From Gammaproteobacteria bacterium (lineage in GTDB: Bacteria > Pseudomonadota > Gammaproteobacteria > Eutrophobiales > Eutrophobiaceae), in assembly GCA_965243205.1 (NCBI GenBank), contig CBDEUK010000002.1, positions 128,001 through 192,000 on the forward strand: 64,000 nt of DNA, written 5' to 3'. Positions within the stretch are counted from its first letter, which is position 1. Each line of letters begins with the position of its first letter. Positions 1 to 64,000 of the stretch are shown here, one piece after another. Below the pieces are notes generated by a model. The model saw only the letters and a list, made by a program, of their open reading frames with translations. It ran no database searches and had not been told where the DNA came from. A program made the translations under genes and the position numbers.

Positions 1-2
1 CC

Positions 3-191
3 AACGATTGTGAGAGCGGTTTTACAGCTTTCTCTATTTGTGACACATGTGGACAAGCAGACGAATTTGCAGTCAAAGATGTGGGTTTGAGACGCTGGGC
101 GAAGAGCCATGCTTTTGTTATTGAAAACACTGTGATTGAGGTTCGTGGTCAATGTGCTACCTGCGCCAAGCGAGTACAGACTGAGAGCTGA
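3..191 (+). CDS. Fur-family regulator, probably Zur (C-terminal fragment, truncated by window edge)
   Basis: Frame 3 translates ...FSICDTCGQADEF...IEVRGQCATCAKRVQTES*, containing the two CxxC motifs of the Fur/Zur dimerisation domain; directly upstream of a COG0523 gene. Confidence 0.75.
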   Translation, partial: NDCESGFTAFSICDTCGQADEFAVKDVGLRRWAKSHAFVIENTVIEVRGQCATCAKRVQTES

Positions 192-219
192 ATATTTTTA
201 ACCTTAAGAATTTACGAGT

Positions 220-1335
220 ATGACAATGAACTCTGAAGTCTCTATACAACAACAGCCCGAAAAAATACCTGTTACTCTACTAACCGGTTTCCTTGGTAGC
301 GGCAAAACGACTGCGCTTAATCACCTAGTACGTCAGCCAGAACTAGCTGATACATTAGTCATTATTAATGAGTTTGGTGAGATGGCACTGGATCATTTAC
401 TGGTCGCCCACAGTACAGAAAACTTGGTGATGGAGATGAGCAGCGGTTGCCTATGTTGCACTATCCGTGGTGATCTCGTTAAAACATTGCGAGAAATCAT
501 CTGGCGTTTTTCGCGCAACAGTCAACGCCAGTTCAAGCGTGTCATGATCGAAACTACTGGACTGGCCGATCCCGCGCCAATTGTTCATACATTAATGACC
601 CATCCGCATATTGCTCCAAGATATCGTCTCGACGGTATTGCAGTGACTATTGATATGGCGACAGGTTCGAACACACTTGATGAGCATAGTGAAGCTATCA
701 AACAGGCGGCCGTAGCTGATTCGCTATTGTTGACCAAGTCTGATCTTGCTACCGATGAACAAAAAATGGCATTACTTAGACGTCTCGATGATATCAACCC
801 CGCTGCGCCAAGATATGAAGTGCATAATGGTAAAGTCGCACCTGAGCAGGTGTTGGATCTAGGATTATTTTCAGGACATGGTAAAACACCAGATGTTGAG
901 CGTTGGCTTAAGCAAGAAGCCTACGCTGAGGCATCATCAGAGCATCATGAACAACACAGTCATGACCACGACCATGGCGATAGACACCATCATCATGATG
1001 TGAATCGTCACGACGATCATATTAATTCTTTTTGCTTCGTATTAGAGGAACCGATTTCGAAACAGGTATTGTCTGCCTGGTTAGGGTTGATGAGTGTCTT
1101 TGTCGGTACTCGCATTCTACGTGTTAAAGGCATTATCAATGTTAAAGAATATGATCAGCCAATCGTCGTGCATGGAGTGCAACATGTCTTCCATCCGCCT
1201 GTTCCACTTCCAGCCTGGCCCAGCGAGGATCGTCGTTCGCACTTGGTGTTTATCACCCAGGATGTAGGGCGGGATGTTATCAAAAAAACATTGGATATCT
1301 TCCAACAGTCACAAACAGGTGAGGCGGTAGCGTGA
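220..1335 (+). CDS. COG0523/CobW-family G3E GTPase metallochaperone
   Basis: GFLGSGKTT Walker A, NEFGE, GCLCC metal motif, ETTGLADP, TKSD, His-rich linker, C-terminal CobW_C (LRVKG, VHGVQH). Confidence 0.93.
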   Translation: MTMNSEVSIQQQPEKIPVTLLTGFLGSGKTTALNHLVRQPELADTLVIINEFGEMALDHLLVAHSTENLVMEMSSGCLCCTIRGDLVKTLREIIWRFSRNSQRQFKRVMIETTGLADPAPIVHTLMTHPHIAPRYRLDGIAVTIDMATGSNTLDEHSEAIKQAAVADSLLLTKSDLATDEQKMALLRRLDDINPAAPRYEVHNGKVAPEQVLDLGLFSGHGKTPDVERWLKQEAYAEASSEHHEQHSHDHDHGDRHHHHDVNRHDDHINSFCFVLEEPISKQVLSAWLGLMSVFVGTRILRVKGIINVKEYDQPIVVHGVQHVFHPPVPLPAWPSEDRRSHLVFITQDVGRDVIKKTLDIFQQSQTGEAVA

Positions 1336-1392
1336 CCTCAGCGATCCATCTACAGAATTCTCTGAGAAAACAAAACAATCTTTGCAAATAAT

Positions 1393-2316
1393 ATGTCCAA
1401 ATCAGATGACGATGTACGTATGAATGCTTCGATCAGTAAAACATTGATATTGCTCTTAGTCTTTTTTTGTACATTTAAAAGTACAAACACATCTTATGCA
1501 CACCCTATATTCCCTCCTGAGGTAATGGAATTTTTAAAACAAAATCCAAATGCCACAAAAGAGGAGATAAACAATTTCATGTTGAAAACTTACGGGAATC
1601 TAGAGGAGCTTTATGGACCTCCGTTATATATAAATAGTCCTGAAGTCATTGATTTGTTAGAGGAAAAAATTAACAAAGATAAAACAATTCAGAATATTAC
1701 TGATGATGCGAGACTAATTCTATCAACAAGAGATAAAAACAGATCTTTCCTTAAAAATGCTCGAGATTTTACCATTCTGGGTGTAGAGCATATTCTCATA
1801 GGTCTAGATCATATTTTATTTGTAATTTCACTTGTTTTGATACTTTTACCGTGGAGAAAAATTTTATCCATGGTAACCACATTTACAATCGCTCATTCAT
1901 TGACACTTATTTTAGCTGGAAGCGGCATACTGACTTTGTCAGGAAGAATTGTTGAGCCAATCATAGCTTTTTCCATAGCGTATATGGCTATAACAACGGT
2001 ATTTTTAAAACACATTACATTTTTTCAAAAAATGCATAGCAGGCTTAGCGTAATTTTTGTTTTCGGTTTGTTTCATGGATTGGGATTCGCTGGAGTATTT
2101 TCGGATTTACAGATCCCAGCTGATAAATACCTTTCATCACTTCTTTTCTTCAATGTTGGAGTAGAAATAGGACAAGTATTAATTTTAGTTTTGGTTGTTC
2201 CTTTGCTAATTCTTCTAAATAAGAATGAAAAATTATATGAAATCACCACAAAGATATTTGCCTGCATAATTTCACTCTTAGCTATTTATTGGGTAGTCCA
2301 AAGAGTTTTTTATTAA
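1393..2316 (+). CDS. HupE/UreJ-family membrane protein (putative Ni/Co/metal permease) with an N-terminal periplasmic segment
   Basis: GVEHILIGLDHILF, TFTIAHSLTL, FGLFHGLGFA, FNVGVEIGQ motifs; start may be a later Met. Confidence 0.85.
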   Translation: MSKSDDDVRMNASISKTLILLLVFFCTFKSTNTSYAHPIFPPEVMEFLKQNPNATKEEINNFMLKTYGNLEELYGPPLYINSPEVIDLLEEKINKDKTIQNITDDARLILSTRDKNRSFLKNARDFTILGVEHILIGLDHILFVISLVLILLPWRKILSMVTTFTIAHSLTLILAGSGILTLSGRIVEPIIAFSIAYMAITTVFLKHITFFQKMHSRLSVIFVFGLFHGLGFAGVFSDLQIPADKYLSSLLFFNVGVEIGQVLILVLVVPLLILLNKNEKLYEITTKIFACIISLLAIYWVVQRVFY

Positions 2317-2397
2317 CTGACTCCTATAAATATACTTAATTAGTATTTCAATCATTTACTGAATTATAGATTCCTAAAAATTAACAATAAATTTTTA

Positions 2398-2425
2398 TTG
2401 AAAAATACGACCGGTCGTCTATAAT
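2398..2425 (+). promoter_or_regulatory. sigma70 promoter with a palindromic TetR (NemR/AcuR-like) operator in the spacer
   Basis: TTGAAA(2398-2403)-16 bp-TATAAT(2420-2425); perfect palindrome ACGACCGGTCGT at 2407-2418. Confidence 0.7.
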
Positions 2426-2539
2426 GTTTTTAACGAATTAGAATTTCAAATACGGTTTGTATAAAACGTTTTTATTAATTCTATTTTCTGTACATAAAAT
2501 TCTTTAAATAATAATTAGTTATAGTATGAGGAGAAACAA

Positions 2540-2812
2540 ATGCCTAAATATATTATTGAACGAGATATTCCAGACGCTGGGAAATTAACATCAGGCGATT
2601 TACAGGGTATTTCCCAAAAATCATGCTCAATTCTAAAAGACCTAGGCCCACAGATTCAGTGGCAACAAAGTTATGTAAGTGATGACAAAATTTATTGTGT
2701 GTATATAGCGCCTGACAAAGAAGTGATACGTGAACATGCTGAACAAGGTGGTTTCCCGGTTAATTCAATATCTGAAATTCGAAATATTATTGATCCAACA
2801 ACTGCAGAATAA
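2540..2812 (+). CDS. DUF4242-family protein (SCO4226-like, putative nickel-binding)
   Basis: MPKYIIER...IQWQQSYV..DKIYCVYIAP...IREHA..GGFPVNSISE signature; RBS GAGGAG. Confidence 0.8.
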   Translation: MPKYIIERDIPDAGKLTSGDLQGISQKSCSILKDLGPQIQWQQSYVSDDKIYCVYIAPDKEVIREHAEQGGFPVNSISEIRNIIDPTTAE

Positions 2813-2845
2813 ATATTGAATACTTAAAATAGATGAGATTTTCTT

Positions 2846-3763
2846 ATGTTATTTAAATTAATTTCTTTTGTATTGTGTATTTCAACAGGTTTTGTATTTG
2901 CAAACGAAGGTAATACTTTAAATCTAACGGAAGTCGCTGATGGAATTTATGTACATGCAGGGATGCATTTGGGTTTTGAAGAAGAACATGCAGATGATAT
3001 TGCGAATATAGGATTTATAGTTGGTTCAGAATGTATTGCAGTTATAGATACTGGAGGTTCATATAAAATAGGTGAGCTTTTAAAAAAAGAAATTAATAAA
3101 ATCAGTGATGTTCCGATTTGTTATGTCATAAATACACACATTCATTATGATCATGTATTAGGAAATGCTGCATTTAAAGATACAAAAGTTAAGTTTGTAG
3201 GACATAAAGGACTTGCTGAAGAACTTGAATACAATAAAGAATTCTTTCTAGAACAATTTAGTCACTTTATTGACAAAGAAAATATTGAAAATGTAATCGT
3301 TAAACCTGACATTGAAGTCGAAAATACTATGAATCTAGATCTTGGTAATAGAGAAATAGTATTAACCGCTTACCACAGAGCTCATACCGATACAGATTTA
3401 ACGATCATAGATATCAATACAAATACTCTTTGGTTATCTGATTTACTATTTATGGAACGAATTCCTGCTATTGATGGCAGTATTAAAGGATGGTTATCAG
3501 TTATGGAAGAATTGAAGCAAAGAGATTTTAAGTTAGTGATCCCAGGGCATGGGCCTGTCTCTGCCAAATGGCCTAGTGCTGCTAAAAGTCAGTATGCATA
3601 TTTAAAATCATTACATGATGAAGTGGAAAAGGAAATCGATCGAGGTGCTTTTATGGAAGACATTATTGAGACAGTATTGAGTGAAGAGAAAAAGAAATGG
3701 CTTTTGCATGAAGAAAATCATCGTCGCAATGTGAGTAAAACATTTACTGAATTGGAATGGTAG
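2846..3763 (+). CDS. Periplasmic metallo-beta-lactamase-fold hydrolase (SoxH-like / quinoprotein relay system zinc metallohydrolase type)
   Basis: Signal peptide; IANIGFIVG, VIDTGGS, THIHYDH, AHTDTD, SDLLF, PGHG; C-terminal ELEW. Confidence 0.75.
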   Translation: MLFKLISFVLCISTGFVFANEGNTLNLTEVADGIYVHAGMHLGFEEEHADDIANIGFIVGSECIAVIDTGGSYKIGELLKKEINKISDVPICYVINTHIHYDHVLGNAAFKDTKVKFVGHKGLAEELEYNKEFFLEQFSHFIDKENIENVIVKPDIEVENTMNLDLGNREIVLTAYHRAHTDTDLTIIDINTNTLWLSDLLFMERIPAIDGSIKGWLSVMEELKQRDFKLVIPGHGPVSAKWPSAAKSQYAYLKSLHDEVEKEIDRGAFMEDIIETVLSEEKKKWLLHEENHRRNVSKTFTELEW

Positions 3764-3876
3764 TAAATGGCTTAAAAGAATATTATTACTGATATTATAT
3801 TTTATTAGATAGTTAGTATTATAAGAGTGATAATATCTTCTAAGTTAATTTAAGTAATCAGTAGTACGTTCTCAAT

Positions 3877-4473
3877 ATGGTAATGGATAAAAAAGAAATC
3901 AAGAAAATAAAAGTTCTCGACGAAGGCGTTCGTCTGTTCATGAAACATGGATATCATGGTACAGGAGTGAAAGAAATTCTTGATAATGTAAAAATCCCTA
4001 AAGGTTCGTTTTACGCTTACTTTGATAGCAAAGAAGATTTTTTAGCGAGTGCTATAACTCATTATATTGAGCCCTTCATTAAACATCTAGAAAAGAACAT
4101 CAATACTCCAGGTCTTAATGGTTATGAAGCGCTAAAGAAATATTTTTCATCGTTAATAGATGATATGGAAAAGTCTAATCTTGAAACGGGCTGTCTTTTA
4201 GGTGACATGATGGGTGAGTTAACTATTGATGGTGAGATAGGTAGAAAATCACTTATGAAGGCAGTAGATGATTATTGTTCATTGATTACAAAAGCACTTT
4301 CTTCTGCGCAACAAGAAGCAATCATACGTGATGATATATCGCCAGAAAAAATGACAAATATAATTTTTAGTACTTGGCAAGGTGCTTTACTAAGAATGAG
4401 ATTAGAACAATCTGTTGAACCACTATATGAATTTTATGAAGCAATTTTAGAAGATTATATATTGGTTAAATAG
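3877..4473 (+). CDS. TetR-family regulator, NemR/AcuR-like
   Basis: GYHGTGVKEIL...IPKGSFYAYFDSKE HTH; GCLLG motif; WQGALLRM. Confidence 0.85.
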   Translation: MVMDKKEIKKIKVLDEGVRLFMKHGYHGTGVKEILDNVKIPKGSFYAYFDSKEDFLASAITHYIEPFIKHLEKNINTPGLNGYEALKKYFSSLIDDMEKSNLETGCLLGDMMGELTIDGEIGRKSLMKAVDDYCSLITKALSSAQQEAIIRDDISPEKMTNIIFSTWQGALLRMRLEQSVEPLYEFYEAILEDYILVK

Positions 4474-4515
4474 ACTACTAATACTTTAATATATACCTTT
4501 TATATTGTTATGTTA

Positions 4516-6180
4516 CTACGCGCTCACAGGTACGTTAACAAAACGTTCATTTCCAACAGCATCATCGAATCCAGGTTCGACACACATATTACCCAGCTGT
4601 ACAGTCATATAGCGTGAATAATAGTCTTCAAGTTTATTTTCAATGTGCTTGCGATCATAAGCGGGCAGGGTATGTAAGCCACGACCACTTGGTGTATCGA
4701 TTACTTTGCCATCAATGACTACTTGTTGTCCTGATTTAAAAACCGTATGTGCTGAGGCGAACATTTTTGCGATATTCTTCTGTGGTTTATATACAGCAAC
4801 ATCTGCTATGCAACCAGGTGCTAGACTTCCACGATCATGTAAACCCATTAAACGAGCAGCAGCACTTCGTGTCATAACAGCAATCTCATGAAGTGAATAT
4901 TCACGCTTTAAATTTGGTAGTAGTGTCATTGCTAATGCTTCTTGATTGAGTCTCGACATTACTTCAGCACGATAATCCGCACTCATCAATAAATGGAACA
5001 ATTCAGGATAACGTGTGAAAGGTGCACCATTTGGATGATCGGTGGTAAAGAAGATACGCGCAGGATCATCAGCAAGTAGAAACAATTCAAGACCGATTGC
5101 CCATTGTAGTGTATTTACAAAATTGAGTTCACGGTATTCATAGGGTACGACACCGCCGCCGCCTTCACATTCTAATTCTGTAAAAACGGACTTGGCGGGT
5201 TTAGCGACCGAACGATTGTTAAATTGAGCAAGTAGGTCTGATGATATAGTTACTGTTTGTCCAAATAGTACCTGACCGACATCCATAGTAATATTGGGAT
5301 GTTTCTGCCAAGCATCGATCAATTTAGATGCTGCAGAAGAAAACTCTAATGAACCCTCTTGGCCATAAGCATAGAATTGTACGTGAGCAAGATGCATAGG
5401 CATGCCTTCGGCAGCTTCAATAGTTTCTATGAGAGTATCAATACCTTGACCGGCAACACCTAAGTTATTGCAATGAACATGCAAAGGATGTTGAACACCA
5501 AGTTCGACTACTGCTCTTTGAAGAGCTTGTACAATCTTGCGAGAAGTTACACCGTAGTATGGAACCTCATCATCAAAACTGTATATTCGAACATTCTCTT
5601 TAAATGCAGCAACACCGCCAGCATTGATTACCTTCAGACCTAAGCAACGTGTGGCGTCTAATGTCCAAGCTACATGTTGATTGATCGCTTCTTGGGAGGC
5701 ACCAGCTCTAAGAAGACTTAATAAGTAGTCGTCATTACCTAGGATAGCAAGCCCCGCAGTATCCAAGATGGGAATATCTGCCATCTCTAAATGTGCAGCT
5801 ATAGCGTTGCATGGTAATACTGCTGGTTCAACTACAGTGGTGTACCCCATTTTTGCATAACGAACACCAGTACCTTTAGCAGTCCATCCACCGACATGGC
5901 GTCCATTTTTCAGCAATTTACCGCCTCTAATAGTTGCAGCAAGTTGCAATTCAGGTAAAAGAAGGCGTGCGTTGTTTACATTACCACCAGCAATGTGAGA
6001 GTGGATATCAACTGCGCCGGCCATAACAATACAACCACTGATATCAATATCCTGATCGATTTGTTCACCATTAGTAGGTGCTTCGACAAAATATCCATCA
6101 CGTATATATAAATCGTTCACAACATCGTCCATGTTTTGTGTTGGGTCGAAGAGTCGTCCTCCGGCTAGTCGAGTTAACAT
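4516..6180 (-). CDS. fhcA: Formylmethanofuran dehydrogenase / formyltransferase-hydrolase complex subunit A
   Basis: DIHSHIAGG, YAKMGYTT, GLKVINAGG, LHVHCNNLG, HLAHVQF, LQWAIGLE, TTDHPNGAPF are all FwdA/FhcA amidohydrolase motifs. Confidence 0.92.
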   Translation of the reverse strand: MLTRLAGGRLFDPTQNMDDVVNDLYIRDGYFVEAPTNGEQIDQDIDISGCIVMAGAVDIHSHIAGGNVNNARLLLPELQLAATIRGGKLLKNGRHVGGWTAKGTGVRYAKMGYTTVVEPAVLPCNAIAAHLEMADIPILDTAGLAILGNDDYLLSLLRAGASQEAINQHVAWTLDATRCLGLKVINAGGVAAFKENVRIYSFDDEVPYYGVTSRKIVQALQRAVVELGVQHPLHVHCNNLGVAGQGIDTLIETIEAAEGMPMHLAHVQFYAYGQEGSLEFSSAASKLIDAWQKHPNITMDVGQVLFGQTVTISSDLLAQFNNRSVAKPAKSVFTELECEGGGGVVPYEYRELNFVNTLQWAIGLELFLLADDPARIFFTTDHPNGAPFTRYPELFHLLMSADYRAEVMSRLNQEALAMTLLPNLKREYSLHEIAVMTRSAAARLMGLHDRGSLAPGCIADVAVYKPQKNIAKMFASAHTVFKSGQQVVIDGKVIDTPSGRGLHTLPAYDRKHIENKLEDYYSRYMTVQLGNMCVEPGFDDAVGNERFVNVPVSA

Positions 6181-6398
6181 TTTTTAAGTGCCTGTTGTTG
6201 TTAAAAATGGATTTTTATGAGGGTTTGGCATGCAAGCAATATTTGAATTAGGCTTGTATTTATATGAATTAATTATCATTTTTAAGATTTGAGTTAAGTT
6301 GTTCTATAAAATGTTATGTTATATCATAACATTTATTAAATATGCTACCAATGGTGTTTTGTAGCCAACAATATAAATTTAATTACCCAGGAGAAAAT

Positions 6399-6785
6399 AT
6401 GTTCGAAACAGCAAATGATGTAATGGAAAAATGGATGCAAGGAGTTAATGAAGGTGATGTTGAAGGCTTACTGAGTTTATACGATGACCAAGCTGTATTG
6501 ATTCCAACATTCTCTAACAGATTATTGAATAGTCCAGAAAAACTAAGAGAATATTTTGAAAAGCTTGGTAGTCGTGAAGCATTGAGTATTGCTTTGCATG
6601 AAAAGACCTTACTGACTCAAAAAATGAGTAATGAATTATTTGTTATAGGTGGTATTTATACATGGCGTTTTAACGTTGACGAAGAACCACTTATTTTTGA
6701 AGCTAGATTTAGTTACGTGATTGATCTTTCGAAACCCAATCCAATCTTGCATCATCATTCGTCGCAGATCCCGCGCACACTTTAA
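6399..6785 (+). CDS. NTF2/SnoaL-like (DUF4440, CaMKII-association-domain-like) protein
   Basis: LYDDQAVLIPTFS...YF...GIYTW...EARFSYV...ILHHHSSQIP; ATG 6399 follows GGAGA RBS. Confidence 0.75.
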   Translation: MFETANDVMEKWMQGVNEGDVEGLLSLYDDQAVLIPTFSNRLLNSPEKLREYFEKLGSREALSIALHEKTLLTQKMSNELFVIGGIYTWRFNVDEEPLIFEARFSYVIDLSKPNPILHHHSSQIPRTL

Positions 6786-6903
6786 TATATTACATATCGG
6801 TATATGTCTGACTAGTCTGTTGTTCATTAAAAAAAACAACAAATTTCAGAGATTACTTTTTATTTGAAGATGTATTGAGCAAACCAAAGAGAGCAAAATC
6901 ATA

Positions 6904-7131
6904 ATGGCTAAAGATGATTTATTTCCATTAAATTACGAAGATTGGAAACATTGTATAACTGTGAAGTGTGGTATTCCTTTGACTAAAAAATATATAGAAG
7001 AACGTATAGTGACACTTAATAATGTAAAGAGCGAAGAAACAAAAAAGTTTGTTAAGTTATACGGAGAAGATTATACCAGACAAGTTATTTCTTGGTTTGT
7101 TTTAGCAAAAGATGAGTTTGCAAATAGGTGA
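6904..7131 (+). CDS. Small conserved hypothetical protein
   Basis: 75-aa ORF with YEDWKHCITVKCGIPLT...F...YG...V.SWF pattern; RBS-like GAGAG. Confidence 0.6.
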   Translation: MAKDDLFPLNYEDWKHCITVKCGIPLTKKYIEERIVTLNNVKSEETKKFVKLYGEDYTRQVISWFVLAKDEFANR

Positions 7132-7165
7132 ACCAATTTATAATAGTGCGCGAGAGTTATAATTT

Positions 7166-8287
7166 TTAGCTCATACTTAACTCGAAATCTTTACGTCCTA
7201 ACGAAACACCATTCACAAAAATTTCTACACTATGAATACCACTATAATAGGTACGTGTTGTGATTGGCTTTATGGCATGTTTTTTTGTTGTAGTTAATGT
7301 CGCAGAAGGTTTTAAAGAAATATTTTTCCATTTGAAAACTTTGGGTGATGTACTGCCGTTTGCTTTGCGGTGATGAATTGCATAATCAATAATAAGGTCT
7401 TGTGCCTTATTTGAAGTTGATTTTATTACTAAATCAAAAATCAATGTATTACCGAATTTGACTTCAGGTGTCTGAATAACTAAGTCTTCTAAAATAACGT
7501 TTGGTGGGCCATATCCTAAAGCATCTAATGCGTCTTTATGGCCTTTTTTTATAAGTGTTCGGCAGGCATGCTTCACAAGTCGCTGTCTATTTTTATCAGC
7601 GTTTTTCAGCCATTTTTTTGCAATCTCAGCAACAAGATCTGGATGGTCTTTCGCGATGTCATTTAGATTATTGGCCACTGAACGGCGTACGTATTCTTCA
7701 TCATCATCTTTGAGTGCTTCAAGTAGAGGTAAAATAGGAGCAGGGTCATCAATAAAAGTTTGTAACGTCATCGCCCAAGGAAGGCGAGGCCGAGTTCCCT
7801 CGGATACTAAGCGGCGAACATGATGATTCGGATCTTTTGTCCAAGAGCTTAATAACTTAAGTGTACGTTCTTGGTCATCGATTAAGAAAAAACGGATATC
7901 GAATTCTGCGCTAAAACGCGAGGTAACTTCCTTAAAAAAAGCCATCGATGTATCAAAATGCTGAAGACCATTTTGGCTAACATAATGATTAAGCGGTAGT
8001 GTTCCCCAGCCTGTAATGCCAAGTTCTTTTCCTGCTTGCCAATCTTCATTATATGGCGCCAGTGATTTCAGTAAAATAAAAACAGAGTGCTCAAAATCAT
8101 CCGGAAGATAGACCGTTAATGCCTCTGCTATGTTTACAAGGCGTTCTTTCAACTCTAGATTTTCTAAGTTTTTTGTGGCAGTTTTGATATATTCTTTTGT
8201 ATTGAATTCAGGCCATGCACGTTGTAGATGTTCTCCCATTTGAGCAATCATTTTCGGGTTGAATTCATTTTTAAAAGGTTCTGGCAT
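7166..8287 (-). CDS. alkC: HEAT-like-repeat DNA alkylation repair glycosylase, AlkC-like, with C-terminal Ig-like domain
   Basis: FSAEFDIR, HHVRRLVSEGTRPRLPW, LKDD.EEYVRRSVANNLNDIAKDHPD, C-terminal IDYAIH...KVFKW...TTRTYYSG.H. Confidence 0.8.
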   Translation of the reverse strand: MPEPFKNEFNPKMIAQMGEHLQRAWPEFNTKEYIKTATKNLENLELKERLVNIAEALTVYLPDDFEHSVFILLKSLAPYNEDWQAGKELGITGWGTLPLNHYVSQNGLQHFDTSMAFFKEVTSRFSAEFDIRFFLIDDQERTLKLLSSWTKDPNHHVRRLVSEGTRPRLPWAMTLQTFIDDPAPILPLLEALKDDDEEYVRRSVANNLNDIAKDHPDLVAEIAKKWLKNADKNRQRLVKHACRTLIKKGHKDALDALGYGPPNVILEDLVIQTPEVKFGNTLIFDLVIKSTSNKAQDLIIDYAIHHRKANGSTSPKVFKWKNISLKPSATLTTTKKHAIKPITTRTYYSGIHSVEIFVNGVSLGRKDFELSMS

Positions 8288-8350
8288 GGTTCTAAAGAAT
8301 TACATATATAGGTCGATAATGGATAGATTATATCATTTGATAATGGAATT

Positions 8351-10309
8351 TTGATGGTTCCAAAATACAATAAATCCAATATTGTAAAAGTACTAATGGC
8401 TGTCTTGTCATTAGTTATTATCTTTTCAATATACATTATTAGAGAAAATTTACGTTCAGTTGAATCAGTTTCTACAAAAACTGAAAGCCTGATTAATGTT
8501 CATATAACAGGTTTACAAAAGATTGCTGATCTCGAAAAGTTTGTCAGTGATTCAGTTATAAACTTACATCGATATTATGCAAATATTGATAAAAAGTTTT
8601 ATGACTTAAATGTTGAACAAATTAAATTAATTCGAACATTCATATCCGATAATTCCGTCCTGTTCGAAAATGATGTGAAACTTAAATTGCTAGATAATCT
8701 TCTAGAGTTTGAGCAGCATGGAAATAATTTCGATCAAGAAATGTCTAAATCCGATCGTGATTGGGATCTATTACGCCAACATTTATACGATTCACAAAAA
8801 AGCTCTAATGAAATAACAAAATTGTTAAATGCTACGAGAGAAGATATTAGAGAAAATGTAGAGAAAAATAGTACGCTGACTCTTGATGAAATAACGACAT
8901 TAAATAGTCTGCAAATAATATTTGTTATTGGTCTTTCTTTAGTATTAGCTTACCTTGTTTTTGTTCTCTATGGACGCGTCAAAGATCAAGAAAAACTTTA
9001 TCAACTTGCTTATTTTGATCCAAACACGAATCTTCCAAATAAATCGAATTTTGAAAAAACAACCTCGGAACTGATTGAATTTAATAACTCTGAAAATCAA
9101 ATTATTTTTTTAGTGACTATTGATCAATATAAATTGATAACAGGACGTTTCGGGTATTTGGTTGGAGAGCGTTTAGTTCAAGAAATTTCAAATTGGTTAA
9201 CAGATATTTTAATTGGCGATGAAAATAATTTTAGATTATATAAATTTAGAACAACTTCATGGTTAATACATGCATCAAAAAATCTTGATGCTGATTCGAT
9301 TTCAAATTTTGCTAATAAGTTATTAAATATTCAAAACTCAAGAATTATTATGGATGATATTGAGTTAACGTGTAGTTTTAGTATTGGTATAGCTGTTGAT
9401 AATAATTACGATAAAGAAAAAGTAGATTTAATACGTGAAGCGGATGCGGCATTGAATATTTCTCTACAAGATGGTGGAAATTGTTTTAATATTTACACGG
9501 AACATATGGGTGAGAAAATTAAAGAGTATGTTGATATAGATAGCGCCCTTCGTAGAGCAATAGATAAAGATGAACTCTCTCTTTATTTTCAACCAAAAGT
9601 ACATGCTGTCTCGGGTGAACTTTCTGGTTCAGAAGTGTTATTAAGATGGAATTCAAATGGTAAAATGATAGGGCCTAATATATTTATACCTATCGCAGAA
9701 AGAAGTGGATTAATTGTTCGTATCGGCAACTGGGTGCTTGAAAAAGCATGTGAACAATGGAGTAGTTGGCAACAGCAAGGTTTAGAGCCATCACCCATCG
9801 CAGTCAATATTTCTGCGCTTCAATTTAGAGATCCAAAATTTCCTGAAATTGTTAAATCAATTTTACTTAAAACTAAAATGCCTGCTTATATGTTAGAGCT
9901 GGAAATAACAGAAGAAGTAGCAGCTATCAACCCTGAAGAAATAATTAAAATTTTAAATATGTTAAAACATATAGGTGTTACTATCGCTTTAGATGATTTT
10001 GGAACGGGTTATTCATCATTATCTTATCTAAAACGTTTCCCAATCGATGTGCTTAAAATTGATCAATCATTTGTTAGAGATATGAATGCATCTGATAATG
10101 CTAAAGATATCGTAAAATTGATCGTGGACTTATCTAAAAAATTAAATTATCGAATAGTTGCTGAAGGCGTTGAAACAGATGAGCAATACCAACAATTGAA
10201 AGAGTGGGATTGTGATTATATGCAGGGCTACTTATTTAGTAAGCCAGTTGAAGCAAAAGAGTTTTCAAAAGCTTTGAAACAAGATTCTATAAAAACTGCA
10301 ACTGCTTAG
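8351..10309 (+). CDS. Membrane-anchored GGDEF(degenerate)-EAL c-di-GMP phosphodiesterase
   Basis: Two TM segments flanking a periplasmic helical domain; DPNTNLPN; GGDEF site reads KFRTTSW; EVLLRW, LEITE, DDFGTGYSS, KIDQSF, EGVE, QGY intact. Confidence 0.88.
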   Translation: MMVPKYNKSNIVKVLMAVLSLVIIFSIYIIRENLRSVESVSTKTESLINVHITGLQKIADLEKFVSDSVINLHRYYANIDKKFYDLNVEQIKLIRTFISDNSVLFENDVKLKLLDNLLEFEQHGNNFDQEMSKSDRDWDLLRQHLYDSQKSSNEITKLLNATREDIRENVEKNSTLTLDEITTLNSLQIIFVIGLSLVLAYLVFVLYGRVKDQEKLYQLAYFDPNTNLPNKSNFEKTTSELIEFNNSENQIIFLVTIDQYKLITGRFGYLVGERLVQEISNWLTDILIGDENNFRLYKFRTTSWLIHASKNLDADSISNFANKLLNIQNSRIIMDDIELTCSFSIGIAVDNNYDKEKVDLIREADAALNISLQDGGNCFNIYTEHMGEKIKEYVDIDSALRRAIDKDELSLYFQPKVHAVSGELSGSEVLLRWNSNGKMIGPNIFIPIAERSGLIVRIGNWVLEKACEQWSSWQQQGLEPSPIAVNISALQFRDPKFPEIVKSILLKTKMPAYMLELEITEEVAAINPEEIIKILNMLKHIGVTIALDDFGTGYSSLSYLKRFPIDVLKIDQSFVRDMNASDNAKDIVKLIVDLSKKLNYRIVAEGVETDEQYQQLKEWDCDYMQGYLFSKPVEAKEFSKALKQDSIKTATA

Positions 10310-10385
10310 TTTAATATATCTGCTACTGTTCTATAGAAAGAAAAGCGGTCAACTTATTAACAACATATGTTTTAGCTACAAAAAT

Positions 10386-10601
10386 TTAACTAACATTGGC
10401 AATAATTACTTTCACTAAGAAGTACAGAATTAAGTGAAAAATAAATGCGAATGCAAAGCCAAGTATCACATAGTATTTAATACCTTTTTTTTCTATAAAC
10501 GCTTCATCCCGTTCATAATTTTCTCGGTTTTGCACGCCAATAAAGGCAGCTAAAATACTGTGTGCGAGTTGAAAGAATGTTGGGTCTTTTTGTTCTGCCA
10601 T
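10386..10601 (-). CDS. DUF2970-family small membrane protein
   Basis: SILAAFIGVQNRENYERD followed by one TM helix. Confidence 0.75.
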   Translation of the reverse strand: MAEQKDPTFFQLAHSILAAFIGVQNRENYERDEAFIEKKGIKYYVILGFAFAFIFHLILYFLVKVIIANVS

Positions 10602-10645
10602 CTTAATTAGCCTGTAAAATTTTTAATTCATAAACAGTTTATGTT

Positions 10646-10743
10646 CTGTCTATAAATAAGTACAGATATAAAAAAACATTTGTTTATAGGGTCAGTTCTG
10701 GTTACAGTTATTCTGTACCTAACTATTTTTATGGAACTGTACC
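10646..10743. promoter_or_regulatory. Putative MocR-family operator repeats
   Basis: CTGTACC direct repeats at 10713-10719 and 10737-10743; inverted copy GTACAG at 10660-10665; CTGT at 10646. Confidence 0.45.
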
Positions 10744-10744
10744 C

Positions 10745-12151
10745 ATGAAAACGCATAAATACCGTCAACTCGAACAGCATTTGCGCGATGAAATATATTC
10801 CGGCCAACGTAAGATGGGTGAACGCATGCCCAGTATTAAAAGTTTATGCGCCGAGAAAAAAGTCTCGAAATCAACGGTTATCAATGCCTATACACGATTA
10901 GAAGCCGATGGATTCATCGCCGCCAGACCACGCTCGGGTTATTACGTTGTTTATTCAAATGAAACTCAACTAAAAGCTCCTTCGCCAAGTAGCCCAGTAT
11001 CGAAACCAGTATTTGCATCAGCTGCTCAGGTCTTCGTTGATATCATGGAACAAGGGGCTGCCTTCGATATTTTGCCAAAAAATAACGATTTAAATTCTAA
11101 TGAATCTCTTAAGCGTTGTTTAAGTCGAGCTAACCGCCAATCAAGTGGGAAAAATCTTTATTATTATGATGAACCAATGGGAGTGGAATCGTTAAGAGAA
11201 CAATTAGCGCAAAGAATTGGTTATGGGGGAGGCAGTGTCCGGTCAGATGAAGTCATGATTACTTCAGGTTGTCAGCATGCATTGTTGCTTGCCTTGATGG
11301 CCTGTACTTCGCGAGGGGATGTTGTTGCTGTTGAGTCTCCTGGTTTTTATGGTGTATTAGAATTACTTGAGTTACTCGGTTTACAAGTGATTGAGTTACC
11401 TTGCTCCGCAGAAACGGGTCTTAGTCCTGAGGCTCTAAGTTTGGCATTGGAGCATTGGGAAATTAAAGCGTTGATTGTTACGCCTAATTTCGCAACGCCT
11501 ACAGGCGCCCAAATGCCGGAAAAGAATAAACTAGAAATTATAGAGATTGCCCATAAACATAATATGACAATTATTGAAGATGATATCTATGGCGAGCTGA
11601 TGTTTGATATGCAACGTCCTCGAACTTTATTATCGTATGATTCTTATGACATTGTTATTTACTGTTCTTCGTTTTCAAAAAGTTTATCCAGAGATTTAAG
11701 ACTTGGTTGCATAGTCACTGCTAATTTTATGAAAGAAGTTAAGCGGCTTAAACTTATTACAGTTCTATCATCAAGTGTGGCATTACAAAGAGGTGTTAGC
11801 GCATTTTTAGAAGAGGGAGGTTACGATAGACATTTAAGAATATTCAGACAAACACTTAAACATCAGTGTCATGAACTTTTGAGTTTAATACCAACCTTGA
11901 TACCCAATTACATTAGTTGCAGTCAACCAAAAGGTGGCTTAGCTCTTTGGCTTGAACTTCCTACTAATGTATATACCTTGGACTTATATATAAAAGCCAG
12001 AGAGGAGGGCATCATTATTGCCCCTGGTCGCTTATTCACTGCACAAGACAGATACAATAATTTTTTAAGGATAAGTTTTTTACATGCATGGGATGAATCT
12101 AGAAAATCTGCACTTAAACGTTTAGGCGAAATGATTCGTGATTGGCAATGA
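10745..12151 (+). CDS. MocR/GabR-family PLP-dependent transcriptional regulator (GntR HTH + aminotransferase domain)
   Basis: GERMPSI...VSKSTVINAY..LEADG.I.ARPRSGYYV; IIEDDIY; SFSKSL..DLRLG. Confidence 0.92.
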   Translation: MKTHKYRQLEQHLRDEIYSGQRKMGERMPSIKSLCAEKKVSKSTVINAYTRLEADGFIAARPRSGYYVVYSNETQLKAPSPSSPVSKPVFASAAQVFVDIMEQGAAFDILPKNNDLNSNESLKRCLSRANRQSSGKNLYYYDEPMGVESLREQLAQRIGYGGGSVRSDEVMITSGCQHALLLALMACTSRGDVVAVESPGFYGVLELLELLGLQVIELPCSAETGLSPEALSLALEHWEIKALIVTPNFATPTGAQMPEKNKLEIIEIAHKHNMTIIEDDIYGELMFDMQRPRTLLSYDSYDIVIYCSSFSKSLSRDLRLGCIVTANFMKEVKRLKLITVLSSSVALQRGVSAFLEEGGYDRHLRIFRQTLKHQCHELLSLIPTLIPNYISCSQPKGGLALWLELPTNVYTLDLYIKAREEGIIIAPGRLFTAQDRYNNFLRISFLHAWDESRKSALKRLGEMIRDWQ

Positions 12152-12183
12152 GATTGTTCTTAATAATTTATTTTAAAAGTTTA

Positions 12184-12636
12184 TTACAAATCCAATTTAA
12201 AAATTGTTTCACCAGCTAAAATCCGCTTTATCAAATTCTCTTTATCATTGGTCATAAGATCTTTTGCCTGTTCTGGGATATATGAATTCGGAAATGTTTT
12301 TTCTGACCATAAGGCAAATTCAATGAGGACTGGCGCGAAAGAACGACCAATATCAGTCAGTTCATAAATCACTTTTTTTCCATGATTCGGATGAGGCTTT
12401 TTTTCGATTAACTTATATTGTTGTAGTCTTTCGAGACGCTCACAAAGAATATTGGTAGCAATACCTTCTCCAGAATTTAATAAATGACCGTACTCATTAC
12501 GATTAGTAAACATTAAATCTCTTAAGATAAGCATCGTCCAACGGTCACCAATCAGTTCTAAGCCATTGGCGATAGCGCATGCTGAACGAGATTTATGGCA
12601 ATCTGGTTTACTGTCTTTCAAAGTTTTTTTAGTCAT
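12184..12636 (-). CDS. HxlR-family winged-helix regulator with N-terminal Cys
   Basis: RSACAIANGLELIGDRWTMLILRDL...GIATNILCERL...YELTDIG; ATG 12636 preferred because the longer ORF overlaps the operator. Confidence 0.85.
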   Translation of the reverse strand: MTKKTLKDSKPDCHKSRSACAIANGLELIGDRWTMLILRDLMFTNRNEYGHLLNSGEGIATNILCERLERLQQYKLIEKKPHPNHGKKVIYELTDIGRSFAPVLIEFALWSEKTFPNSYIPEQAKDLMTNDKENLIKRILAGETIFKLDL

Positions 12637-12661
12637 CTTTTCTATAATATCACGATTAATA

Positions 12662-12720
12662 TACTTGCAAATCACAAGTAAATATTGTTATAGTCTAACT
12701 TACTTGCAAAATAAAAGTAA
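12662..12720. promoter_or_regulatory. Two TACTTG-N7-(C/A)AAGTA inverted-repeat operators overlapping the divergent hxlR/gst promoters
   Basis: TACTTG-caaatca-CAAGTA 12662-12680 and TACTTG-caaaata-AAAGTA 12701-12719; TTGCAA 12665 and TGnTATAGT 12686-12694 on + strand. Confidence 0.7.
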
Positions 12721-12736
12721 CTTTAGAGAATAATAG

Positions 12737-13384
12737 ATGAAGATTTTCAGTTTTCCTACCTTGAATTTAACAAAAGTAGTGCTGGCTGCGGAAGAAGTAG
12801 GTCTCGACTATGAACTTGATTTAATGGAAATTACATCAGGGGCTCATAAATCACCCGAACACATAGAGAGACATCCATTAGGGAAAGTTCCAGCAATTGA
12901 ACTTGATGGGGTTTTTTACTTCGAAAGTAATTCAATAGTGAGATTGTTAGCAGAAAAGTATGGACAACAACTGTATGCAAATACACCAGAGGCTAGAGCA
13001 GTGATAAATCAATGGATAGATTTTATGGGTTATCATGCCGGTCGTTGGTTAACGGTTTATCTTTTTGAAGAATGTTTTAAACCAACTTTTTTAGAGAGTG
13101 AACCTAACCAATCAAAGTTGGATGAAGCTGGAGAATATTTAACGCAACAATTACCAATCCTAGAGCAGCAATTAGCAAAATATTTTTTTATATGCAGGGA
13201 AACAATCAGCATTGCAGATATCATAGCATTTAGTTTTATTCACACTACGGATCTTACCTCTATTGATATCAGTGGTTTTCCAAGAATTCTCGAATGGAAA
13301 CAAGCAATGGAATCACGACCTTCGTTTATAAATGCGATGTCAAAGTTTCCTAAACAAGATATTTATTTCGAACTTAGAAAATAA
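12737..13384 (+). CDS. Glutathione S-transferase family protein
   Basis: HPLGKVPAI, FESNSI, ISIADI, FPRILEW...SRPSF. Confidence 0.9.
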   Translation: MKIFSFPTLNLTKVVLAAEEVGLDYELDLMEITSGAHKSPEHIERHPLGKVPAIELDGVFYFESNSIVRLLAEKYGQQLYANTPEARAVINQWIDFMGYHAGRWLTVYLFEECFKPTFLESEPNQSKLDEAGEYLTQQLPILEQQLAKYFFICRETISIADIIAFSFIHTTDLTSIDISGFPRILEWKQAMESRPSFINAMSKFPKQDIYFELRK

Positions 13385-13418
13385 CAGATTCAAAAATTAC
13401 ATTAATTAGGACATCTTA

Positions 13419-15758
13419 ATGGCGAATACACTCAAACGTTATACAAACTTTATTCTTAATCACCCCTTTTTAGTCATACTCATGAGTTTACTTATGATTG
13501 GATTAGTAGGCAGTGGTGGGAAACATTTGGAATTTAATACCAATTATCGAGTGTTTTTTTCGGATGCTAATCCGCAAATGGAAGCATTTGATCAAATAGA
13601 AAAAGTTTATATAAAAACAGACAACGTTCTTTTTACCATTAAAGCCAAAGAGGGCGATGTTTTTCAACCAAGGATTTTACAGTTAGTACAGGATTTAACA
13701 GCAGATGGTTGGAAATTACCTTACTCACAAAGAGTTGATTCGATCACTAATTTCCAACATTCGTATGCCGAAGGTGATGATCTAACAGTTTTAGATTTAG
13801 TTGAGGGTGATCCGAGTCAAAAGACTCAACAAGAATTAGATGAGTTAAAACAAATTGCTCTTAAAGAACCAATCCTCAGTGGTAAATTAATTAATAAACA
13901 AGCTACGGCAACAGGTGTTAATGTTTTAATTAACCTTCCACGTAAAAAAATGACTGAAGTACCAGAAGTTGCAGCAGCCGCACGTGAATTAGTTGCAAAG
14001 TATCAAGAGCTATATCCTGAAATAGAAATCCATCCTTCTGGAATGGTATTTATGAACAATGCGTTCATGGAAAATTCAATGCAGGATATGTCGAAATTAA
14101 TGCCGATGATGTTTGTTATGTTATTGGTTGTTATGGTTGTATTGGTTCGTTCTGTTTCAGCAACGTTTGCAACACTCATTATTATTATGTTTTCTGCGAT
14201 GGCTGCTATGGGCTTTGGTGGTTGGATGGGCTTCCCCTTAACTCCTCCATCGGCTTTAACTCCCACTATTGTCTTAACATTGGCCATCGCAGATTCTATT
14301 CATATCGTAGTTTCAGTTATAAAAGGGATGCATGCAGGATTGAGTAAACGAGACGCTCTTGTTGATTCAATGCGTATTAATTTTCAACCTATATTCTTAA
14401 CTTCAGTAACGACTATCATCGGTTTTTTAAGCCTTAACTTTTCGGATAGTCCTCCGTTTTGGCATTTAGGTAATATGACGGCGTTTGGTATTGGTGCTGC
14501 GTTTGTTTTCTCTGTCTTTTTATTACCTGCGTTATTAATGTTGTTACCACTTAATTTTAAACCGAGAAAAGAGAATGAATATGGCTTAATGGAACGTTTT
14601 GCAGACTTTGTTGTTAAGTTTAATCGTGCTTTATTAGTAGTATCAGTATTATTGACTGCATTGATAGGCTCAATGATTTCTAAAATAGAGATTAATGATC
14701 AATTCGTTCAATACTTTGATTATTCTATATCGTTCAGACCTGATACCGAATTCATGATGGAAAATCTAAGTGGTATATACACCTTCGAATATTCGGTACC
14801 TTCAAAAGGTCCTGAGCAAATTACACAGCCAGAATACCTCCAAAACCTTTCTGAGTTTACAGATTGGTTACGTACACAACCAGAAGTCGATCATGTATTT
14901 TCTATGTCAGATGTATTTAAACGTTTAAACAAAAATATGCATGCTGATGATGAAACGATGTATCGAATTCCAGATCGACAAGATATGGCTGCGCAATACT
15001 TATTACTCTATGAGTTTTCATTGCCATATGGTTTAGATTTAAATGATCGCGTTAACATCGATAAGAGTGCAACACGAGTAACCGTGACGATCAAAGATTT
15101 ATCAACCAAAGAAGGGCGTGCGTTTAAAGCACGTACAGAAAAATGGTTAGATGATAACGCTCCGAGTTATATGAAATCTGAAGCAACCAGTCCTGCGGTT
15201 ATGTTTTCATTCATATCTGAACGTAATATTAACTCAATGGTTCGCGGTAATATTTTATCCTTAGTGCTAATTTCCGGCATTATACTAGTTGCTTTAAGAA
15301 GTTTTTCGATGGGGATTCTTTCATTAGTACCTAACCTTATGCCGCTAGTATTAGGCTTTGGTTTTTGGGGCATGTTAATTGGACAAATTAACATGGCAGT
15401 AGCATTTGCGTTTGCTGTGTGTCTTGGGATCATTGTGGATGATACGATCCATTTTCTTTCTAAATACATTCGTGCACGACGTGAAAAACATCTTGATGCA
15501 AGACAAGCGATTCGTTATGCCTTTCATACAGTTGGTTCGGCTTTATTTATGACAACAGTGATCTTAGTGGGTGGATTTATTGTATTAGCGCAATCAGGAT
15601 TCCAAATGAATTCATATCTGGGTTTATTAGTTGGAATAGTCATTAGCTCGGCATTATTCCTCGATTTTTTATTATTACCTCCATTATTAATTTTAATTGA
15701 AGATATACGTAATTATTTTAAAAAGGGTGTACAAAATGAAGCACTACAAAATACATAA
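13419..15758 (+). CDS. MMPL/RND-family transporter (copy 1)
   Basis: Two MMPL repeats; LAIADSIH (TM4) and GIIVDDTIH (TM10); LTSVTTIIGFLSL; LPYGLDLN. Confidence 0.9.
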   Translation: MANTLKRYTNFILNHPFLVILMSLLMIGLVGSGGKHLEFNTNYRVFFSDANPQMEAFDQIEKVYIKTDNVLFTIKAKEGDVFQPRILQLVQDLTADGWKLPYSQRVDSITNFQHSYAEGDDLTVLDLVEGDPSQKTQQELDELKQIALKEPILSGKLINKQATATGVNVLINLPRKKMTEVPEVAAAARELVAKYQELYPEIEIHPSGMVFMNNAFMENSMQDMSKLMPMMFVMLLVVMVVLVRSVSATFATLIIIMFSAMAAMGFGGWMGFPLTPPSALTPTIVLTLAIADSIHIVVSVIKGMHAGLSKRDALVDSMRINFQPIFLTSVTTIIGFLSLNFSDSPPFWHLGNMTAFGIGAAFVFSVFLLPALLMLLPLNFKPRKENEYGLMERFADFVVKFNRALLVVSVLLTALIGSMISKIEINDQFVQYFDYSISFRPDTEFMMENLSGIYTFEYSVPSKGPEQITQPEYLQNLSEFTDWLRTQPEVDHVFSMSDVFKRLNKNMHADDETMYRIPDRQDMAAQYLLLYEFSLPYGLDLNDRVNIDKSATRVTVTIKDLSTKEGRAFKARTEKWLDDNAPSYMKSEATSPAVMFSFISERNINSMVRGNILSLVLISGIILVALRSFSMGILSLVPNLMPLVLGFGFWGMLIGQINMAVAFAFAVCLGIIVDDTIHFLSKYIRARREKHLDARQAIRYAFHTVGSALFMTTVILVGGFIVLAQSGFQMNSYLGLLVGIVISSALFLDFLLLPPLLILIEDIRNYFKKGVQNEALQNT

Positions 15759-16575
15759 TTTTATTAGCACTACATTATTTGCTGCATTACTTTCTGCAAA
15801 TACCTATGCAGAAGTCAGTAAAGATGAATTAATTAAGGCCGGTAGTCCTGAAGAAATTGGTGAAGCTATCGCAGTTGAATTCGATAATCGTGATTTAGGT
15901 TTTGAAAGTCAGGTTTCAAAGATGCAAATGATTTTAAAAAATGCACACGGTGGTGAAAACCGTCGAGAAATGGAAGCTCGCATTTTTGAACGTCAACCAA
16001 GAGATATTGGCGACAAATCAATGTTAGTCTTTTTTAATCCACGTGATATCAATGGTACCGCATTAGTATCGCATGCCAATATCTTGGAAGCAGATGATCA
16101 GTGGTTATATTTACCTGCTGTGAAACGAGTAAAAAGGATTTCTTCTAAAAATAAATCGGGTCCTTTTGTGGGTTCCGAATTTGCTTATGAAGATATTACC
16201 GGTAACGAAGTTGGTAAATATGCTTGGCGTTATGATGGTTTAGAGCCTTGTCCTATTCTGGGAACAGAATGTTTTAAACTGACATCAACGCCTAAATACA
16301 AACATTCTGGATATACTAAACGAATCGTTTGGGTTGATACTGAAGAGTTTCGAGTCGATAGAATTGATTTTTATGATCGAAAGGATGAATTACTGAAAAC
16401 TCAAACATATCATTCTTATAGTGAATATTTAGATAAACATTGGCGTGCAGATAGTTGGAAAATGGTGAATCATCAAACAGGAAAAAGTACAGATTTGTTG
16501 TTTGAAAATTATCAGTTTAAAACAGGTTTGACAGATAAAGACTTTGATAAAGCAGCATTAAAACGTGTACGTTAA
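15736..16575 (+). CDS. Periplasmic LolA-like (outer membrane lipoprotein-sorting-type) protein (copy 1)
   Basis: Signal peptide; DDQWLYLPAVKRVKRIS..NKSGPFVGSEFAYEDI; LLKT; MVNHQTGKST; ATG 15736 after AAGGGTG overlaps the MMPL 3' end. Confidence 0.85.
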   Translation: MKHYKIHNFISTTLFAALLSANTYAEVSKDELIKAGSPEEIGEAIAVEFDNRDLGFESQVSKMQMILKNAHGGENRREMEARIFERQPRDIGDKSMLVFFNPRDINGTALVSHANILEADDQWLYLPAVKRVKRISSKNKSGPFVGSEFAYEDITGNEVGKYAWRYDGLEPCPILGTECFKLTSTPKYKHSGYTKRIVWVDTEEFRVDRIDFYDRKDELLKTQTYHSYSEYLDKHWRADSWKMVNHQTGKSTDLLFENYQFKTGLTDKDFDKAALKRVR

Positions 16576-17746
16576 ATCATTCATAATTTTTTTATTCCTT
16601 ATATTGCATACAGGAATTTCAATAGCCGGAGAACTCTCCGGCTTCATTGCAGCTGAACACAGACAATTTTTTTCGAGCGAACAATTTTCTGGACAAAAAG
16701 AGGGTTCTGTACCTTCATTAATTATAGAACCAGAATATATCAGTCGTTCCGAAAATGGTGACCATTCTTTCATAGCAAAATTATTTTACCGTTATGATCC
16801 AGTTGATGCTGAACGCTCGCACTTTGATGTGCGACAGGCTGATTGGACATATGCAAATAATGATTGGGAACTGCGTGTAGGTATGAGTCGTGTTTTTTGG
16901 GGAGTGATTGAATCGCGAAAGTTAGTTGATACCTTAAATCAAGTGGATGCTGTAGAAGACGTTGATGAAGAAGATAGATTGGGACAAGCCATGTTTCAAT
17001 TTGCGTCGTTTCACGATTGGGGAACACTTCGAGCTTTTTATTTACCGTATTTTCGTGAAAGGACTTTTCCTGGTCGTGAAGGTAGGTTACGACCTGCAGT
17101 TACTGTTGATGATGACGCGGCTCGTTATGAAGAGAATGCTGAAGAATGGTATCCAAATATTGCTTTACGTTATGAACATTATTTTGGTAATTGGGATATT
17201 GGTCTTGCGCAGTTTCATGGCACAGGAAGAGAACCTGTATTTCAATTTGAAAATGGCTTATTCGTTCCTTTTTATGAAACAATCAATCAAACATCGCTCG
17301 ATCTTCAATACACAAATGATGCTTGGTTAGTAAAACTAGAAAGTTTATATCGTGAAGGACAAGGCGATAGCTTTATCGCGTTATCAGGTGGTGTTGAATA
17401 TACCTTGTTTGGAATTTTTGAAACCGATCATGATTTAGGTTTGTTAGTTGAATATCATCATGATGGACGAGATGAAGAAGCACCTATAACATTTTTTGAT
17501 GACGATGTGTTTATTGGTTTTCGTTATGTGTTAAATAATATTTCTGATACTGAAATATTAGCCGGTGTGACTATGGATACTCGTGGTAATGGTAGTATTA
17601 GTGTTGTTGAAGCATCACATCGTATTAATGAACATTTAAAAATCGAAGCAGATGCCAGGATGTTTAATGGCATAGATTCAAATACTCAATTTGCTTTTTT
17701 AAATAATGATGACTTTGCGCAAATTAGATTGTCTTATTATTTTTAA
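16565..17746 (+). CDS. Putative outer-membrane beta-barrel protein (copy 1)
   Basis: Signal peptide, alternating beta-strand pattern, VFWGV.E...VD..NQ.D, LPYFRERTFPG, C-terminal aromatic (LSYYF) BAM-type signal; GTG start overlaps upstream stop. Confidence 0.75.
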   Translation: MYVKSFIIFLFLILHTGISIAGELSGFIAAEHRQFFSSEQFSGQKEGSVPSLIIEPEYISRSENGDHSFIAKLFYRYDPVDAERSHFDVRQADWTYANNDWELRVGMSRVFWGVIESRKLVDTLNQVDAVEDVDEEDRLGQAMFQFASFHDWGTLRAFYLPYFRERTFPGREGRLRPAVTVDDDAARYEENAEEWYPNIALRYEHYFGNWDIGLAQFHGTGREPVFQFENGLFVPFYETINQTSLDLQYTNDAWLVKLESLYREGQGDSFIALSGGVEYTLFGIFETDHDLGLLVEYHHDGRDEEAPITFFDDDVFIGFRYVLNNISDTEILAGVTMDTRGNGSISVVEASHRINEHLKIEADARMFNGIDSNTQFAFLNNDDFAQIRLSYYF

Positions 17747-17774
17747 TATTTTTTAGAAGGATAATTTAATTAAT

Positions 17775-18392
17775 ATGAATAAGAAGAAATTAAAAGATGC
17801 TGAGAAGTTATTTTTAAAAAAGCATCCTTTAGGTTTTGAGTCGCCTGACTTACAAGCTTTAGGCAAAAAACATAAAATGACTCAGATGATTGAGATGGCT
17901 CAAGAAAACTTTAAGAAAAAGAATTTTTCTGATTCATCTATCATTGCGGAATACATGGTCAAAATGGTCAGTCGTTCTTCAATGGTATCAATGTTTGAGA
18001 AACCAAAGTTTCGAGATACTGTTTATCAAGCAAGTGACGAAGAACGAGAGCAATTATCAAAAGGCCTAAAATCGTTTTTACATGGCAGTCAAAAAAGAGG
18101 ATTTGAAACACTAATTGATGTATTGCTTCCTTATAAACTGGCTAAGTGGTCATTAGTGACGGTGATTCCAAATTATTATAAACCAGATGATGAAGTGTTT
18201 ATTAAACCGACAACTGCAAAAGGGGTTATAGAATATTTCGAATTGAAAAATTTAACATACAAACCTCAACCCACTTGGGAGTTCTATGAGAATTATCGCG
18301 ATGTTATTTTATCAATGAGAGAACAAGTCGATGATTCCGTAGCACCTAATAATGCTGCGTTCTGTGGTTTTTTAATGATGAGTATGAATTAA
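17775..18392 (+). CDS. Conserved hypothetical protein
   Basis: 205-aa ORF with RBS (AAGGA); no family confidently recognised. Confidence 0.6.
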   Translation: MNKKKLKDAEKLFLKKHPLGFESPDLQALGKKHKMTQMIEMAQENFKKKNFSDSSIIAEYMVKMVSRSSMVSMFEKPKFRDTVYQASDEEREQLSKGLKSFLHGSQKRGFETLIDVLLPYKLAKWSLVTVIPNYYKPDDEVFIKPTTAKGVIEYFELKNLTYKPQPTWEFYENYRDVILSMREQVDDSVAPNNAAFCGFLMMSMN

Positions 18393-18404
18393 ACTACTTT
18401 TTAG

Positions 18405-18432
18405 TTGCATACGATTTTAACCTAACTATAAT
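18405..18432 (+). promoter_or_regulatory. sigma70 promoter for the structured leader and downstream ORF
   Basis: TTGCAT(18405-18410)-16 bp-TATAAT(18427-18432). Confidence 0.55.
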
Positions 18433-18435
18433 CTC

Positions 18436-18545
18436 GCATACGGCTTTGGATGGAAGCCTGCCTCGCGAAAGCGTATGTACCATCTTTCTTAAAGCAAGCA
18501 ATTAGCTTGTATATCTTCTCAGGTCCAATAGCGAGTAGGCCCGAT
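18436..18545 (+). ncRNA. Candidate structured cis-regulatory 5' leader RNA
   Basis: GC-enriched island with several complementary segments: CATACG/CGTATG, GGCTT/AAGCC, CGC-GAAA-GCG, CAAGC/GCTTG, GCCTGCCTCGC/GCGAGTAGGC. Confidence 0.5.
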
Positions 18546-18559
18546 TAAATAGAGACGAT

Positions 18560-18997
18560 ATGCAAATGAAAAATTCATCACTTCAATCCGAATCAATCAA
18601 TCTTTTACTAAGAGAAGCGAAACGATTACATCGAGCCGCTAAAGCTGAGTCTTTGCAATGCGCTTTGCCGGTTTTACGCAGATTAATTGCGAGTAATACT
18701 TTAAAAAACATTTCTTTAGTAGCATTACATAGAAAAAGAGAAATTATTCAACGTAAACATATCTTGAATATGTTGGCATATGAAGTCGGTTATAATAATT
18801 GGGCTGAATATAAACAAGAGATGATAGCGGGCAGAACAATAACAACAGAACATTACTCAATACTTCTTAAAAATACGGGATATCCAAACCAGTGGTTTTC
18901 TAATCTTAAGGAAGCAAAAGAATATGCTCGTATTAATGGAGGAAAGCCAATTCCTGTTGGTAATCAAGCTGTTGTTATTGTAGGAGAATCGGCTTAA
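18560..18997 (+). CDS. Hypothetical basic helical protein
   Basis: LLREAKRLH...LNMLAYEVGYNNWAEYK, resembling the AKRL...A.E.GY..W helical module found in glyoxalase-superfamily-annotated and ankyrin-fusion proteins. Confidence 0.6.
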   Translation: MQMKNSSLQSESINLLLREAKRLHRAAKAESLQCALPVLRRLIASNTLKNISLVALHRKREIIQRKHILNMLAYEVGYNNWAEYKQEMIAGRTITTEHYSILLKNTGYPNQWFSNLKEAKEYARINGGKPIPVGNQAVVIVGESA

Positions 18998-19045
18998 ATA
19001 TTATTTATATGACAAATAAGTTTGTAATTTAATTGTATTAATTTA

Positions 19046-19056
19046 GCAAGAATCGG
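19046..19056 (+). promoter_or_regulatory. Candidate Cada2/Ada-type activator site
   Basis: GCAA-gaat-CGG upstream of the Cada2-like gene. Confidence 0.4.
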
Positions 19057-19182
19057 GTCGAACTCTAAGAACAAAATTTATAAAGTGTTCTCTTAATAAC
19101 AAATTTAGGATACTTAATCATATATTTGCTCAATGTTAGTCGATGGTGGTGTATCGATTAATAAAACGTAAGAGAACCTATA

Positions 19183-20031
19183 ATGGCTGATCAAGAAAAT
19201 ACTAACTATTATCGCATTGCTCAGGCGATTGCATATATTGAAAAGTATTTTAAAGAACGGCCCTTATTAGATGACATTGCTGCCGAAATTGGTCTTAGTC
19301 CTTTTCATTTCCAACGTTTATTTACTGAATGGGCGGGAGTCAGCCCAAAAAAATTCATGCAATACCTAAGTATTGAATACGCTAAGAATCTATTGAAAAA
19401 TGAACAGGCAACATTATTAGACACTGCTTATAAAACTGGTTTATCCAGTACAGGTCGCTTGCATGATTTATTTGTCAGTATCGAAGGAATGACACCTGGT
19501 GAATTTAAAAATGGCGGCGAGAAACTCACCATCAATTATTGTTTTGCAGAAAGTCCATTTGGTAAAATGATTGTGGCTTCAACTGAAAAAGGAATTTGTC
19601 ATATGTTTTTCAATGATAATGAAGAGCAGGCATTATCCGACCTTAAACAACGTTTCCCAAATGCACAATACCATCAGCTTCATGATAAGTTTCAACAAGA
19701 TGCACTGTTTATTTTTCAAAAAGACTGGAAACAGCTCGATCAAATTAAATTGCATTTAAGAGGTACAGAGTTTCAGCTAAAAGTCTGGGAAACGCTACTA
19801 AAAATTCCAATGGGTAAATTAACTACCTATGGCAGTATTGCTGAACAAATCGCTAGACCAACAGCTTCGCGGGCAGTTGGTACTGCCATAGGATGTAATC
19901 CTGTGGCATTTCTTATTCCTTGTCATAGAGTGATTCAAAGTAGCGGTAAAATCGGTGGTTATATGTGGGGCAATATTCGTAAATCAGCCATGATAGGCTG
20001 GGAAGCATCAATAATAGATAAGCAAAAATAA
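19183..20031 (+). CDS. Bifunctional AraC-HTH / O6-methylguanine-DNA methyltransferase (Cada2-like adaptive-response regulator)
   Basis: LSPFHFQRLFTEWAGVSPKKF, GRLHDLF, GTEFQLKVW, ASRAVGTA, IPCHRVI; no N-terminal Ada Zn domain. Confidence 0.88.
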   Translation: MADQENTNYYRIAQAIAYIEKYFKERPLLDDIAAEIGLSPFHFQRLFTEWAGVSPKKFMQYLSIEYAKNLLKNEQATLLDTAYKTGLSSTGRLHDLFVSIEGMTPGEFKNGGEKLTINYCFAESPFGKMIVASTEKGICHMFFNDNEEQALSDLKQRFPNAQYHQLHDKFQQDALFIFQKDWKQLDQIKLHLRGTEFQLKVWETLLKIPMGKLTTYGSIAEQIARPTASRAVGTAIGCNPVAFLIPCHRVIQSSGKIGGYMWGNIRKSAMIGWEASIIDKQK

Positions 20032-20113
20032 CCTGTGTTTCTAATAACAATCTCAATAAGTTAAAGCAATTCTGCTTATTCCATAAGAATGAATTTCTAT
20101 GAAGTATAAGTAA

Positions 20114-20149
20114 TTGCTATATTAAGAGTTTTCTCGTTATAATACGCGC
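20114..20149 (+). promoter_or_regulatory. sigma70 promoter of the rimP-nusA-infB operon with GC-rich discriminator
   Basis: TTGCTA(20114)-18 bp-TATAAT(20138)-ACGCGC. Confidence 0.6.
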
Positions 20150-20184
20150 ATTAGCAGCAAGGACGGATTGAGCGTAACGGAATG

Positions 20185-20280
20185 AATAAAGCCCATTATG
20201 GGCTTTTTTTATTGCTGAAATTCCTACCAGGAAAGTAGGGCTGTTTTTTGAAAAAATGGGCTTTGAGCCCATTTTTTATT
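20185..20280 (+). promoter_or_regulatory. rimP leader: tandem terminator-like hairpins (putative attenuator)
   Basis: AAAGCCCA-tta-TGGGCTTTTTTT (20188-20210), CCTAC/GTAGG (20223-20239), AAAAAATGGGCT-ttg-AGCCCATTTTTT (20251-20277), the last matching the GGGc...gCCC rimP-leader pattern. Confidence 0.7.
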
Positions 20281-20307
20281 TATAAAGTAACGTTTTATAT
20301 AGGCAAA

Positions 20308-20766
20308 ATGATTCGACAAAACCCAAACTTGACCAAATTAGTACAACCAGTGGTTGAGGGATTAGGTTTCGAATTATGGGGATTGGAGTATTTGCCGCAA
20401 TCCAAACCGGCTATTTTGAGAGTATACATTGATGGCCCTGATGGCGTTGACGTGAATGATTGTCAGAAGGTTAGTCAGCAGTTAGTTGGCGTGCTGGATG
20501 TGGAAGATCCTATTCCTTCCGCATATAACTTGGAGGTGTCATCTCCAGGAATTGATCGAGTTTTATTTACACTTGAACAATGTGAACGATTTATTGGAAG
20601 TGAAGTGGCAGTACGATTATCTCGCAAGCACGAAGGTCGTCGGCGTTTTAAAGGTACTATTTTGAGTGTGACGGATACTTCATTATCGATATTGGATAAT
20701 GCTGAGGAATTTGCTTTGCCAGTCGATTCCATCGATTTAGTACGATTAACACTGGAAAATATTTAA
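20308..20766 (+). CDS. rimP: Ribosome maturation factor RimP
   Basis: LRVYID...DCQKVS...LDVEDPI...YNLEVSSPGIDR; operon position; ATG 20308. Confidence 0.95.
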   Translation: MIRQNPNLTKLVQPVVEGLGFELWGLEYLPQSKPAILRVYIDGPDGVDVNDCQKVSQQLVGVLDVEDPIPSAYNLEVSSPGIDRVLFTLEQCERFIGSEVAVRLSRKHEGRRRFKGTILSVTDTSLSILDNAEEFALPVDSIDLVRLTLENI

Positions 20767-20824
20767 ACAGATCTTTTATTAAGACATTAAATTTTAATTT
20801 GGACAAACTGAAGATTTTGACATT

Positions 20825-22333
20825 ATGAATAAAGAAATTCTTACCGTTGTGGATGTTGTTTCGAATGAGAAAGGCGTTAGCAAAGAAATTATCTTTGAAG
20901 CCATTGAGGCGGCGTTGGCCACTGCGACTAAAAAACGTAACCGTGAAGACATAGAAGCAAGAGTCAATATTGATCGTGAGACGGGCGATTACGATACTTT
21001 TCGTCGTTGGGAAGTGATTGAAGACGAAGAAGAAGTCGAATTTCCTACCCGCCAAGTCCATTTAAAAGATGCTAAAGAATCTGATCCAAGTATCGAGGTT
21101 GGTGGCTTTATTGAAGAACCATTACCATCTATTGAGTTCGGACGGATTGCTGCACAAACCGCAAAACAAGTGATTGTGCAAAAAGTACGTGAAGCAGAAC
21201 GTAAGAAAGTCGTTGAAGCTTATGAAGACCAAGTTGGAAGCATGGTCAGTGGTGTGGTTAAACGTGTTGATCGTGGGAATGTGATATTAGACTTGGGTAG
21301 TAATGCAGAAGCAATTATTCCTCGTGATCAAATGATTCCTCGAGAATTAGTTCGTGCTGGTGATCGTATCCGCGGTTATTTAAGTGAAGTTCGTCCCGAT
21401 GCAAAAGGTCCACAATTATTCTTAAGTCGTACATCTCCAAAATTATTAATCGAATTATTTGAATTAGAAGTACCTGAAATTAATGAAGGTTTAATTGAAG
21501 TATTAAATGGAGCGCGTGACCCAGGTTCTCGAGCCAAGATTGCTGTTAAAGCAAACGATCCACGAATTGATCCTATTGGAGCTTGTGTGGGTATGCGTGG
21601 TTCTCGTGTCCAAGCAGTCTCTAATGAATTAGGTGGTGAACGTGTTGATATTATCCTCTGGGATGATAACCCAGCCCAGTTTGTGATTAATGCGATGGCG
21701 CCTGCTGAGGTACTGTCTATTTTAGTTGATGAAGATTCGCAAACTATGGATGTTGCTGTCGCCGAAGATAACCTTTCGCAAGCAATCGGTCGCGGTGGAC
21801 AAAACGTTAAGTTAGCCAGTGAATTAACCGGCTGGGAACTCAATGTCATGTCGACGGAACAAGCCGAACAAAAGAACGAAGAAGAAGCGCAAAAAATTCA
21901 AGCTGTGTTTATGGAACATCTTGATGTCGATGAAGAGATTGCAACTATTCTTGTTCAAGAAGGTTTTTCTAGTGTAGAAGAAGTCGCTTACGTACCTGAA
22001 AGCGAAATGATGAATATTGAAGAGTTTGATGCTGACTTAGTGAATGAACTTCGTGAGCGTGCTCGTGATGTAATGTTAACACGAGCAATAGCCAGTGAAG
22101 AAAAACTCGATGACAAAAAGCCAGCAGAAGATTTACTAACAATGGATGGCATGGAAGAAGCCTTAGCCTATCAATTAGCTAGTAAAAACATTATCACTAT
22201 GGATGACTTAGCAGAACTATCGGTCGATGAATTAATGGAAATTGAAGGTATGACTGAAGAGCGTGCGGGCAAACTCATTATGACTGCTCGAATACCTTGG
22301 TTCGAAGAAGCAGAGCAAGAAGGAGGAGCGTAA
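20825..22333 (+). CDS. nusA: Transcription termination/antitermination factor NusA
   Basis: [32 protein letters not shown], two C-terminal acidic repeats. Confidence 0.98.
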
Positions 22334-22336
22334 TTC

Positions 22337-24904
22337 ATGTCTGATGTTACGGTTAAACAATTTGCTGAGGTCATTAAGACTTCTGTTGAAAAACTTCAAG
22401 AACAATTAAAGGACGCAGGGTTAGATGCAAAAGAGCCTGATGATTTAATCAGTGATGAAGAAAAAAATACCTTATTAGCTTATCTAAGAAACAAGCGTGG
22501 TAAATCAGATGATGTTGATAGTAAAAAAATAACATTAAAACGCAAAACCGTTAGTGAATTAAAAGTTCCTGTCAGTTCTGCTGGCCGTAATAAACCACGT
22601 ACTAAAACAGTTAATGTTGAGTTCCGAAAAAAACGTACTTATGTACAACGTAGCGTTTTAGAAGAAAACGCTGCTGCTGAGCAGGCTGAATTGTTAGCAA
22701 AGAAACAGGCAGAAGAAGCAGAGTTAGCACGTCAACAAGCAGAAGAGGAAGCAGCAAAGAAAGCAGCGGAAGAAGAGGCCGCTAAAGTTGCAGCAGAAGA
22801 GGAAGCAGCAAAGAAAGCAGCGGAAGAAGAGGCCGCTAAAATTGTAGCAGAACAAGAAGCGGCAAAAAAAGCAGCAGAAGAACTCGCGGCAAAAGAAAAA
22901 CAAGAATCAGCTACTAACCAAGCCCCTATTCCTGCCCAATCTGAGCCCTCTAAACCTGCTAAGAAAGGTGGGCGTGAAGATAAGAAAAAATCTAATCAAG
23001 ATGATAAACACACACGTTACGGTCGTCAGGAATTACATGTTGCATCAGACAAATCTGGCAAACGTAAAAAACGTGCTCGCCCGACCCCAACTCCTGCTGC
23101 TAGCGGTAGTTCAAGTAAGCAACATGGATTTGAGAAACCAACTGCACCGATCGTTCGAGAAGTAGAGTTACCCGAAAGTATCTCTGTCTCTGATTTAGCA
23201 AATAAAATGTCAGTGAAGGCACCTGAAGTCATTAAGTTATTAATGGGCTTAGGTACCATGGCCACAATTAATCAAATCATTGATCAAGAAACAGCTACCA
23301 TTGTGGTTGAAGAAATGGGGCACAAGGTTAAATTGATCAATGAAAATGAAGCTGAAGAAGCTTTGTTAGAAGCAGCTCAAGGCGATTTTGAAGAGGTCAC
23401 GCGTGCACCAGTGGTTACTATTATGGGACATGTTGATCATGGTAAGACATCATTATTAGATTACATTCGTAAGAGTCGTGTTGCTGATGGTGAAGCAGGT
23501 GGGATTACTCAACACATTGGTTCGTACAGTGTTGAAACCAGTCTAGGTAAAATTACCTTTTTAGATACACCAGGTCACGCTGCGTTTACAGCAATGCGTG
23601 CACGAGGAGCGAAAGTAACTGACATCGTTGTGTTAGTTGTTGCTGCTGATGACGGTGTCATGCCACAAACAGAAGAAGCAGTGAAACATAGCCAGGCTGC
23701 AGGTGTACCGTTGATTATTGCGGTAAATAAAATGGATAAAGAGGATGCAAACCCTGATCAAATCAAACAAGGATTATCTAAGTTTGAAGTAATTCCTGAA
23801 GATTGGGGAGGTGATACTCAATTTGTTCCTGTTTCTGCTAAGACAGGCCAAGGCGTTGAAGACTTATTAGAATGTATTTCATTGCAAGCAGAGTTATTAG
23901 ATCTTAAAGCGGTCGAACAAGGTCCTGCGAAAGGTACTGTGGTTGAATCTCGTTTAGATAAAGGTCGTGGCCCAGTTGCAAGTCTTATCGTTCAAAGCGG
24001 TAGTTTAAACAAAGGTGACATAATCCTAAGTGGTCATGAATTCGGCCGTGTCCGTGCGTTGTTAGATGAAAACGGTAAAGAAATTATGACTGCAGGCCCA
24101 TCAACCCCCGTTGAAGTATTGGGTCTTTCAGGTACACCGAATGCAGGTGATGAAATGTTAGTGGTAGGTGATGAAAAGAAAGCGCGTGAAATCGCCACCT
24201 TCCGTCAAGGTAAATATCGTGAAAATAAAATTGCTAAACAACAAGCAGCTAAGTTAGATGACTTTATGTCACAAATGGGTACCGAAGGTGGTGCTGTATT
24301 AAATATTCTAATTAAAGCGGATGTTCAAGGTTCTGCGGAAGCTTTGTCAGAGTCATTACAAAAAATTAGTAACGATGAAGTGAAAGTATCGATTATTAGT
24401 AGTGGGGTGGGTGGCATAACTGAATCGGATGCTAACTTAGCGCTAGCTTCTAAAGGTGTCATGATTGGTTTCAATGTTCGTGCAGATGCTTCGGCTAGAA
24501 AGATCATTGATGAAGAAGGCATTGATTTACGATATTACAGTGTTATCTATGATGTTATCGATGATGTAAAAGCAGCTCTTTCTGGCATGTTATCACCAGA
24601 GATTCGCGAACAAATTATTGGTGTTGCTGAAGTACGTGATGTTTTCCGTTCGCCTAAGTTTGGTGATATCGCTGGTTGTATGGTTTCTACTGGTGTTGTT
24701 AAACGCAGTAATCCAATACGTGTTTTACGTGATAATGTCGTGATATACGAAGGTGAACTCGAGTCATTACGTCGCTTTAAAGACGATGTTAACGAAGTTA
24801 AATCAGGTATGGAATGTGGTATTGGTGTGAAGAACTACGATAATGTTCAACCAGGCGATCAGATCGAAGTCTTTGAACGAGTTGAAGTATCTAGAACTAT
24901 TTAA
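22337..24904 (+). CDS. infB: Translation initiation factor IF-2
   Basis: [32 protein letters not shown]. Confidence 0.98.
22738..22846 (+). repeat. In-frame 54-bp tandem duplication in the IF-2 Ala/Glu/Lys linker
   Basis: 22738-22786 is identical to 22792-22840 ([16 protein letters not shown] twice). Confidence 0.9.
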
Positions 24905-24907
24905 TTC

Positions 24908-25270
24908 ATGCCAAAAGAATATGCACGAAACATTCGAGTTGCGGATCTGATTCAAAGAGAACTTGCAAAAATATTTGAACGCGAACGCATGACTCAAACG
25001 GCAGCATTAATGACCGTTTCTAATGTCGATGTGAGTCCTGATCTAAAGAATGCAAAAATCTATGTTACTTGTTTAGGTGATGTTGATCATAAATCGTTAA
25101 CGAAAGAACTTCAGGAAGATGCTGGGCATTATCGACACCTTTTATCCAAACAACTAAATATTCGTGTGACTCCTAAACTTACATTTAAATATGATGAGCA
25201 ATTAGAGCAGGCGAACCGACTTACTTCGATCATTGATAAACTTTCTGACGATTCTTCTGAACAGGAATAA
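24908..25270 (+). CDS. rbfA: Ribosome-binding factor A
   Basis: RVADLIQRELA, VDVSPDLKNAKIYV, PKLTFKYD. Confidence 0.95.
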   Translation: MPKEYARNIRVADLIQRELAKIFERERMTQTAALMTVSNVDVSPDLKNAKIYVTCLGDVDHKSLTKELQEDAGHYRHLLSKQLNIRVTPKLTFKYDEQLEQANRLTSIIDKLSDDSSEQE

Positions 25271-25274
25271 TTAA

Positions 25275-26204
25275 ATGGGTCGTCGTCCAAAAGCTCGTGG
25301 AAGAAATATTCACGGAGTTTTGCTATTAAACAAACCGGCCGGCTTAACCTCTAACGATTGTTTGCAAAAAGTTAAGCGTCTATTTAATGCGAATCGCGCA
25401 GGTCATACAGGAAGTTTAGATAAACCTGCAACAGGTATGTTGCCCATCTGCTTAGGCGAAGCGACTAAACTTACCAGCTATCTATTGGATGCTGATAAAG
25501 TGTATGAAGCTAAAGTTCGCTTAGGAATAATGACAACAACTGGGGATGCAGCAGGAGATGTCTTAGAACAGAAGCCGATCCCTAAAATTGATAAAGAATT
25601 ATTATTAAATGTTATCAAACAATTTGTCGGTACGATTTCCCAAGTGCCACCAATGTATTCTGCGTTAAAGCACCAAGGCCAAAGGCTATATAAATTAGCA
25701 TACCAAGATCAAGAAGTAGAACGCGAACCACGTAATATCACGATCTATGATATCGATTTGCTCGAATTCGATAATGATAGTTTTAAAATCAAAGTTTCTT
25801 GCTCCAAAGGCACCTATATTCGAAGTTTAGCAGTGGATATCGGTGAAAAATTAGGCTGTGGGGCACATATTGAGACCTTACATCGTATAGAAGTGAGTCA
25901 ATTTAGCCGGGAAGAAATGGTTGATTTTGAGAATATTGAATCTATAACGGATATAGATTCATTATTATTACCTATGGACAGTGTGGTTGAACATCTACCC
26001 ATCGTCGATTTAGAACAAGATTCTACCGCCTATGTACTTAATGGGCAGGCAGTGCTGGTTGCTAAATCACCAAGTTCAGGCTTGGTCAGATTGTACGATC
26101 ATGAACAGTTTTTTATCGGAATTGGCCATATTTTAGAAGATGGTCGCGTAGCCCCCAAAAGATTGTTTCATTTTGCAGAAAATAGTGAGTTGGCTAAGCA
26201 ATAA
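25275..26204 (+). CDS. truB: tRNA pseudouridine(55) synthase
   Basis: AGHTGSLD, QVPPMYSALK, CSKGTYIRSL. Confidence 0.97.
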   Translation: MGRRPKARGRNIHGVLLLNKPAGLTSNDCLQKVKRLFNANRAGHTGSLDKPATGMLPICLGEATKLTSYLLDADKVYEAKVRLGIMTTTGDAAGDVLEQKPIPKIDKELLLNVIKQFVGTISQVPPMYSALKHQGQRLYKLAYQDQEVEREPRNITIYDIDLLEFDNDSFKIKVSCSKGTYIRSLAVDIGEKLGCGAHIETLHRIEVSQFSREEMVDFENIESITDIDSLLLPMDSVVEHLPIVDLEQDSTAYVLNGQAVLVAKSPSSGLVRLYDHEQFFIGIGHILEDGRVAPKRLFHFAENSELAKQ

Positions 26205-26312
26205 GTAAAAATATTTTATCTATAAAAATCAATGGGTTAAGGTTTTTTGCAAATATCCTAGGCCTTGGTAACAAAAAAGTCTAAGAACATATTGATTTTT
26301 TTTCAGTTTTCC

Positions 26313-26348
26313 TTGTTTGCCTAGGTACTCATGGGTACAATACGCCCG
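26313..26348 (+). promoter_or_regulatory. rpsO promoter
   Basis: TTGTTT(26313)-17 bp-TACAAT(26336) followed by GC-rich ACGCCCG. Confidence 0.55.
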
Positions 26349-26391
26349 CAAAATTGACTGAACATATTGAAAAATACTGGAGTTTTAATAC

Positions 26392-26661
26392 ATGGCACTA
26401 GATGCTCAAAAAAAGGCTGAAATTGTAAAAGAATATCAAAGAGGTACAGGTGACACAGGGTCGCCAGAAGTACAGGTAGCTTTATTGACTGCTCGCATCA
26501 CAGATTTATCTGGACACTTCAAAGAGAACAGCAAAGACCACCATTCGCGCCAAGGTCTATTACGTATGGTGAACCACCGTCGTAGCCTGTTGGATTATCT
26601 TAAATCGAAAGACCTCGATCGTTATCGTACTTTGATCGGTCGTCTTGGTTTACGTAAATAA
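26392..26661 (+). CDS. rpsO: 30S ribosomal protein S15
   Basis: [26 protein letters not shown]. Confidence 0.98.
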
Positions 26662-26762
26662 TCCATAAAACTTTCCAATTGCGCTGAAACGGGTAGCCGT
26701 TTAACAATAGTACAAGTCTTAGTGCGATTACCATTCAAAAAAACAAATAGAAAGGTGTTCAC

Positions 26763-28850
26763 ATGAACGTGGTACGCAAAGAATTTCAATATGGAGAGCA
26801 TACAATTACCCTGGAAACAGGTCGTATTGCTCGTCAAGCAACAGGTGCCGTTCTGGCAAGCATGGGAGATACTACGGTTTTAGTGAGCTGTGTTGCTAAA
26901 ACTGAAGCCGACCCGACTAAAGATTTTTTCCCTTTAACTATCGACTATCAAGAAAAAACCTACGCCGCTGGGAAAATTCCAGGCGGCTTTTTCAAACGTG
27001 AAGGCCGACCTAGTGAGAAAGAAACACTAACTTCTAGACTAATTGATCGTCCTCTGCGCCCTTTATTTCCAAAAAAATTCACTAACGAAATTCAAATCGT
27101 AGTTACAGTAGTTTCGATTGACCCAGACATCGATCCCGATTTAATTTCAATGATTGGTTCGTCGGCTGCAGTGTCAATTTCTGGTGTGCCTTTCAATGGA
27201 CCAATTGGTGTGGCTAGAGTCGGTTACAAAGATGGTCAATACACATTAAACCCTGGTTATAAAGCATTAGAGACTTCTGAATTGGATTTGGTTGTTTCGG
27301 GTACTGAATCTTCAGTGTTAATGGTTGAATCTGAAGCTAAGCAATTACCAGAAGATGTCATGTTGGGTGCTGTTGTATACGGCCATGAACAACAACAAGT
27401 GGTCATTGAAAATATTCGTGCCTTTGCACAAGAAGTGGGTACGCCAGCTTGGGACTGGACTGCGCCTGAAGCTGATACCGATTTAGAACAAACCGTTGCT
27501 GAACAATGTCGTGATTTAATTCGTGAAGGTTATTCTATAACCGATAAATTAAGTCGACGCGATCGCTTAAGTGAGATTCGTAGCCAAGTTATTGAATCTT
27601 TATGTGAAGTAGAAGAACCAAAATGGACAGCTGGACAAGTATCTACTGCGATTGAAGAATTAGAAAGTGAGATAGTACGTGGTGGTATTATTTCTGGTGA
27701 GCCGCGTATTGACGGTCGAGATAATAAACAAATTCGTGATATTAGTGTTGAAGTAGGGATTTTACCTAGAACGCACGGTTCAGCTTTATTTACACGTGGT
27801 GAAACTCAAGCCATTGTGGTTACAACATTAGGCACTGAACGTGATGCACAGATTATTGATGCACTAGAAGGCGAACGTAAAGAGCCTTTTATGCTTCACT
27901 ATAATTTCCCTCCATACTGTGTTGGTGAAACCGGTCGTGTAGGTTCACCAAAACGTCGTGAGATTGGTCATGGTCGCTTAGCGAAACGTGGAATCTTGGG
28001 CGTCATGCCAGATTTAAACAAATACCCATATAGTATTCGTGTGGTCTCTGAGATTACTGAATCTAATGGTTCAAGTTCTATGGCTTCAGTCTGTGGTACC
28101 AGTTTAGCGTTAATGGATGCGGGTGTGAGTATTGATGCGCCTGTTGCAGGTATTGCGATGGGGTTAATTAAAGAAGACGATAAATTTGTCGTGCTTTCTG
28201 ACATCATGGGTGATGAAGATCATCTAGGTGATATGGATTTTAAAGTGGCTGGTTCTGCTAAAGGTGTTAATGCTTTGCAAATGGACATCAAGATTGATGG
28301 AATCACCAAAGAAATTATGGAAGTTGCTTTGAATCAGGCTAAAGATGGTCGTTTGCATATCTTAGAAAAAATGAATGCTGTGATTCAAGAGCCTCGTACA
28401 GAAATGTCAGAGTTTGCTCCAAGAATTACTACCATGAAAATTCATCCTGATAAAATTCGTGAAGTCATTGGTAAAGGTGGCGCTACTATTCGATCAATCA
28501 CTGAAGAAACAGGCGCAACCATTGATATCGATGATGATGGAAATGTGAAAATAGCATCGGTTGATAAAGCTGCCGGTGAAGAAGCGAAAAAACGCGTTGA
28601 ATTAATCACGGCTGACATTGAAGTTGGTAAAATTTATGAGGGCCGTGTTGCTAAGTTAATGGACTTTGGTGCTTTTGTGAATATCCTTCCTGGTAAAGAT
28701 GGTTTGGTTCATATCTCGCAAATTTCAGAAGAACGAGTAGAGCAAGTCAGCGATAAACTGAGCGAAGGTGATTATGTGAAAGTCAAAGTCTTAGAGATAG
28801 ACAAGCAAGGTCGTGTCAGACTAAGTATGAAAGCAGTCAATGCTGAATAA
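26763..28850 (+). CDS. pnp: Polyribonucleotide nucleotidyltransferase
   Basis: [39 protein letters not shown] and S1 domains. Confidence 0.98.
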
Positions 28851-28868
28851 TTTGATTCACTATCATAA

Positions 28869-28899
28869 AATAAAAAAGGCCTTCAGGGCCTTTTTTATT
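28869..28899 (+). terminator. Intrinsic terminator after pnp
   Basis: AATAAAAAAGGCC-ttcag-GGCCTTTTTTATT. Confidence 0.85.
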
Positions 28900-28998
28900 G
28901 TCTTGAGATTAGAGTTATTTAACCCAAACTGTTTATTCGATCGTTTAAATATTGAATAGGCTTTGACAGATTTAGTAAATTATCAATACACTGGTTTT

Positions 28999-29562
28999 AT
29001 GATCGGCCTAAAAAGTGATGAAACATTAATGATTCAGTACCAGCAAGGTGACTGTAAGGCTTTTGAAAAATTGTATTCACGTCATAAGCAGAAATTGTTT
29101 CGTTTCATGCTAGGTATTTGTTCAGATCGTGCAATTGTTGAAGAGCTATTCCAAGATGTTTGGATGAAATTGATTGATGCAAAGGCTCGTTATCAGGCAG
29201 ATGCAAAATTTACGACCTATTTATTTCAAATTGCTAGAAATAGGGTGATTGATCATTATCGTAAACATTCAACAAAATCCGAATATAATTCCGTTGATAT
29301 GGATAGTTTGATTGAAAATAGTTTGCAACAGGAGTTTGATTCGCCAGAAAAAATAACTGAAGCAGAACAGACTCATAGTGTTATACATAAAATAATAAAA
29401 CAGTTACCGTTTGAGCAAAGAGAAGTTTTTTTATTAAAAGAAAACTCTGATTTAAGTATTCATGAAATTGCTGAGTTATTAGATGTAAACAGTGAAACGA
29501 TTAAAAGTCGGTTAAGGTATGCTTTAAAAAAAATTCAGTCTGGATTAGATGAAAATGGCTAA
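28999..29562 (+). CDS. ECF RNA polymerase sigma factor
   Basis: SDETLM...GD.KAFEKLY, EELFQDVW, FTTYLFQIARN..IDHYR, LPFEQREVFLL, TIKSRLRYA. Confidence 0.9.
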   Translation: MIGLKSDETLMIQYQQGDCKAFEKLYSRHKQKLFRFMLGICSDRAIVEELFQDVWMKLIDAKARYQADAKFTTYLFQIARNRVIDHYRKHSTKSEYNSVDMDSLIENSLQQEFDSPEKITEAEQTHSVIHKIIKQLPFEQREVFLLKENSDLSIHEIAELLDVNSETIKSRLRYALKKIQSGLDENG

Positions 29563-30577
29563 AACAGAAGATATTTTAGAACAATATTTAGCAGGCAAAT
29601 CTGATATTTCAAAACAATATCAGAAATCTGAACAGCCTAAAATCCCTAAACGGATTGACGATGTTGTTTTATCGTTAGCTAAATTTAGCGTGGTAACAAA
29701 TGAAGATGAAAATTCAAATGCAAGCTTTTTTCAAAGATGGCAAATTCCTTTGTCGGTTGCAGCTGTATTTGTCATATCAGCTAGTTTAGTGATGACACTT
29801 TATGATGAATATGGTCAAAGTTATTTAGATTCGCCATCGCCACAAACAGTAGATATTGATTCAGCTAGTAATAATATATTTACTAAGGATGATATAGTTG
29901 AAATAGAGGATAGAACTTTAGAGCAAGAAAATATTCAAGAATCTGAGTTGAATTCACCTTCTTTGGAACTTGATACTGTAGAAAGCTATGATTCTGATTC
30001 ATCTTTTCAAGAACCAAAATTAGAGGCTTACAGTCTTGAAGAAAAAATTGAAGTTAAGCAAGAAGCTTTGCCGAATAAATCTGTAAATCAGAAGCAAAGA
30101 TTACATGAAAATGTTATAAATGAATTTAGATTAGAAGAGGAGCCAGTAACTACTGGAAGCAATAAAATTATCGAAAAACCGGATCTAAAGGCATTTGAAT
30201 TAACAGATGCTTTAGATACAGATTTATTAAGCAAAGAAAAAGTTAAAGTGCTCTCAAGTGAGATAGATGAACTAAGACGTGCAAAAGCTGAGTTAGATAA
30301 AGAACAGAAAACATTGCAAGAATCGTTGGAGAGAAATAATTCTAGACAATCTGAGTTACAAAAAAAATTATTAGACACATCTGACTTAAAAGATATAAGC
30401 AGACAATCCTCAATAGAATTAAAAAAAATAAATGAGCTATGGGATCAAGGTAGTAAAGAAGAAGCAAAGAGATTATTAGTCGATTATTTAAAGAATAAAA
30501 GCATTAGCCTTGAACAGTTGAGAATTTATTTGCCTGATGAATTAATTAAAGCAGTCTTGAAAGAAAACAGAGAATAG
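29555..30577 (+). CDS. Probable membrane-anchored anti-sigma factor
   Basis: Overlaps the sigma-factor stop; single TM (WQIPLSVAAVFVI); acidic periplasmic region and coiled coil. Confidence 0.6.
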   Translation: MAKTEDILEQYLAGKSDISKQYQKSEQPKIPKRIDDVVLSLAKFSVVTNEDENSNASFFQRWQIPLSVAAVFVISASLVMTLYDEYGQSYLDSPSPQTVDIDSASNNIFTKDDIVEIEDRTLEQENIQESELNSPSLELDTVESYDSDSSFQEPKLEAYSLEEKIEVKQEALPNKSVNQKQRLHENVINEFRLEEEPVTTGSNKIIEKPDLKAFELTDALDTDLLSKEKVKVLSSEIDELRRAKAELDKEQKTLQESLERNNSRQSELQKKLLDTSDLKDISRQSSIELKKINELWDQGSKEEAKRLLVDYLKNKSISLEQLRIYLPDELIKAVLKENRE

Positions 30578-30651
30578 ATAGAGTGTGTTTCACAAAACAT
30601 CATTGATATATAGTACTATTTTTATTAATTTTTAAAATTACTACAATTACT

Positions 30652-31488
30652 ATGAAATTATCGAAAACTGAATTTAATAACTGGGATCGTAAAGCCATTA
30701 CTTTACTTGGTATGTCTGGTGTCGGTAAAACGCGTCTAGCTTATCAGTTGCGTAATCAACATTGGTTTCATTATTCTGGCGATTATCGCATAGGGACACG
30801 TTATCTCGATGAGCCTATTCTCGATAATATTAAGTTACAAGCCATGCAAGTTCCTTTTTTAAAAGATTTATTACGTTCGGATTCAATTCATATCGATAAC
30901 AATATTACTGTTGATAATTTAAAACCTGTTTCGACTTTTTTAGGAAAAATTGGTAACCCTGAACTAGGTGGCCTAGGCAAAGAAGAATTTCAAAAACGCC
31001 AAGCTTTGCATCATGTAGCAGAAGTAGCTGCTATGAAAGATGTGCCTGAATTTATTCGTAAAGCTCATGAAATTTATGGGTATGATAACTTTGTAAATGA
31101 TGCAGGTGGTAGTTTGTGTGAGCTTGATGATGAAAGTGTTATGCAAACGTTATCAGATAGTACGATTATTATTTATATCAAAGCCGATAATCAAGATGAA
31201 AATGAATTAATTGCTCGGGCAGAATCGGATCCTAAACCTTTGTATTATCGTACAGAATTTTTAGAGCAAGAATTAGAGACCTATATGAAGTTAAAGAATA
31301 TAGAATACGTTGCTTTGATTGAGCCAGATGATTTTGTACGTTGGGTTTTTCCACGCTTGTTCTATTCAAGAATACCTCGGTATGAATCTATCGCTAATAA
31401 ATATGGTTATATAGTTAGTGCTAAAGATATTGCACGAGTGAAAACTGAATCTGATTTCATCGAATTGATTAGTTCAGTTTTAGATTAG
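30652..31488 (+). CDS. Uncharacterised P-loop NTPase (kinase-like fold) upstream of metA
   Basis: GMSGVGKT Walker A, HYSGDYRIGTRY, FVNDAGGS. Confidence 0.8.
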   Translation: MKLSKTEFNNWDRKAITLLGMSGVGKTRLAYQLRNQHWFHYSGDYRIGTRYLDEPILDNIKLQAMQVPFLKDLLRSDSIHIDNNITVDNLKPVSTFLGKIGNPELGGLGKEEFQKRQALHHVAEVAAMKDVPEFIRKAHEIYGYDNFVNDAGGSLCELDDESVMQTLSDSTIIIYIKADNQDENELIARAESDPKPLYYRTEFLEQELETYMKLKNIEYVALIEPDDFVRWVFPRLFYSRIPRYESIANKYGYIVSAKDIARVKTESDFIELISSVLD

Positions 31489-31497
31489 AGTAATACT

Positions 31498-32562
31498 ATG
31501 CCGTTAGTTGCTAATACAGATCTACCTAGCCTTGAGCGTTTAAGAGCTGAAGGCGAAACCGTTTTAGCCGCCGATCATGCAATTCATCAAGATATCCGAG
31601 AATTGCATATTGGTTTATTAAACATGATGCCTGACAAAGCATTAGCTGCGACTGAACGTCAGTTTTTTCGTTTAGTCGGTCAGAGTAATCAAATAGCTCA
31701 ATTTTATGTGCATCCCTTTAGTATCGATGGCTTACAACGTTCTGAAGAAGGCTCTCAACATATCAAACAATATTATGAAACCTTTGAAGAGATTAAAGAA
31801 CAAGGTTTAGATGCTTTAATTATTACTGGTGCAAATGTTATTGGGCGAGAATTATCAGCACAACCATTTTGGGAACCGTTAATCGAAATAGTTGATTGGG
31901 CTTATGATAATGTTACGTCGATATTATGTTCATGTTTAGCAACACATGCGGTTTGTCAATTTCGCTATGGCTTAAATAGAAGGGCATTACCGGAAAAACG
32001 TTGGGGAGTTTATTCACATACTGTTAATGATCGAAATCATTCTTTAGTTCGTGGAGTGAATAATCGTTTTGATGTCCCTCATTCACGTTTTAATCAGATT
32101 GATGCCGAACAATTTAATCAAGCCGGCTTGAAAATCTTAGTAGAAAGTGAAGAAGCGGGGGTGCATTTGGCTGCGAGTGAAGATGGCTTTCGGATTATAT
32201 TTTTCCAAGGACATCCTGAATACGATGTAATTAGTTTAATGAAAGAATATAAACGTGAAGTAGGGCGTTTTATTAATAACGAAACTGATAGTTATCCGCC
32301 TTTTCCAGATAATTATTTTGATACTCGAACAAAAGGTATTTTAAACGAATATAAAAATAAACTAATTCGCTCAAGAGGTGATAACAAATCTGTTGCAGAA
32401 TTTCCTGAACATTTATTAATACCTAATTTATATAACACTTGGCATGATACAGCTGAAGCGGTATTAAATAATTGGATAGGAAAGGTATATCAAATTACTA
32501 ATATAGATCGTAAACAACCATTTCGAGAAGGAATATCTCCAGATAACCCTTTAGGTTTATAA
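31498..32562 (+). CDS. metA: Homoserine O-acyltransferase (MetA family)
   Basis: QDIRELHIGLLNMMP, ATERQ, DALIITGA, SC nucleophile region, PHSR, QGHPEY. Confidence 0.92.
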   Translation: MPLVANTDLPSLERLRAEGETVLAADHAIHQDIRELHIGLLNMMPDKALAATERQFFRLVGQSNQIAQFYVHPFSIDGLQRSEEGSQHIKQYYETFEEIKEQGLDALIITGANVIGRELSAQPFWEPLIEIVDWAYDNVTSILCSCLATHAVCQFRYGLNRRALPEKRWGVYSHTVNDRNHSLVRGVNNRFDVPHSRFNQIDAEQFNQAGLKILVESEEAGVHLAASEDGFRIIFFQGHPEYDVISLMKEYKREVGRFINNETDSYPPFPDNYFDTRTKGILNEYKNKLIRSRGDNKSVAEFPEHLLIPNLYNTWHDTAEAVLNNWIGKVYQITNIDRKQPFREGISPDNPLGL

Positions 32563-32566
32563 ATAT

Positions 32567-32592
32567 AAAAGCCCTCGGATGAGGGCTTTTTT
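32567..32592. terminator. Bidirectional intrinsic terminator between metA and pilE
   Basis: AAAAGCCCTC-ggat-GAGGGCTTTTTT. Confidence 0.85.
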
Positions 32593-32607
32593 GTTCTTTA
32601 GTATTAG

Positions 32608-33087
32608 TTACCAACAATAATTAACTTCAGTGACATCAGCAGCAGCACCCGAATCGGAACAATGTGCTCCAGAAACAGTGCATCTTACTCCTTGCTCATT
32701 TAATCTTAGATCAGCACATCGTGTATCTGCTTGTTGGACTACGCTAGCTCTTGTGATTTCCATAGAGTAAGTGGTTGCGTTTTGAGGGACATTATTTCCA
32801 CCATCGAAAGTAAAAGTGTAATGCGGATTATTACCTGCAGGATTTTGTAATAATCCAGCAGGAATAGCGATAGGGTTTCCTGCACGGTCTTGATCATATC
32901 GACCATTCTCAGAATATACTCTTTCCATATATTGAGCTAGTTCTAGTGCTGCGCCTGTTCCATCAGCTCGTCTTGCCTTAATCATATAATCTTGATACGA
33001 AGGATAAGCTACGGCTGCGATAATTGCGACAATAGCCATTACTATTAAAAGCTCTATTAATGACATGCCTTTTTGTTTTATATTCAT
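32608..33087 (-). CDS. pilE: Type IV minor pilin PilE
   Basis: KQKG|MSLIELLIVMAIVAIIAAVAYPSY..Y..KARRADG. Confidence 0.88.
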   Translation of the reverse strand: MNIKQKGMSLIELLIVMAIVAIIAAVAYPSYQDYMIKARRADGTGAALELAQYMERVYSENGRYDQDRAGNPIAIPAGLLQNPAGNNPHYTFTFDGGNNVPQNATTYSMEITRASVVQQADTRCADLRLNEQGVRCTVSGAHCSDSGAAADVTEVNYCW

Positions 33088-33093
33088 ATTTAA

Positions 33094-33411
33094 TTACCAA
33101 AGTGAAATAAAGTTATCAGGTATTTTATCGATTATCCAAACTTCTGTAACAGTGTTTCTCTCTTTGTTGTATCCAACTGTTTGATTCTGGACTAAGTGTT
33201 GAGGGCCTATAATATCCACGCCTTTAGCATGTACTATAACTGCAGAACTTATTGGATAAGCAATATCACTAATTATTATCGTATTATCCTCATATCTTAT
33301 TGAATCTATGATTCCAGCACTATTATATGGTATGTCCTCAGCAAAAGATGCAGAAGAAAAGAATATTAAAGTAAATACTAAAGAATAAATTAATTTAATT
33401 TTTAAAATCAT
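33094..33411 (-). CDS. PilY2-like small periplasmic protein
   Basis: Signal peptide, G.IDSI....IIISD..Y; position between pilY1 and pilE. Confidence 0.55.
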   Translation of the reverse strand: MILKIKLIYSLVFTLIFFSSASFAEDIPYNSAGIIDSIRYEDNTIIISDIAYPISSAVIVHAKGVDIIGPQHLVQNQTVGYNKERNTVTEVWIIDKIPDNFISLW

Positions 33412-33421
33412 ATCAATCACC

Positions 33422-36400
33422 TTATTGAATTTGTCGCCATGAGGTACGGCCAAGAATTAAATCACCACCAGCAACTTTATTTTGTTGTGGGCGTCCACCT
33501 CCAACAAGTTTGGTATTCAAGAAATTAAGACCATCTTTGGTTACTTGTAGGCCAGGGCCACCAATAGTTCCAGAAATTTTTACAGCGCTAGGTGCAGTAC
33601 CATTCACTAAGTCATTTGAATCTACTATATCATCTGAATTAAAGTTGAATAAAGGAGCTTGGGGGCGTCTACCTTGTATGGCATCAATACCAGTGAGGAA
33701 AGAATCACCATCAAAATTACATGGTGTATTTGTAGGTATATAAGTATTAAAAAATACAAAGCCAAATATTACGATAGGGGCGCTTATGATTCTTTCCCCT
33801 GGTTCAATAAGATAATCCAAATACCATCCATCAAGGTTTGGATTTACAGGGTTGTCAGAAGTTATTCTACCTTCGGAACCATCCTGTGCGACAGTGTTGT
33901 CAACAGTTTGCGCAACTTTATTTGCCCTGGCTGCAGCTGGGCGAGAACCATTCAGCCTGTCACGTAATCCATAAAAAGTATTTTGTTGTACTGGAGGAGT
34001 CAAGAAATTATCATTTGGCTCAAGAAATTTACCTGTACCAAATAATAATACGAACCCTCCTTCGGGATGAGTTGCGATAGTAGGTTTGGAGGTTATTGAC
34101 TGAGGTGCTCCTCCAACTGCCTCAACAGCAGTGTAAAATGGTTCGGGGTTTGTAGTTGAGCCATGCGAAAAATCCCAAGCGTTTTCACTCGTTGAGGTAA
34201 TATCAATTTTCCACATATTCCCCAGTAAGTCACCAGCATATATATAATCAGCAATGCGGTCATTATCGATATCTACAACTAAAGGCTCAGCCATACCGTT
34301 ATCCTGGCCCGTTGAGGTTGCACCAGTACCGCCAGTATTGGTATCAAATTGTTTGATAATAGAACCATCTTCAGCATCGAGAATAAAAATCTGAGCTTTG
34401 TTATTTTCCGCAGTTCCAGAACCACTGTTATAGCCGTTACCAAAAATGACACCCCATTTTCCATTATATAGCCTAACTACATTTGGGCTATGGTCAATAA
34501 GGCCAAGTTGTTCGTATCCAGCATCATTACTATTGCGTTCCCATAATGCAGGATTATTGTTATTGGCGAATGGGTCAGTGATATCCAGTAAAAATACACC
34601 TCGACCACCTTCACCAAGGGCACTGGCATAAACGGTATTCCATGTACCATTAAGATAGGCATCTCCAGCAAATCCAGGAGAATTCACATAAAATTTATGG
34701 CCGTAGCTTGGGTCGGTTAAAAGATGTAAATTACTATGAACGGTTTTAGGTACATAACCGAAGACTTCAGTTCCTGACGGAGTGCCATTATTATTAAGGG
34801 TTCTGAATGCATGTAACATACCGTCGTTTGCACCCACTAAAACTAATGAATTTGCATCTCCTGAGGAAGTTGAATACCTTTGTCTTTTAATAGATAGGTA
34901 AGCATTATAGTTTGCACCTTCAGATCCTGGTAAAACATCATAACTGAAATCACTTGAGGTACTTACAAATGGAGTTGAAGAAACAATATCACCTAATAAA
35001 GTATCTTCACGATTCCTAAAGGTATTGTTTGGCGCATTTGCAGTATTATTTTGTTCTCTTGACCAATCTCCAGCAATATAATTAATTACATCACTGCCCG
35101 GAAATGCAGGTGTTGTTGCTGGTGGTAAAAGTGGTGGAGCAGTGGCGGCAACTAAATCCGGATCAGCAGTACTGAATTGTATGGGTGTATCGGTTCCTGA
35201 TTTATTAACGATCGTATATATATTGTTTCGTGGAGTAATTGCACCAGTGGTTGTTCTATTAGGACTTGTACCAGACGTAGTTCGGTTAAGGCCTGATACT
35301 GAAGCAGCATCCCAAGAAGGATTTTGCGCAACATTCCCGTTTTGAAATATTTCAAATGCTGCGAGGCTACCAGTATTATCTTCACTATCAAATCCTGCAG
35401 AAAATACAAAACTATCACCTCTTAAAATCGTATTACTTAAGGCAACTGATGTCCCACTGAAAGAGTTACGTGAATTAATATCCTGAATAGCTGCTAATAA
35501 AGAAGTGATTAATTGTTGCGGATCCTCTGCACTTAGGAATTCTCCACGGCCATTAAAAGCAGCGTGTCGTAAATCATCAATGGTCGTTTGAGCATTAGCA
35601 GTAGGCGCAGGCCACCCGCCTGTCGTAGCCACTGGATTACCCAATGGTGGCGGTGTTGCTGGATCATGGTTGGCAGGAACAGGGGCTCCCGGAACTGGGG
35701 CAGCGAGAGTACCCGTTACCCCAAATGCAACACCATAGGTGACCATGTGTTGTTGGTTATTTTCATCAATCACTGGAATAAAAGGGACGTTATCCGCTAA
35801 TGTTGATAAATCACGTTCATAATAATGCATAGCGATATCAGCTAAAGTATTCGATGAATTATCCGCATGAGGTCCTCCATCAAGTTGAATCGATTCTGGG
35901 GTATTATCGCCGTTAACATCTAATTGAATAGTTGTAGGAGTACCACCACCATCAGTATTACCTAATCCAGTAAATCCACCATTCCAGAACCCGTCAGACA
36001 TTAAAACGGTGTAATTCTGTTGGCATTCACCACCCAGAGATTGTGATAGAATTGGTGAATTACTATCGAAGCCTAACTGGTCACTATTAGGTTGTTGTGC
36101 AACACCTTCATAATATCTTCCAACGTTATCCAAAAGTCTTCTTAGTGGAGTACCGCCAGTAGAATTGATTTGGAAAACTTCATCTAACAAAGTATCCTTA
36201 TCAGTATTAATTGTCATATCTGCTACTGCAGTGCCAACATCGTTATTGTTATGTAAGGTTGCAAGTCCCATTCGAGCAGTGGATGTAGTGATTAACTCAG
36301 ACATAACACGTTTTAGAACGAGTTCACGTTTTCGGTAATAGCTGTACCAGTTCGCATAGTTTGTTGCTTCAGCTGAGCCTGTTGTAACATAAACGACATT

Positions 36401-36976
36401 CGCATTTGCGGCAGGCGCAGTATTTAGAGTTGCGGGTGTAGGGCACTCGCCATTCTCATAAACGTTATCACCGTCATCATTCCAAACGTAATAATAACTG
36501 TTGTTTAAATTTGTTATACTATTCGGGTCATACGGATCGATTCTGGCTTGTGTCAATGACATATCAGTATAAGCATTGCCTGCATTATCTTCACCTAACC
36601 AAGGTGTATAAGTAATTGCAGGGTTATAGGCTAATACGTTGTATCCCGCACATAATTCTCTTTCCACTAAATCACGAATGGGTTCGCCACCAGTAAAATT
36701 AAAAATATGAGGGAATAAAAAGATATTACCGCTGTTTCGAAAGAAATTTAAACCGCCAGGGCCATGGACATTTAATGCTTCGTTACTTAATAAAACTTCC
36801 CAATCCATACTTCCCGAATCATCAACAGCCAACATAATGTTGGGTTGAATGTTAGTACCTACAAATATAGGAGTATCAGGAATATTGATATCAGCATTTG
36901 CTGCTTGATTGATGCCTAACGTTAAAGTGAAAACACTCATCAGGCTTATGTTAAAAAATCGTTTGAAAAATTGCAT
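33422..36976 (-). CDS. pilY1: Type IV pilus tip adhesin PilY1
   Basis: PNIMLAVDDSGSM vWA start, LGDIVSS, VGANDGMLHAF, Ca-loop DIDNDRIAD, YAGDLLGNMWK, C-terminal RTSWRQI. Confidence 0.92.
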   Translation of the reverse strand: MQFFKRFFNISLMSVFTLTLGINQAANADINIPDTPIFVGTNIQPNIMLAVDDSGSMDWEVLLSNEALNVHGPGGLNFFRNSGNIFLFPHIFNFTGGEPIRDLVERELCAGYNVLAYNPAITYTPWLGEDNAGNAYTDMSLTQARIDPYDPNSITNLNNSYYYVWNDDGDNVYENGECPTPATLNTAPAANANVVYVTTGSAEATNYANWYSYYRKRELVLKRVMSELITTSTARMGLATLHNNNDVGTAVADMTINTDKDTLLDEVFQINSTGGTPLRRLLDNVGRYYEGVAQQPNSDQLGFDSNSPILSQSLGGECQQNYTVLMSDGFWNGGFTGLGNTDGGGTPTTIQLDVNGDNTPESIQLDGGPHADNSSNTLADIAMHYYERDLSTLADNVPFIPVIDENNQQHMVTYGVAFGVTGTLAAPVPGAPVPANHDPATPPPLGNPVATTGGWPAPTANAQTTIDDLRHAAFNGRGEFLSAEDPQQLITSLLAAIQDINSRNSFSGTSVALSNTILRGDSFVFSAGFDSEDNTGSLAAFEIFQNGNVAQNPSWDAASVSGLNRTTSGTSPNRTTTGAITPRNNIYTIVNKSGTDTPIQFSTADPDLVAATAPPLLPPATTPAFPGSDVINYIAGDWSREQNNTANAPNNTFRNREDTLLGDIVSSTPFVSTSSDFSYDVLPGSEGANYNAYLSIKRQRYSTSSGDANSLVLVGANDGMLHAFRTLNNNGTPSGTEVFGYVPKTVHSNLHLLTDPSYGHKFYVNSPGFAGDAYLNGTWNTVYASALGEGGRGVFLLDITDPFANNNNPALWERNSNDAGYEQLGLIDHSPNVVRLYNGKWGVIFGNGYNSGSGTAENNKAQIFILDAEDGSIIKQFDTNTGGTGATSTGQDNGMAEPLVVDIDNDRIADYIYAGDLLGNMWKIDITSTSENAWDFSHGSTTNPEPFYTAVEAVGGAPQSITSKPTIATHPEGGFVLLFGTGKFLEPNDNFLTPPVQQNTFYGLRDRLNGSRPAAARANKVAQTVDNTVAQDGSEGRITSDNPVNPNLDGWYLDYLIEPGERIISAPIVIFGFVFFNTYIPTNTPCNFDGDSFLTGIDAIQGRRPQAPLFNFNSDDIVDSNDLVNGTAPSAVKISGTIGGPGLQVTKDGLNFLNTKLVGGGRPQQNKVAGGDLILGRTSWRQIQ

Positions 36977-36999
36977 AGTCAGTCTCTCCAAGAGAACTA

Positions 37000-37602
37000 T
37001 CAGAAGATTTTATAAGTAGATTGTAAGATGGTGGATGTTTGGTCATTTAAACCTTGGCTTCTGGCCGTTATTCGATAAATTCGATTTTCGCAGGAAGAAC
37101 CGGCCGGTGTTTTTAAATCTATATTACAGTCAACATCAATCAAAGAGCCTGTGTAATTTTCGATAATAAAACTTGGGTCAAAACTATTAGGATTACTGGG
37201 ATCTTGGCCTGAAATTTGTAATGTAGCTGCATCATCAGTGGAATTAGCATTGTTTGCGTTGGTGTACCATCCATTTGAGTCTTTACCATTAGCCGAATCC
37301 CATACTGGATAATTTACTGTATCACTCGGTGGAATTTTATCGTAACAACCTGTTTCACAATTAGCAAAATCAGTTGCAATGTTTATAAAATTTTCTGCGT
37401 AATCTTCACCGTCACGTAGTACTGCTTCAGCAGCCTGGAAAGATGCTTGTTTGTTATACACACTACCCGTCATTTTTTCTTCAGTCGTTGTGGTAGTAAT
37501 GCCACTTAACCCAATTAAGGTTAAAACGACTAATAAAGCTAAACAGGTAATCAAAGCAGCGCCTGTTTGTTTATGAAGATTAGGAATAGTTAATTTATTC
37601 AT
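37000..37602 (-). CDS. pilX: Type IV minor pilin PilX
   Basis: KQTG|AALITCL, SFQAAEAVLR.GE, YRITARSQG. Confidence 0.88.
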   Translation of the reverse strand: MNKLTIPNLHKQTGAALITCLALLVVLTLIGLSGITTTTTEEKMTGSVYNKQASFQAAEAVLRDGEDYAENFINIATDFANCETGCYDKIPPSDTVNYPVWDSANGKDSNGWYTNANNANSTDDAATLQISGQDPSNPNSFDPSFIIENYTGSLIDVDCNIDLKTPAGSSCENRIYRITARSQGLNDQTSTILQSTYKIF

Positions 37603-37614
37603 AGTAGATTCTCA

Positions 37615-38682
37615 CTAAGGTAGCTGGTTACGAATAGAAATGGTTGAACTATAGACTGTACGTAATCGACGATCAGCTGGAGCAGGGATATTGCCACCAT
37701 CAAAAAATACAGTTTGTCCTGCTTGTGTTGTAATCCCATCAGCGCTCCTTAAAAGTAAATTAATTCGAACACTACGAACAGTAGACATGTCTAATGCTGC
37801 ATCAACAGCTTGATATGTATCTGGATATGTATCACCACCTGTATCAACTCCATAAAGAATTTCTAAGTCTTCAACTCCATCAGCCAGCTCAATTGAGTTA
37901 TAGCCTCCAGTTGATGGGTCCCATTGGTCAACCCATAGTGCAGGTTCTCTGTTTGCAACAGGAATACTAAGATCAATTTGGCTTGGTGCTATATAGTATG
38001 TATTGGATAGAAATTGATAGACGAATGCGTCATCAGCATACGCTTGACTTAGTGCTGCATTTGGAGTGATATCTTGACTATTACCATTATCAGCAAATGC
38101 TTGAATATCAAAAATATCTGAACGTACGCAATTCGTTATAATTGCGCCCTGGCCATTTCGAAAATTACATTGGTTTGGTGCAAAAACATTAATGGAGGCA
38201 CCTGGATTAGTTGTAGTAGTAACTGCGGCACCACATTGATTGGCGCGTTGAATGGTTATTGTATCGGTTGCAGGTAAAATAGTCGCAATGGTTGCGCTAT
38301 TTAAATTAACTGGTAATACAGGATCTCTAACGCCACCTTGTCCGTCGGTTCCGGCAATAACGTTGGTTAAATTGCTGTTAGCATCAACTATTGGATAAGG
38401 AAGAGCAACAATCGTCGTATTATCAGTGACAGGAGCGTTCCCTTCTCGACTGGCACATCCTGTAAACCCTACCATACGAATGTCATTGGCAATTGTTTCA
38501 ACGATAAATCGTCCAGACTGTTGCATGCGTGATAATGCACTTTCTGAGCGGTAAGTTTGTTGGTTGCTGATAAATAATTGGGCTGCTCCAGCAGTTAGTA
38601 TTAAGCCAATAACCAAGGCAACTTGTATTTCAATTAATGAGAGTCCAGTTTGAGATTTTTTTGTCATTATTAGAGTTTTCAT
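37615..38682 (-). CDS. pilW: Type IV minor pilin PilW
   Basis: QTG|LSLIE, MQQSGRF...DIRMVGF.GC, GVEDLEILYGVD, IRN. Confidence 0.88.
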   Translation of the reverse strand: MKTLIMTKKSQTGLSLIEIQVALVIGLILTAGAAQLFISNQQTYRSESALSRMQQSGRFIVETIANDIRMVGFTGCASREGNAPVTDNTTIVALPYPIVDANSNLTNVIAGTDGQGGVRDPVLPVNLNSATIATILPATDTITIQRANQCGAAVTTTTNPGASINVFAPNQCNFRNGQGAIITNCVRSDIFDIQAFADNGNSQDITPNAALSQAYADDAFVYQFLSNTYYIAPSQIDLSIPVANREPALWVDQWDPSTGGYNSIELADGVEDLEILYGVDTGGDTYPDTYQAVDAALDMSTVRSVRINLLLRSADGITTQAGQTVFFDGGNIPAPADRRLRTVYSSTISIRNQLP

Positions 38683-38684
38683 AT

Positions 38685-39194
38685 TTATAGCTCTGAATTA
38701 AAAACAAATTCGGTTGTAGTTACATCATTGTCAAAATCAGAAACTTGGCTTTGAGTACTACCACCGATCCTGTTTTCATCCCATTGAATGACAACCTGGC
38801 AAATTGTATTTGCTGCACCAACACCAGCAAGTGGACAAGTAATTTGAGCATCAGCTGCGCCAGGTAAGGCTTGCTGTAGATTTGCATACCAAGAGCTTAA
38901 GTCCGCAGCAGATAATGGTGCTACAGCGGGAGCAGGCGCTAGATCATCTAGATCGCGATTATAAGCTCCTGCTAAAGCTTGGGTTTGATTTGCTCGCATT
39001 CTATCCATAATGTCATAAGCTAAAAAAATAGCTTGTCCTCGGTTGTATGCTCCATGGTTTGTTTTTAATGATGTTGCTTGTAAAGCAGCCAAACCTAGTA
39101 AGCCAATCGACATAACTAGTAATGCAACAAGAACCTCTATCAATGTAAAGCCTTTAGGTGATTTAATAATTTTAAATTTAGTTTTCATAATCAT
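38685..39194 (-). CDS. pilV: Type IV minor pilin PilV
   Basis: KG|FTLIEVLVAL...GLLGLAALQ, DIMDRMRAN. Confidence 0.9.
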   Translation of the reverse strand: MIMKTKFKIIKSPKGFTLIEVLVALLVMSIGLLGLAALQATSLKTNHGAYNRGQAIFLAYDIMDRMRANQTQALAGAYNRDLDDLAPAPAVAPLSAADLSSWYANLQQALPGAADAQITCPLAGVGAANTICQVVIQWDENRIGGSTQSQVSDFDNDVTTTEFVFNSEL

Positions 39195-39201
39195 TTTGTT
39201 C

Positions 39202-39732
39202 TTAACAATTTTGATCGGTCGAAATTCTTGTCATGCCACCTGGACTAAGCAAGATAATGCGTTTGTATGTTCTACCAGGATTACAATTGGTTAGAGCACG
39301 GTAAGTAAATTGCTCAGCTGCTGGGAGGCCTCCTGCAGATAATGCGAGTTGCCCTGATGGTTGAAATTGTATGGTCCCATTAGCCAAGATATTATTGTCT
39401 AAAGTAAGAGTGCTGTGATTACTAATGCCTCCGTAAACTTTTAAAACTGTGTCAGCAGCGGTGAATGCATTATCATTATTAGTATCAGCAATAACTTGCC
39501 ATCCATTTGCCCAATTTACATTATCTGTTGGACTTATTTGCACATTTACACTACGGATTGCAGCTTCACTTCTTGCATAAGCTAATGTAGCAAGCATTGT
39601 GTTAGCAATTGTTGTCGCACGATTTCTTTTAGTGATATCTTCAAAAGACGGTAATGCAACTGCTGCTACGATTGCTATCACAGCGACTGTCATCATCAAT
39701 TCAACTAATGTAAATCCAGAATATTTTTTCAT
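39202..39732 (-). CDS. fimT: FimT/FimU (GspH-family) minor pilin
   Basis: SG|FTLVELM, YARSEA, W.NGW; ATG at 39732. Confidence 0.85.
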   Translation of the reverse strand: MKKYSGFTLVELMMTVAVIAIVAAVALPSFEDITKRNRATTIANTMLATLAYARSEAAIRSVNVQISPTDNVNWANGWQVIADTNNDNAFTAADTVLKVYGGISNHSTLTLDNNILANGTIQFQPSGQLALSAGGLPAAEQFTYRALTNCNPGRTYKRIILLSPGGMTRISTDQNC

Positions 39733-39777
39733 GGTTATACCTATAGCAATTGAAAAAAGAAATGTCAGGTGTAATAG

Positions 39778-39807
39778 GATAAACGGTAAATTTAAGCAGA
39801 TAAACGG
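39778..39807 (-). promoter_or_regulatory. LytTR (AlgR-like) binding site: 9-bp direct repeat with 12-bp spacer
   Basis: CCGTTTATC twice on the minus strand (39799-39807, 39778-39786), just upstream of CTGACA-17 bp-TATAGG (39768-39740). Confidence 0.65.
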
Positions 39808-39983
39808 CAATTCATCTTTCTAGAGTTTGAACTGGTTCACATACAAGATTTGGCTGGGTTTCAATATAACTACCGCTTGTATTAGAAATCTATTGGGATA
39901 CTCCTGCAGCCAATCGTAAGTTCTGGCATAATTCTACTTATCAATTCATACGTAGTGTTTTGTCACAGCAAAATAAAAATAAA

Positions 39984-40700
39984 ATGAATACGCTAAACAA
40001 ATATCAGTTTTCTTTTCTAATCCCGATTTTAATCTTTCTTCATGGTTGCTCTGGTACGGTTGGTCATGAGTACTTTCCTTTGCAAGAAGGCGCTTATTGG
40101 CGTTATCAAATGAATTACAAAACCATGGATGGGCGTTGGGATACGTTTTTTGCCTACGAAAACTATCCATCTCTTTCGAATGATGAACAGACGATACATG
40201 TACGTAAGACGATAGATGGACGTGAATATCATTATACGACCGATGATGAGGGCATTAAGGTTGAAAATTATGAAATAAATGAGGGCATGGAAAGGCGGAT
40301 TGAATCCAATCAGCATTATGTTTTTAAATATCCGTTAGAAGTTGGTCAAACCTGGAATGATAAATCGTACAGTCAGGTATTGATTAAAACAGGACCTCCA
40401 CAAAAGACGGTATTTAGAATAACGGCTAATTTACCAGTGAATGTGACAGTCGAGGCCGATAATGAAACCGTAACGGTTCCTGCAGGAACCTTTGAAAATT
40501 GCATTAAAATCAGCCTAAAAGGCAGTGGATTTCATGATGCTGGTAACTATGTTGGTCATACAATTGTGTCAATTGATGAGCTGCGTTGGTATGCACCAGG
40601 AGTTGGTTTAGTGAAGTCGATTCGTAAAGAAAAAACCACTGATCTTGTGGTCACTGATGGCCAAATTACCCTAGACTTGGAGGAGTTTCGCCCAGGCTAA
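39984..40700 (+). CDS. Hypothetical lipoprotein (beta-rich, DUF3108-like)
   Basis: Lipobox-like LHGC; YFPL..G..W.Y; VTVPAGTFENC; WYAPGVGLVK. Confidence 0.65.
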   Translation: MNTLNKYQFSFLIPILIFLHGCSGTVGHEYFPLQEGAYWRYQMNYKTMDGRWDTFFAYENYPSLSNDEQTIHVRKTIDGREYHYTTDDEGIKVENYEINEGMERRIESNQHYVFKYPLEVGQTWNDKSYSQVLIKTGPPQKTVFRITANLPVNVTVEADNETVTVPAGTFENCIKISLKGSGFHDAGNYVGHTIVSIDELRWYAPGVGLVKSIRKEKTTDLVVTDGQITLDLEEFRPG

Positions 40701-40703
40701 TAA

Positions 40704-41282
40704 CTAGGAATCAGTATCTATAACCCTTTGTTCTGTAATGACTTTATCTACTAGCTGATCGTATTCATCAGTTGGAATATCATCAACGACCTGTGCTTCA
40801 TATGTTAGGGCAATCTTTTTAGCGACAGAATTTTCACTAAACCAACGATCGTAATAGCCAGCACCGAAGCCAATTCTCTTACCTGCAGTAGTAAAGCCTA
40901 AGCCAGGCGTAATACATACATCAAAATGACTTTGCATAGGCTCTATCGATTTTGGTGTCAAAATGCCTAATTCAGCTTTCTTTAAATCGTCCCAGTCAGT
41001 AAATTTTACTGAAATCATTTTATTAGATGAGAGAATTTTCGGTACCGCTAATATCTTACCTAAATCGAGTAAGTCTGAGATCAAATCATGCGTTTCAACT
41101 TCCGAAGCATAAGAAATATAGATAAAAATCACATCACTATCGATGATTTCTTGTTGAGCTAAGATTCGTGTGCTTATTTGCTGAGAATACAGTCTTCTAA
41201 GTTCTGGTGATATAGAAGAACGCGTGTTTTTAAGTTCTTGTCGAAGTTCTTGTTTTTTTTGTTTTAAATCATTGATATTCAT
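40704..41282 (-). CDS. ygfA: 5-formyltetrahydrofolate cyclo-ligase
   Basis: KQELR, EVET, PGLGF...GKRIGFGAGYYDR, P.DEYD..VD..ITE. Confidence 0.9.
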   Translation of the reverse strand: MNINDLKQKKQELRQELKNTRSSISPELRRLYSQQISTRILAQQEIIDSDVIFIYISYASEVETHDLISDLLDLGKILAVPKILSSNKMISVKFTDWDDLKKAELGILTPKSIEPMQSHFDVCITPGLGFTTAGKRIGFGAGYYDRWFSENSVAKKIALTYEAQVVDDIPTDEYDQLVDKVITEQRVIDTDS

Positions 41283-41492
41283 AGACTTATTCTATATTTT
41301 AGTATGATTTCTAATAATCAAATTAAGTTATATCCAGCAGCTGCCTATTTATATGCCAAGGATTTGTTTAAGAAAGGAAAATTTTGTGGTTTTAGCTTTC
41401 ATTTTCGGCGTTTTTCCGTACAATACCGCTCTTTTTTAAGGGCAGCGTATATTTGCCCGAATATTATCGAATAATTTCAGGATACAAAATAC

Positions 41493-41744
41493 ATGGTAAC
41501 AATCCGTTTATCTAGAACTGGTGCTAAGAAAAAGCCTTTTTACCACATTGTGGTTTGTGATAGCCGTCGTGCTCGTGATGGTCGTAACATTGAGCGCTTA
41601 GGTTTTTTTAATCCATATGCAGCTGGCCAAGAAGAGCGAGTTCGATTGAACTCCGAGCGTATTGAATATTGGATAGGTCAGGGCGCGCAAACTTCAGATC
41701 GTGTAGCAAAAATTATCAAAGACGAAGCTAAAGCCAGCGCTTAA
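41493..41744 (+). CDS. rpsP: 30S ribosomal protein S16
   Basis: [30 protein letters not shown]. Confidence 0.98.
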
Positions 41745-41806
41745 TTATTCTGTTTCGAATGCCCAATTAAGCAAAGAGGGTATTCTAGTGGCCTGGGAGA
41801 ATTCAT

Positions 41807-42328
41807 ATGTCCCAAGGTGATATAAAAAATGATAATGATGTCTTGGTTGGCAAAATCGCTGGCGTTTATGGCATCAAAGGATGGGTGAAAATAGTTTCAT
41901 ATACTCGTCCAGTAGAAAATATACTGAATTATAAACAATGGTTTATTGGTTCAACGGATAAGCGAGACCAATTTACTGTTGAAGCCTGTAAACAACATGG
42001 CAAAGGTTTTATCGCTAAACTTGAGGGTTTAGATGATCGTGATAAAGCCATGGAATTACATCAACAAGATATAGTTATCTCACGCGATGATTTACCTGAA
42101 TTAGAACCAGGTGAATATTATTGGCATGACTTAATAGATTTAGAAGTTATTGACCAAAACCAAAAGGTATTGGGAAAGATTAGCAATATACTTGAAACTG
42201 GCGCTAATGATGTGTTTGAAGTGAGCGGAGATAAAAAACGATTGATACCTTGGGTTACGGAGGTTTATATCCAAGCAATCGACCTTGAATCAGGAGTAAT
42301 TCAAGTTGACTGGGAAGACGATGAGTAA
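41807..42328 (+). CDS. rimM: Ribosome maturation factor RimM
   Basis: [34 protein letters not shown]. Confidence 0.96.
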
Positions 42329-43067
42329 GCCCTTTAAAATTGGGGTTATTTCGGTTTTTCCAGAAATGTTTTCGGCGATGACGGTTTTTGGAGTTTCAAG
42401 TCGAGCGCTGGAACAGAATATATATTCAATGGATTATTGGAATCCGCGTGATTTTACCGAAGATGTCCATAGAACCATTGATGATAGGCCTTATGGTGGT
42501 GGCCCAGGTATGGTGATGATGGCTGAGCCATTATTTCAATCGCTTAATGTAGCTAAGCAATCAATGCCAGAAGCTAAAGTGGTTGCGATGAGTCCTCAAG
42601 GCTTGCGATTGGATCAGGCTTTGACAACAGAGTTAGTCCAACAAACGGAATTGATTATTTTATGTGGTCGTTATGAAGGAATAGATGAGCGGTTGATGGA
42701 TTCTGTTGTCGATTATGAAGTTTCGATTGGGGATTATGTCCTAAGTGGCGGTGAGCTAGCAGCAATGGTATTGATCGATACTATGGTTAGAACATTACCA
42801 GGAGCGTTAGGTAATGATGATTCTGCGAATGAAGATTCATTTCAGGCAGGTTTATTAGACTACCCGCATTATACAAGGCCTGAAAGTTGGCAGAACGAAT
42901 CAGTACCTGAAGTTTTATTAAGCGGTAACCATGAAAAAATAAAACGTTGGCGATTAAAACAAGCTTTAGGTAGAACCTGGTTAAGACGACCTGATTTGCT
43001 TGAAGGACGTGAGCTAAGCTCAGAAGAGCAAGTTTTATTAGACGAATTTAAACAAGAAATTAAATAA
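42321..43067 (+). CDS. trmD: tRNA (guanine37-N1)-methyltransferase
   Basis: [36 protein letters not shown]; ATG 42321. Confidence 0.97.
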
Positions 43068-43112
43068 GATTAATTAGAGATATAAACAGCGTAGTGATAC
43101 GGAGTAAAGACA

Positions 43113-43469
43113 ATGACTAATATCATTCAAGAATTAGAAGCGGAACAAGCAAGCCAGAAACAAATTCCTGAGTTTGGTCCTGGGGATACGGTTGTCGTTC
43201 AAGTTAAAGTAAAAGAGGGTAACCGTGAGCGATTACAGGCCTATGAAGGTGTTGTCATTGCAAAGAAAAATCGCGGTCTTAATTCTTCGTTTACTGTTCG
43301 TAAAATTTCCTATGGCGAAGGCGTAGAACGTGTGTTCCAAACGTATAGCCCATTGGTTGCTGAAATTGAAGTGAAACGTCGTGGTGATGTTCGTCGAGCT
43401 AAACTCTATTATATGCGTGGGCGTCAAGGTAAGGCTGCTCGTATTAAAGAGAAAATTAAAACCAGCTAA
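43113..43469 (+). CDS. rplS: 50S ribosomal protein L19
   Basis: [31 protein letters not shown]. Confidence 0.98.
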
Positions 43470-43477
43470 AATTTATT

Positions 43478-43512
43478 TGAGACTGCAACGAGTTTCGTTG
43501 TAGTCTCAGTTT
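43478..43512 (+). terminator. Stable hairpin / weak terminator after rplS
   Basis: TGAGACTGCAACGA-gtt-TCGTTGTAGTCTCA followed by GTTT. Confidence 0.6.
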
Positions 43513-43983
43513 ATGACTTCTAATCCGTTTGCCTACTCAGCGATTTATTCTTCGCCCCTCGGCGAGTTAGGTATACAGTATCAAGACCAATTTCTTTCAC
43601 ATATCGACTGGCTCAAACCTGAGCAATCATATTTTAATTCAGATGATCCAATTGCTGATGATACCTTAAGATATCTTGAGCAATATTTTTTGAAATCTGA
43701 ATGGAAAAAAACAAAATCACTCAATTTAAGTGGAACAGAATTTCAAAATAAAGTTTGGAATGCATTGATAAATATCCCTTTTGGCACAACGAAAACGTAT
43801 GGTGAATTAGCTAAAGAATTAAATACCAGTAGTCGAGCAGTTGGTCAGGCATGTAAACGTAATCGTATACCTATCATTATTCCTTGTCATCGAGTGGTTG
43901 CAAAGGATCATATAGGAGGTTTTTTTGGAAAAGCAGAACCTTCCCATATTAAACAATGGTTAATTCAACATGAAACTTTATAG
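43513..43983 (+). CDS. ogt: Methylated-DNA--protein-cysteine methyltransferase (Ogt-like)
   Basis: GTEFQNKVW, TYGELA, RAVGQAC, IIPCHRVV. Confidence 0.9.
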   Translation: MTSNPFAYSAIYSSPLGELGIQYQDQFLSHIDWLKPEQSYFNSDDPIADDTLRYLEQYFLKSEWKKTKSLNLSGTEFQNKVWNALINIPFGTTKTYGELAKELNTSSRAVGQACKRNRIPIIIPCHRVVAKDHIGGFFGKAEPSHIKQWLIQHETL

Positions 43984-43997
43984 CTGTCATAATATCC

Positions 43998-44894
43998 ATG
44001 TTCGAGCAAGATACCAAACTTGTTGAACGTTTTTTAGATGCTCTTTGGATGGAGCGAGGCGTTAGTGATAATACGTTATCGGCTTATCGAAATGATCTTG
44101 TTCAATTTATAAAGTTTATAAATATTAAAGATATAAATCTTATTTTAGTTAGTAGAGAACATATTCAAACATATTTATCAGAACTCACGAAAAATAAATC
44201 TTCGAATAAAACATCAAGTCGTCGTTTATCCTCACTACGAGGATTTTATCAATATTGTTTGCGTGAAGGTTTGATTGAATCTGATCCTACTGCTTTAATT
44301 GAATCTCCAAAAATAGGACGTTCTTTACCAAAATCGTTAACTGAATCAGAAGTAGAAGATTTGATCAACGCACCCGATCTCTCAACCCCAATTGGCTTAA
44401 GGGATAAGGCGATGTTAGAAATACTTTATGCTTGTGGTCTACGAGTATCTGAATTAGTGGGATTAACATTAACTCAACTCAATCTTCGACAAGGAGTTGT
44501 CAGAATTCTTGGTAAAGGTAATAAAGAGCGTTTAGTTCCCTTAGGTGAAGAAGCTTTAGAATATATAGAAATGTTTCTTCAAACTGGTCGGGATGTGTTA
44601 TTAAAAGGTAAATCAAGCGATATTATCTTTCCGAGTAGTCGTGGACAACAAATGACTCGCCAAACATTTTGGCATGCTATTAAACGCCATGCTATTAATG
44701 CTGGTATTTCTAAAACGATTTCTCCTCATGTATTACGCCATGCTTTCGCGACTCATTTATTAAATCATGGAGCTGACTTACGTGTGGTACAAATGTTATT
44801 AGGCCATACAGATATATCAACAACACAGATTTATACGCATATTGCGAAAGAACGTCTAAAAGAAATGCATGCTAAACATCATCCAAGAGGTTAA
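43998..44894 (+). CDS. xerD: Site-specific tyrosine recombinase XerD
   Basis: FLDALWMERG.S.NTL.AYR.DL, LYACGLRVSEL, MTRQTFW, SPHVLRHAFATHLLNHGADLRVVQMLLGH, TTQIYTH, HHPRG. Confidence 0.96.
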   Translation: MFEQDTKLVERFLDALWMERGVSDNTLSAYRNDLVQFIKFINIKDINLILVSREHIQTYLSELTKNKSSNKTSSRRLSSLRGFYQYCLREGLIESDPTALIESPKIGRSLPKSLTESEVEDLINAPDLSTPIGLRDKAMLEILYACGLRVSELVGLTLTQLNLRQGVVRILGKGNKERLVPLGEEALEYIEMFLQTGRDVLLKGKSSDIIFPSSRGQQMTRQTFWHAIKRHAINAGISKTISPHVLRHAFATHLLNHGADLRVVQMLLGHTDISTTQIYTHIAKERLKEMHAKHHPRG

Positions 44895-44994
44895 ATATAT
44901 AACCCATATGGGTAATGTTTATTATGTATTGCTTTTGATAATCTCCTAAATTTATAGAATAAATTAGCTAATTAGATTTTAAACAGGAGGTTTT

Positions 44995-45696
44995 ATGATA
45001 AGGAGATGTCGTCGTTTTATGCCACATATCCCTGTTCACATTGTATTGTATGGATTCCATAGAAGAGCTTGTTTTTTTACTGAAGATGATTATCAGTTAT
45101 ATATCTATCAATTAGCAAGTGTACTAAATAAAAATAACATATCGATGCATGCTTATGTATTGATGCCAAATCATATACATCTATTATTAACACAACATGA
45201 TGAAAGTAGTATTGATAATGTCATGCGTACTCAAGCTAGACAATATCAAACTTGTATTCAAAGACGTTATAAAATAACCAATCCTATTTGGCAAAAAAAC
45301 TATAAAGCTTGTCATATAAATGCTAAAGAATATTTAATAAAAGTTTGTCAGTATATCGATTTAAATCCTGTGAGATCTGGCTTGGTAGATTTAGCGCAAG
45401 AATATGTTTGGAGTAGTTTTTCATTTAATGCAATGAATGAAAAAAATATTTTATTAAAAGAACATAATGTTTTTTTATCTATTAATAAGAATAAAACTGA
45501 TAGAAATAAATATTATTTAAATCTCTGTGAACAAAGTTTATCTGAAAATGATTTGATAGATATTAGATCTAGTATTCAAAATGAAGTTGCTATGGGTAAT
45601 AAGTTATTTAATGATCGGGTTCAGACTTATTTATTAGGGAAAAAATCGAATGATATAGAAGATGAAAAAGTTATTTATCATACAAGTAGGAATTAA
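44995..45696 (+). mobile_element. REP-associated tyrosine transposase (RAYT/Y1 HUH) homologue, divergent
   Basis: HAYVLMPNHIHLL (HUH) and YIDLNPVRSGLV...Y.WSS (catalytic Tyr); usual H...RG.NR motif reads HIVLYGFHR. Confidence 0.75.
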
Positions 45697-47078
45697 TAAT
45701 TATAGGTTAGAAATAATTTGAAATGGTCATCACGTGTTACAAAAAAAGCTGGGTCAGTTCTGTCTTGATCAATAAAGAACCGACTTTGTAATTCTAGGAA
45801 AAAATTATTTGTTAAACGTCGGTTAGCTTCTATATTAAAAAATTTTCCACCCGTATTTCTATCCCAAACAAGACCCGCAAGTAACTCAGATGATTGCGCA
45901 TCATTAAATGCGACACGTGTTCCTACCGCTATATCGTCCTCAAAAATATTTAAATTATTTTCTCCACGACTATCATAGTAATACTCTGCTAGAACACCGA
46001 CATCTATACTGCTTTCAAACGCGCCAACAAATGTGTATTCAAAACCTCCGCCTAATGTTGTAAAAGGCGAACCTTGTCCCCTGCGATATAAGGCTTCTAA
46101 CTTCCATAACCAACTGCCTTTGGTGGCTTGGAGATCCAACGAGGTTTGATTAATAATCTCATACAAAGGCCGAAAAACTGGGTTTCCTGATGAATCAGTC
46201 GAAGGGATAAAGCGTGGTTCACGGCTAGTTCCATAAAAATGTGAAATACCAATATCCCAATCGCCAAAATAGTGTGAGTAACGTACCGCAGCATCAATAT
46301 GTTTTTCTTTACGGCTGGATTCATATATTGGGTTATCAGTATCGACTCTGGGTTGAGTTCTTAGACGACCTTCAATACCAGGAAATGTTCTTTCGCGAAA
46401 ATAGGGCAATATAAAAAAATCCATTGTGCCCCAGTCTTGGATCCATGCGACATTAAGCATGGGTTGGCCTAGCTTATCTTCAGTATCGATATTTTCAACG
46501 AGATCCGTTTGATTGATGATGTCTACTAGATGTTGAAACTCAGTAACACCCCAAAAAACTTTTCCTGCACCAACACGTAATTCCCAGTCTCTGCTGGCTC
46601 TTTCATAAATCAATTCTCTGACATCAAAATGACTTCGTTGGTTATCGTGTTGGTCAAGGCGCAAAAACGGTTTAAAGGCGATGAGTTGATTTCCATTATC
46701 CCATTCGTAGAGAAATTCAGGTTCTGCTACAAACGATATATTATTCGTATAATCTTGTTGCGGTGCGGCAGCTGATTGAGTGAATACGATATTTTCAATT
46801 CCCAACATTCCGGAATATTCGATTTGAGAACGTTGAGTTTTTGCTTCGCTGTGAGAACGCATTTCATCAGAAATATCGAAATCAACCTGTTCTCTTTCAC
46901 GTATTTTTTCAGCACGAGCAACTAACACTTCGGCAGGAAGTCCCTCTAACCCGAGTAATTTAGCCGGATTATTCAGGCTTTCAATACCTAGCAATCCCGC
47001 GATTTTGGGGCTAGCTAGGCTTACGCTTGAGCAGATGATGCCAAGTATAAAATATGGGTATATGCCGAGGTTTTTCAC
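45693..47078 (-). CDS. Putative outer-membrane beta-barrel protein (copy 2), with N-terminal extension
   Basis: RSHFDVRE, VFWGVTE..HLVDIINQTD, LPYFRERTFPG.EGRLR shared with copy 1; C-terminal LTYNY. Confidence 0.75.
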   Translation of the reverse strand: MKNLGIYPYFILGIICSSVSLASPKIAGLLGIESLNNPAKLLGLEGLPAEVLVARAEKIREREQVDFDISDEMRSHSEAKTQRSQIEYSGMLGIENIVFTQSAAAPQQDYTNNISFVAEPEFLYEWDNGNQLIAFKPFLRLDQHDNQRSHFDVRELIYERASRDWELRVGAGKVFWGVTEFQHLVDIINQTDLVENIDTEDKLGQPMLNVAWIQDWGTMDFFILPYFRERTFPGIEGRLRTQPRVDTDNPIYESSRKEKHIDAAVRYSHYFGDWDIGISHFYGTSREPRFIPSTDSSGNPVFRPLYEIINQTSLDLQATKGSWLWKLEALYRRGQGSPFTTLGGGFEYTFVGAFESSIDVGVLAEYYYDSRGENNLNIFEDDIAVGTRVAFNDAQSSELLAGLVWDRNTGGKFFNIEANRRLTNNFFLELQSRFFIDQDRTDPAFFVTRDDHFKLFLTYNY

Positions 47079-47170
47079 GGCAATAAAGTTAAACCTTTAC
47101 TTTAACTATTTCAATAAAAAACTATTAATTCAATAAGTTTTAGAGGTTTTTTAAAGAAAAAATCAAGATT

Positions 47171-47956
47171 TTATCTGGATCGTTTTAGGCTGTTTCGATC
47201 AAAATCACGATCTGTGAAATCATTATTGAAACGATAGCTGAGCCATAATAAGTCAGTTTCTTTACCGGTTTGATGATTTATCATATGCATTTTTGCGGGA
47301 CGCCAATATTTATCAAGATATTGTTTATATCCGCTGGTAGTGAGGGTTTTCAATAGAGCGTTTTTTCGGTCGTAATATTCAATTTTTAGAGGGTGGTATA
47401 TGGTTTTATCTAACCAGACAATTTGCCTTTGGTAGCCGGAATTTTCGTATTGAGGAAAGCGTTCGATGACAAAGCAGTCCTTTCCATCAATGACTTCATC
47501 TTTTAACCATTTATATTTATATTTTTCTACCTCTTGAGAAGCGATATCTTCATAGGCGAATTCACTACCAACAAAAGGGCCAGATTTATTGGCCGAAGCA
47601 ATACGCTTCACGCGTTTGAGTGCGGGGAGATATAACCATTGCTCATCTGGTTTCAGAGCATGAGAGTAGCTTAAAAATGCTGTACCACTGACGTCCTTAG
47701 GAGTATGAAATAAACTTAAGCTCTTATCGCCATCATCCAAAACTTCAAGAGTTTTAATATCAAGGTCACGAGTGCTTTCCTGTCCACCTTTATTTCGTAA
47801 GATCATTTTTAATTCAGAAAATTGGTCACTCCAACCTGTGTCTCGTTTATCCGATTCGATTGTAATTGCGAGTCCTTTTTCTTCAGGTGTTTCAGCTTGG
47901 GCAATAAAGCTAATTGGGTTGAGTAATAGTAGAAGTGGAAGCCAACTTCTTCTCAT
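47171..47956 (-). CDS. Periplasmic LolA-like protein (copy 2)
   Basis: Signal peptide; DEQWLYLPALKRVKRIASANKSGPFVGSEFAYEDI. Confidence 0.85.
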   Translation of the reverse strand: MRRSWLPLLLLLNPISFIAQAETPEEKGLAITIESDKRDTGWSDQFSELKMILRNKGGQESTRDLDIKTLEVLDDGDKSLSLFHTPKDVSGTAFLSYSHALKPDEQWLYLPALKRVKRIASANKSGPFVGSEFAYEDIASQEVEKYKYKWLKDEVIDGKDCFVIERFPQYENSGYQRQIVWLDKTIYHPLKIEYYDRKNALLKTLTTSGYKQYLDKYWRPAKMHMINHQTGKETDLLWLSYRFNNDFTDRDFDRNSLKRSR

Positions 47957-50246
47957 GGTATTCCTCCAATTTAATCAATAATGGTGGCAGAAAGAAGAAG
48001 TCTGCGACCAAAGCAAAAATAATTACAATACTGGTTAAGAGTCCCATTCCTGAATTTAATTCAAAACTTGAAGTCGATAGCAGAAAAAAGCCTGCAGCTA
48101 AAATGATTGATGTAATTAAAAGAGCTCTGCCGACTGTCCTAAATGCATAACGTACAGCGCCTTTGGGTGGTAAATTTTGTTCTCTTCTGGCACGTAAATA
48201 TTTACTGAGCATATGAACAGTATCATCGACCACAATACCTAATGTCATCGTAGTTACTACTGATAGGGATAAGCCGATTTCCCCGACCATCAGTCCCCAT
48301 AATCCAAAGCCCATCGCCGCAGGCACCAAGTTAGGAATTAAACTTACAAAACCAATTTTGAATGATTTTAAAGCGATAATTAAAATTAAAGAAATAAACA
48401 CTAACGCAATAGTTGAACCAAGTAGCATACTTTTAATATTTCGTTGTCCAATATTTGCAAACATTAAACTACTGCCTGTACCGCTGTAATTTTTTATATG
48501 AGTTGTATATGAAGATAACCAATTTTTAGCGCGTTTATCAAAATCGATTAGTTCTTGTGAGGATAATACTTTGGTTCTAATAACGGTCAGTAATAAAGAT
48601 TTATCAATATTAATTTGATTATTTAGATCCAATCCATAGGGCAGAGAGTTTTCATATAATAATATATATTGTGCGGCTAGTTCACGAGATGTTGGTAATT
48701 TATATTGTTCTATATCATCTCCATGAAGATTTTTATTTAACCTTTTCATAGTGTCAGTAAATGAAATAACATTGGTTACTTCAGGTTGTTGTCTAGCCCA
48801 TTGAGCAAAATTTTCAGCATCCTGTAAAAATTTTGCTGCATTAATACCGCTTTCTTCACCAGAATCTAAGGTGTATTCGATATTATAAAGACCCGTTAAA
48901 TTATTATTGATAAAATCAGTATCATTTCTGAATTGAATCGAGTTATCAAAATAATGTACAAAAATGTCATTTAGTTCATTACGAGGTATTGAACAGATTA
49001 ATATGATTATGCCGATAGCGACAGACCAAAATAACAGATTGTAATTTCGTACAACATAACGTCCGAGAGAATCCATAGACGATTTTTTGAATTTCTTTTG
49101 GGATAGTCGATGTATAGGTAATAAAGATAATAAAGCAGGTAGTAAAGTCACAGATAGTAATAGTGAAACTAAAACTCCAATTGCCACAAAATTACCAAGG
49201 TGTCTAAAAGGCGGGACATCAGAAAAATTCATCGCTAAAAAACCAATAGTTGTAGTAATAGAAGCGATGAATATAGGTTGTAGATTAATCCGTAAGCTTT
49301 CTAAAATAGCATCGATTTTTTTATGGCCAATAGCGTATTCATAATTCATATTAGATAGGATATGTACGCAATTAGCTATCGCTACAGTAAGGATAATAGT
49401 TGGAGCAGAAATTGAAGCAGGCGAGAGTGGGAAGCCAAGCATTGCACCCAACCCCATTGCTGTAATAATGGCAAATAAAATAACGACTAATGAACAGATA
49501 GTACCGATGATTCCGCCAACCATGATGGCAAGAATTAATAACATTAATGCAAAACTTAATGGGACAAGGAAGCTTATATCTTTTTTAGCTGATTCTGAAA
49601 AAGCATTATTCATCATTATCATGCCAGTTAAATAAAGCTTAACACTTGGGTGCTTTGCTTCTATTTCACTAACCATTTTTCGAACATGCTCGACTATTTC
49701 AGGTGTTTCTTTGTCTTTATCAATACCAGGTAATTGTACTGTTATATTGATACCCGCTACATGTCCTGATTTAGAGCTTAAACTATTAACAATTAATGGT
49801 TCTGTCGTTGCTACATGTCGTATCTTTTCTATGTCTTTCTCTGTTAGATTATCTGTATCAGGTACAAGGTCAGCGACAATGACATCATCTTCAACAGATT
49901 CTGTATGTTGATAATTTGTAATTGAATCGACGCGATTTGAATAAGGTATTTGCCAGGCTTTTTCTGTTATCTCTTTTAGAATGGCTAAATTTTCTTTGGT
50001 AAATATATTTTTATTATCTGGCGCAATAGCAATCAGAACATTATCTTTTTTGGAAAAGATTTTTTCCATGGTTTCAAACGCGATCAGTTCGGGATTATCT
50101 TCACTGAAAAAAATACGATAGTCGGTGGTGAAATGCAGCTGCTTAGCGCCTTGTAACCCAGCGACAACTAGACACAAACTGAGAGTGATAATTAAATATC
50201 GATAACGAATTACCCAGCCGCCAAATCGTGTTTCAAAATCTTGCAT
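47910..50246 (-). CDS. MMPL/RND-family transporter (copy 2)
   Basis: RVDSITNYQH, VAIANCVH (TM4), LPYGLDLN, GIVVDDTVH (TM10). Confidence 0.9.
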   Translation of the reverse strand: MQDFETRFGGWVIRYRYLIITLSLCLVVAGLQGAKQLHFTTDYRIFFSEDNPELIAFETMEKIFSKKDNVLIAIAPDNKNIFTKENLAILKEITEKAWQIPYSNRVDSITNYQHTESVEDDVIVADLVPDTDNLTEKDIEKIRHVATTEPLIVNSLSSKSGHVAGINITVQLPGIDKDKETPEIVEHVRKMVSEIEAKHPSVKLYLTGMIMMNNAFSESAKKDISFLVPLSFALMLLILAIMVGGIIGTICSLVVILFAIITAMGLGAMLGFPLSPASISAPTIILTVAIANCVHILSNMNYEYAIGHKKIDAILESLRINLQPIFIASITTTIGFLAMNFSDVPPFRHLGNFVAIGVLVSLLLSVTLLPALLSLLPIHRLSQKKFKKSSMDSLGRYVVRNYNLLFWSVAIGIIILICSIPRNELNDIFVHYFDNSIQFRNDTDFINNNLTGLYNIEYTLDSGEESGINAAKFLQDAENFAQWARQQPEVTNVISFTDTMKRLNKNLHGDDIEQYKLPTSRELAAQYILLYENSLPYGLDLNNQINIDKSLLLTVIRTKVLSSQELIDFDKRAKNWLSSYTTHIKNYSGTGSSLMFANIGQRNIKSMLLGSTIALVFISLILIIALKSFKIGFVSLIPNLVPAAMGFGLWGLMVGEIGLSLSVVTTMTLGIVVDDTVHMLSKYLRARREQNLPPKGAVRYAFRTVGRALLITSIILAAGFFLLSTSSFELNSGMGLLTSIVIIFALVADFFFLPPLLIKLEEYHEKKLASTSTITQPN

Positions 50247-50278
50247 GATATTATTAAGTCCTTTTTATCGAATACGAG

Positions 50279-50893
50279 CTAGTAAGCACGTTGCTCGATT
50301 CCTTTAATAATGAGTTTAAATACTTCATTCGCAAGCACTTCGAATGTTTCGAGAGGATAAAAGCCCATGAAAACTGGAGTATCGAATAGAGCAATCGAAG
50401 TATAAATGGCTCTGCTGGTTTCATCTATGTTGTCTATCACAAATTCATCAGATTCAAGGCCTTGAAGAAGGATGCTTTTGATTTCTGATTGTATGACAGA
50501 TATTTTATTATGAATGACAGCAGGTTTTTCATCTGTTACATAAGCGATCAGCTCATAAATTTTTTCATCATTCTCAAAAATATCATGACAGAGTCTAAGG
50601 GTGGTTAAAATTAAGATTTGAAGCTTTTCGCTAGCAGAAGCTGATTCATTACTCTGGATAGTTTGTTTGATTGTCGTTAAGCGTTTTTCAATACAACCTT
50701 CAACACATGCACAGGCGATTTCTTGCTTATTTTTGAAATAGCGGTAAAGGTTAGCCGCAGACATGCCACAATCTTCGGCAATTTCTGCCATGGTGGATTT
50801 GGTATAGCCATATTGACGAAAACGATTAAATGCTGACTCGATAATCCTTTCGTGTGTGGCCTCGTTTATATTAATTATTAATGCCGATTCCAT
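50279..50893 (-). CDS. TetR-family regulator heading the second MMPL operon
   Basis: GYTKSTMAEIAEDCGMSAANLYRYFKNK. Confidence 0.9.
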   Translation of the reverse strand: MESALIININEATHERIIESAFNRFRQYGYTKSTMAEIAEDCGMSAANLYRYFKNKQEIACACVEGCIEKRLTTIKQTIQSNESASASEKLQILILTTLRLCHDIFENDEKIYELIAYVTDEKPAVIHNKISVIQSEIKSILLQGLESDEFVIDNIDETSRAIYTSIALFDTPVFMGFYPLETFEVLANEVFKLIIKGIEQRAY

Positions 50894-50988
50894 GCCCTAA
50901 GTATGCTTTTCTTAGGGTGAATAATCAACGAAATATTCAGTGTTCAGTTTTGCGTAAAATTTGGTGGTTTCTGGTTATTTGAGAGAGA

Positions 50989-51354
50989 TTATTTTGTAAA
51001 ACACTGCATTTCGCCCAAACGACGACGTAAATAAGTAAGTTCTTGATTTACTTTAGAAGCTTCTATTTCACTTTTAAACGTCATGGCATGTGAAAAGCCC
51101 ACAAAGAAAACAGCCGGCGTGAAAACCGTACTAGTTACTGACGCAATGGTGTTATTACGGCTATTGTAGATTGGTGATTCATAATTCAGAGTGTGAATTT
51201 CTAACTCACTGACTTGATAGTACAGTTCTTCGCAGCTTTGATGGTCATAGATACTGGTATCTAATTCGGCTTTGACTGAGATTGCCCAACTGATATTGCT
51301 ATTTAATAACAGCAGGCAGAATAGTAAATTGGATCGAATCATAGCTCTTCTCAT
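50989..51354 (-). CDS. Hypothetical exported protein
   Basis: Signal peptide, SCEEL motif, hydrophobic central segment, C-terminal Cys. Confidence 0.55.
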   Translation of the reverse strand: MRRAMIRSNLLFCLLLLNSNISWAISVKAELDTSIYDHQSCEELYYQVSELEIHTLNYESPIYNSRNNTIASVTSTVFTPAVFFVGFSHAMTFKSEIEASKVNQELTYLRRRLGEMQCFTK

Positions 51355-51376
51355 TCAATAATCATAAGAAGAAATC

Positions 51377-51393
51377 AGCAAGCTCTATGCCAG
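51377..51393 (-). promoter_or_regulatory. sigma54 (-24/-12) promoter
   Basis: CTGGCAT-AGAGC-TTGCT on the minus strand, canonical GG-N10-GC spacing, ~25 bp upstream of ATG 51354. Confidence 0.6.
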
Positions 51394-51417
51394 TGATTTA
51401 ATGTAAACAGAAAATAA

Positions 51418-52377
51418 TTATTTTTCGATAAAAAACTGGCCGTAGGCGCGGGAACCCTCTCCAGTAATCAACGTATCAGTGACTTTCAGAGTATTTGTAT
51501 CAATGACCGAAACTGTGCCATCAAACCAGTTTGCGACATAAATATGTTTGCCATCAGGATGCATATTGATTCCTTCTGGCATTTCACCAACATCAATTCG
51601 TGTTATTTCTTCATAGGTTGTTCGATCAACTACGGATACATTACTGGCTCGTTTATTCGTAATAAATAACTGATTATGTATTTCATCGACTGAAACGATA
51701 TAAGGAAAAGTATCAACAGGAAATGTATGAATGACTTTCGCAGCTTCAATATCAATAACACTAACATCTTCAGACTGTACATTCACTGCATACAGACGTT
51801 GCGTATCATAATCTGCGGTGATTCCAAACGGGGCAGTGCCAACATTAATTTCTGATTGTTTCTTACCGGATTCTATATCGATAAACAACACGGCATTATC
51901 ATTTTTATTAGCAACAAATAATGTTTTGTCATCACTCGATATTGCAAGACCAGAAGGTGCATTGCCAACAGGGAATTCGTTTTCAATGTTAAGTGTTTCG
52001 GTGTTGAGCACAAACACACTGTCTTGATACCAATCGGCTATAAACAATCGTTTATCATCATTACTGATAATCATAGCCAGAGGTGCTTGGCCAATTTTAA
52101 TTGCTTTAATGACTTCTAAAGAATCAGTATCTATCACACTGATTTCTTGACTGCCTGGGTTGCTTATATAGACATATTTATTGTTATGACTTGCCACAAC
52201 TCCAGCGGGTTTAATTCCAACCTGAATGGTTTTTATGATGGAATTTTGTTCCGTATCAATAACGGAAACTGTGTTTTCGAGTTGATTGGTAATGAAGGCT
52301 AAATTTTGGGCCTTAACAAAACTTGCTAAGGCCCAAATAGATAATAATAAAATGATTTGAATGAATCTAAATTTCAC
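51418..52377 (-). CDS. YVTN-type beta-propeller protein (MxaE-like)
   Basis: Seven VG..P.G....D...(Y/F)V.N.....VSVID repeats; signal peptide; directly downstream of mxaD-like gene. Confidence 0.75.
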   Translation of the reverse strand: MKFRFIQIILLLSIWALASFVKAQNLAFITNQLENTVSVIDTEQNSIIKTIQVGIKPAGVVASHNNKYVYISNPGSQEISVIDTDSLEVIKAIKIGQAPLAMIISNDDKRLFIADWYQDSVFVLNTETLNIENEFPVGNAPSGLAISSDDKTLFVANKNDNAVLFIDIESGKKQSEINVGTAPFGITADYDTQRLYAVNVQSEDVSVIDIEAAKVIHTFPVDTFPYIVSVDEIHNQLFITNKRASNVSVVDRTTYEEITRIDVGEMPEGINMHPDGKHIYVANWFDGTVSVIDTNTLKVTDTLITGEGSRAYGQFFIEK

Positions 52378-52394
52378 TATTTTAGAAAATTAGA

Positions 52395-52931
52395 CTATTT
52401 GCTTTCGAAGTGAGCTTTCAGACCATCTAATGTTTTTTGGTGTAAAGCTTCAACAGCGGCTTTACATACGGCATCAGTGCGATCAGGTGGAGGAGATTTA
52501 CCTTCAAATGAGCTATAGGCAGTACCACGAATTTGTACTTTTGAGCCTGAACCGCTTTCAGAGACAGATAAAAAAGACCCCATAGAACGGATTGGCATAC
52601 CTTGTATCACACGACCATCTTCCACCTTTAAGGTTGTTAGCATACGTTTTCGATCGGCTTGAACTTTGGTGACTTCTTCTTTTAATTTTTCACCATTATC
52701 AAGAGTAAAATCTCGAACAGCGCCTAAGCCGTCACCAGTTGAAGAACATTCAGTAATCGATTCATTCCAATCTTTTAAAGCGCATAGCTTATTTACAGCT
52801 GCCCAAACTTCATCAGGGCTTGCATTTACTTCGGTTGATAGATCAAATTTTAAAGGGGTTGGTCCGTGGCCAAAGGCCAGGGCAGGAATTAGGCTTAACC
52901 CAATCAATCCTAATTTCATTGCTTTGAGCAT
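52395..52931 (-). CDS. mxaD: MxaD-like SRPBCC-family periplasmic protein
   Basis: Signal peptide then HGPTP.K...EVNASPDEVW, G.GAVR..TL..G..LKE; ATG 52931 after GGAG RBS. Confidence 0.65.
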   Translation of the reverse strand: MLKAMKLGLIGLSLIPALAFGHGPTPLKFDLSTEVNASPDEVWAAVNKLCALKDWNESITECSSTGDGLGAVRDFTLDNGEKLKEEVTKVQADRKRMLTTLKVEDGRVIQGMPIRSMGSFLSVSESGSGSKVQIRGTAYSSFEGKSPPPDRTDAVCKAAVEALHQKTLDGLKAHFESK

Positions 52932-52962
52932 ATTTATCTCCACTGCTGTTTATTAATAATGA

Positions 52963-53484
52963 TTGTTAAAAATTGCTAAGTTCTTACAATTAAGAGCTTG
53001 CGGTATTCTAAATGAAATCGAAGGAATAAATCCAATTTACACTCAAAAATACCAATTTTTCTTGGTTTGTTTTTTATTGCTGTTGATTACATTTTGTTCT
53101 GCAGCTGAAGTTCCTTTGTCGATTCAAACTTCGACAAATCCAGTGGTTTTTAACATAGAAATTGCTAATACACCTGAAAAGAGGCGTTTAGGCTTAATGC
53201 ATCGAACCACGTTAGCGCCATCTGCTGCTATGTTATTTGAGTATCCTGAACCCAGAAAAGTTTCGATGTGGATGAAGAATACGGCTATCCCTTTGGATAT
53301 TATTTTTATTAATAAAGAGGGAACTATTGTAAAAATACATACTCATGCTGAGCCGTTTAGTGAACAAAGTATCTCATCTGAGCAACCAGTATTGGCTGTT
53401 TTAGAAGTCAATGCTGGTTTGGTTGAAAAGTTCAATATAAAGATTGGTAATAGTGTTATTTATGATTTATTCATAAAGAAATAA
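52963..53484 (+). CDS. DUF192-family protein (true start probably downstream)
   Basis: EIANTPEKRRLGLM.R, MLF, MWMKNT.IPLDIIF, VLEVNAG. Confidence 0.85.
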   Translation: MLKIAKFLQLRACGILNEIEGINPIYTQKYQFFLVCFLLLLITFCSAAEVPLSIQTSTNPVVFNIEIANTPEKRRLGLMHRTTLAPSAAMLFEYPEPRKVSMWMKNTAIPLDIIFINKEGTIVKIHTHAEPFSEQSISSEQPVLAVLEVNAGLVEKFNIKIGNSVIYDLFIKK

Positions 53485-53491
53485 ACAAGCA

Positions 53492-54481
53492 ATGAAACTT
53501 TTTAAAATCGTTATATCTTATGTATTTCTAACATTGTTATTTGCTACCTATTATTTCTTTTATACACCAGGAACTAATTCAAAGTTTGAAAATAATCTAT
53601 TAACTGCTTCGGAAACTAACTTAGAAAATCGTTTAAATAAACATATATGTGTACTTTCTGAAGAGATCGGTGAGCGTCATTATTTAGCAGAAGGTTCGTT
53701 ACAAAAAACAGCTGATTATATTCATACTGAATTTTCTCGACTCAATTCAGATGTATCCACAATTGAATATGGTGAAAATAAACAATACAAAATTGTATCA
53801 ATAAAGTTACAGGGAAAAAGTAATAAGCCGCGCTCAATTATTATTGGAGCACATTATGATACTGTGCCTTTAACCTTAGGAGCTGATGATAACGCATCGG
53901 GAATAGCGGCTTTAATAGAATTAGCCAGTGAATTAAAAAACGAATCGTTAAAACACAATCTCATTTTTGTTGGCTTTCCAAATGAAGAAGCGCCTTTTTA
54001 TGGAACAGGATTGATGGGTAGTTATGTATACGCACGGTCCCTTAATAAAATTGATGTAATAGGAATGATCTCTCTGGAAATGTTGGGGTTTTATTCTTAT
54101 GAGAAAAACAGTCAAGAATTTCCATTTCCTTTGCAATGGTTTTATCCAGATACGGCTTCTTTTATCGCGTTTGTCGGCAACTTAAAATCACGGCAGTGGC
54201 TGCATCAATCAATTAAATCGTATAGAGAACATGCAAAAATTCCTGCTGAAGGTTTAACCGCACCAGAAATTTTAGTGCCCGATATTTCTAGATCGGATCA
54301 ATTATCGTTTTGGCAGCAAGGTATTCCAGCATTCATGATAACCGATACAGCGGAATATCGTTCACCGCATTATCATTTTGCGGATGACATTATAGAAACC
54401 CTGGATACGCAAACAATGACGAAAGTTGTTGTCGGGCTAAAAGCCATGTTAATGAATTTAGCCAATATGGATTATCCTTAA
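53492..54481 (+). CDS. M28-family metallopeptidase
   Basis: IGAHYD, GADDNASG, NEE, LEMLG, RSD, YH. Confidence 0.85.
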   Translation: MKLFKIVISYVFLTLLFATYYFFYTPGTNSKFENNLLTASETNLENRLNKHICVLSEEIGERHYLAEGSLQKTADYIHTEFSRLNSDVSTIEYGENKQYKIVSIKLQGKSNKPRSIIIGAHYDTVPLTLGADDNASGIAALIELASELKNESLKHNLIFVGFPNEEAPFYGTGLMGSYVYARSLNKIDVIGMISLEMLGFYSYEKNSQEFPFPLQWFYPDTASFIAFVGNLKSRQWLHQSIKSYREHAKIPAEGLTAPEILVPDISRSDQLSFWQQGIPAFMITDTAEYRSPHYHFADDIIETLDTQTMTKVVVGLKAMLMNLANMDYP

Positions 54482-54572
54482 ACAAGTATAAGAACTGACT
54501 ATCCCTGATCCCCAGACCATAATATAATGCGCCACTTTGATTTAGACACATAGATATTCTGAGAGACATTGA

Positions 54573-55733
54573 ATGAAAATTATTATTGCCCCTGATTCCT
54601 TTAAAGAAAATATGACCTCATTGCAGGTTGCCACAGCCATTGAAAAAGGTATTCACAGAGTTTTACCAAAAGCAAAATGCATTAAAGTACCAATGGCAGA
54701 TGGTGGTGAAGGAACAGTGCAATCATTAGTCGATGCGACAGGTGGAAAATTTATTCGTAAAAAAGTAACGGGGCCAGCTAAGAAACCCGTTAGTGCACGA
54801 TATGGCATGTTATCTGATGGCGAAACCGCGGTCATTGAAATGGCTGAAGCGTCAGGTTTGCATTTGGTGAGTGGAAAAACTCGAAATCCATCGATTACTA
54901 CAACATTTGGCACTGGACAGCTAATGCTTGATGCCATTAACAAAGGCGCTAAGCACATCATTATTGGTATTGGTGGCTCAGCCACAACTGATGGTGGTGT
55001 CGGCATGGCACAAGCTCTAGGCGTTAAGTTTTTAGGCAAGACGGGTAGAGAGATAAAAGAATTAGGTGCTGGTGGCATGTTAAACAAAATCCATCAGATA
55101 GATATGTCTAATATCGATTCACGTATTCGTAAAACAAAAGTGACGGTTGCATGCGATGTTGATAACCCATTATGTGGCTCACGTGGAGCCGCAGCAGTGT
55201 TTGGACCACAAAAAGGCGCAACTCCAGCTATGGTAAAAACCTTAGATGCTAATTTAAAACATCTTGGCTCTTTAATTAAAAGCGATTTAAAGAAAAACGT
55301 CATGTCTATCAAAGGCGCAGGTGCCGCTGGCGGTTTAGGTGCAGGCTTGATGGCATTTACTGGAGCAAAACTGAAAAGTGGTGTGGATATCGTTGTCGAT
55401 GCAACAGGTTTAAAAGATGTCATCAAAGGTGCTGACTTAGTCATTACAGGCGAAGGGCGTGTAGATTTTCAAACGGCCTTTGGTAAAACACCCGCTGGTG
55501 TTGCTAAAGCAGCGAAAAAATTTCGAGTGCCTGTAGTCGCCATTGGCGGTGGCTTAGCGGATGATGCTAGAGGGGTATTTGAATATGGTATTCATGGATT
55601 GGATAGCGCAGTCGCAGCACCCATTTCATTAGATGAAGCTTTTGCAAAAAGTAAAATTTTAGTCGCCAATGCAGCAGAGCGAGTAATTAGAACTATTTTG
55701 ATTGGTAAAAAAATGCAAAAGCCTAAACGCTGA
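54573..55733 (+). CDS. glxK: Glycerate kinase (GlxK/GarK class)
   Basis: IAPDSFK, PMADGGEGT, EMAEASG, GGSATTDGG, GAAGG, TGEG, GKTP. Confidence 0.92.
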   Translation: MKIIIAPDSFKENMTSLQVATAIEKGIHRVLPKAKCIKVPMADGGEGTVQSLVDATGGKFIRKKVTGPAKKPVSARYGMLSDGETAVIEMAEASGLHLVSGKTRNPSITTTFGTGQLMLDAINKGAKHIIIGIGGSATTDGGVGMAQALGVKFLGKTGREIKELGAGGMLNKIHQIDMSNIDSRIRKTKVTVACDVDNPLCGSRGAAAVFGPQKGATPAMVKTLDANLKHLGSLIKSDLKKNVMSIKGAGAAGGLGAGLMAFTGAKLKSGVDIVVDATGLKDVIKGADLVITGEGRVDFQTAFGKTPAGVAKAAKKFRVPVVAIGGGLADDARGVFEYGIHGLDSAVAAPISLDEAFAKSKILVANAAERVIRTILIGKKMQKPKR

Positions 55734-55773
55734 ATTAAACCTATTTAGTAATAGTGTTAGTTTCCTTTAATTC

Positions 55774-57021
55774 ATGAAATTTTCTAAATTTGCTCATCGT
55801 TTTTCAGCTAATGCTGGCATCGTGCAATTGATGGACGATCTGGGGTCTGCGATGGCTGGCAACGATATGTTAATGTTGGGTGGAGGTAATCCCAGTCATA
55901 TTCCGCAAGTATTGCAATATTTTCACGAACGTTTGCAACGTATTATTGATAGCCCATCTCAATTTACTGCTTTAATTGGAAATTATGATTCGCCTCAAGG
56001 TGAGCCTGAGTTTATTGCAGCATTGGTAGCGTATTTAAATGACGAGTATGGTTGGAAGCTAACGAATAAGAATATTGCTTTAACCAGTGGTAGCCAAGCT
56101 GGATTCTTTGCTTTATTTAATATGTTTACGGGCGAATATGAATCTGGGCAGAGAAAAAAATGTTTATTGCCGGTTTCTCCAGAATACATTGGTTATAAAG
56201 ACATTCCTTTAGAAGATGATTTATTAATTTCACAACGCCCATTAATTGAAAAGTTAGGTGAACACTTTTTTAAGTACCATGTGGATTTTGAAAATTTAGT
56301 CATTGATGAATCTATTGGAGCCATTTGTGTTTCTCGTCCTAGCAACCCAACGGGCAATGTCATAACAGAGCAAGAAATTCATAAACTATCAGAATTAGCT
56401 GATGAACATTCCATTCCGTTAATCATTGATAATGCTTATGGACTTCCGTTTCCTAATATCATCTTTGAAGAAACAAAGCCGTTTTATAACGACAATACCA
56501 TTTTGTGTATGAGCCTTTCTAAACTTGGTTTACCAGGTTGTCGTACTGGTATTGTGATTGCGAATGAAGAAGTCATTAGTCATTTAAGCAGTATGACGGC
56601 TATTATGAATTTATCTCAAGGTAGCATTGGGCCTGCATTGGCTTATGATGTGATTAACTCAGGCGAAATTACTTCTTTATGTAAAAACGTTATCAAGCCT
56701 TATTATGAAAGTCGAAAAGATGCAGTTGTTGAATGGATAAAAGAATTATTTACCGATATTGATTATTTTATCCATAAACCAGAAGGCGCTATCTTTTTAT
56801 GGTTGTGGTTTCCAGAATTGACGATTACAAATCAGATTTTATACGAAAAATTAAAAGAGCAGGGGGTGTTGGTGCTTTCTGGTCATCATTTTTTTCCAGG
56901 CTTGAATGATGAATGGGAACACAAACAACAGTGTATTCGTATTACTTATTCACAATCACCAGAAGTTGTACGCAAAGCCTTAGAAATTATTGCGGAAGAA
57001 GTTAAGCAAAATACACGCTAA
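55774..57021 (+). CDS. avtA: Valine--pyruvate aminotransferase
   Basis: GIVQLMDDLG...MLGGGNP, NYDSPQG, SRPSNPTGN, DNAYG, MSLSKLGLPG.RTG. Confidence 0.9.
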   Translation: MKFSKFAHRFSANAGIVQLMDDLGSAMAGNDMLMLGGGNPSHIPQVLQYFHERLQRIIDSPSQFTALIGNYDSPQGEPEFIAALVAYLNDEYGWKLTNKNIALTSGSQAGFFALFNMFTGEYESGQRKKCLLPVSPEYIGYKDIPLEDDLLISQRPLIEKLGEHFFKYHVDFENLVIDESIGAICVSRPSNPTGNVITEQEIHKLSELADEHSIPLIIDNAYGLPFPNIIFEETKPFYNDNTILCMSLSKLGLPGCRTGIVIANEEVISHLSSMTAIMNLSQGSIGPALAYDVINSGEITSLCKNVIKPYYESRKDAVVEWIKELFTDIDYFIHKPEGAIFLWLWFPELTITNQILYEKLKEQGVLVLSGHHFFPGLNDEWEHKQQCIRITYSQSPEVVRKALEIIAEEVKQNTR

Positions 57022-58004
57022 ACAGCAGGTGTGAAATAGGCATGTACCGTTGAGAATAGTTTTTCGATAAATGATTTTTTCTTAACGTTCTCGACTAAAT
57101 AAACATTATACTCATCAATCGCATTCATTAAGTAAGCTTCACTGGTAGAAAGCTCATCCACTAAATTAAGCTCTAGTGCTTGTTTACCATACCAATGTTC
57201 CCCGGTCGCTATTTTTTCAACATCGACTTGCTCACGATTGGTTTTTACAAAATCTTTAAAGAGAATATGAGTCTCTTCCAGTTCTTCTTGGAGTTTTTCT
57301 CGGTCTTCATCCGTGTTCTCACCAAACATAGTGAGTGTGCGTTTGTATTTACCTGCGGAAACTTGTTCAAAGTCTATGTTATGTTTTTTCAATAGCTTAT
57401 TAAAATTAGGAATTTGAGCGAGCACACCAATAGATCCAATAATTGCGAAAGGTGCTGCAATAATTTTATCGGCAACACAAGCCATCATATAACCGCCACT
57501 GGCAGCGACTTTATCAACTGCAACGGTTAGATGATTACCGTTATCTTTGATTCTTAATAGTTGAGAAGCCGCATAACCATAACCATGTACAGTGCCGCCG
57601 CCGCTTTCTAAAACGACAACCACTTCATCATTAGATTTTAAAATAGATATGATCGCTGTAATTTCATCAGCAAGGTTAGAAGCATCGCTAGCACGAATGT
57701 CACCTTTGAAATTTAAAACAAACATACGCTTCTTAGATTCGGGTTGTTTTTTCCGTTCCTTTTCTTCTTTTTTATTCTGTTTGGATAACTCTTTTAATTC
57801 TTTTTTATCTAATATTAATGAGTTAATAGAACTACGTAGAGTGTCTACTTTATTGTTGAAGTGTTTTATATCAAGCTGTTCAAATGATTCAGATTTAGCT
57901 TTTACGACTAAAATAAAAATAATAATCAATAAAAAAACTACAACGATAAAGATAGAAACTAATTTGGCTAAAAAAAGCCCATATTCAGGGAGAAATTCGA
58001 TCAA
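57018..58004 (-). CDS. sohB: S49-family protease SohB
   Basis: EYGLFLAK N-terminus (TTG start 58004), ESGGGTVHGYG, DKVAASGGYMMAC, GSIGV, ATGEHW. Confidence 0.92.
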   Translation of the reverse strand: MIEFLPEYGLFLAKLVSIFIVVVFLLIIIFILVVKAKSESFEQLDIKHFNNKVDTLRSSINSLILDKKELKELSKQNKKEEKERKKQPESKKRMFVLNFKGDIRASDASNLADEITAIISILKSNDEVVVVLESGGGTVHGYGYAASQLLRIKDNGNHLTVAVDKVAASGGYMMACVADKIIAAPFAIIGSIGVLAQIPNFNKLLKKHNIDFEQVSAGKYKRTLTMFGENTDEDREKLQEELEETHILFKDFVKTNREQVDVEKIATGEHWYGKQALELNLVDELSTSEAYLMNAIDEYNVYLVENVKKKSFIEKLFSTVHAYFTPAV

Positions 58005-58026
58005 CTTAATAGTACCTAATTGTAGA

Positions 58027-59355
58027 TTATAACCATTCCAAACCAATGATTATATCATTGGCATTTTGAAAACGTTCGGACTGGTCTTTGGCCATTAAAC
58101 CACTAACCAATGGCTGATATTTGCTTAAATGTTCTGGTAGAGGAGGTGGCTCTTCGTTAATGTGAGCAAATATAAGTTGTGAAATACTATTGGCAGTAAA
58201 AGGTCTTCTGCCAGTTAGCATTTGATAAAACATGACGCCTAGGCTGTACATATCACTTCGTTTATCAACCTTCATGCCCGAAGCTTGTTCAGGACTCATA
58301 TAATACGGTGTACCAACTACCATATTATTAACCGTTAAATCTTCGAATTCACCACTGATATTTTTTGCCGCTCCGAAATCTGTAATTGTTAGGGAGTTGT
58401 CATTACGGAATAATATGTTTCCAGGTTTTAAGTCTCTATGCACGACATTAATATCATGCACGGCTTGCAAGCCGACAGCCATCTGTCTTAAGTATTCAGC
58501 AGCTTCTTCATGATGAAGACCGCCACGTTTTATACGGTGTGATAAATCACCATTAGGAAAATATTCCATCGCAATATAAGCGAAGTCGGTAGCAAACGCT
58601 CTTTCATAAATATTAATAATATGAGGATTGTTTAAGCAAGAAATCAAAGTATATTCTTGCATGAAGCGTTTTAAAGCTAATGGGTCTTCTTGGCCTTTAG
58701 TAAATAAAACTTTTAATACGATTTTTTTATTATCTTCCAGTCTTCGAGCTAATAAAACAGTAGACATCCCGCCTTGGCCGATTTCACGAATAATTTTATA
58801 ACCAGGAACATTAATAATACTATCTTCCATGCCAGGAATCAGAGATTCGTCCGTACTCAACATCACATCCGTAATAGTTTCGTTATCTTCTGCAAGATTA
58901 TCAGTTTTTTCAGAAGGTACGGATGTTAGGTTGGTTTGTTTTTTAGGTGAAAGATCGTGATGTTTATTAGCAAAATCCAAAGCATCATTTATTTTGGCTA
59001 AAATGATTTCTTCATTAGTTTCGTGTTTTAATAAAAAGTCTGTTGCACCCAGCTTTAATGATTCGACTGCTATTTTTGTACTGTCTTGACCAGTTAGCAT
59101 GATAACTGGTGGGATATCCATAACATCCTTGACTTCATTGAGAGATTTAAGGATATACAGGCCATCGACTTCGGGTAAACCAAAGTCATAATCCAAAAAC
59201 ACAAGAGAATAATCTTGATAGTTAATGGCTTCTACGGAAACATCTTGATGAACTGGATCACATTCAGTAATTTCAGTATCAGGGTAGCTTGATTCGATAA
59301 ATCGTTTTAATAATTTCCGATAATCGCTGGAATCTTCAATAATCAGTATACGCAT
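58027..59355 (-). CDS. Response-regulator receiver fused to a Hanks-type Ser/Thr protein kinase
   Basis: REC: IIEDS, FLDY, MLTG, ATDFLLK; kinase: IGQGGMSTV, VLK, HRDLKPGN, DFG, GTPYYMSPEQ, SDMYSLG. Confidence 0.92.
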   Translation of the reverse strand: MRILIIEDSSDYRKLLKRFIESSYPDTEITECDPVHQDVSVEAINYQDYSLVFLDYDFGLPEVDGLYILKSLNEVKDVMDIPPVIMLTGQDSTKIAVESLKLGATDFLLKHETNEEIILAKINDALDFANKHHDLSPKKQTNLTSVPSEKTDNLAEDNETITDVMLSTDESLIPGMEDSIINVPGYKIIREIGQGGMSTVLLARRLEDNKKIVLKVLFTKGQEDPLALKRFMQEYTLISCLNNPHIINIYERAFATDFAYIAMEYFPNGDLSHRIKRGGLHHEEAAEYLRQMAVGLQAVHDINVVHRDLKPGNILFRNDNSLTITDFGAAKNISGEFEDLTVNNMVVGTPYYMSPEQASGMKVDKRSDMYSLGVMFYQMLTGRRPFTANSISQLIFAHINEEPPPLPEHLSKYQPLVSGLMAKDQSERFQNANDIIIGLEWL

Positions 59356-59391
59356 CTAGGCCTGCAAAATAATTATTACTTTTTTGAATTA

Positions 59392-62300
59392 TTATACATC
59401 TTCACTGAGTAAACTTGCTACATCATCAAGCAAATTATCCTCAGAAAATGGTTTGGTGGTATATCGATTAACACCCATATCAAAAGCGAGCTGTTTATGT
59501 TTATCAGTCGAGCGAGACGTTATCATGATAATTGGGATATGTTTTAAATCCGACATTCCTCGTACATGAGAGGTTAGCTCTATTCCATTCATACGAGGCA
59601 TTTCAAAGTCGACTAAAATAATCGACGGTTGTTTCTTTTCCATGAGGCCGATTGCCTCAATTCCGTCTTTTGCTGTCATAATTTCATAACCGGCGTCTTT
59701 CATTACCTGAGATAATGCGCGTCGAGTACTAATCGAATCATCAATAATCATAACAGTAGGGGCGAGCTTAATAATACTTGTGTGCGATAAATTTAAAGTT
59801 GTAGAGGTTTTGCCAAATACTTTTGTTCTGATGAGATCAGACATATCTAAAACAGGTACAACACTTCCATCACCAACAATGGTTGCACCTATGACACCTT
59901 GTACGTTTTTAAGATATTCGCCCATATTCTTTACGACAATATTCTTGCTGTCGGCAATAGTATTTACAAATACGACTCGATTCGAATTGTCATAATTAAT
60001 TAACAAAGCAGGGCGTATATTATCTTTATCTATCGTATTTTCATTGCTTGAATGTAACAAGTATTCAATAGTGTAAAAATCTATTTTATTACCATCTACA
60101 ATAAGTTTTTGAGAGCTATTTTGCTCGATCACTTCTATGTCATTAGGATGTAAAATTCTCTCAACATCATAATTGGAAATAGCAAGCAATTGTTTTTTAT
60201 GTTCGATAAAAATAGCATGCGAAGTCATTAAACTGACTGGCATGCTCAGTTCAATATTAAGACCTTTGTTTTCTTCAGAATCGATATTTAAACGACCGTT
60301 TAAAGATAATAATTCTGAATAGACGACATCCATGCCAACACCTCTACCCGATGTTTGGGTAGCTTTTTCTCTAGTGGTGAACCCTGGTTGTAGAATTAAT
60401 CGATATATTTCTTCCTCAGGTATATCAGAATCTGAATTTATAATCCCCTTGTCCTCTGCTACTTGGAGAATTTTTTCTTTATTTAGACCTGCGCCATCAT
60501 CTGAAAATTGAATGTTAATTTGAGTGCCGATCCGGGTGATGTTAAGTATTATTTTGCCTGTTTGGGATTTTCCTTGTTTAACTCGTTCTTCTGGTAATTC
60601 AATGCCATGATCAACGGAATTTCGCAGCATATGCATTAATGGATCAATAATTCTATTTAAAATACTTCTATCGATTAAAGTATCTTGCCCTGTACAATAT
60701 AATTTTGCCTTCTTTTTAGTTGTTCTACATGTTTGCCTAACACATCTTTCTAATCTTGCCACAATCGAACTTATCGGAACCATACGCGAACGCATCATGG
60801 TGTCGTAAATTTCATGTTGTAGATTGGTTTGGCTATAAAGAATTTCGTTGATGTTTTTTAATTCAGAGCCAATATCAATATTGATTTCATTAGAATCTGT
60901 TGCTGCTTCAATAATTCGGTTAGAAGCAGTATGTAACTCGTTATATTCTTCTAGTTCTAATGGATCAAAATAATCAGATTGATTGACTACTTGCTGTTTC
61001 GAAAGGGCGTTGCCGCTCATTTCTATAAAACGCTCTAATTCATTACTGAGCTCGCGCACAGTAGTATTCTGTTCTTTTAAATTATCAGTTTTCATCAGTG
61101 AATCGTTGATTTTTTCTTTCAACTGTAAATTTAAAATCATAGACTCACCAACCAAACGTAATAGGCTATCTATTGTATCTATTGGCACAGAAATCATTTC
61201 TGTAGGTTTATCTTCAACTTTCTCCTCTATTTTTTCTTGTTTCAGAGTGGATGTAAGTTCAAAACTTCTAGTCAATTCCGAATCTATTTCATCATCATCA
61301 GAATCAATTATGTCTATGCCTTTTGTTTGTAATAGATTTAGCCAACCCAATATCTCTTGAGCAATATCATAGGTGTAATCAGGTGACTCCTTTCGTTCCA
61401 TTAAAGATTCGGACATATCTTCTAAACAATCAGTTGCTGAAATTAACATTTCGGATAATTTGGAAGATGGAAATTTTTGATGTTGACTAAGAATAGAAAA
61501 AATATCTTCAAGTTTATGTGTTAAATACGCAATACCTTTTATACCAACTGTATTTGCAGCACCTTTTATAGTATGTGCTACACGTTTTGCTTTTGTTAAC
61601 GCATTGATGTCAGGATTATTACTACATAATAATTGTATGGCTTCTGATAGATCAGACATTTGGCCAGGAAGTTCTTGCAATAAACCATCGAGTAAATCTG
61701 AATTGATTTCTTCAGTAACTGTAATAGAAAGGTCATTGTGATCAATTTCTGTAACAATATTATCTTCTGTTAATTCATCTTCAGACACGCACGATGCATT
61801 ATTCAATAATTCAATCAGTACATTCGATTGTTCTTCATTGATAGGAACTGGCAAGTCAATATTTTTAAGAAGCTGAATTATCTCATTCGATTGTTGGGGT
61901 GAACCTACATTCATAAGATAATCAGTAACGGTTTGTATCCAGTCTTTTAGGATAGATGAATGCTCAGGGCTAAAGACTTTTTTATCGACTAAATAATTAA
62001 TATTTTCTAAAAATACAGTGTTTGCTTGATAAAGGCCGGTTAGTTCTGCTGCCTGAGAGGCATTGGCAAACCGTTCAATTCTTAAATGATATTTAGATAT
62101 TTTTTCTAACTTAGTCTCTATGACATCATCTTTTTCCGGGATCAATTCATTAATTTCATCGGCAATTGATAACATTTCAGATAACAACATATCAATAAGA
62201 TCTGAACTGATAAATGCATCATCTTCAGGATTATCTGATGGTGTAACTTGAAAGTGGTTAGTTTTATTATTTTCTTCAATCGCTGAAGCTAATAAATTTC

Positions 62301-63558
62301 CATGAAAAGTATGTATGCCTGTATTTTCATTAAAATCAATAAGAATATTTTTTAATAATTCTGCATCTTCAATGCTTAATGGATTAATCCAAAATGGTTT
62401 CTGTAAGTATTGGATGATTGCACTGACGTTTTCAGAAGCTCCAGGTGCTTGATAATAAATTTGGATTAATTCAGGAAAGTGAGATAAAAATTTAATTTCA
62501 TCATGGGTTAATGTTGTTTTCTCTTTAATTAAAAGAGACATGGCCTCTTGAAAATATAAACAGATATCTTGTATACCTAAAAGGTTTTCTCTGGCAGCAA
62601 TTTTAACTATATGTTGTATTGTCTGTTCTATCTCTTCAATTCTAGTTTTTGATTGGTCAAAACTTAAAATTAAATTTTTAGTTTTGGTTAATGTTTGGGT
62701 GAAATTTAACTCTAATTTCTCACTCTTATCTTTCTCTTCTAATAGAGTATCTTGAAGACCAAGTATTTCTAAAAGAATTACTTTATCATCATCTGTTATA
62801 GCAACAGGCCAATGAATATTAGATAAGTTATTTATTAAACCAATTGTATATTCTTGGTTCTCAGGATTTTCAATATATTTATTCGCTAAACTAATCCATG
62901 ATGCAATTAATGTCATTTGAGTGTCTGTAACATTCTCTATATCTTCACAGAGTATTGAAATGTTATCTAATGCCATTAGACATAGATCATGAAAACCAAG
63001 GAAGCCAGATGTTTCAGCAACTTCAGAAATGTTGTCTATTTTTTCTTTAAAATCCAATAACGTATTAGAATCATCGCCTAATAGTTTTGTGGCCGTTGTG
63101 ACTAAATGTGTTATGGTTTTTGATAGTCCATCTTCGTTTGCATCCTCTTCTTTAACATCATCTTCGTTAGATGTATGTGTTATTAAGAGTTCTTTTAGTA
63201 CATCACAATCATTTTCTTCTATGGGAATAGGCCAAGTAATATCACTTAAATTTTGGATAATATATTCAACGGTTTCTTTTATGTCTTTATTATTGAAATA
63301 GTCATCTAAAAGTTTTGGCCATTCTTTAAGTAGAGTATGTTCAGAATCAGATAGCATTTTATGTTCTTCATAGATACATAAAATATTATCTTGTAGTAGG
63401 AGTGATATATTATTTAAAGGAAGATAATCAAGAGTATTGGTTTCTTTAGAAATACTCTCTAAACAGTCAATAATACGTGTAAGAGAAGCAGGGTTATCCT
63501 GATTATATTCTTGAACCGAATATAATAAATTATCTAGCGACTCTTGAATATCATTCAT
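59392..63558 (-). CDS. ChpA/CheA-like hybrid chemosensory histidine kinase (Hpt-HATPase-CheW-REC)
   Basis: AHTIKGAA Hpt, HMLRNSVDHGIE, DDGAG, PGFTT, SGRGVGMD, GATIVGDG, C-terminal receiver (IDDS, VDFEMP, ITSR, KP). Confidence 0.9.
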   Translation of the reverse strand: MNDIQESLDNLLYSVQEYNQDNPASLTRIIDCLESISKETNTLDYLPLNNISLLLQDNILCIYEEHKMLSDSEHTLLKEWPKLLDDYFNNKDIKETVEYIIQNLSDITWPIPIEENDCDVLKELLITHTSNEDDVKEEDANEDGLSKTITHLVTTATKLLGDDSNTLLDFKEKIDNISEVAETSGFLGFHDLCLMALDNISILCEDIENVTDTQMTLIASWISLANKYIENPENQEYTIGLINNLSNIHWPVAITDDDKVILLEILGLQDTLLEEKDKSEKLELNFTQTLTKTKNLILSFDQSKTRIEEIEQTIQHIVKIAARENLLGIQDICLYFQEAMSLLIKEKTTLTHDEIKFLSHFPELIQIYYQAPGASENVSAIIQYLQKPFWINPLSIEDAELLKNILIDFNENTGIHTFHGNLLASAIEENNKTNHFQVTPSDNPEDDAFISSDLIDMLLSEMLSIADEINELIPEKDDVIETKLEKISKYHLRIERFANASQAAELTGLYQANTVFLENINYLVDKKVFSPEHSSILKDWIQTVTDYLMNVGSPQQSNEIIQLLKNIDLPVPINEEQSNVLIELLNNASCVSEDELTEDNIVTEIDHNDLSITVTEEINSDLLDGLLQELPGQMSDLSEAIQLLCSNNPDINALTKAKRVAHTIKGAANTVGIKGIAYLTHKLEDIFSILSQHQKFPSSKLSEMLISATDCLEDMSESLMERKESPDYTYDIAQEILGWLNLLQTKGIDIIDSDDDEIDSELTRSFELTSTLKQEKIEEKVEDKPTEMISVPIDTIDSLLRLVGESMILNLQLKEKINDSLMKTDNLKEQNTTVRELSNELERFIEMSGNALSKQQVVNQSDYFDPLELEEYNELHTASNRIIEAATDSNEINIDIGSELKNINEILYSQTNLQHEIYDTMMRSRMVPISSIVARLERCVRQTCRTTKKKAKLYCTGQDTLIDRSILNRIIDPLMHMLRNSVDHGIELPEERVKQGKSQTGKIILNITRIGTQINIQFSDDGAGLNKEKILQVAEDKGIINSDSDIPEEEIYRLILQPGFTTREKATQTSGRGVGMDVVYSELLSLNGRLNIDSEENKGLNIELSMPVSLMTSHAIFIEHKKQLLAISNYDVERILHPNDIEVIEQNSSQKLIVDGNKIDFYTIEYLLHSSNENTIDKDNIRPALLINYDNSNRVVFVNTIADSKNIVVKNMGEYLKNVQGVIGATIVGDGSVVPVLDMSDLIRTKVFGKTSTTLNLSHTSIIKLAPTVMIIDDSISTRRALSQVMKDAGYEIMTAKDGIEAIGLMEKKQPSIILVDFEMPRMNGIELTSHVRGMSDLKHIPIIMITSRSTDKHKQLAFDMGVNRYTTKPFSEDNLLDDVASLLSEDV

Positions 63559-63585
63559 AATGATAGGTCTAATTTATAAAATTAA

Positions 63586-63999
63586 TTAAATATCATCTTC
63601 TGAAAGTTTAAATACGCCAACCGATGCTACTAACGACATCGCTTGTTCCACTAATTGATCGGTATGATGAGTTTGTTCTTTTAAATGAGTACCTGTTTTA
63701 CGAACACTATCACGAATAATATCTGTACGTTCTCGTAATTGAGTACTTGTCTTAGCTTGTTGTACAGCGCTGTCTGAGATTTTTTGTACCATATTTACTA
63801 GATCAGCTGTAGAAGTTTGAGTTTCTCTCATTTGTTGACCTGCTTTTTCAGCCAACTGACTTCCCCCAACAACTTGACTAATCAATTCGTTCATGGTGTT
63901 AACAGTACCCGATGTTTCAATTTGAATATTATTAACTAGTGTTGTTATTTGATGAGTAGATTCTTTTGCGTTTTCAGCAAGTCTTTGTACCTCATCAGC
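63586..63999 (-). CDS. Methyl-accepting chemotaxis protein, PilJ-like (C-terminal fragment)
   Basis: ADEVQRLAENAKESTHQITTLVNNIQIET signalling-domain motif running off the window edge. Confidence 0.85.
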   Translation of the reverse strand, partial: ADEVQRLAENAKESTHQITTLVNNIQIETSGTVNTMNELISQVVGGSQLAEKAGQQMRETQTSTADLVNMVQKISDSAVQQAKTSTQLRERTDIIRDSVRKTGTHLKEQTHHTDQLVEQAMSLVASVGVFKLSEDDI

Positions 64000-64000
64000 A

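What the first reader, a model, noticed from the sequence alone, without database searches (positions are those of the whole stretch)
12184..17746. MMPL + LolA-like + OM beta-barrel operon: candidate trans-envelope transport system for a hydrophobic cargo
Seen: four co-directional genes behind a divergent HxlR regulator - gst, an MMPL/RND permease, a periplasmic LolA-like protein and a beta-barrel. The last three overlap (15736<15758, 16565<16575). There is no MFP adaptor or TolC-like gene. Known: MmpL/HpnN-type RND proteins move lipids, and the LolA fold is a soluble carrier with a hydrophobic cavity. Inference: this is an inner-membrane pump, periplasmic shuttle and outer-membrane barrel that moves a lipid-like or electrophilic molecule without a continuous AcrAB-TolC-type duct. 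The GST may conjugate or detoxify the cargo. I know of no characterised system with exactly this set of components.
Basis: partly seen in the sequence, partly recalled or inferred. Interest (0 to 1): 0.75.

Follow-up and report, generated by a model that had tools for sequence, protein, structure and literature searches.

The report
Three-part envelope transporter for hydrophobic cargo
A conserved three-gene set (inner-membrane pump, periplasmic lipid-carrier-like protein, outer-membrane barrel) that probably moves greasy molecules across the cell envelope; it is widespread in bacteria, hardly studied, and this genome carries two copies.

Summary
At 12184-17746 lie a divergent HxlR regulator, a GST, an MmpL-like RND permease, a PF17131 LolA-like protein and a 393-aa protein, with the stated overlaps. 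The 393-aa protein models as an outer-membrane beta-barrel.

The last three genes form a conserved cassette. Of the 80 best barrel loci in public genomes, 62 have RND, LolA-like and barrel in that order. Three of those 62 have RND and LolA-like fused. Three other loci replace the RND with MacB/FtsX-type ABC permeases. A co-fold places the LolA-like protein on the periplasmic mouth of the barrel (score 0.63, best control 0.00).

The usual neighbour is a TetR regulator (37 of 62 loci). The GST and HxlR are not conserved with the cassette.

The system is a compact relative of described but poorly understood HAE3 cassettes (AmeABCD; DUF1302/DUF1329). Operons with the same annotated gene order are strongly induced on n-C28 (Thalassolituus) and under haem limitation (Porphyromonas). 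Cargo and direction remain open: export is favoured, but NPC2/NPC1-like uptake is a serious rival.

The parts
12184..12675 (-). HxlR-family transcription regulator, divergent from gst. Local regulator of this copy only.
   Evidence: PF01638 E 4e-18. Weak NCBIfam matches to the redox regulators RrpA/RrpB, far below their cut-offs. No homologue in any of the 80 related loci.
12676..12736 (.). Divergent promoter/operator region between hxlR and gst. It holds two short inverted repeats built on ACTTGCAAA.
   Evidence: Sequence read directly. Promoter-like hexamers on both strands at 12665-12694 (+) and 12671-12644 (-), both with a TG extension. Operator function is inferred.
12737..13384 (+). Glutathione S-transferase. 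Probably first gene of the operon here, but not a conserved part of the system.
   Evidence: GST_N and GST_C Pfam matches. 34-nt gap to the RND gene with no terminator-like site between them. Never adjacent to the cassette in 62 loci.
13419..15758 (+). MmpL-like (HAE3-like) RND permease, 779 aa. Inner-membrane, proton-driven engine.
   Evidence: PF03176 115.9 bits. Best NCBIfam is TIGR00921 HAE3, 176.8 bits, below its 351.9 cut-off. AF2 pLDDT 88.8, pTM 0.86. Foldseek best matches are MmpL4/5, NPC1L1, HpnN and MmpL3, TMq 0.69-0.76. Membrane residues H295, D674, H678 and D749 are invariant in 55 of 55 homologues; D292 in 44 of 55 and D675 in 43 of 55.
15736..16575 (+). Periplasmic LolA-like protein (PF17131), 279 aa. 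Has a signal peptide and no lipobox cysteine.
   Evidence: PF17131 185.5 bits, plus a partial DUF1329 match. PDB 3BK5 E 3e-71; 9TP6 (LolA3 of P. gingivalis) E 1e-24. Predicted to cap the barrel.
16565..17746 (+). Outer-membrane beta-barrel of a family without a Pfam model, 393 aa, about 18 strands.
   Evidence: fold. 2222 sequence relatives, and none of the 120 listed carries a Pfam domain. 2227 representative clusters at E<=0.001. ESM Atlas nearest named clusters are DUF1302, score 0.97, a lead only.
17775..18392 (+). 205-aa protein of unknown family, 29 nt after the barrel gene. Possibly co-transcribed, but not part of the conserved system.
   Evidence: No family. No homologue in the 80 loci. 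The first terminator-like site lies after it, at 18494-18510. Atlas finds only unnamed clusters.
50279..50893 (-). TetR regulator of the second, canonical copy of the cassette.
   Evidence: TetR_N and TetR_C_27. Sits directly upstream of RND2 on the same strand, as in 29 of 62 loci.
47910..50246 (-). RND permease, copy 2 (778 aa).
   Evidence: PF03176 E 9e-39. 43% identical to copy 1 over 758 residues.
47171..47956 (-). LolA-like protein, copy 2 (261 aa).
   Evidence: PF17131 E 2e-66. 50% identical to copy 1.
45693..47078 (-). Barrel, copy 2 (461-aa ORF). Has a signal peptide, then about 60 extra N-terminal residues before the barrel.
   Evidence: No Pfam family. 45% identical to copy 1 over 376 residues, E 3e-108. 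Translation.

Best explanation
The three overlapping genes encode one envelope-spanning transport system for hydrophobic molecules. It needs no membrane-fusion adaptor and no TolC.

Proposed mechanism.
1. The MmpL-like RND permease, driven by the proton gradient, takes a lipid-like or hydrophobic cargo from the inner membrane or its outer leaflet. It releases the cargo on the periplasmic side.
2. The soluble LolA-like protein shields the cargo in its hydrophobic groove.
3. The LolA-like protein docks as a cap on the periplasmic mouth of a dedicated barrel of about 18 strands. Through the barrel the cargo enters or crosses the outer membrane. Net transport is outward.

Regulation. Expression is set by a local ligand-sensing repressor. 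In most genomes, and in the window's second copy, this is a TetR. In this copy it is an HxlR-type regulator, and a GST has joined the operon. That suggests this copy was recruited to an electrophile or oxidant stress response.

What is shown and what is inferred.
- Shown: the families and folds, the conservation of the triad, the fusions, and the swap of engine.
- Predicted: the docking of the LolA-like protein on the barrel.
- Inferred: the hand-over from the RND, the outward direction, the nature of the cargo, and control by HxlR.
For: 1. Conserved unit. 581 genome stretches encode barrel relatives. Of the best 80 loci, 59 have RND, LolA-like and barrel as separate co-directional genes and 3 have RND::LolA-like fused followed by the barrel. 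Seven are cut by contig ends. On plasmids, 4 of 4 examined records (of 6 hits) also have all three genes. The window itself has two copies, 43-50% identical.

2. Fusions. 498 proteins of 490 aa or more match the LolA-like protein. All 120 listed carry both PF03176 and PF17131.

3. Engine swap. In L005, L061 and L072 the LolA-like gene and the barrel sit with MacB_PCD/FtsX permeases instead of an RND. L061 also has an ABC ATPase. Recalled knowledge: LolCDE, which feeds LolA, is of the same ABC type.

4. Docking. Co-fold of barrel 22-393 with LolA-like 28-279 scored 0.63, best of 3 controls 0.00. The mark was reached by 116 of 157 solved complexes and 2 of 215 mismatched pairs; these counts hold only roughly because my own alignments were used. 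The runs agree in at least 89% of contacts and the partner's pLDDT is at least 84. Contacts fall on both barrel termini and on nearly every periplasmic turn. On the LolA-like side they include residues 101-106 and 129-146.

5. The RND is a lipid-branch pump. Foldseek best matches are MmpL4/5, NPC1L1, HpnN and MmpL3. Candidate proton-relay residues are conserved.

6. Not the general Lol chaperone. The homologue LolA3 of P. gingivalis (9TP6) shows only very weak binding to LolB (PMC13103446, passages). Deleting lolA3 in F. johnsoniae affects neither gliding nor type IX secretion (PMC11885536, passages).

7. Regulator logic. A TetR cluster lies upstream in 29 + 8 of 62 loci. No other flank family occurs in more than 4 loci, so there is no conserved biosynthetic, MFP or TolC partner.

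8. Export precedent. Deleting the related four-gene AmeABCD lowers monoterpene tolerance and raises Nile Red accumulation (PMC6394551, abstract and passages).
Against: No cargo or direction has been measured for this family.

- Most physiological data from likely relatives fit nutrient uptake as well as, or better than, efflux. The Thalassolituus pair is induced on n-C28 as a growth substrate (PMC6304351). The DUF1302/DUF1329/RND genes are needed for growth on Tween 20 (PMC10866462, 10.1101/2020.07.04.188060). The Porphyromonas operon is induced under haem or iron limitation (PMC10470040, PMC10434189).
- The docking is a model only.
- Interface residues are not significantly more conserved than the rest. 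Barrel: 12 of 44 against 90 of 372, p = 0.37. LolA-like: 15 of 35 against 81 of 252, p = 0.10.
- Contact between the RND and the LolA-like protein was not modelled, because the pair exceeds the size limit.
- In fused forms the carrier would stay tethered about 10-15 residues from a membrane segment unless an internal signal peptide is cleaved. A free shuttle is therefore unproven.
- Eight of the 80 loci have the barrel alone.
- A role for HxlR and GST rests on gene position in this one genome.
Confidence: 0.5

Rival explanations
1. Uptake system. The barrel admits an insoluble nutrient such as a long-chain alkane, a fatty ester or haem. The LolA-like protein carries it across the periplasm and hands it to the RND, which inserts it into the inner membrane. 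This would parallel NPC2 handing cholesterol to NPC1.
For: - Foldseek places NPC1L1 and NPC1 among the best structural matches of the RND, TMq 0.71-0.76.
- The Thalassolituus MMPL::LolA-like fusion is up 42-fold on n-C28, and its downstream 'porin' is detected only on n-C28 (PMC6304351, passages).
- PP_0765/0766 and PP_2018/2019 are essential for growth on Tween 20. AlphaFold suggested DUF1329 binds either the barrel or the RND plus beta-propeller (PMC10866462, passages).
- The P. gingivalis genes annotated TetR, MMPL, lipoprotein-sorting protein and hypothetical are the four genes most induced under haem limitation, LFC -7.4 to -8.1 (PMC10470040, Table 2 passage).
- TetR regulators also control catabolic operons (recalled).
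Against: - To my knowledge (recalled), every bacterial RND transporter with a measured direction exports.
- The AmeABCD phenotypes indicate efflux (PMC6394551).
- Homology of TOL_3188 and PG1178 to this barrel was not tested.
- No catabolic genes are conserved beside the cassette.
- This copy sits with a stress-type regulator and a GST.
Confidence: 0.25
2. Outer-membrane lipid delivery. The cargo is one of the cell's own lipids, for example a hopanoid-like, polyketide or other envelope lipid. The barrel with the LolA-like cap inserts it into the outer membrane rather than releasing it outside. This would resemble HpnN, or the ApeL/ApeM/ApeN route proposed for aryl polyenes.
For: - Price et al. 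proposed 'export of a cell wall component' for the DUF1302/DUF1329/BNR/RND genes, which have pleiotropic phenotypes (10.1101/072470, passage).
- A Sulfitobacter plasmid copy directly follows a type I polyketide synthase.
- APE clusters pair a LolA-like protein with an RND (PMC8253772, passages).
- HpnN and MmpL3 are among the structural matches.
Against: - No biosynthetic gene family recurs beside the cassette in 62 loci.
- The commonest neighbour is a ligand-type repressor.
- Two diverged copies in one small genome look more like substrate-specific pumps.
- The Sulfitobacter barrel is only 27% identical, and that is a single case.
Confidence: 0.17
3. The RND and the LolA-like protein serve to export or assemble the barrel protein itself, which then acts as a passive porin. 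This is the proposal of the Thalassolituus authors.
For: Proposed in PMC6304351 (passages). The predicted contact between the LolA-like protein and the barrel would also fit a chaperone-client pair.
Against: - The barrel has its own Sec-type signal peptide and a C-terminal aromatic residue typical of BAM substrates (the BAM rule is recalled).
- The co-fold shows a folded barrel capped at its periplasmic rim, not an unfolded client.
- RND pumps of this branch move lipids, not proteins.
Confidence: 0.03

Closest known systems
AmeABCD of Castellaniella defragrans, and the DUF1302/DUF1329/BNR/HAE3-RND cassettes of Shewanella and Pseudomonas (PP_0765/0766 + PP_2018/2019)
   Same: - An HAE3-type RND, a LolA-superfamily periplasmic protein and an outer-membrane barrel, with no MFP or TolC.
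- Roles in tolerance to hydrophobic substrates or their use.
- The window's LolA-like protein partly matches DUF1329.
- The ESM Atlas places DUF1302 clusters nearest among named ones, score 0.97.
   Different: - Three genes, not four: there is no COG4447/BNR beta-propeller gene in this operon.
- The carrier is the short PF17131 type (279 aa, against 451 aa for AmeB).
- The barrel is 393 aa, against 605 aa for AmeA.
- None of 39 barrel family members matches DUF1302 in Pfam at E<=1.
Thalassolituus oleivorans TOL_3187 (MMPL::LolA-like fusion) and TOL_3188 ('porin' without domains)
   Same: Same architecture as the fused loci L047, L067 and L068: an RND::LolA-like fusion followed by a domain-less barrel-like gene. 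Co-induced on n-C28 (PMC6304351).
   Different: The window's genes are separate. Sequence homology of TOL_3188 to this barrel could not be tested. The authors read the system as a porin-export device.
Porphyromonas gingivalis PG1178-PG1181 and similar Prevotella intermedia operons
   Same: [quoted passage not shown] This equals the commonest layout found here.
- One transcription unit (PMC11018363).
- LolA3-PG (9TP6) matches the window protein at E 1e-24.
   Different: - Bacteroidota host.
- Induced by haem or iron limitation and affected by NO stress.
- The Prevotella copies add two ABC ATPase genes.
- Neither the homology of PG1178 to the barrel nor the identity of LolA3 with PG1179 was tested here.
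HpnN, MmpL3 and MmpL4/5-MmpS4/5 (lipid- and siderophore-exporting RNDs)
   Same: Same RND branch by fold. Lipid-like cargo. No AcrA/TolC-type duct.
   Different: Those systems have no LolA-like partner and no dedicated barrel. The HpnN NCBIfam models score far below their cut-offs.
LolCDE-LolA-LolB lipoprotein pathway, and the aryl-polyene ApeL/ApeM/ApeN system
   Same: A LolA-fold carrier fed by an inner-membrane engine. The MacB-type ABC engine of L005, L061 and L072 is of the LolCDE type. ApeM is an RND paired with the LolA-like ApeL (PMC8253772).
   Different: The acceptor here is a large barrel, not a LolB-like lipoprotein. The window protein matches PF17131; no other LolA-type Pfam family was listed at E<=0.01. 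LolA3 shows only very weak binding to LolB (PMC13103446).
NPC2-NPC1 cholesterol hand-over in eukaryotes
   Same: A soluble carrier with a hydrophobic pocket works with an RND-fold membrane protein. NPC1 and NPC1L1 are among the top structural matches.
   Different: That system imports, sits in a different kingdom, and has no barrel. The carrier folds are unrelated (recalled).

Membership tests
RND superfamily, MMPL family (PF03176) | Pfam MMPL match above the gathering score | tested here: met
   115.9 bits against a cut-off of 20.5, in two stretches.
RND superfamily, MMPL family (PF03176) | Twelve-helix core with two large periplasmic loops, as in MmpL/HpnN/NPC1 | tested here: met
   AF2 pLDDT 88.8, pTM 0.86. 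Foldseek TMq 0.69-0.76 to MmpL4/5, NPC1L1, HpnN and MmpL3.
RND superfamily, MMPL family (PF03176) | Conserved charged or polar residues in the TM4/TM10 region (proton relay; the rule itself is recalled) | tested here: met
   D292 in 44 of 55 sequences. H295, D674, H678 and D749 in 55 of 55. D675 in 43 of 55.
HAE3 family (TIGR00921) | Score at or above NCBIfam's curated cut-off | tested here: not met
   Best NCBIfam hit, but 176.8 bits against a cut-off of 351.9. It is therefore HAE3-like, not a certified member.
HpnN hopanoid transporter (TIGR03480, NF052374) | Score at or above the curated cut-off | tested here: not met
   112.1 bits against 751.85, and 36.5 bits against 1100.
Tripartite HAE1 efflux pump (AcrAB-TolC type) | Adjacent membrane-fusion (HlyD-type) gene and OEP/TolC gene | tested here: not met
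   None among the 57 window ORFs. No such flank family recurs in the 62 loci.
LolA_like (PF17131) | Pfam match above the gathering score and a solved homologue | tested here: met
   185.5 bits against 30. 3BK5 E 3e-71.
Canonical LolA lipoprotein chaperone | Works with LolB or the Lol pathway | not testable with these tools
   Literature only. The homologue LolA3-PG shows only very weak binding to LolB (PMC13103446). A lolA3 deletion has no Lol-type phenotype (PMC11885536). No LolB-like gene lies in the operon.
DUF1329 (PF07044) | Full-length Pfam match | tested here: inconclusive
   50.1 bits against 23.1, but the best stretch covers only profile positions 269-348 of 368.
DUF1302 (PF06980) outer-membrane barrel | Pfam match | tested here: not met
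   None of 39 family members matches at E<=1. The Atlas feature search puts DUF1302 clusters nearest among named ones, 0.97 with 218-219 of 256 features, a lead only. A profile-profile test was not possible.
AmeABCD-type four-gene cassette | COG4447/BNR beta-propeller gene within the cassette | tested here: not met
   No such gene lies between 12184 and 18392, and none recurs in the flanks of the 62 loci. Copy 2 has a YncE-like propeller 1.2 kb upstream, which is a different family.
Outer-membrane beta-barrel protein | Signal peptide, closed antiparallel barrel, C-terminal aromatic residue | tested here: met
   Longer relatives carry periplasmic AMIN (7 of 27), SPOR (3 of 27) or OmpA (1 of 27) domains at the N-terminus.

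The most novel reading that the evidence does not exclude
This is a distinct and widespread class of Gram-negative trans-envelope conduit for water-insoluble molecules. A soluble LolA-fold protein caps a dedicated barrel of about 18 strands. It is fed interchangeably by an MmpL-like RND or a MacB-type ABC engine. In at least some lineages it may run inward, like NPC2 to NPC1, to bring in long-chain alkanes, fatty esters or haem. That would be the first RND-based uptake route across a double membrane.
Probability: 0.3. Interest if true: 0.8.

Novelty: new variant of a known kind. Interest (0 to 1): 0.55.

Why it matters
How hydrophobic molecules cross the aqueous periplasm and the outer membrane without an AcrAB-TolC duct is known for only a few cargos: LPS, lipoproteins and phospholipids.

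This cassette offers a simple, genetically compact case of three genes that is present in hundreds of species across many phyla. At least 581 genome stretches encode barrel relatives. Carriers include hydrocarbon degraders, nitrifiers and sponge symbionts, and probably oral Bacteroidota.

Likely relatives are among the most strongly regulated genes on long-chain alkanes and under haem starvation, yet no mechanism is known for them. Three things make the question directly testable:
- a defined partner set;
- a predicted docking surface;
- natural variants (fused genes, an ABC-driven form, and two paralogues in one genome).

Tried and rejected
1. LolA-like::barrel fusions. None of the 27 longer barrel homologues has a LolA-like domain; they carry AMIN, SPOR or OmpA domains, or nothing.

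2. Conservation of the predicted interface. Not significant for either chain.

3. Pfam membership of the barrel. No family matches the window protein. Among 39 relatives there are only weak, scattered matches: Wzi in 3, the PelB barrel in 1, OMP_b-brl in 1. A PDB sequence search found nothing at E<=10.

4. GST, HxlR and the 205-aa and 145-aa downstream genes as conserved partners. No adjacent homologues in the 80 loci. The nearest relative, L001, has none of them.

5. Promoter and terminator scan. Promoter-like sites are fewer than in shuffles (18 against 30.4), so uninformative. No terminator-like site lies between gst and the end of the barrel gene other than weak ones inside genes.

6. Direct test that TOL_3188 and PG1178 are barrel homologues. 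Their sequences were not within reach. No Thalassolituus or Porphyromonas record was among the 80 loci or the named hits.

7. Neighbourhoods of the closest barrel relatives (62-70% identity, P0002-P0008).

8. Internal signal peptide of the fused forms. 73 of 102 have a strongly hydrophobic linker segment and 92 of 102 a small-x-small motif after it. The motif is common by chance, so cleavage remains a guess.

9. One search failed because three references were not open reading frames. I re-sent the call without them, and later gave the proper ORF of L072.


Full report
**What is there**

Pfam names four of them:
- HxlR (PF01638, E 4e-18).
- GST (N- and C-terminal domains).
- An MMPL-type RND permease (PF03176, 115.9 bits).
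- A LolA_like protein (PF17131, 185.5 bits). It also matches part of DUF1329.

The RND's best NCBIfam model is HAE3 (TIGR00921), but the score of 176.8 bits is below the 351.9 cut-off. The HpnN models score far lower.

The 393-aa product of 16565-17746 matches no Pfam or NCBIfam model and no PDB sequence.

The ribosome-binding sites favour ATG 15736 for the LolA-like gene. They also show AGGA seven bases before the RND start.

The 205-aa gene at 17775 follows the barrel gene after 29 nt. The first terminator-like site comes after it, at 18494-18510.

The window is chromosomal DNA of an uncultured-lineage gammaproteobacterium. It carries the nusA-infB-rbfA-truB-pnp and rimM-trmD-rplS operons. 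The best named NusA relatives are 'MAG: Gammaproteobacteria', with identity no higher than 88%.

**The third protein is an outer-membrane barrel**

- It has a signal-peptide-like N-terminus and ends in ...SYYF.
- With a 39-sequence alignment (A1), AlphaFold2 gives pLDDT 87.6 and pTM 0.81. The fold is all-beta, and I count 18 membrane strands plus one short hairpin (the count is mine).
- Foldseek against the PDB gives 279 matches at E<=0.001. All matches shown are porins or the 18-stranded alginate exporter AlgE, which has the best TMq at 0.57-0.59.
- The family is large and unnamed. There are 2222 relatives in the 90% clusters, and none of the 120 listed carries a Pfam domain. The 50% library holds 2227 representative clusters at E<=0.001 and 932 at E<=1e-30.
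- Longer relatives carry periplasmic peptidoglycan-binding domains at the N-terminus: AMIN in 7 of 27, SPOR in 3 of 27 and OmpA in 1 of 27. None has a LolA-like domain.
- The most conserved stretch of the barrel, residues about 106-142, is modelled with low confidence.

**The triad is a conserved unit**

Of these, 581 encode a relative, and the best 80 loci were kept. I searched all six-frame ORFs of these loci with the window's seven proteins and classified them (details):
- 59 loci have RND, LolA-like and barrel as separate co-directional genes.
- 3 loci (L047, L067, L068) have RND and LolA-like in one ORF, followed by the barrel.
- 7 loci are cut by a contig end.
- 3 loci (L005, L061, L072) have the LolA-like gene and the barrel with MacB_PCD/FtsX permeases in place of the RND. 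L061 also has an ABC ATPase.
- 8 loci have the barrel alone. Two of these sit behind a sigma-54 two-component pair.

A tblastn search of plasmids gave 6 records. The 4 that I examined all have the three genes. In a Pseudoalteromonas plasmid the barrel is divergent from the other two.

Fusions are common. 498 proteins of 490 aa or more match the LolA-like protein, and all 120 listed carry both PF03176 and PF17131.

The loci come from many groups: Alpha-, Beta- and Gammaproteobacteria, Acidobacteriota, Verrucomicrobiota, Omnitrophota, Tectimicrobiota, a Syntrophobacteraceae MAG, and two contigs binned as Flavobacteriaceae.

**What travels with it**

I clustered 491 flanking genes of the 62 triad loci.
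- One family lies directly upstream on the same strand in 29 loci.
- A second family lies directly upstream and divergent in 8 loci.
- Nothing else occurs in more than 4 loci.

The representatives of both families are TetR regulators.

No GST is ever the neighbour of the RND. GSTs lie within the roughly 8-kb flanks of 5 of 80 loci. By my own estimate that is about what chance gives. HxlR and the 205-aa and 145-aa genes have no homologue in any locus.

The RND of this copy is sister to that of L001, an alphaproteobacterial MAG (57% identity, support 100). L001 has no TetR, GST or HxlR beside it.

**A second copy in the window**

Scanning the remaining ORFs showed a second cassette on the minus strand:
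- TetR, 50279-50893.
- RND, 47910-50246.
- LolA_like, 47171-47956.
- A 461-aa ORF without a family, 45693-47078.

These are 43%, 50% and 45% identical to the RND, LolA-like protein and barrel of the first copy.

In the RND tree, copy 2 sits in a gammaproteobacterial clade in which 8 of 8 members have the upstream TetR. Copy 1 sits in the other major clade (FastTree; 56 rows; 8 triad loci with split or partial RND ORFs were left out).

Copy 2 therefore shows the standard layout. Copy 1 has exchanged the TetR for an HxlR and gained a GST.

**How the parts fit**

*The RND.*
- The model has pLDDT 88.8 and pTM 0.86.
- It is closest to MmpL4/MmpL5 (TMq 0.73-0.75), NPC1L1 and NPC1 (0.71-0.76), HpnN (0.69-0.71) and MmpL3 (0.67-0.72).
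- This is the lipid-handling branch of the RND superfamily.
- By sequence, the best PDB match is HpnN at only E 4e-9.
- Membrane-embedded H295, D674, H678 and D749 are invariant in 55 homologues. D292 is kept in 44 of 55 and D675 in 43 of 55. This fits a working proton relay.

*The LolA-like protein.*
- It has a cleavable-looking signal peptide and no lipobox cysteine. The same holds for 38 of the 39 homologues printed; one (L073) has an ambiguous LSGC motif.

*The docking prediction.*
- I co-folded barrel residues 22-393 with LolA-like residues 28-279. The score was 0.63, against 0.00 for the best of 3 controls.
- The mark was reached by 116 of 157 solved complexes and 2 of 215 mismatched pairs. 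These counts hold only roughly here because my own alignments were used.
- The runs agree in at least 89% of contacts, and the partner's pLDDT is at least 84.
- The model supports binding; it does not show it.
- On the barrel, the contacts lie on both termini and on the ends of nearly every strand pair facing the periplasm. The carrier therefore sits as a cap over the periplasmic mouth.
- On the carrier, the contacts include 101-106 and 129-146. These overlap the motif KRVKRISS.NKSGPFVGSEF, one of the most conserved stretches of the family.
- Taken over the whole interface, however, conservation is not significantly enriched.
- I know of no solved complex of this kind, so a pass from memory seems unlikely. 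That judgement is recalled, not tested.

*The fused forms.*
- They keep an internal Met, a basic stretch, a hydrophobic segment and a small-x-small motif between the RND and the carrier.
- This looks like a retained signal peptide. It could either be cleaved or act as a thirteenth helix.
- If it is uncleaved, the carrier would be held close to the inner membrane and could not shuttle.

**Comparison with what is known**

*AmeABCD and the DUF1302/DUF1329 cassettes.*
- Castellaniella AmeABCD is the nearest described kind. It combines an HAE3 RND (AmeD), a DUF1302 barrel (AmeA), a DUF1329 LolA-superfamily protein (AmeB) and a COG4447 propeller (AmeC).
- Deleting ameABCD lowers monoterpene tolerance and raises Nile Red accumulation (PMC6394551; abstract and passages).
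- The same four families are cofit in Shewanella, Kangiella and Pseudomonas. [quoted passage not shown]
- In P. putida they are essential for growth on Tween 20. AlphaFold suggested that DUF1329 binds either the barrel or the RND plus propeller (PMC10866462 and 10.1101/2020.07.04.188060; passages).
- The window's cassette differs in three ways. It lacks the propeller, uses the short PF17131 carrier, and has a smaller barrel that does not match DUF1302 in Pfam (0 of 39).
- The ESM Atlas does place DUF1302 clusters nearest among named ones (0.97). This is a lead only.

*Operons with the same annotated layout.* I could not test the fourth gene of either one for homology to the barrel.
- In Thalassolituus oleivorans, the MMPL::LolA-like fusion TOL_3187 is up 42-fold on n-C28. 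The downstream domain-less 'porin' TOL_3188 is detected only on n-C28 (PMC6304351; passages).
- In Porphyromonas gingivalis, PG1181-PG1178 are annotated TetR, MMPL, 'outer membrane lipoprotein-sorting protein' and hypothetical protein.
  - They are the four genes most induced under haem limitation (PMC10470040; Table 2 passage).
  - They are induced 13- to 136-fold under iron limitation (PMC10434189; passages).
  - They form one transcription unit (PMC11018363; passages).

*Solved homologues of the carrier.*
- The P. gingivalis paralogue LolA3 (PDB 9TP6) matches the window protein at E 1e-24.
- It shows only very weak binding to LolB (PMC13103446; passages).
- Deleting lolA3 in Flavobacterium johnsoniae has no Lol-type phenotype (PMC11885536; passages).

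*Aryl-polyene clusters.* They pair a LolA-like protein with an RND and a LolB-like protein (PMC8253772; passages).

*Searches.* My literature searches for this exact triad found no mechanistic study of it. Supplementary files were not opened.

**Most likely mechanism, and rivals**

I take the three proteins to be one transport system with confidence about 0.85. The grounds are the conserved gene order, the fusions, the interchangeable engine and the predicted docking.

I favour outward transport of a hydrophobic molecule (0.5). The reasons:
- Bacterial RND pumps of known direction export (recalled).
- The AmeABCD phenotypes indicate efflux.
- The usual neighbour is a ligand-type repressor.

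The rivals:
- Uptake (0.25). The alkane, Tween and haem data fit it well, and NPC2 to NPC1 is a precedent within the same fold.
- Delivery of the cell's own lipid into the outer membrane (0.17). The Sulfitobacter plasmid copy that follows a type I polyketide synthase points that way.
- Assembly or export of the barrel protein itself (0.03).

For this particular copy, the HxlR regulator and the GST suggest induction by electrophiles or oxidants. That rests on gene position alone. The two inverted repeats in the 61-nt intergenic region are candidate operators.

**Verdict**

The system is a new, compact variant of a known but poorly understood kind. It is not a system without precedent.

Noticed in passing
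window 45693-50893 (-), with upstream genes to 52943: A second, diverged copy of the cassette: TetR, RND, LolA_like and barrel, 43-50% identical to the first copy. On the same strand it is preceded by a 121-aa ORF, a YncE-like beta-propeller/lactonase (51418-52377) and an SRPBCC/Polyketide_cyc2 lipid-binding protein (52395-52943). An IS200-like transposase gene (44995-45696, +) abuts its far end.
   Followed up: partly
L005:1100-6335, L061:4019-9182, L072:54-4087: In these loci the LolA-like gene and the barrel sit with two MacB_PCD/FtsX permeases instead of an RND. L061 also has an ABC ATPase with a YHS domain. The engine therefore appears interchangeable.
   Followed up: partly
proteins P0123-P0259: Longer barrel homologues carry N-terminal AMIN (7 of 27), SPOR (3 of 27) or OmpA (1 of 27) domains. 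These barrels are probably anchored to peptidoglycan.
   Followed up: partly
L082/L083 (Sulfitobacter plasmid NZ_CP085169.1, record 140154-153840): A distant copy of the triad (barrel 27% identical) directly follows a 7.7-kb type I polyketide synthase gene, with galE inserted before the barrel. This recalls the Pks-MmpL pairs of mycobacteria.
   Followed up: partly
L081 (Pseudoalteromonas rhizosphaerae plasmid p1, 23.9 kb): The triad lies on a small plasmid beside a GmtY recombinase and an integrase. The barrel is divergent from the RND and LolA-like genes. The cassette can therefore be mobile.
   Followed up: no
fused proteins P0268-P0387: Natural RND::LolA-like fusions keep what looks like a complete internal signal peptide (Met, basic stretch, hydrophobic core, small-x-small) at the junction. 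It is open whether it is cleaved.
   Followed up: partly
window 12676-12736: Two short inverted repeats built on ACTTGCAAA lie between hxlR and gst. They are candidate HxlR operators.
   Followed up: no
window 7166-8287 (-), 19183-20031 (+), 43513-43983 (+): There are three alkylation-repair-type genes: a HEAT/DNA_alkylation-like protein, an Ada-like AraC + methyltransferase fusion 0.2 kb after the 145-aa gene, and a second O6-methylguanine methyltransferase. Together with the GST and HxlR they may mark an electrophile-stress neighbourhood.
   Followed up: no
window 17775-18392 and 18560-18997: Two small genes without a family follow the barrel gene. The 205-aa protein belongs to unnamed Atlas clusters found mostly in Campylobacterota and Pseudomonadota.
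   Followed up: partly
L026 and L031: A contig binned as Flavobacteriaceae carries an RND almost identical to that of an alphaproteobacterial Hwanghaeella MAG (branch lengths 0.049 and 0.051). This is either mis-binning or a very recent transfer.
   Followed up: no
window 32608-39810 (-), 58027-63558 (-): A type IV pilus minor-pilin/PilY1 cluster. Further on lie a receiver-domain Ser/Thr kinase and a 1388-aa CheA-like hybrid kinase.
   Followed up: no

Follow-up and report, generated by a model that had tools for sequence, protein, structure and literature searches.

Riboswitches that hide the Shine-Dalgarno (SD) sequence, among them SAM-II, preQ1-II, guanidine-III and fluoride, occur in proteobacterial 5' untranslated regions as compact pseudoknotted folds, with many conserved unpaired bases and the ribosome-binding site (RBS) inside the conserved structure. 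Riboswitches that are turned on by toxic ligands (fluoride, guanidine-I/II, Li+/Na+ and the azaaromatic yjdF class) keep the RBS closed by default and precede mobile genes, including genes for membrane proteins, and some of these classes serve a single gene family. Ribosomal proteins and some RNA-binding proteins autoregulate by binding their own 5' leader; the S15 leader (RF00114) is protein-specific, is paired one-to-one with its gene and has a pseudoknot at the ribosome-binding region. The hok, tisB and zorO toxin mRNAs and the cspA leader are long conserved 5' leaders that close the RBS until they are remodelled.

The leader RNA described here shares these traits, including a default closed RBS that we consider probable, and departs from each group in other respects. 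It is larger than the SD-hiding riboswitches (~120 nt, four helices, two pseudoknots), has no Rfam match and accompanies one protein family only. Compared with the toxic-ligand riboswitches, the first gene here encodes a soluble basic protein and not an exporter. In contrast to S15-type leaders, the gene is not that of a ribosomal protein, the RNA spans two proteobacterial classes and outconserves its protein, and its lock is predicted to be stable without protein. Unlike hok, tisB, zorO and cspA, the locus has no conserved antisense or neighbouring small RNA gene, and its protein is not a small hydrophobic peptide and does not belong to the cold-shock domain proteins. We tentatively propose that the leader controls translation as a cis-acting RNA not described before, most likely a riboswitch for a small molecule or ion, a reading to which we assign somewhat less than even probability.

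The leader was found in a window of 64,000 nt from a gammaproteobacterium of the Eutrophobiaceae (positions 128,001 to 192,000 of contig CBDEUK010000002.1, GenBank assembly GCA_965243205.1); all coordinates given below refer to this window, and the promoter, leader and gene lie on its + strand. A putative sigma-70 promoter (18405..18432) consists of a -35 element TTGCAT (18405-10), a 16-nt spacer and a -10 element TATAAT (18427-32). It does not appear in the list from our consensus scan because the -35 element agrees with the consensus at only 3/6 positions. The promoter is followed by a conserved RNA of ~120-125 nt and by the gene for a 145-aa basic protein of no recognised family (an open reading frame at 18560..18997). 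The whole conserved element, 18438..18566, runs approximately from the predicted transcription start to 4 nt beyond the AUG and scores 86.7 bits (E 2.6e-20) with a covariance model. The GC fraction is 0.42-0.44 across 18400-18549 and 0.22-0.37 in the flanks. In 30/31 leaders a hexamer of the form TAnnnT begins 12-17 nt 5' of the first helix, and the count is 3/31 for a control window lying another 40 nt upstream; because of this spacing, we propose that the conserved RNA probably begins at or next to the transcription start, with that start placed from the -10 hexamer only.

The case for a functional RNA comes from comparison across loci and not from single-sequence fold energies. Folded by itself, the window leader has a z-score of -0.81, with 38/200 shuffles folding equally well, and six other leaders folded singly (z = -1.56 to +1.18) do no better than shuffles. 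DNA was compared from 17 genomic and 16 metagenomic loci encoding a homologue of the protein, which gave 30 distinct loci, in addition to the window, once 3 duplicates were removed. The same leader is present at all 30 of these loci (31/31 with the window). In a MAFFT alignment of the 31 sequences that was not fitted to any structure (A3), 37 of the 135 columns are invariant and 25 more are near-invariant. Mean pairwise nucleotide identity is 70.5% in the leader, 54.3% in the codon-aligned coding sequence and 34.9% in the 80 nt upstream of the -10 region, and mean pairwise protein identity is 49.4%, so that the leader is more conserved than both the coding sequence and the encoded protein. In-frame translation 5' of the start codons gave odd "conserved peptides", the source of which is this nucleotide conservation.

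From the alignment we derived six elements, namely four helices (H1, H3, H4 and H5) and two pseudoknots (PK1 and PK2). H1 is a 5' hairpin, GGCTT/AAGCC (18442-46/18454-58), with 98.6% of its cells paired, compensatory A-U/U-A changes and six U-G wobbles. In PK1, the H1 loop TGG (18451-53) pairs with a downstream CCA (18480-82). Two G-C pairs are possible in 36/37 and 37/37 sequences, and the third position is A-U in 16, U-A in 10, G-U in 1 and unpaired in 10 of 37; support for PK1 from these sequences is moderate, the weakest for any of the six elements. PK2, CTCGC/GCGAG (18462-66/18531-35), joins the 5' domain to the loop of H4. Its last pair is C-G in 30/37 and U-A in 6/37, and on the protein tree the change from C-G to U-A maps independently to two clades, L009 and the L007 group. 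Directly 3' of the first PK2 strand is a GAAAG stretch (18467-71), in which AAAG is invariant and the first base is G or A. H3 is a hairpin, GCAAGC/GCTTGT (18494-99/18505-10), with 98.1% of its cells paired and a C-G to U-A change in 3 sequences.

The two remaining helices surround the RBS. H4, GGTCC/GGCCC (18522-26/18538-42), has one U-C mismatch in the window and carries the PK2 strand GCGAG (18531-35) in its loop; 98.6% of its cells are paired, with compensatory changes at 3/4 pairs. A G-C to A-U change in H4 is seen in 8 sequences and arose in 3 clades of the protein tree, and locus L076 retains H4 as a fully compensated AAGC/GCUU stem with three compensated pairs. H5 encloses H4 and is predicted to pair both the SD sequence and the AUG. 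Its 5' strand (18509-20) comprises an anti-AUG segment, GTATATC (18509-15), and an anti-SD segment, TCTC (18517-20). The partners of these segments lie in the 3' strand (18552-63) and are, respectively, GATATGC (18557-63), which includes the start codon (18560-62), and the SD sequence GAGA (18552-55). The window's own clade has U-A in H5 where the others have C-G (4/31 sequences, or 5/37 once L079 is added), a compensatory change that arose once on the protein tree. RNAalifold, run alone, recovered H1, H3 and H4.

Covariation was assessed over all six elements. In A3, 93.7% of 1022 cells are standard pairs, and sliding the partners by 1-3 columns lowers this value to 22.8-42.4%. Double-sided changes occur at 9/33 pairs; shuffled alignments give 4.8±1.0, and 0/500 reach 9. 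With 37 sequences, 93.4% of cells are paired compared with 21-41% when partners are slid, figures that overstate the independent support since the 37 sequences include many close relatives. This larger alignment, which was fitted to the nested helices and not to the pseudoknots, has 16 pairs with double changes, compared with 6.1±1.3 in shuffles (0/500 reach 16). U-G wobbles are frequent in it, which fits an RNA read from the + strand, since the other strand would show A-C mismatches. Based on these comparative data, the leader is a conserved, covarying and pseudoknotted 5' RNA, with covariation for four helices and two pseudoknots. The conserved, covarying structured domain that a riboswitch should have is thus present (93% paired, 9-16 compensated pairs, 0/500 shuffles).

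A riboswitch should also have a platform that overlaps both its aptamer and the RBS, and such a platform is predicted here from the folds of H5 and from PK2, through which a strand of the 5' domain reaches the H4 loop inside the SD/AUG hairpin. H5 is present in the minimum-energy fold of 23/31 leaders and H4 in that of 24/31. The H5/H4 hairpin alone is calculated at -13.4 kcal/mol in the window and at up to -25.3 kcal/mol elsewhere. The base 3' of the AUG is C in 30/31 leaders and faces G in 30/31, suggesting that RNA structure constrains even the second codon. In a divergent subgroup (L007, L080-L083), SD sequestration is kept with a different sequence. An RNA thermometer was rejected, as the hairpin (-13.4 to -25.3 kcal/mol) is not weakly paired and two conserved pseudoknots lie upstream of it. 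An attenuator based on an intrinsic terminator was rejected as well: H3 is flagged as terminator-like only in the AT-rich window copy, and the homologues have no U tract, with ATACCC following H3 in most of them.

This structure agrees in part with the first-pass annotation of the locus, which was made from the window sequence and proposed a structured leader RNA with two mutually exclusive conformations, paired with an uncharacterised basic protein. The TTGCAT-16-TATAAT promoter motif and a leader richer in GC than its neighbours were confirmed, the RNA-protein pairing is supported, and the conservation and covariation that a real leader should display upstream of homologues were found, in 31 and then in 37 sequences. 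All of the helices that it named can be drawn in the window, specifically CATACG (18437-42)/CGTATG (18472-77), GGCTT/AAGCC and the GAAA-loop hairpin CGC-GAAA-GCG (18464-73) in conformation A, and GCCTGCCTCGC (18456-66)/GCGAGTAGGC (18531-40) and CAAGC/GCTTG (18495-509) in conformation B. From conformation A, GGCTT/AAGCC is the conserved and covarying H1; the outer CATACG/CGTATG helix is specific to the window, with 34% of cells paired, the same as in slid controls, and the GAAA hairpin has its third pair in 20/31 leaders. From conformation B, the 5-bp core CTCGC/GCGAG and the hairpin at 18494-18510 (H3) are conserved and the outer pairs are not. Pair 20-104 is possible in 3/31 and pair 21-102 in 9/31. 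Pairs 17-107, 18-106 and 19-105 are possible in 31/31, and their GCC/GGC bases belong also to H1 and H4; L076 breaks this outer extension while keeping H4. The core is better described as PK2, a pseudoknot into the loop of the covarying H4, than as the closing stem of a nested domain.

As for mutual exclusion, column-pair statistics and duplex scans found no conserved alternative pairing, either between the two proposed conformations or of a kind that would free the RBS. The stretch ATCTTCTCAGGT, which had been called unpaired, is the anti-SD/anti-AUG strand of H5, and the key regulatory helix, that which sequesters the SD sequence and AUG, had been missed. The annotation also held that other genes with the protein's helical module often have similar leaders, for which we found no support. 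Across 11 genomes there is just one strong copy of the leader per genome, and PF20066 is represented in 5 genomes by one gene, which is without a copy.

We used a covariance model (R1), which scores the 31 leaders at 65-124 bits, to follow the distribution of the RNA. The 2.79-Mb genome of the window has a single copy. Ten other genomes have one strong copy each, always at the protein gene, with two further matches of ~21 bits. R1 was also run on 150 further genomes in each of three orders, and these 3 x 150 genomes yielded matches of 41.8-109 bits in 6 new genomes. Where the downstream gene is intact, it belongs to the same protein family every time. One new genome has two extra 46-bit copies in a 2.4-kb repeat (99.6% identical), before a decayed remnant of the gene. 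A second model (R2), run on the same order-level group of 150 genomes, gave two 23-bit chance matches with no gene of the family near, and a 22-letter pattern search of viral contigs gave 27 stretches, none genuine by the covariance model (best 17.7 bits). In total there are 37 distinct instances, from genomes of gamma- and betaproteobacteria and from metagenomes, none of them before another gene family; the leader accompanies the gene of its own protein in 37/37 cases, and there is no strong copy elsewhere in the 11 genomes. Pseudomonas copies are placed among Burkholderiales copies in the protein tree. This mixing of taxa would fit the transfer of a whole promoter-leader-gene module between hosts, and the sequences are consistent with joint movement of promoter, leader and gene between gamma- and betaproteobacteria. 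Among relatives of the window's genome, the 145-aa protein was found in none of the 40 searched (0/40) and the upstream 205-aa ORF in none of the 25 searched (0/25).

The leader is not in Rfam, which agrees with the novelty suggested by the annotation. Among the 4227 families of Rfam 15, none matches it at gathering score, the sole match in the window being the S15 leader RF00114 at 26332-26448, and nothing overlaps the leader upstream of the RBS at E<=10. Two minus-strand snoRNA chance matches (E 6.6 and 8.9) touch only the last 10-26 nt of the leader and the start of the gene. Five other representative leaders also have no Rfam match. Outside their supplementary motif lists, which could still hold the leader RNA, we found no matching motif in Brewer 2021 (PMC8632094) or Narunsky 2024 (PMC11109978). 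At the level of titles and abstracts, searches of the literature by keyword and motif word returned only general riboswitch papers or unrelated ones.

We propose the following mechanism for the leader, in which control of translation in cis, a closed default state and an effector acting on the 5' domain are all probable features that we infer from the predicted fold. The RNA would start at or near the transcription start, with H1 and PK1, and then H3, making up a 5' domain. A 3' lock would follow, with H4 atop H5 and the strands of H5 covering the SD sequence and AUG, and PK2 would tie the H4 loop of this lock to the 5' domain. Binding of an effector to the knotted 5' domain would then change the tightness of the lock. 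The effector is most likely a small molecule or an ion, which would make the leader a riboswitch, and by analogy with those that guard stress or detoxification genes it would probably be an "on" switch. The default "off" state is proposed because the lock is stable on its own, and it is this modelled stability that suggests the direction of switching. The effector would need to occur in all hosts, because promoter, leader and gene appear to travel as a unit among distant bacteria. Riboswitches and specific RNA-protein circuits are marked by the combination found here, of two pseudoknots, dozens of invariant bases and an RBS lock that is part of the fold. The RNA is short (~120 nt), the predictions of the model are clear, and the proposal is directly testable.

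We place a riboswitch first because the RNA outconserves the protein, its fold resembles an aptamer, its lock needs opening and the module would have to work across very different hosts. Two observations weigh on the other side: the surrounding genes hint at no ligand, and confinement of the RNA to one protein family is what would more typically be expected of a protein-specific leader. The latter consideration leads to the main rival, autoregulation, in which the basic protein would bind its own leader and so adjust its own translation. The protein would contact the conserved knotted domain, which may mimic its real RNA target in the cell. We regard autoregulation as unlikely, if clearly the strongest of the competing explanations. 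In its favour, the RNA-protein pairing is strictly one-to-one (37/37 instances, no other gene), a strongly basic pI of 9.2-10.7 is shared by 28/28 members checked, nothing enzyme-like matches the protein in family or fold, the RNA and the gene decay together (at L018 and at L077/L078), and a module that carried its own effector could be expected to function after transfer between hosts. It fits less well with an SD/AUG hairpin that is stable without protein (-13 to -25 kcal/mol), next to which a repressor seems redundant and a self-activator would be unusual, or with an RNA that is more conserved than the protein. Domain searches recognised no RNA-binding domain in the 145-aa protein family. 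Nor is there a visible target for the leader to mimic: blastn-short of the leader against the whole genome, rRNA genes included, gave only chance matches of 12-16 nt, and mimicry of rRNA was rejected on this ground.

It is also conceivable, at a distinctly lower probability, that the lock is opened by other means, such as removal of the anti-SD strand by a nuclease, a general host factor (a helicase or S1) or temperature. Translationally inert primary toxin transcripts and the cold-shock mRNA leader are the relevant comparisons. A stable lock with no conserved alternative pairing would suit such a mechanism, as would a small, mobile module with no assigned function. But two covarying pseudoknots and 37 invariant columns go far beyond the requirements of a simple lock or thermometer, growth temperatures would not suffice to melt hairpins of -13 to -25 kcal/mol, and transfer between classes does not sit well with host-specific factors. 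Outside the leader and the gene, moreover, the compared loci have no conserved flank able to house the gene of a partner small RNA. The last explanation, that the conservation is not that of an RNA at all and reflects a DNA-level site (e.g. an operator) or the recent spread of one DNA segment, gains something from the promoter directly upstream and from the horizontal mobility of the module. We consider it very improbable, as compensatory changes maintain pairing in six helices, the U-G wobbles would turn into A-C mismatches if the other strand were read, and among pairs of loci whose proteins are <50% identical the leader is still 67% identical compared with 32% for the adjacent upstream DNA.

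Returning to the riboswitch, a more specific form of this proposal, which we consider slightly less probable still, is that the leader represents a new orphan riboswitch class in which the knotted 5' domain acts as the sensor for a small molecule or ion, probably a harmful one, and unlocks a mobile operon. The basic protein would be encoded in that operon, with genes for a DUF4281/ABA4-like membrane protein and an AAA_33 kinase often behind it. In that case the RNA would lead to a response pathway that is new. Naming the effector would assign a function to the basic protein, and maybe also to the membrane protein and the kinase; we know of no bacterial function for any of the three. Neighbouring genes vary between loci. 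A PF14108 (ABA4-like/DUF4281) membrane protein gene comes next in 10/37 sources, often overlapping the stop codon, and an AAA_33 P-loop kinase gene lies downstream in 4/37, counts in which 5 of the 37 sources are <1.4 kb and too short to reveal a neighbour. At the level of titles, the literature on DUF4281/PF14108 that we found is limited to plants and algae.

The protein family to which the leader is attached has no known domain, fold or function. A large protein collection holds 27 homologues of 123-171 aa with 18 invariant residues, and when 1.84 billion cluster representatives were searched with a profile, 255 passed E<=1e-3 and 86 of these E<=1e-10. The 145-aa protein has no match in Pfam, NCBIfam, PHROGs or PADLOC. 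Its AlphaFold model (pLDDT 78.8) suggests five N-terminal helices and a small C-terminal beta-alpha-beta-beta unit, for which the best Foldseek values are E 0.97 (PDB) and 0.077 (BFVD), and a sequence profile finds no PDB chain. Membership in PF20066 (Glyoxalase_8, cut-off 23.7 bits) was rejected, since 0/28 members match it even at E<=1. Among distant relatives, 3/10 match PF20066 below threshold at 16.8-17.8 bits, and an ESM Atlas feature scores 0.79, a faint lead only. Weak NosL-like matches are seen in 8/28 members, the best of them at E 0.0014.

The coupling between leader and protein gene reaches into the coding sequence itself. Codon 2 begins with C in 30 of the 31 genes, and this base, at window position 18563 (column 132 of the unfitted MAFFT alignment of 31 leaders, A3), has a G in the leader as its pairing partner. 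This C fits the second residue of the protein family, which is mostly His, Pro, Arg or Gln.

The leader and its gene can be duplicated as a module, because two homologous loci found on separate contigs of a single genome (L080 and L084) carry identical leaders, each scoring 71.3 bits against the leader covariance model, and protein genes with two residue differences close to the C-terminus. Broken copies also occur. The module copy at positions 3876-4480 of locus L018, which is identical to that of L034, has a frameshift near residue 50 of its protein gene, a mismatch (GCAAG) in the pseudoknot PK2 of its leader, and GCAG in place of GGAG in its Shine-Dalgarno sequence; here the RNA and the gene seem to have decayed jointly. 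The genome that holds the intact module copy L076 also contains two leader copies of 46 bits each, L077 (positions 1486-1750) and L078, which lie within a 2.4-kb repeat (99.6% identical); on their 3′ side, all that is left of the protein gene is a frameshifted remnant.

Directly upstream of the focal gene, a 205-aa ORF assigned to no family occupies window positions 17775-18392 on the + strand, and a search of 25 related genomes did not find it. Together, the ORF and the focal gene look like a small strain-specific islet, flanked on one side by a LolA-like/DUF1329 gene cluster and on the other by an Ada-like gene (19183-20031, + strand) in which an AraC-type HTH is fused to a methylguanine-DNA methyltransferase domain. 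The Ada-like gene lies 185 nt downstream of the focal gene and is not conserved as a neighbor in the other loci. Recurrent downstream partners are found at L010, L013, L015/L032, L016, L017 and L080-L083, and also at L014, L076, L080 and L081. One is an ABA4-like/DUF4281 membrane protein (PF14108), whose gene often overlaps the stop codon of the protein gene; the papers listed by a literature search on PF14108 all had plant or algal titles. An AAA_33 P-loop kinase is a further recurrent operon partner.

The window contains a second RNA leader, a match to the ribosomal protein S15 leader (RF00114) at positions 26332-26448 on the + strand, which scores 39.7 bits, barely over the family's gathering score of 39.5. 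It sits downstream of the focal leader, in the rimP-nusA region.
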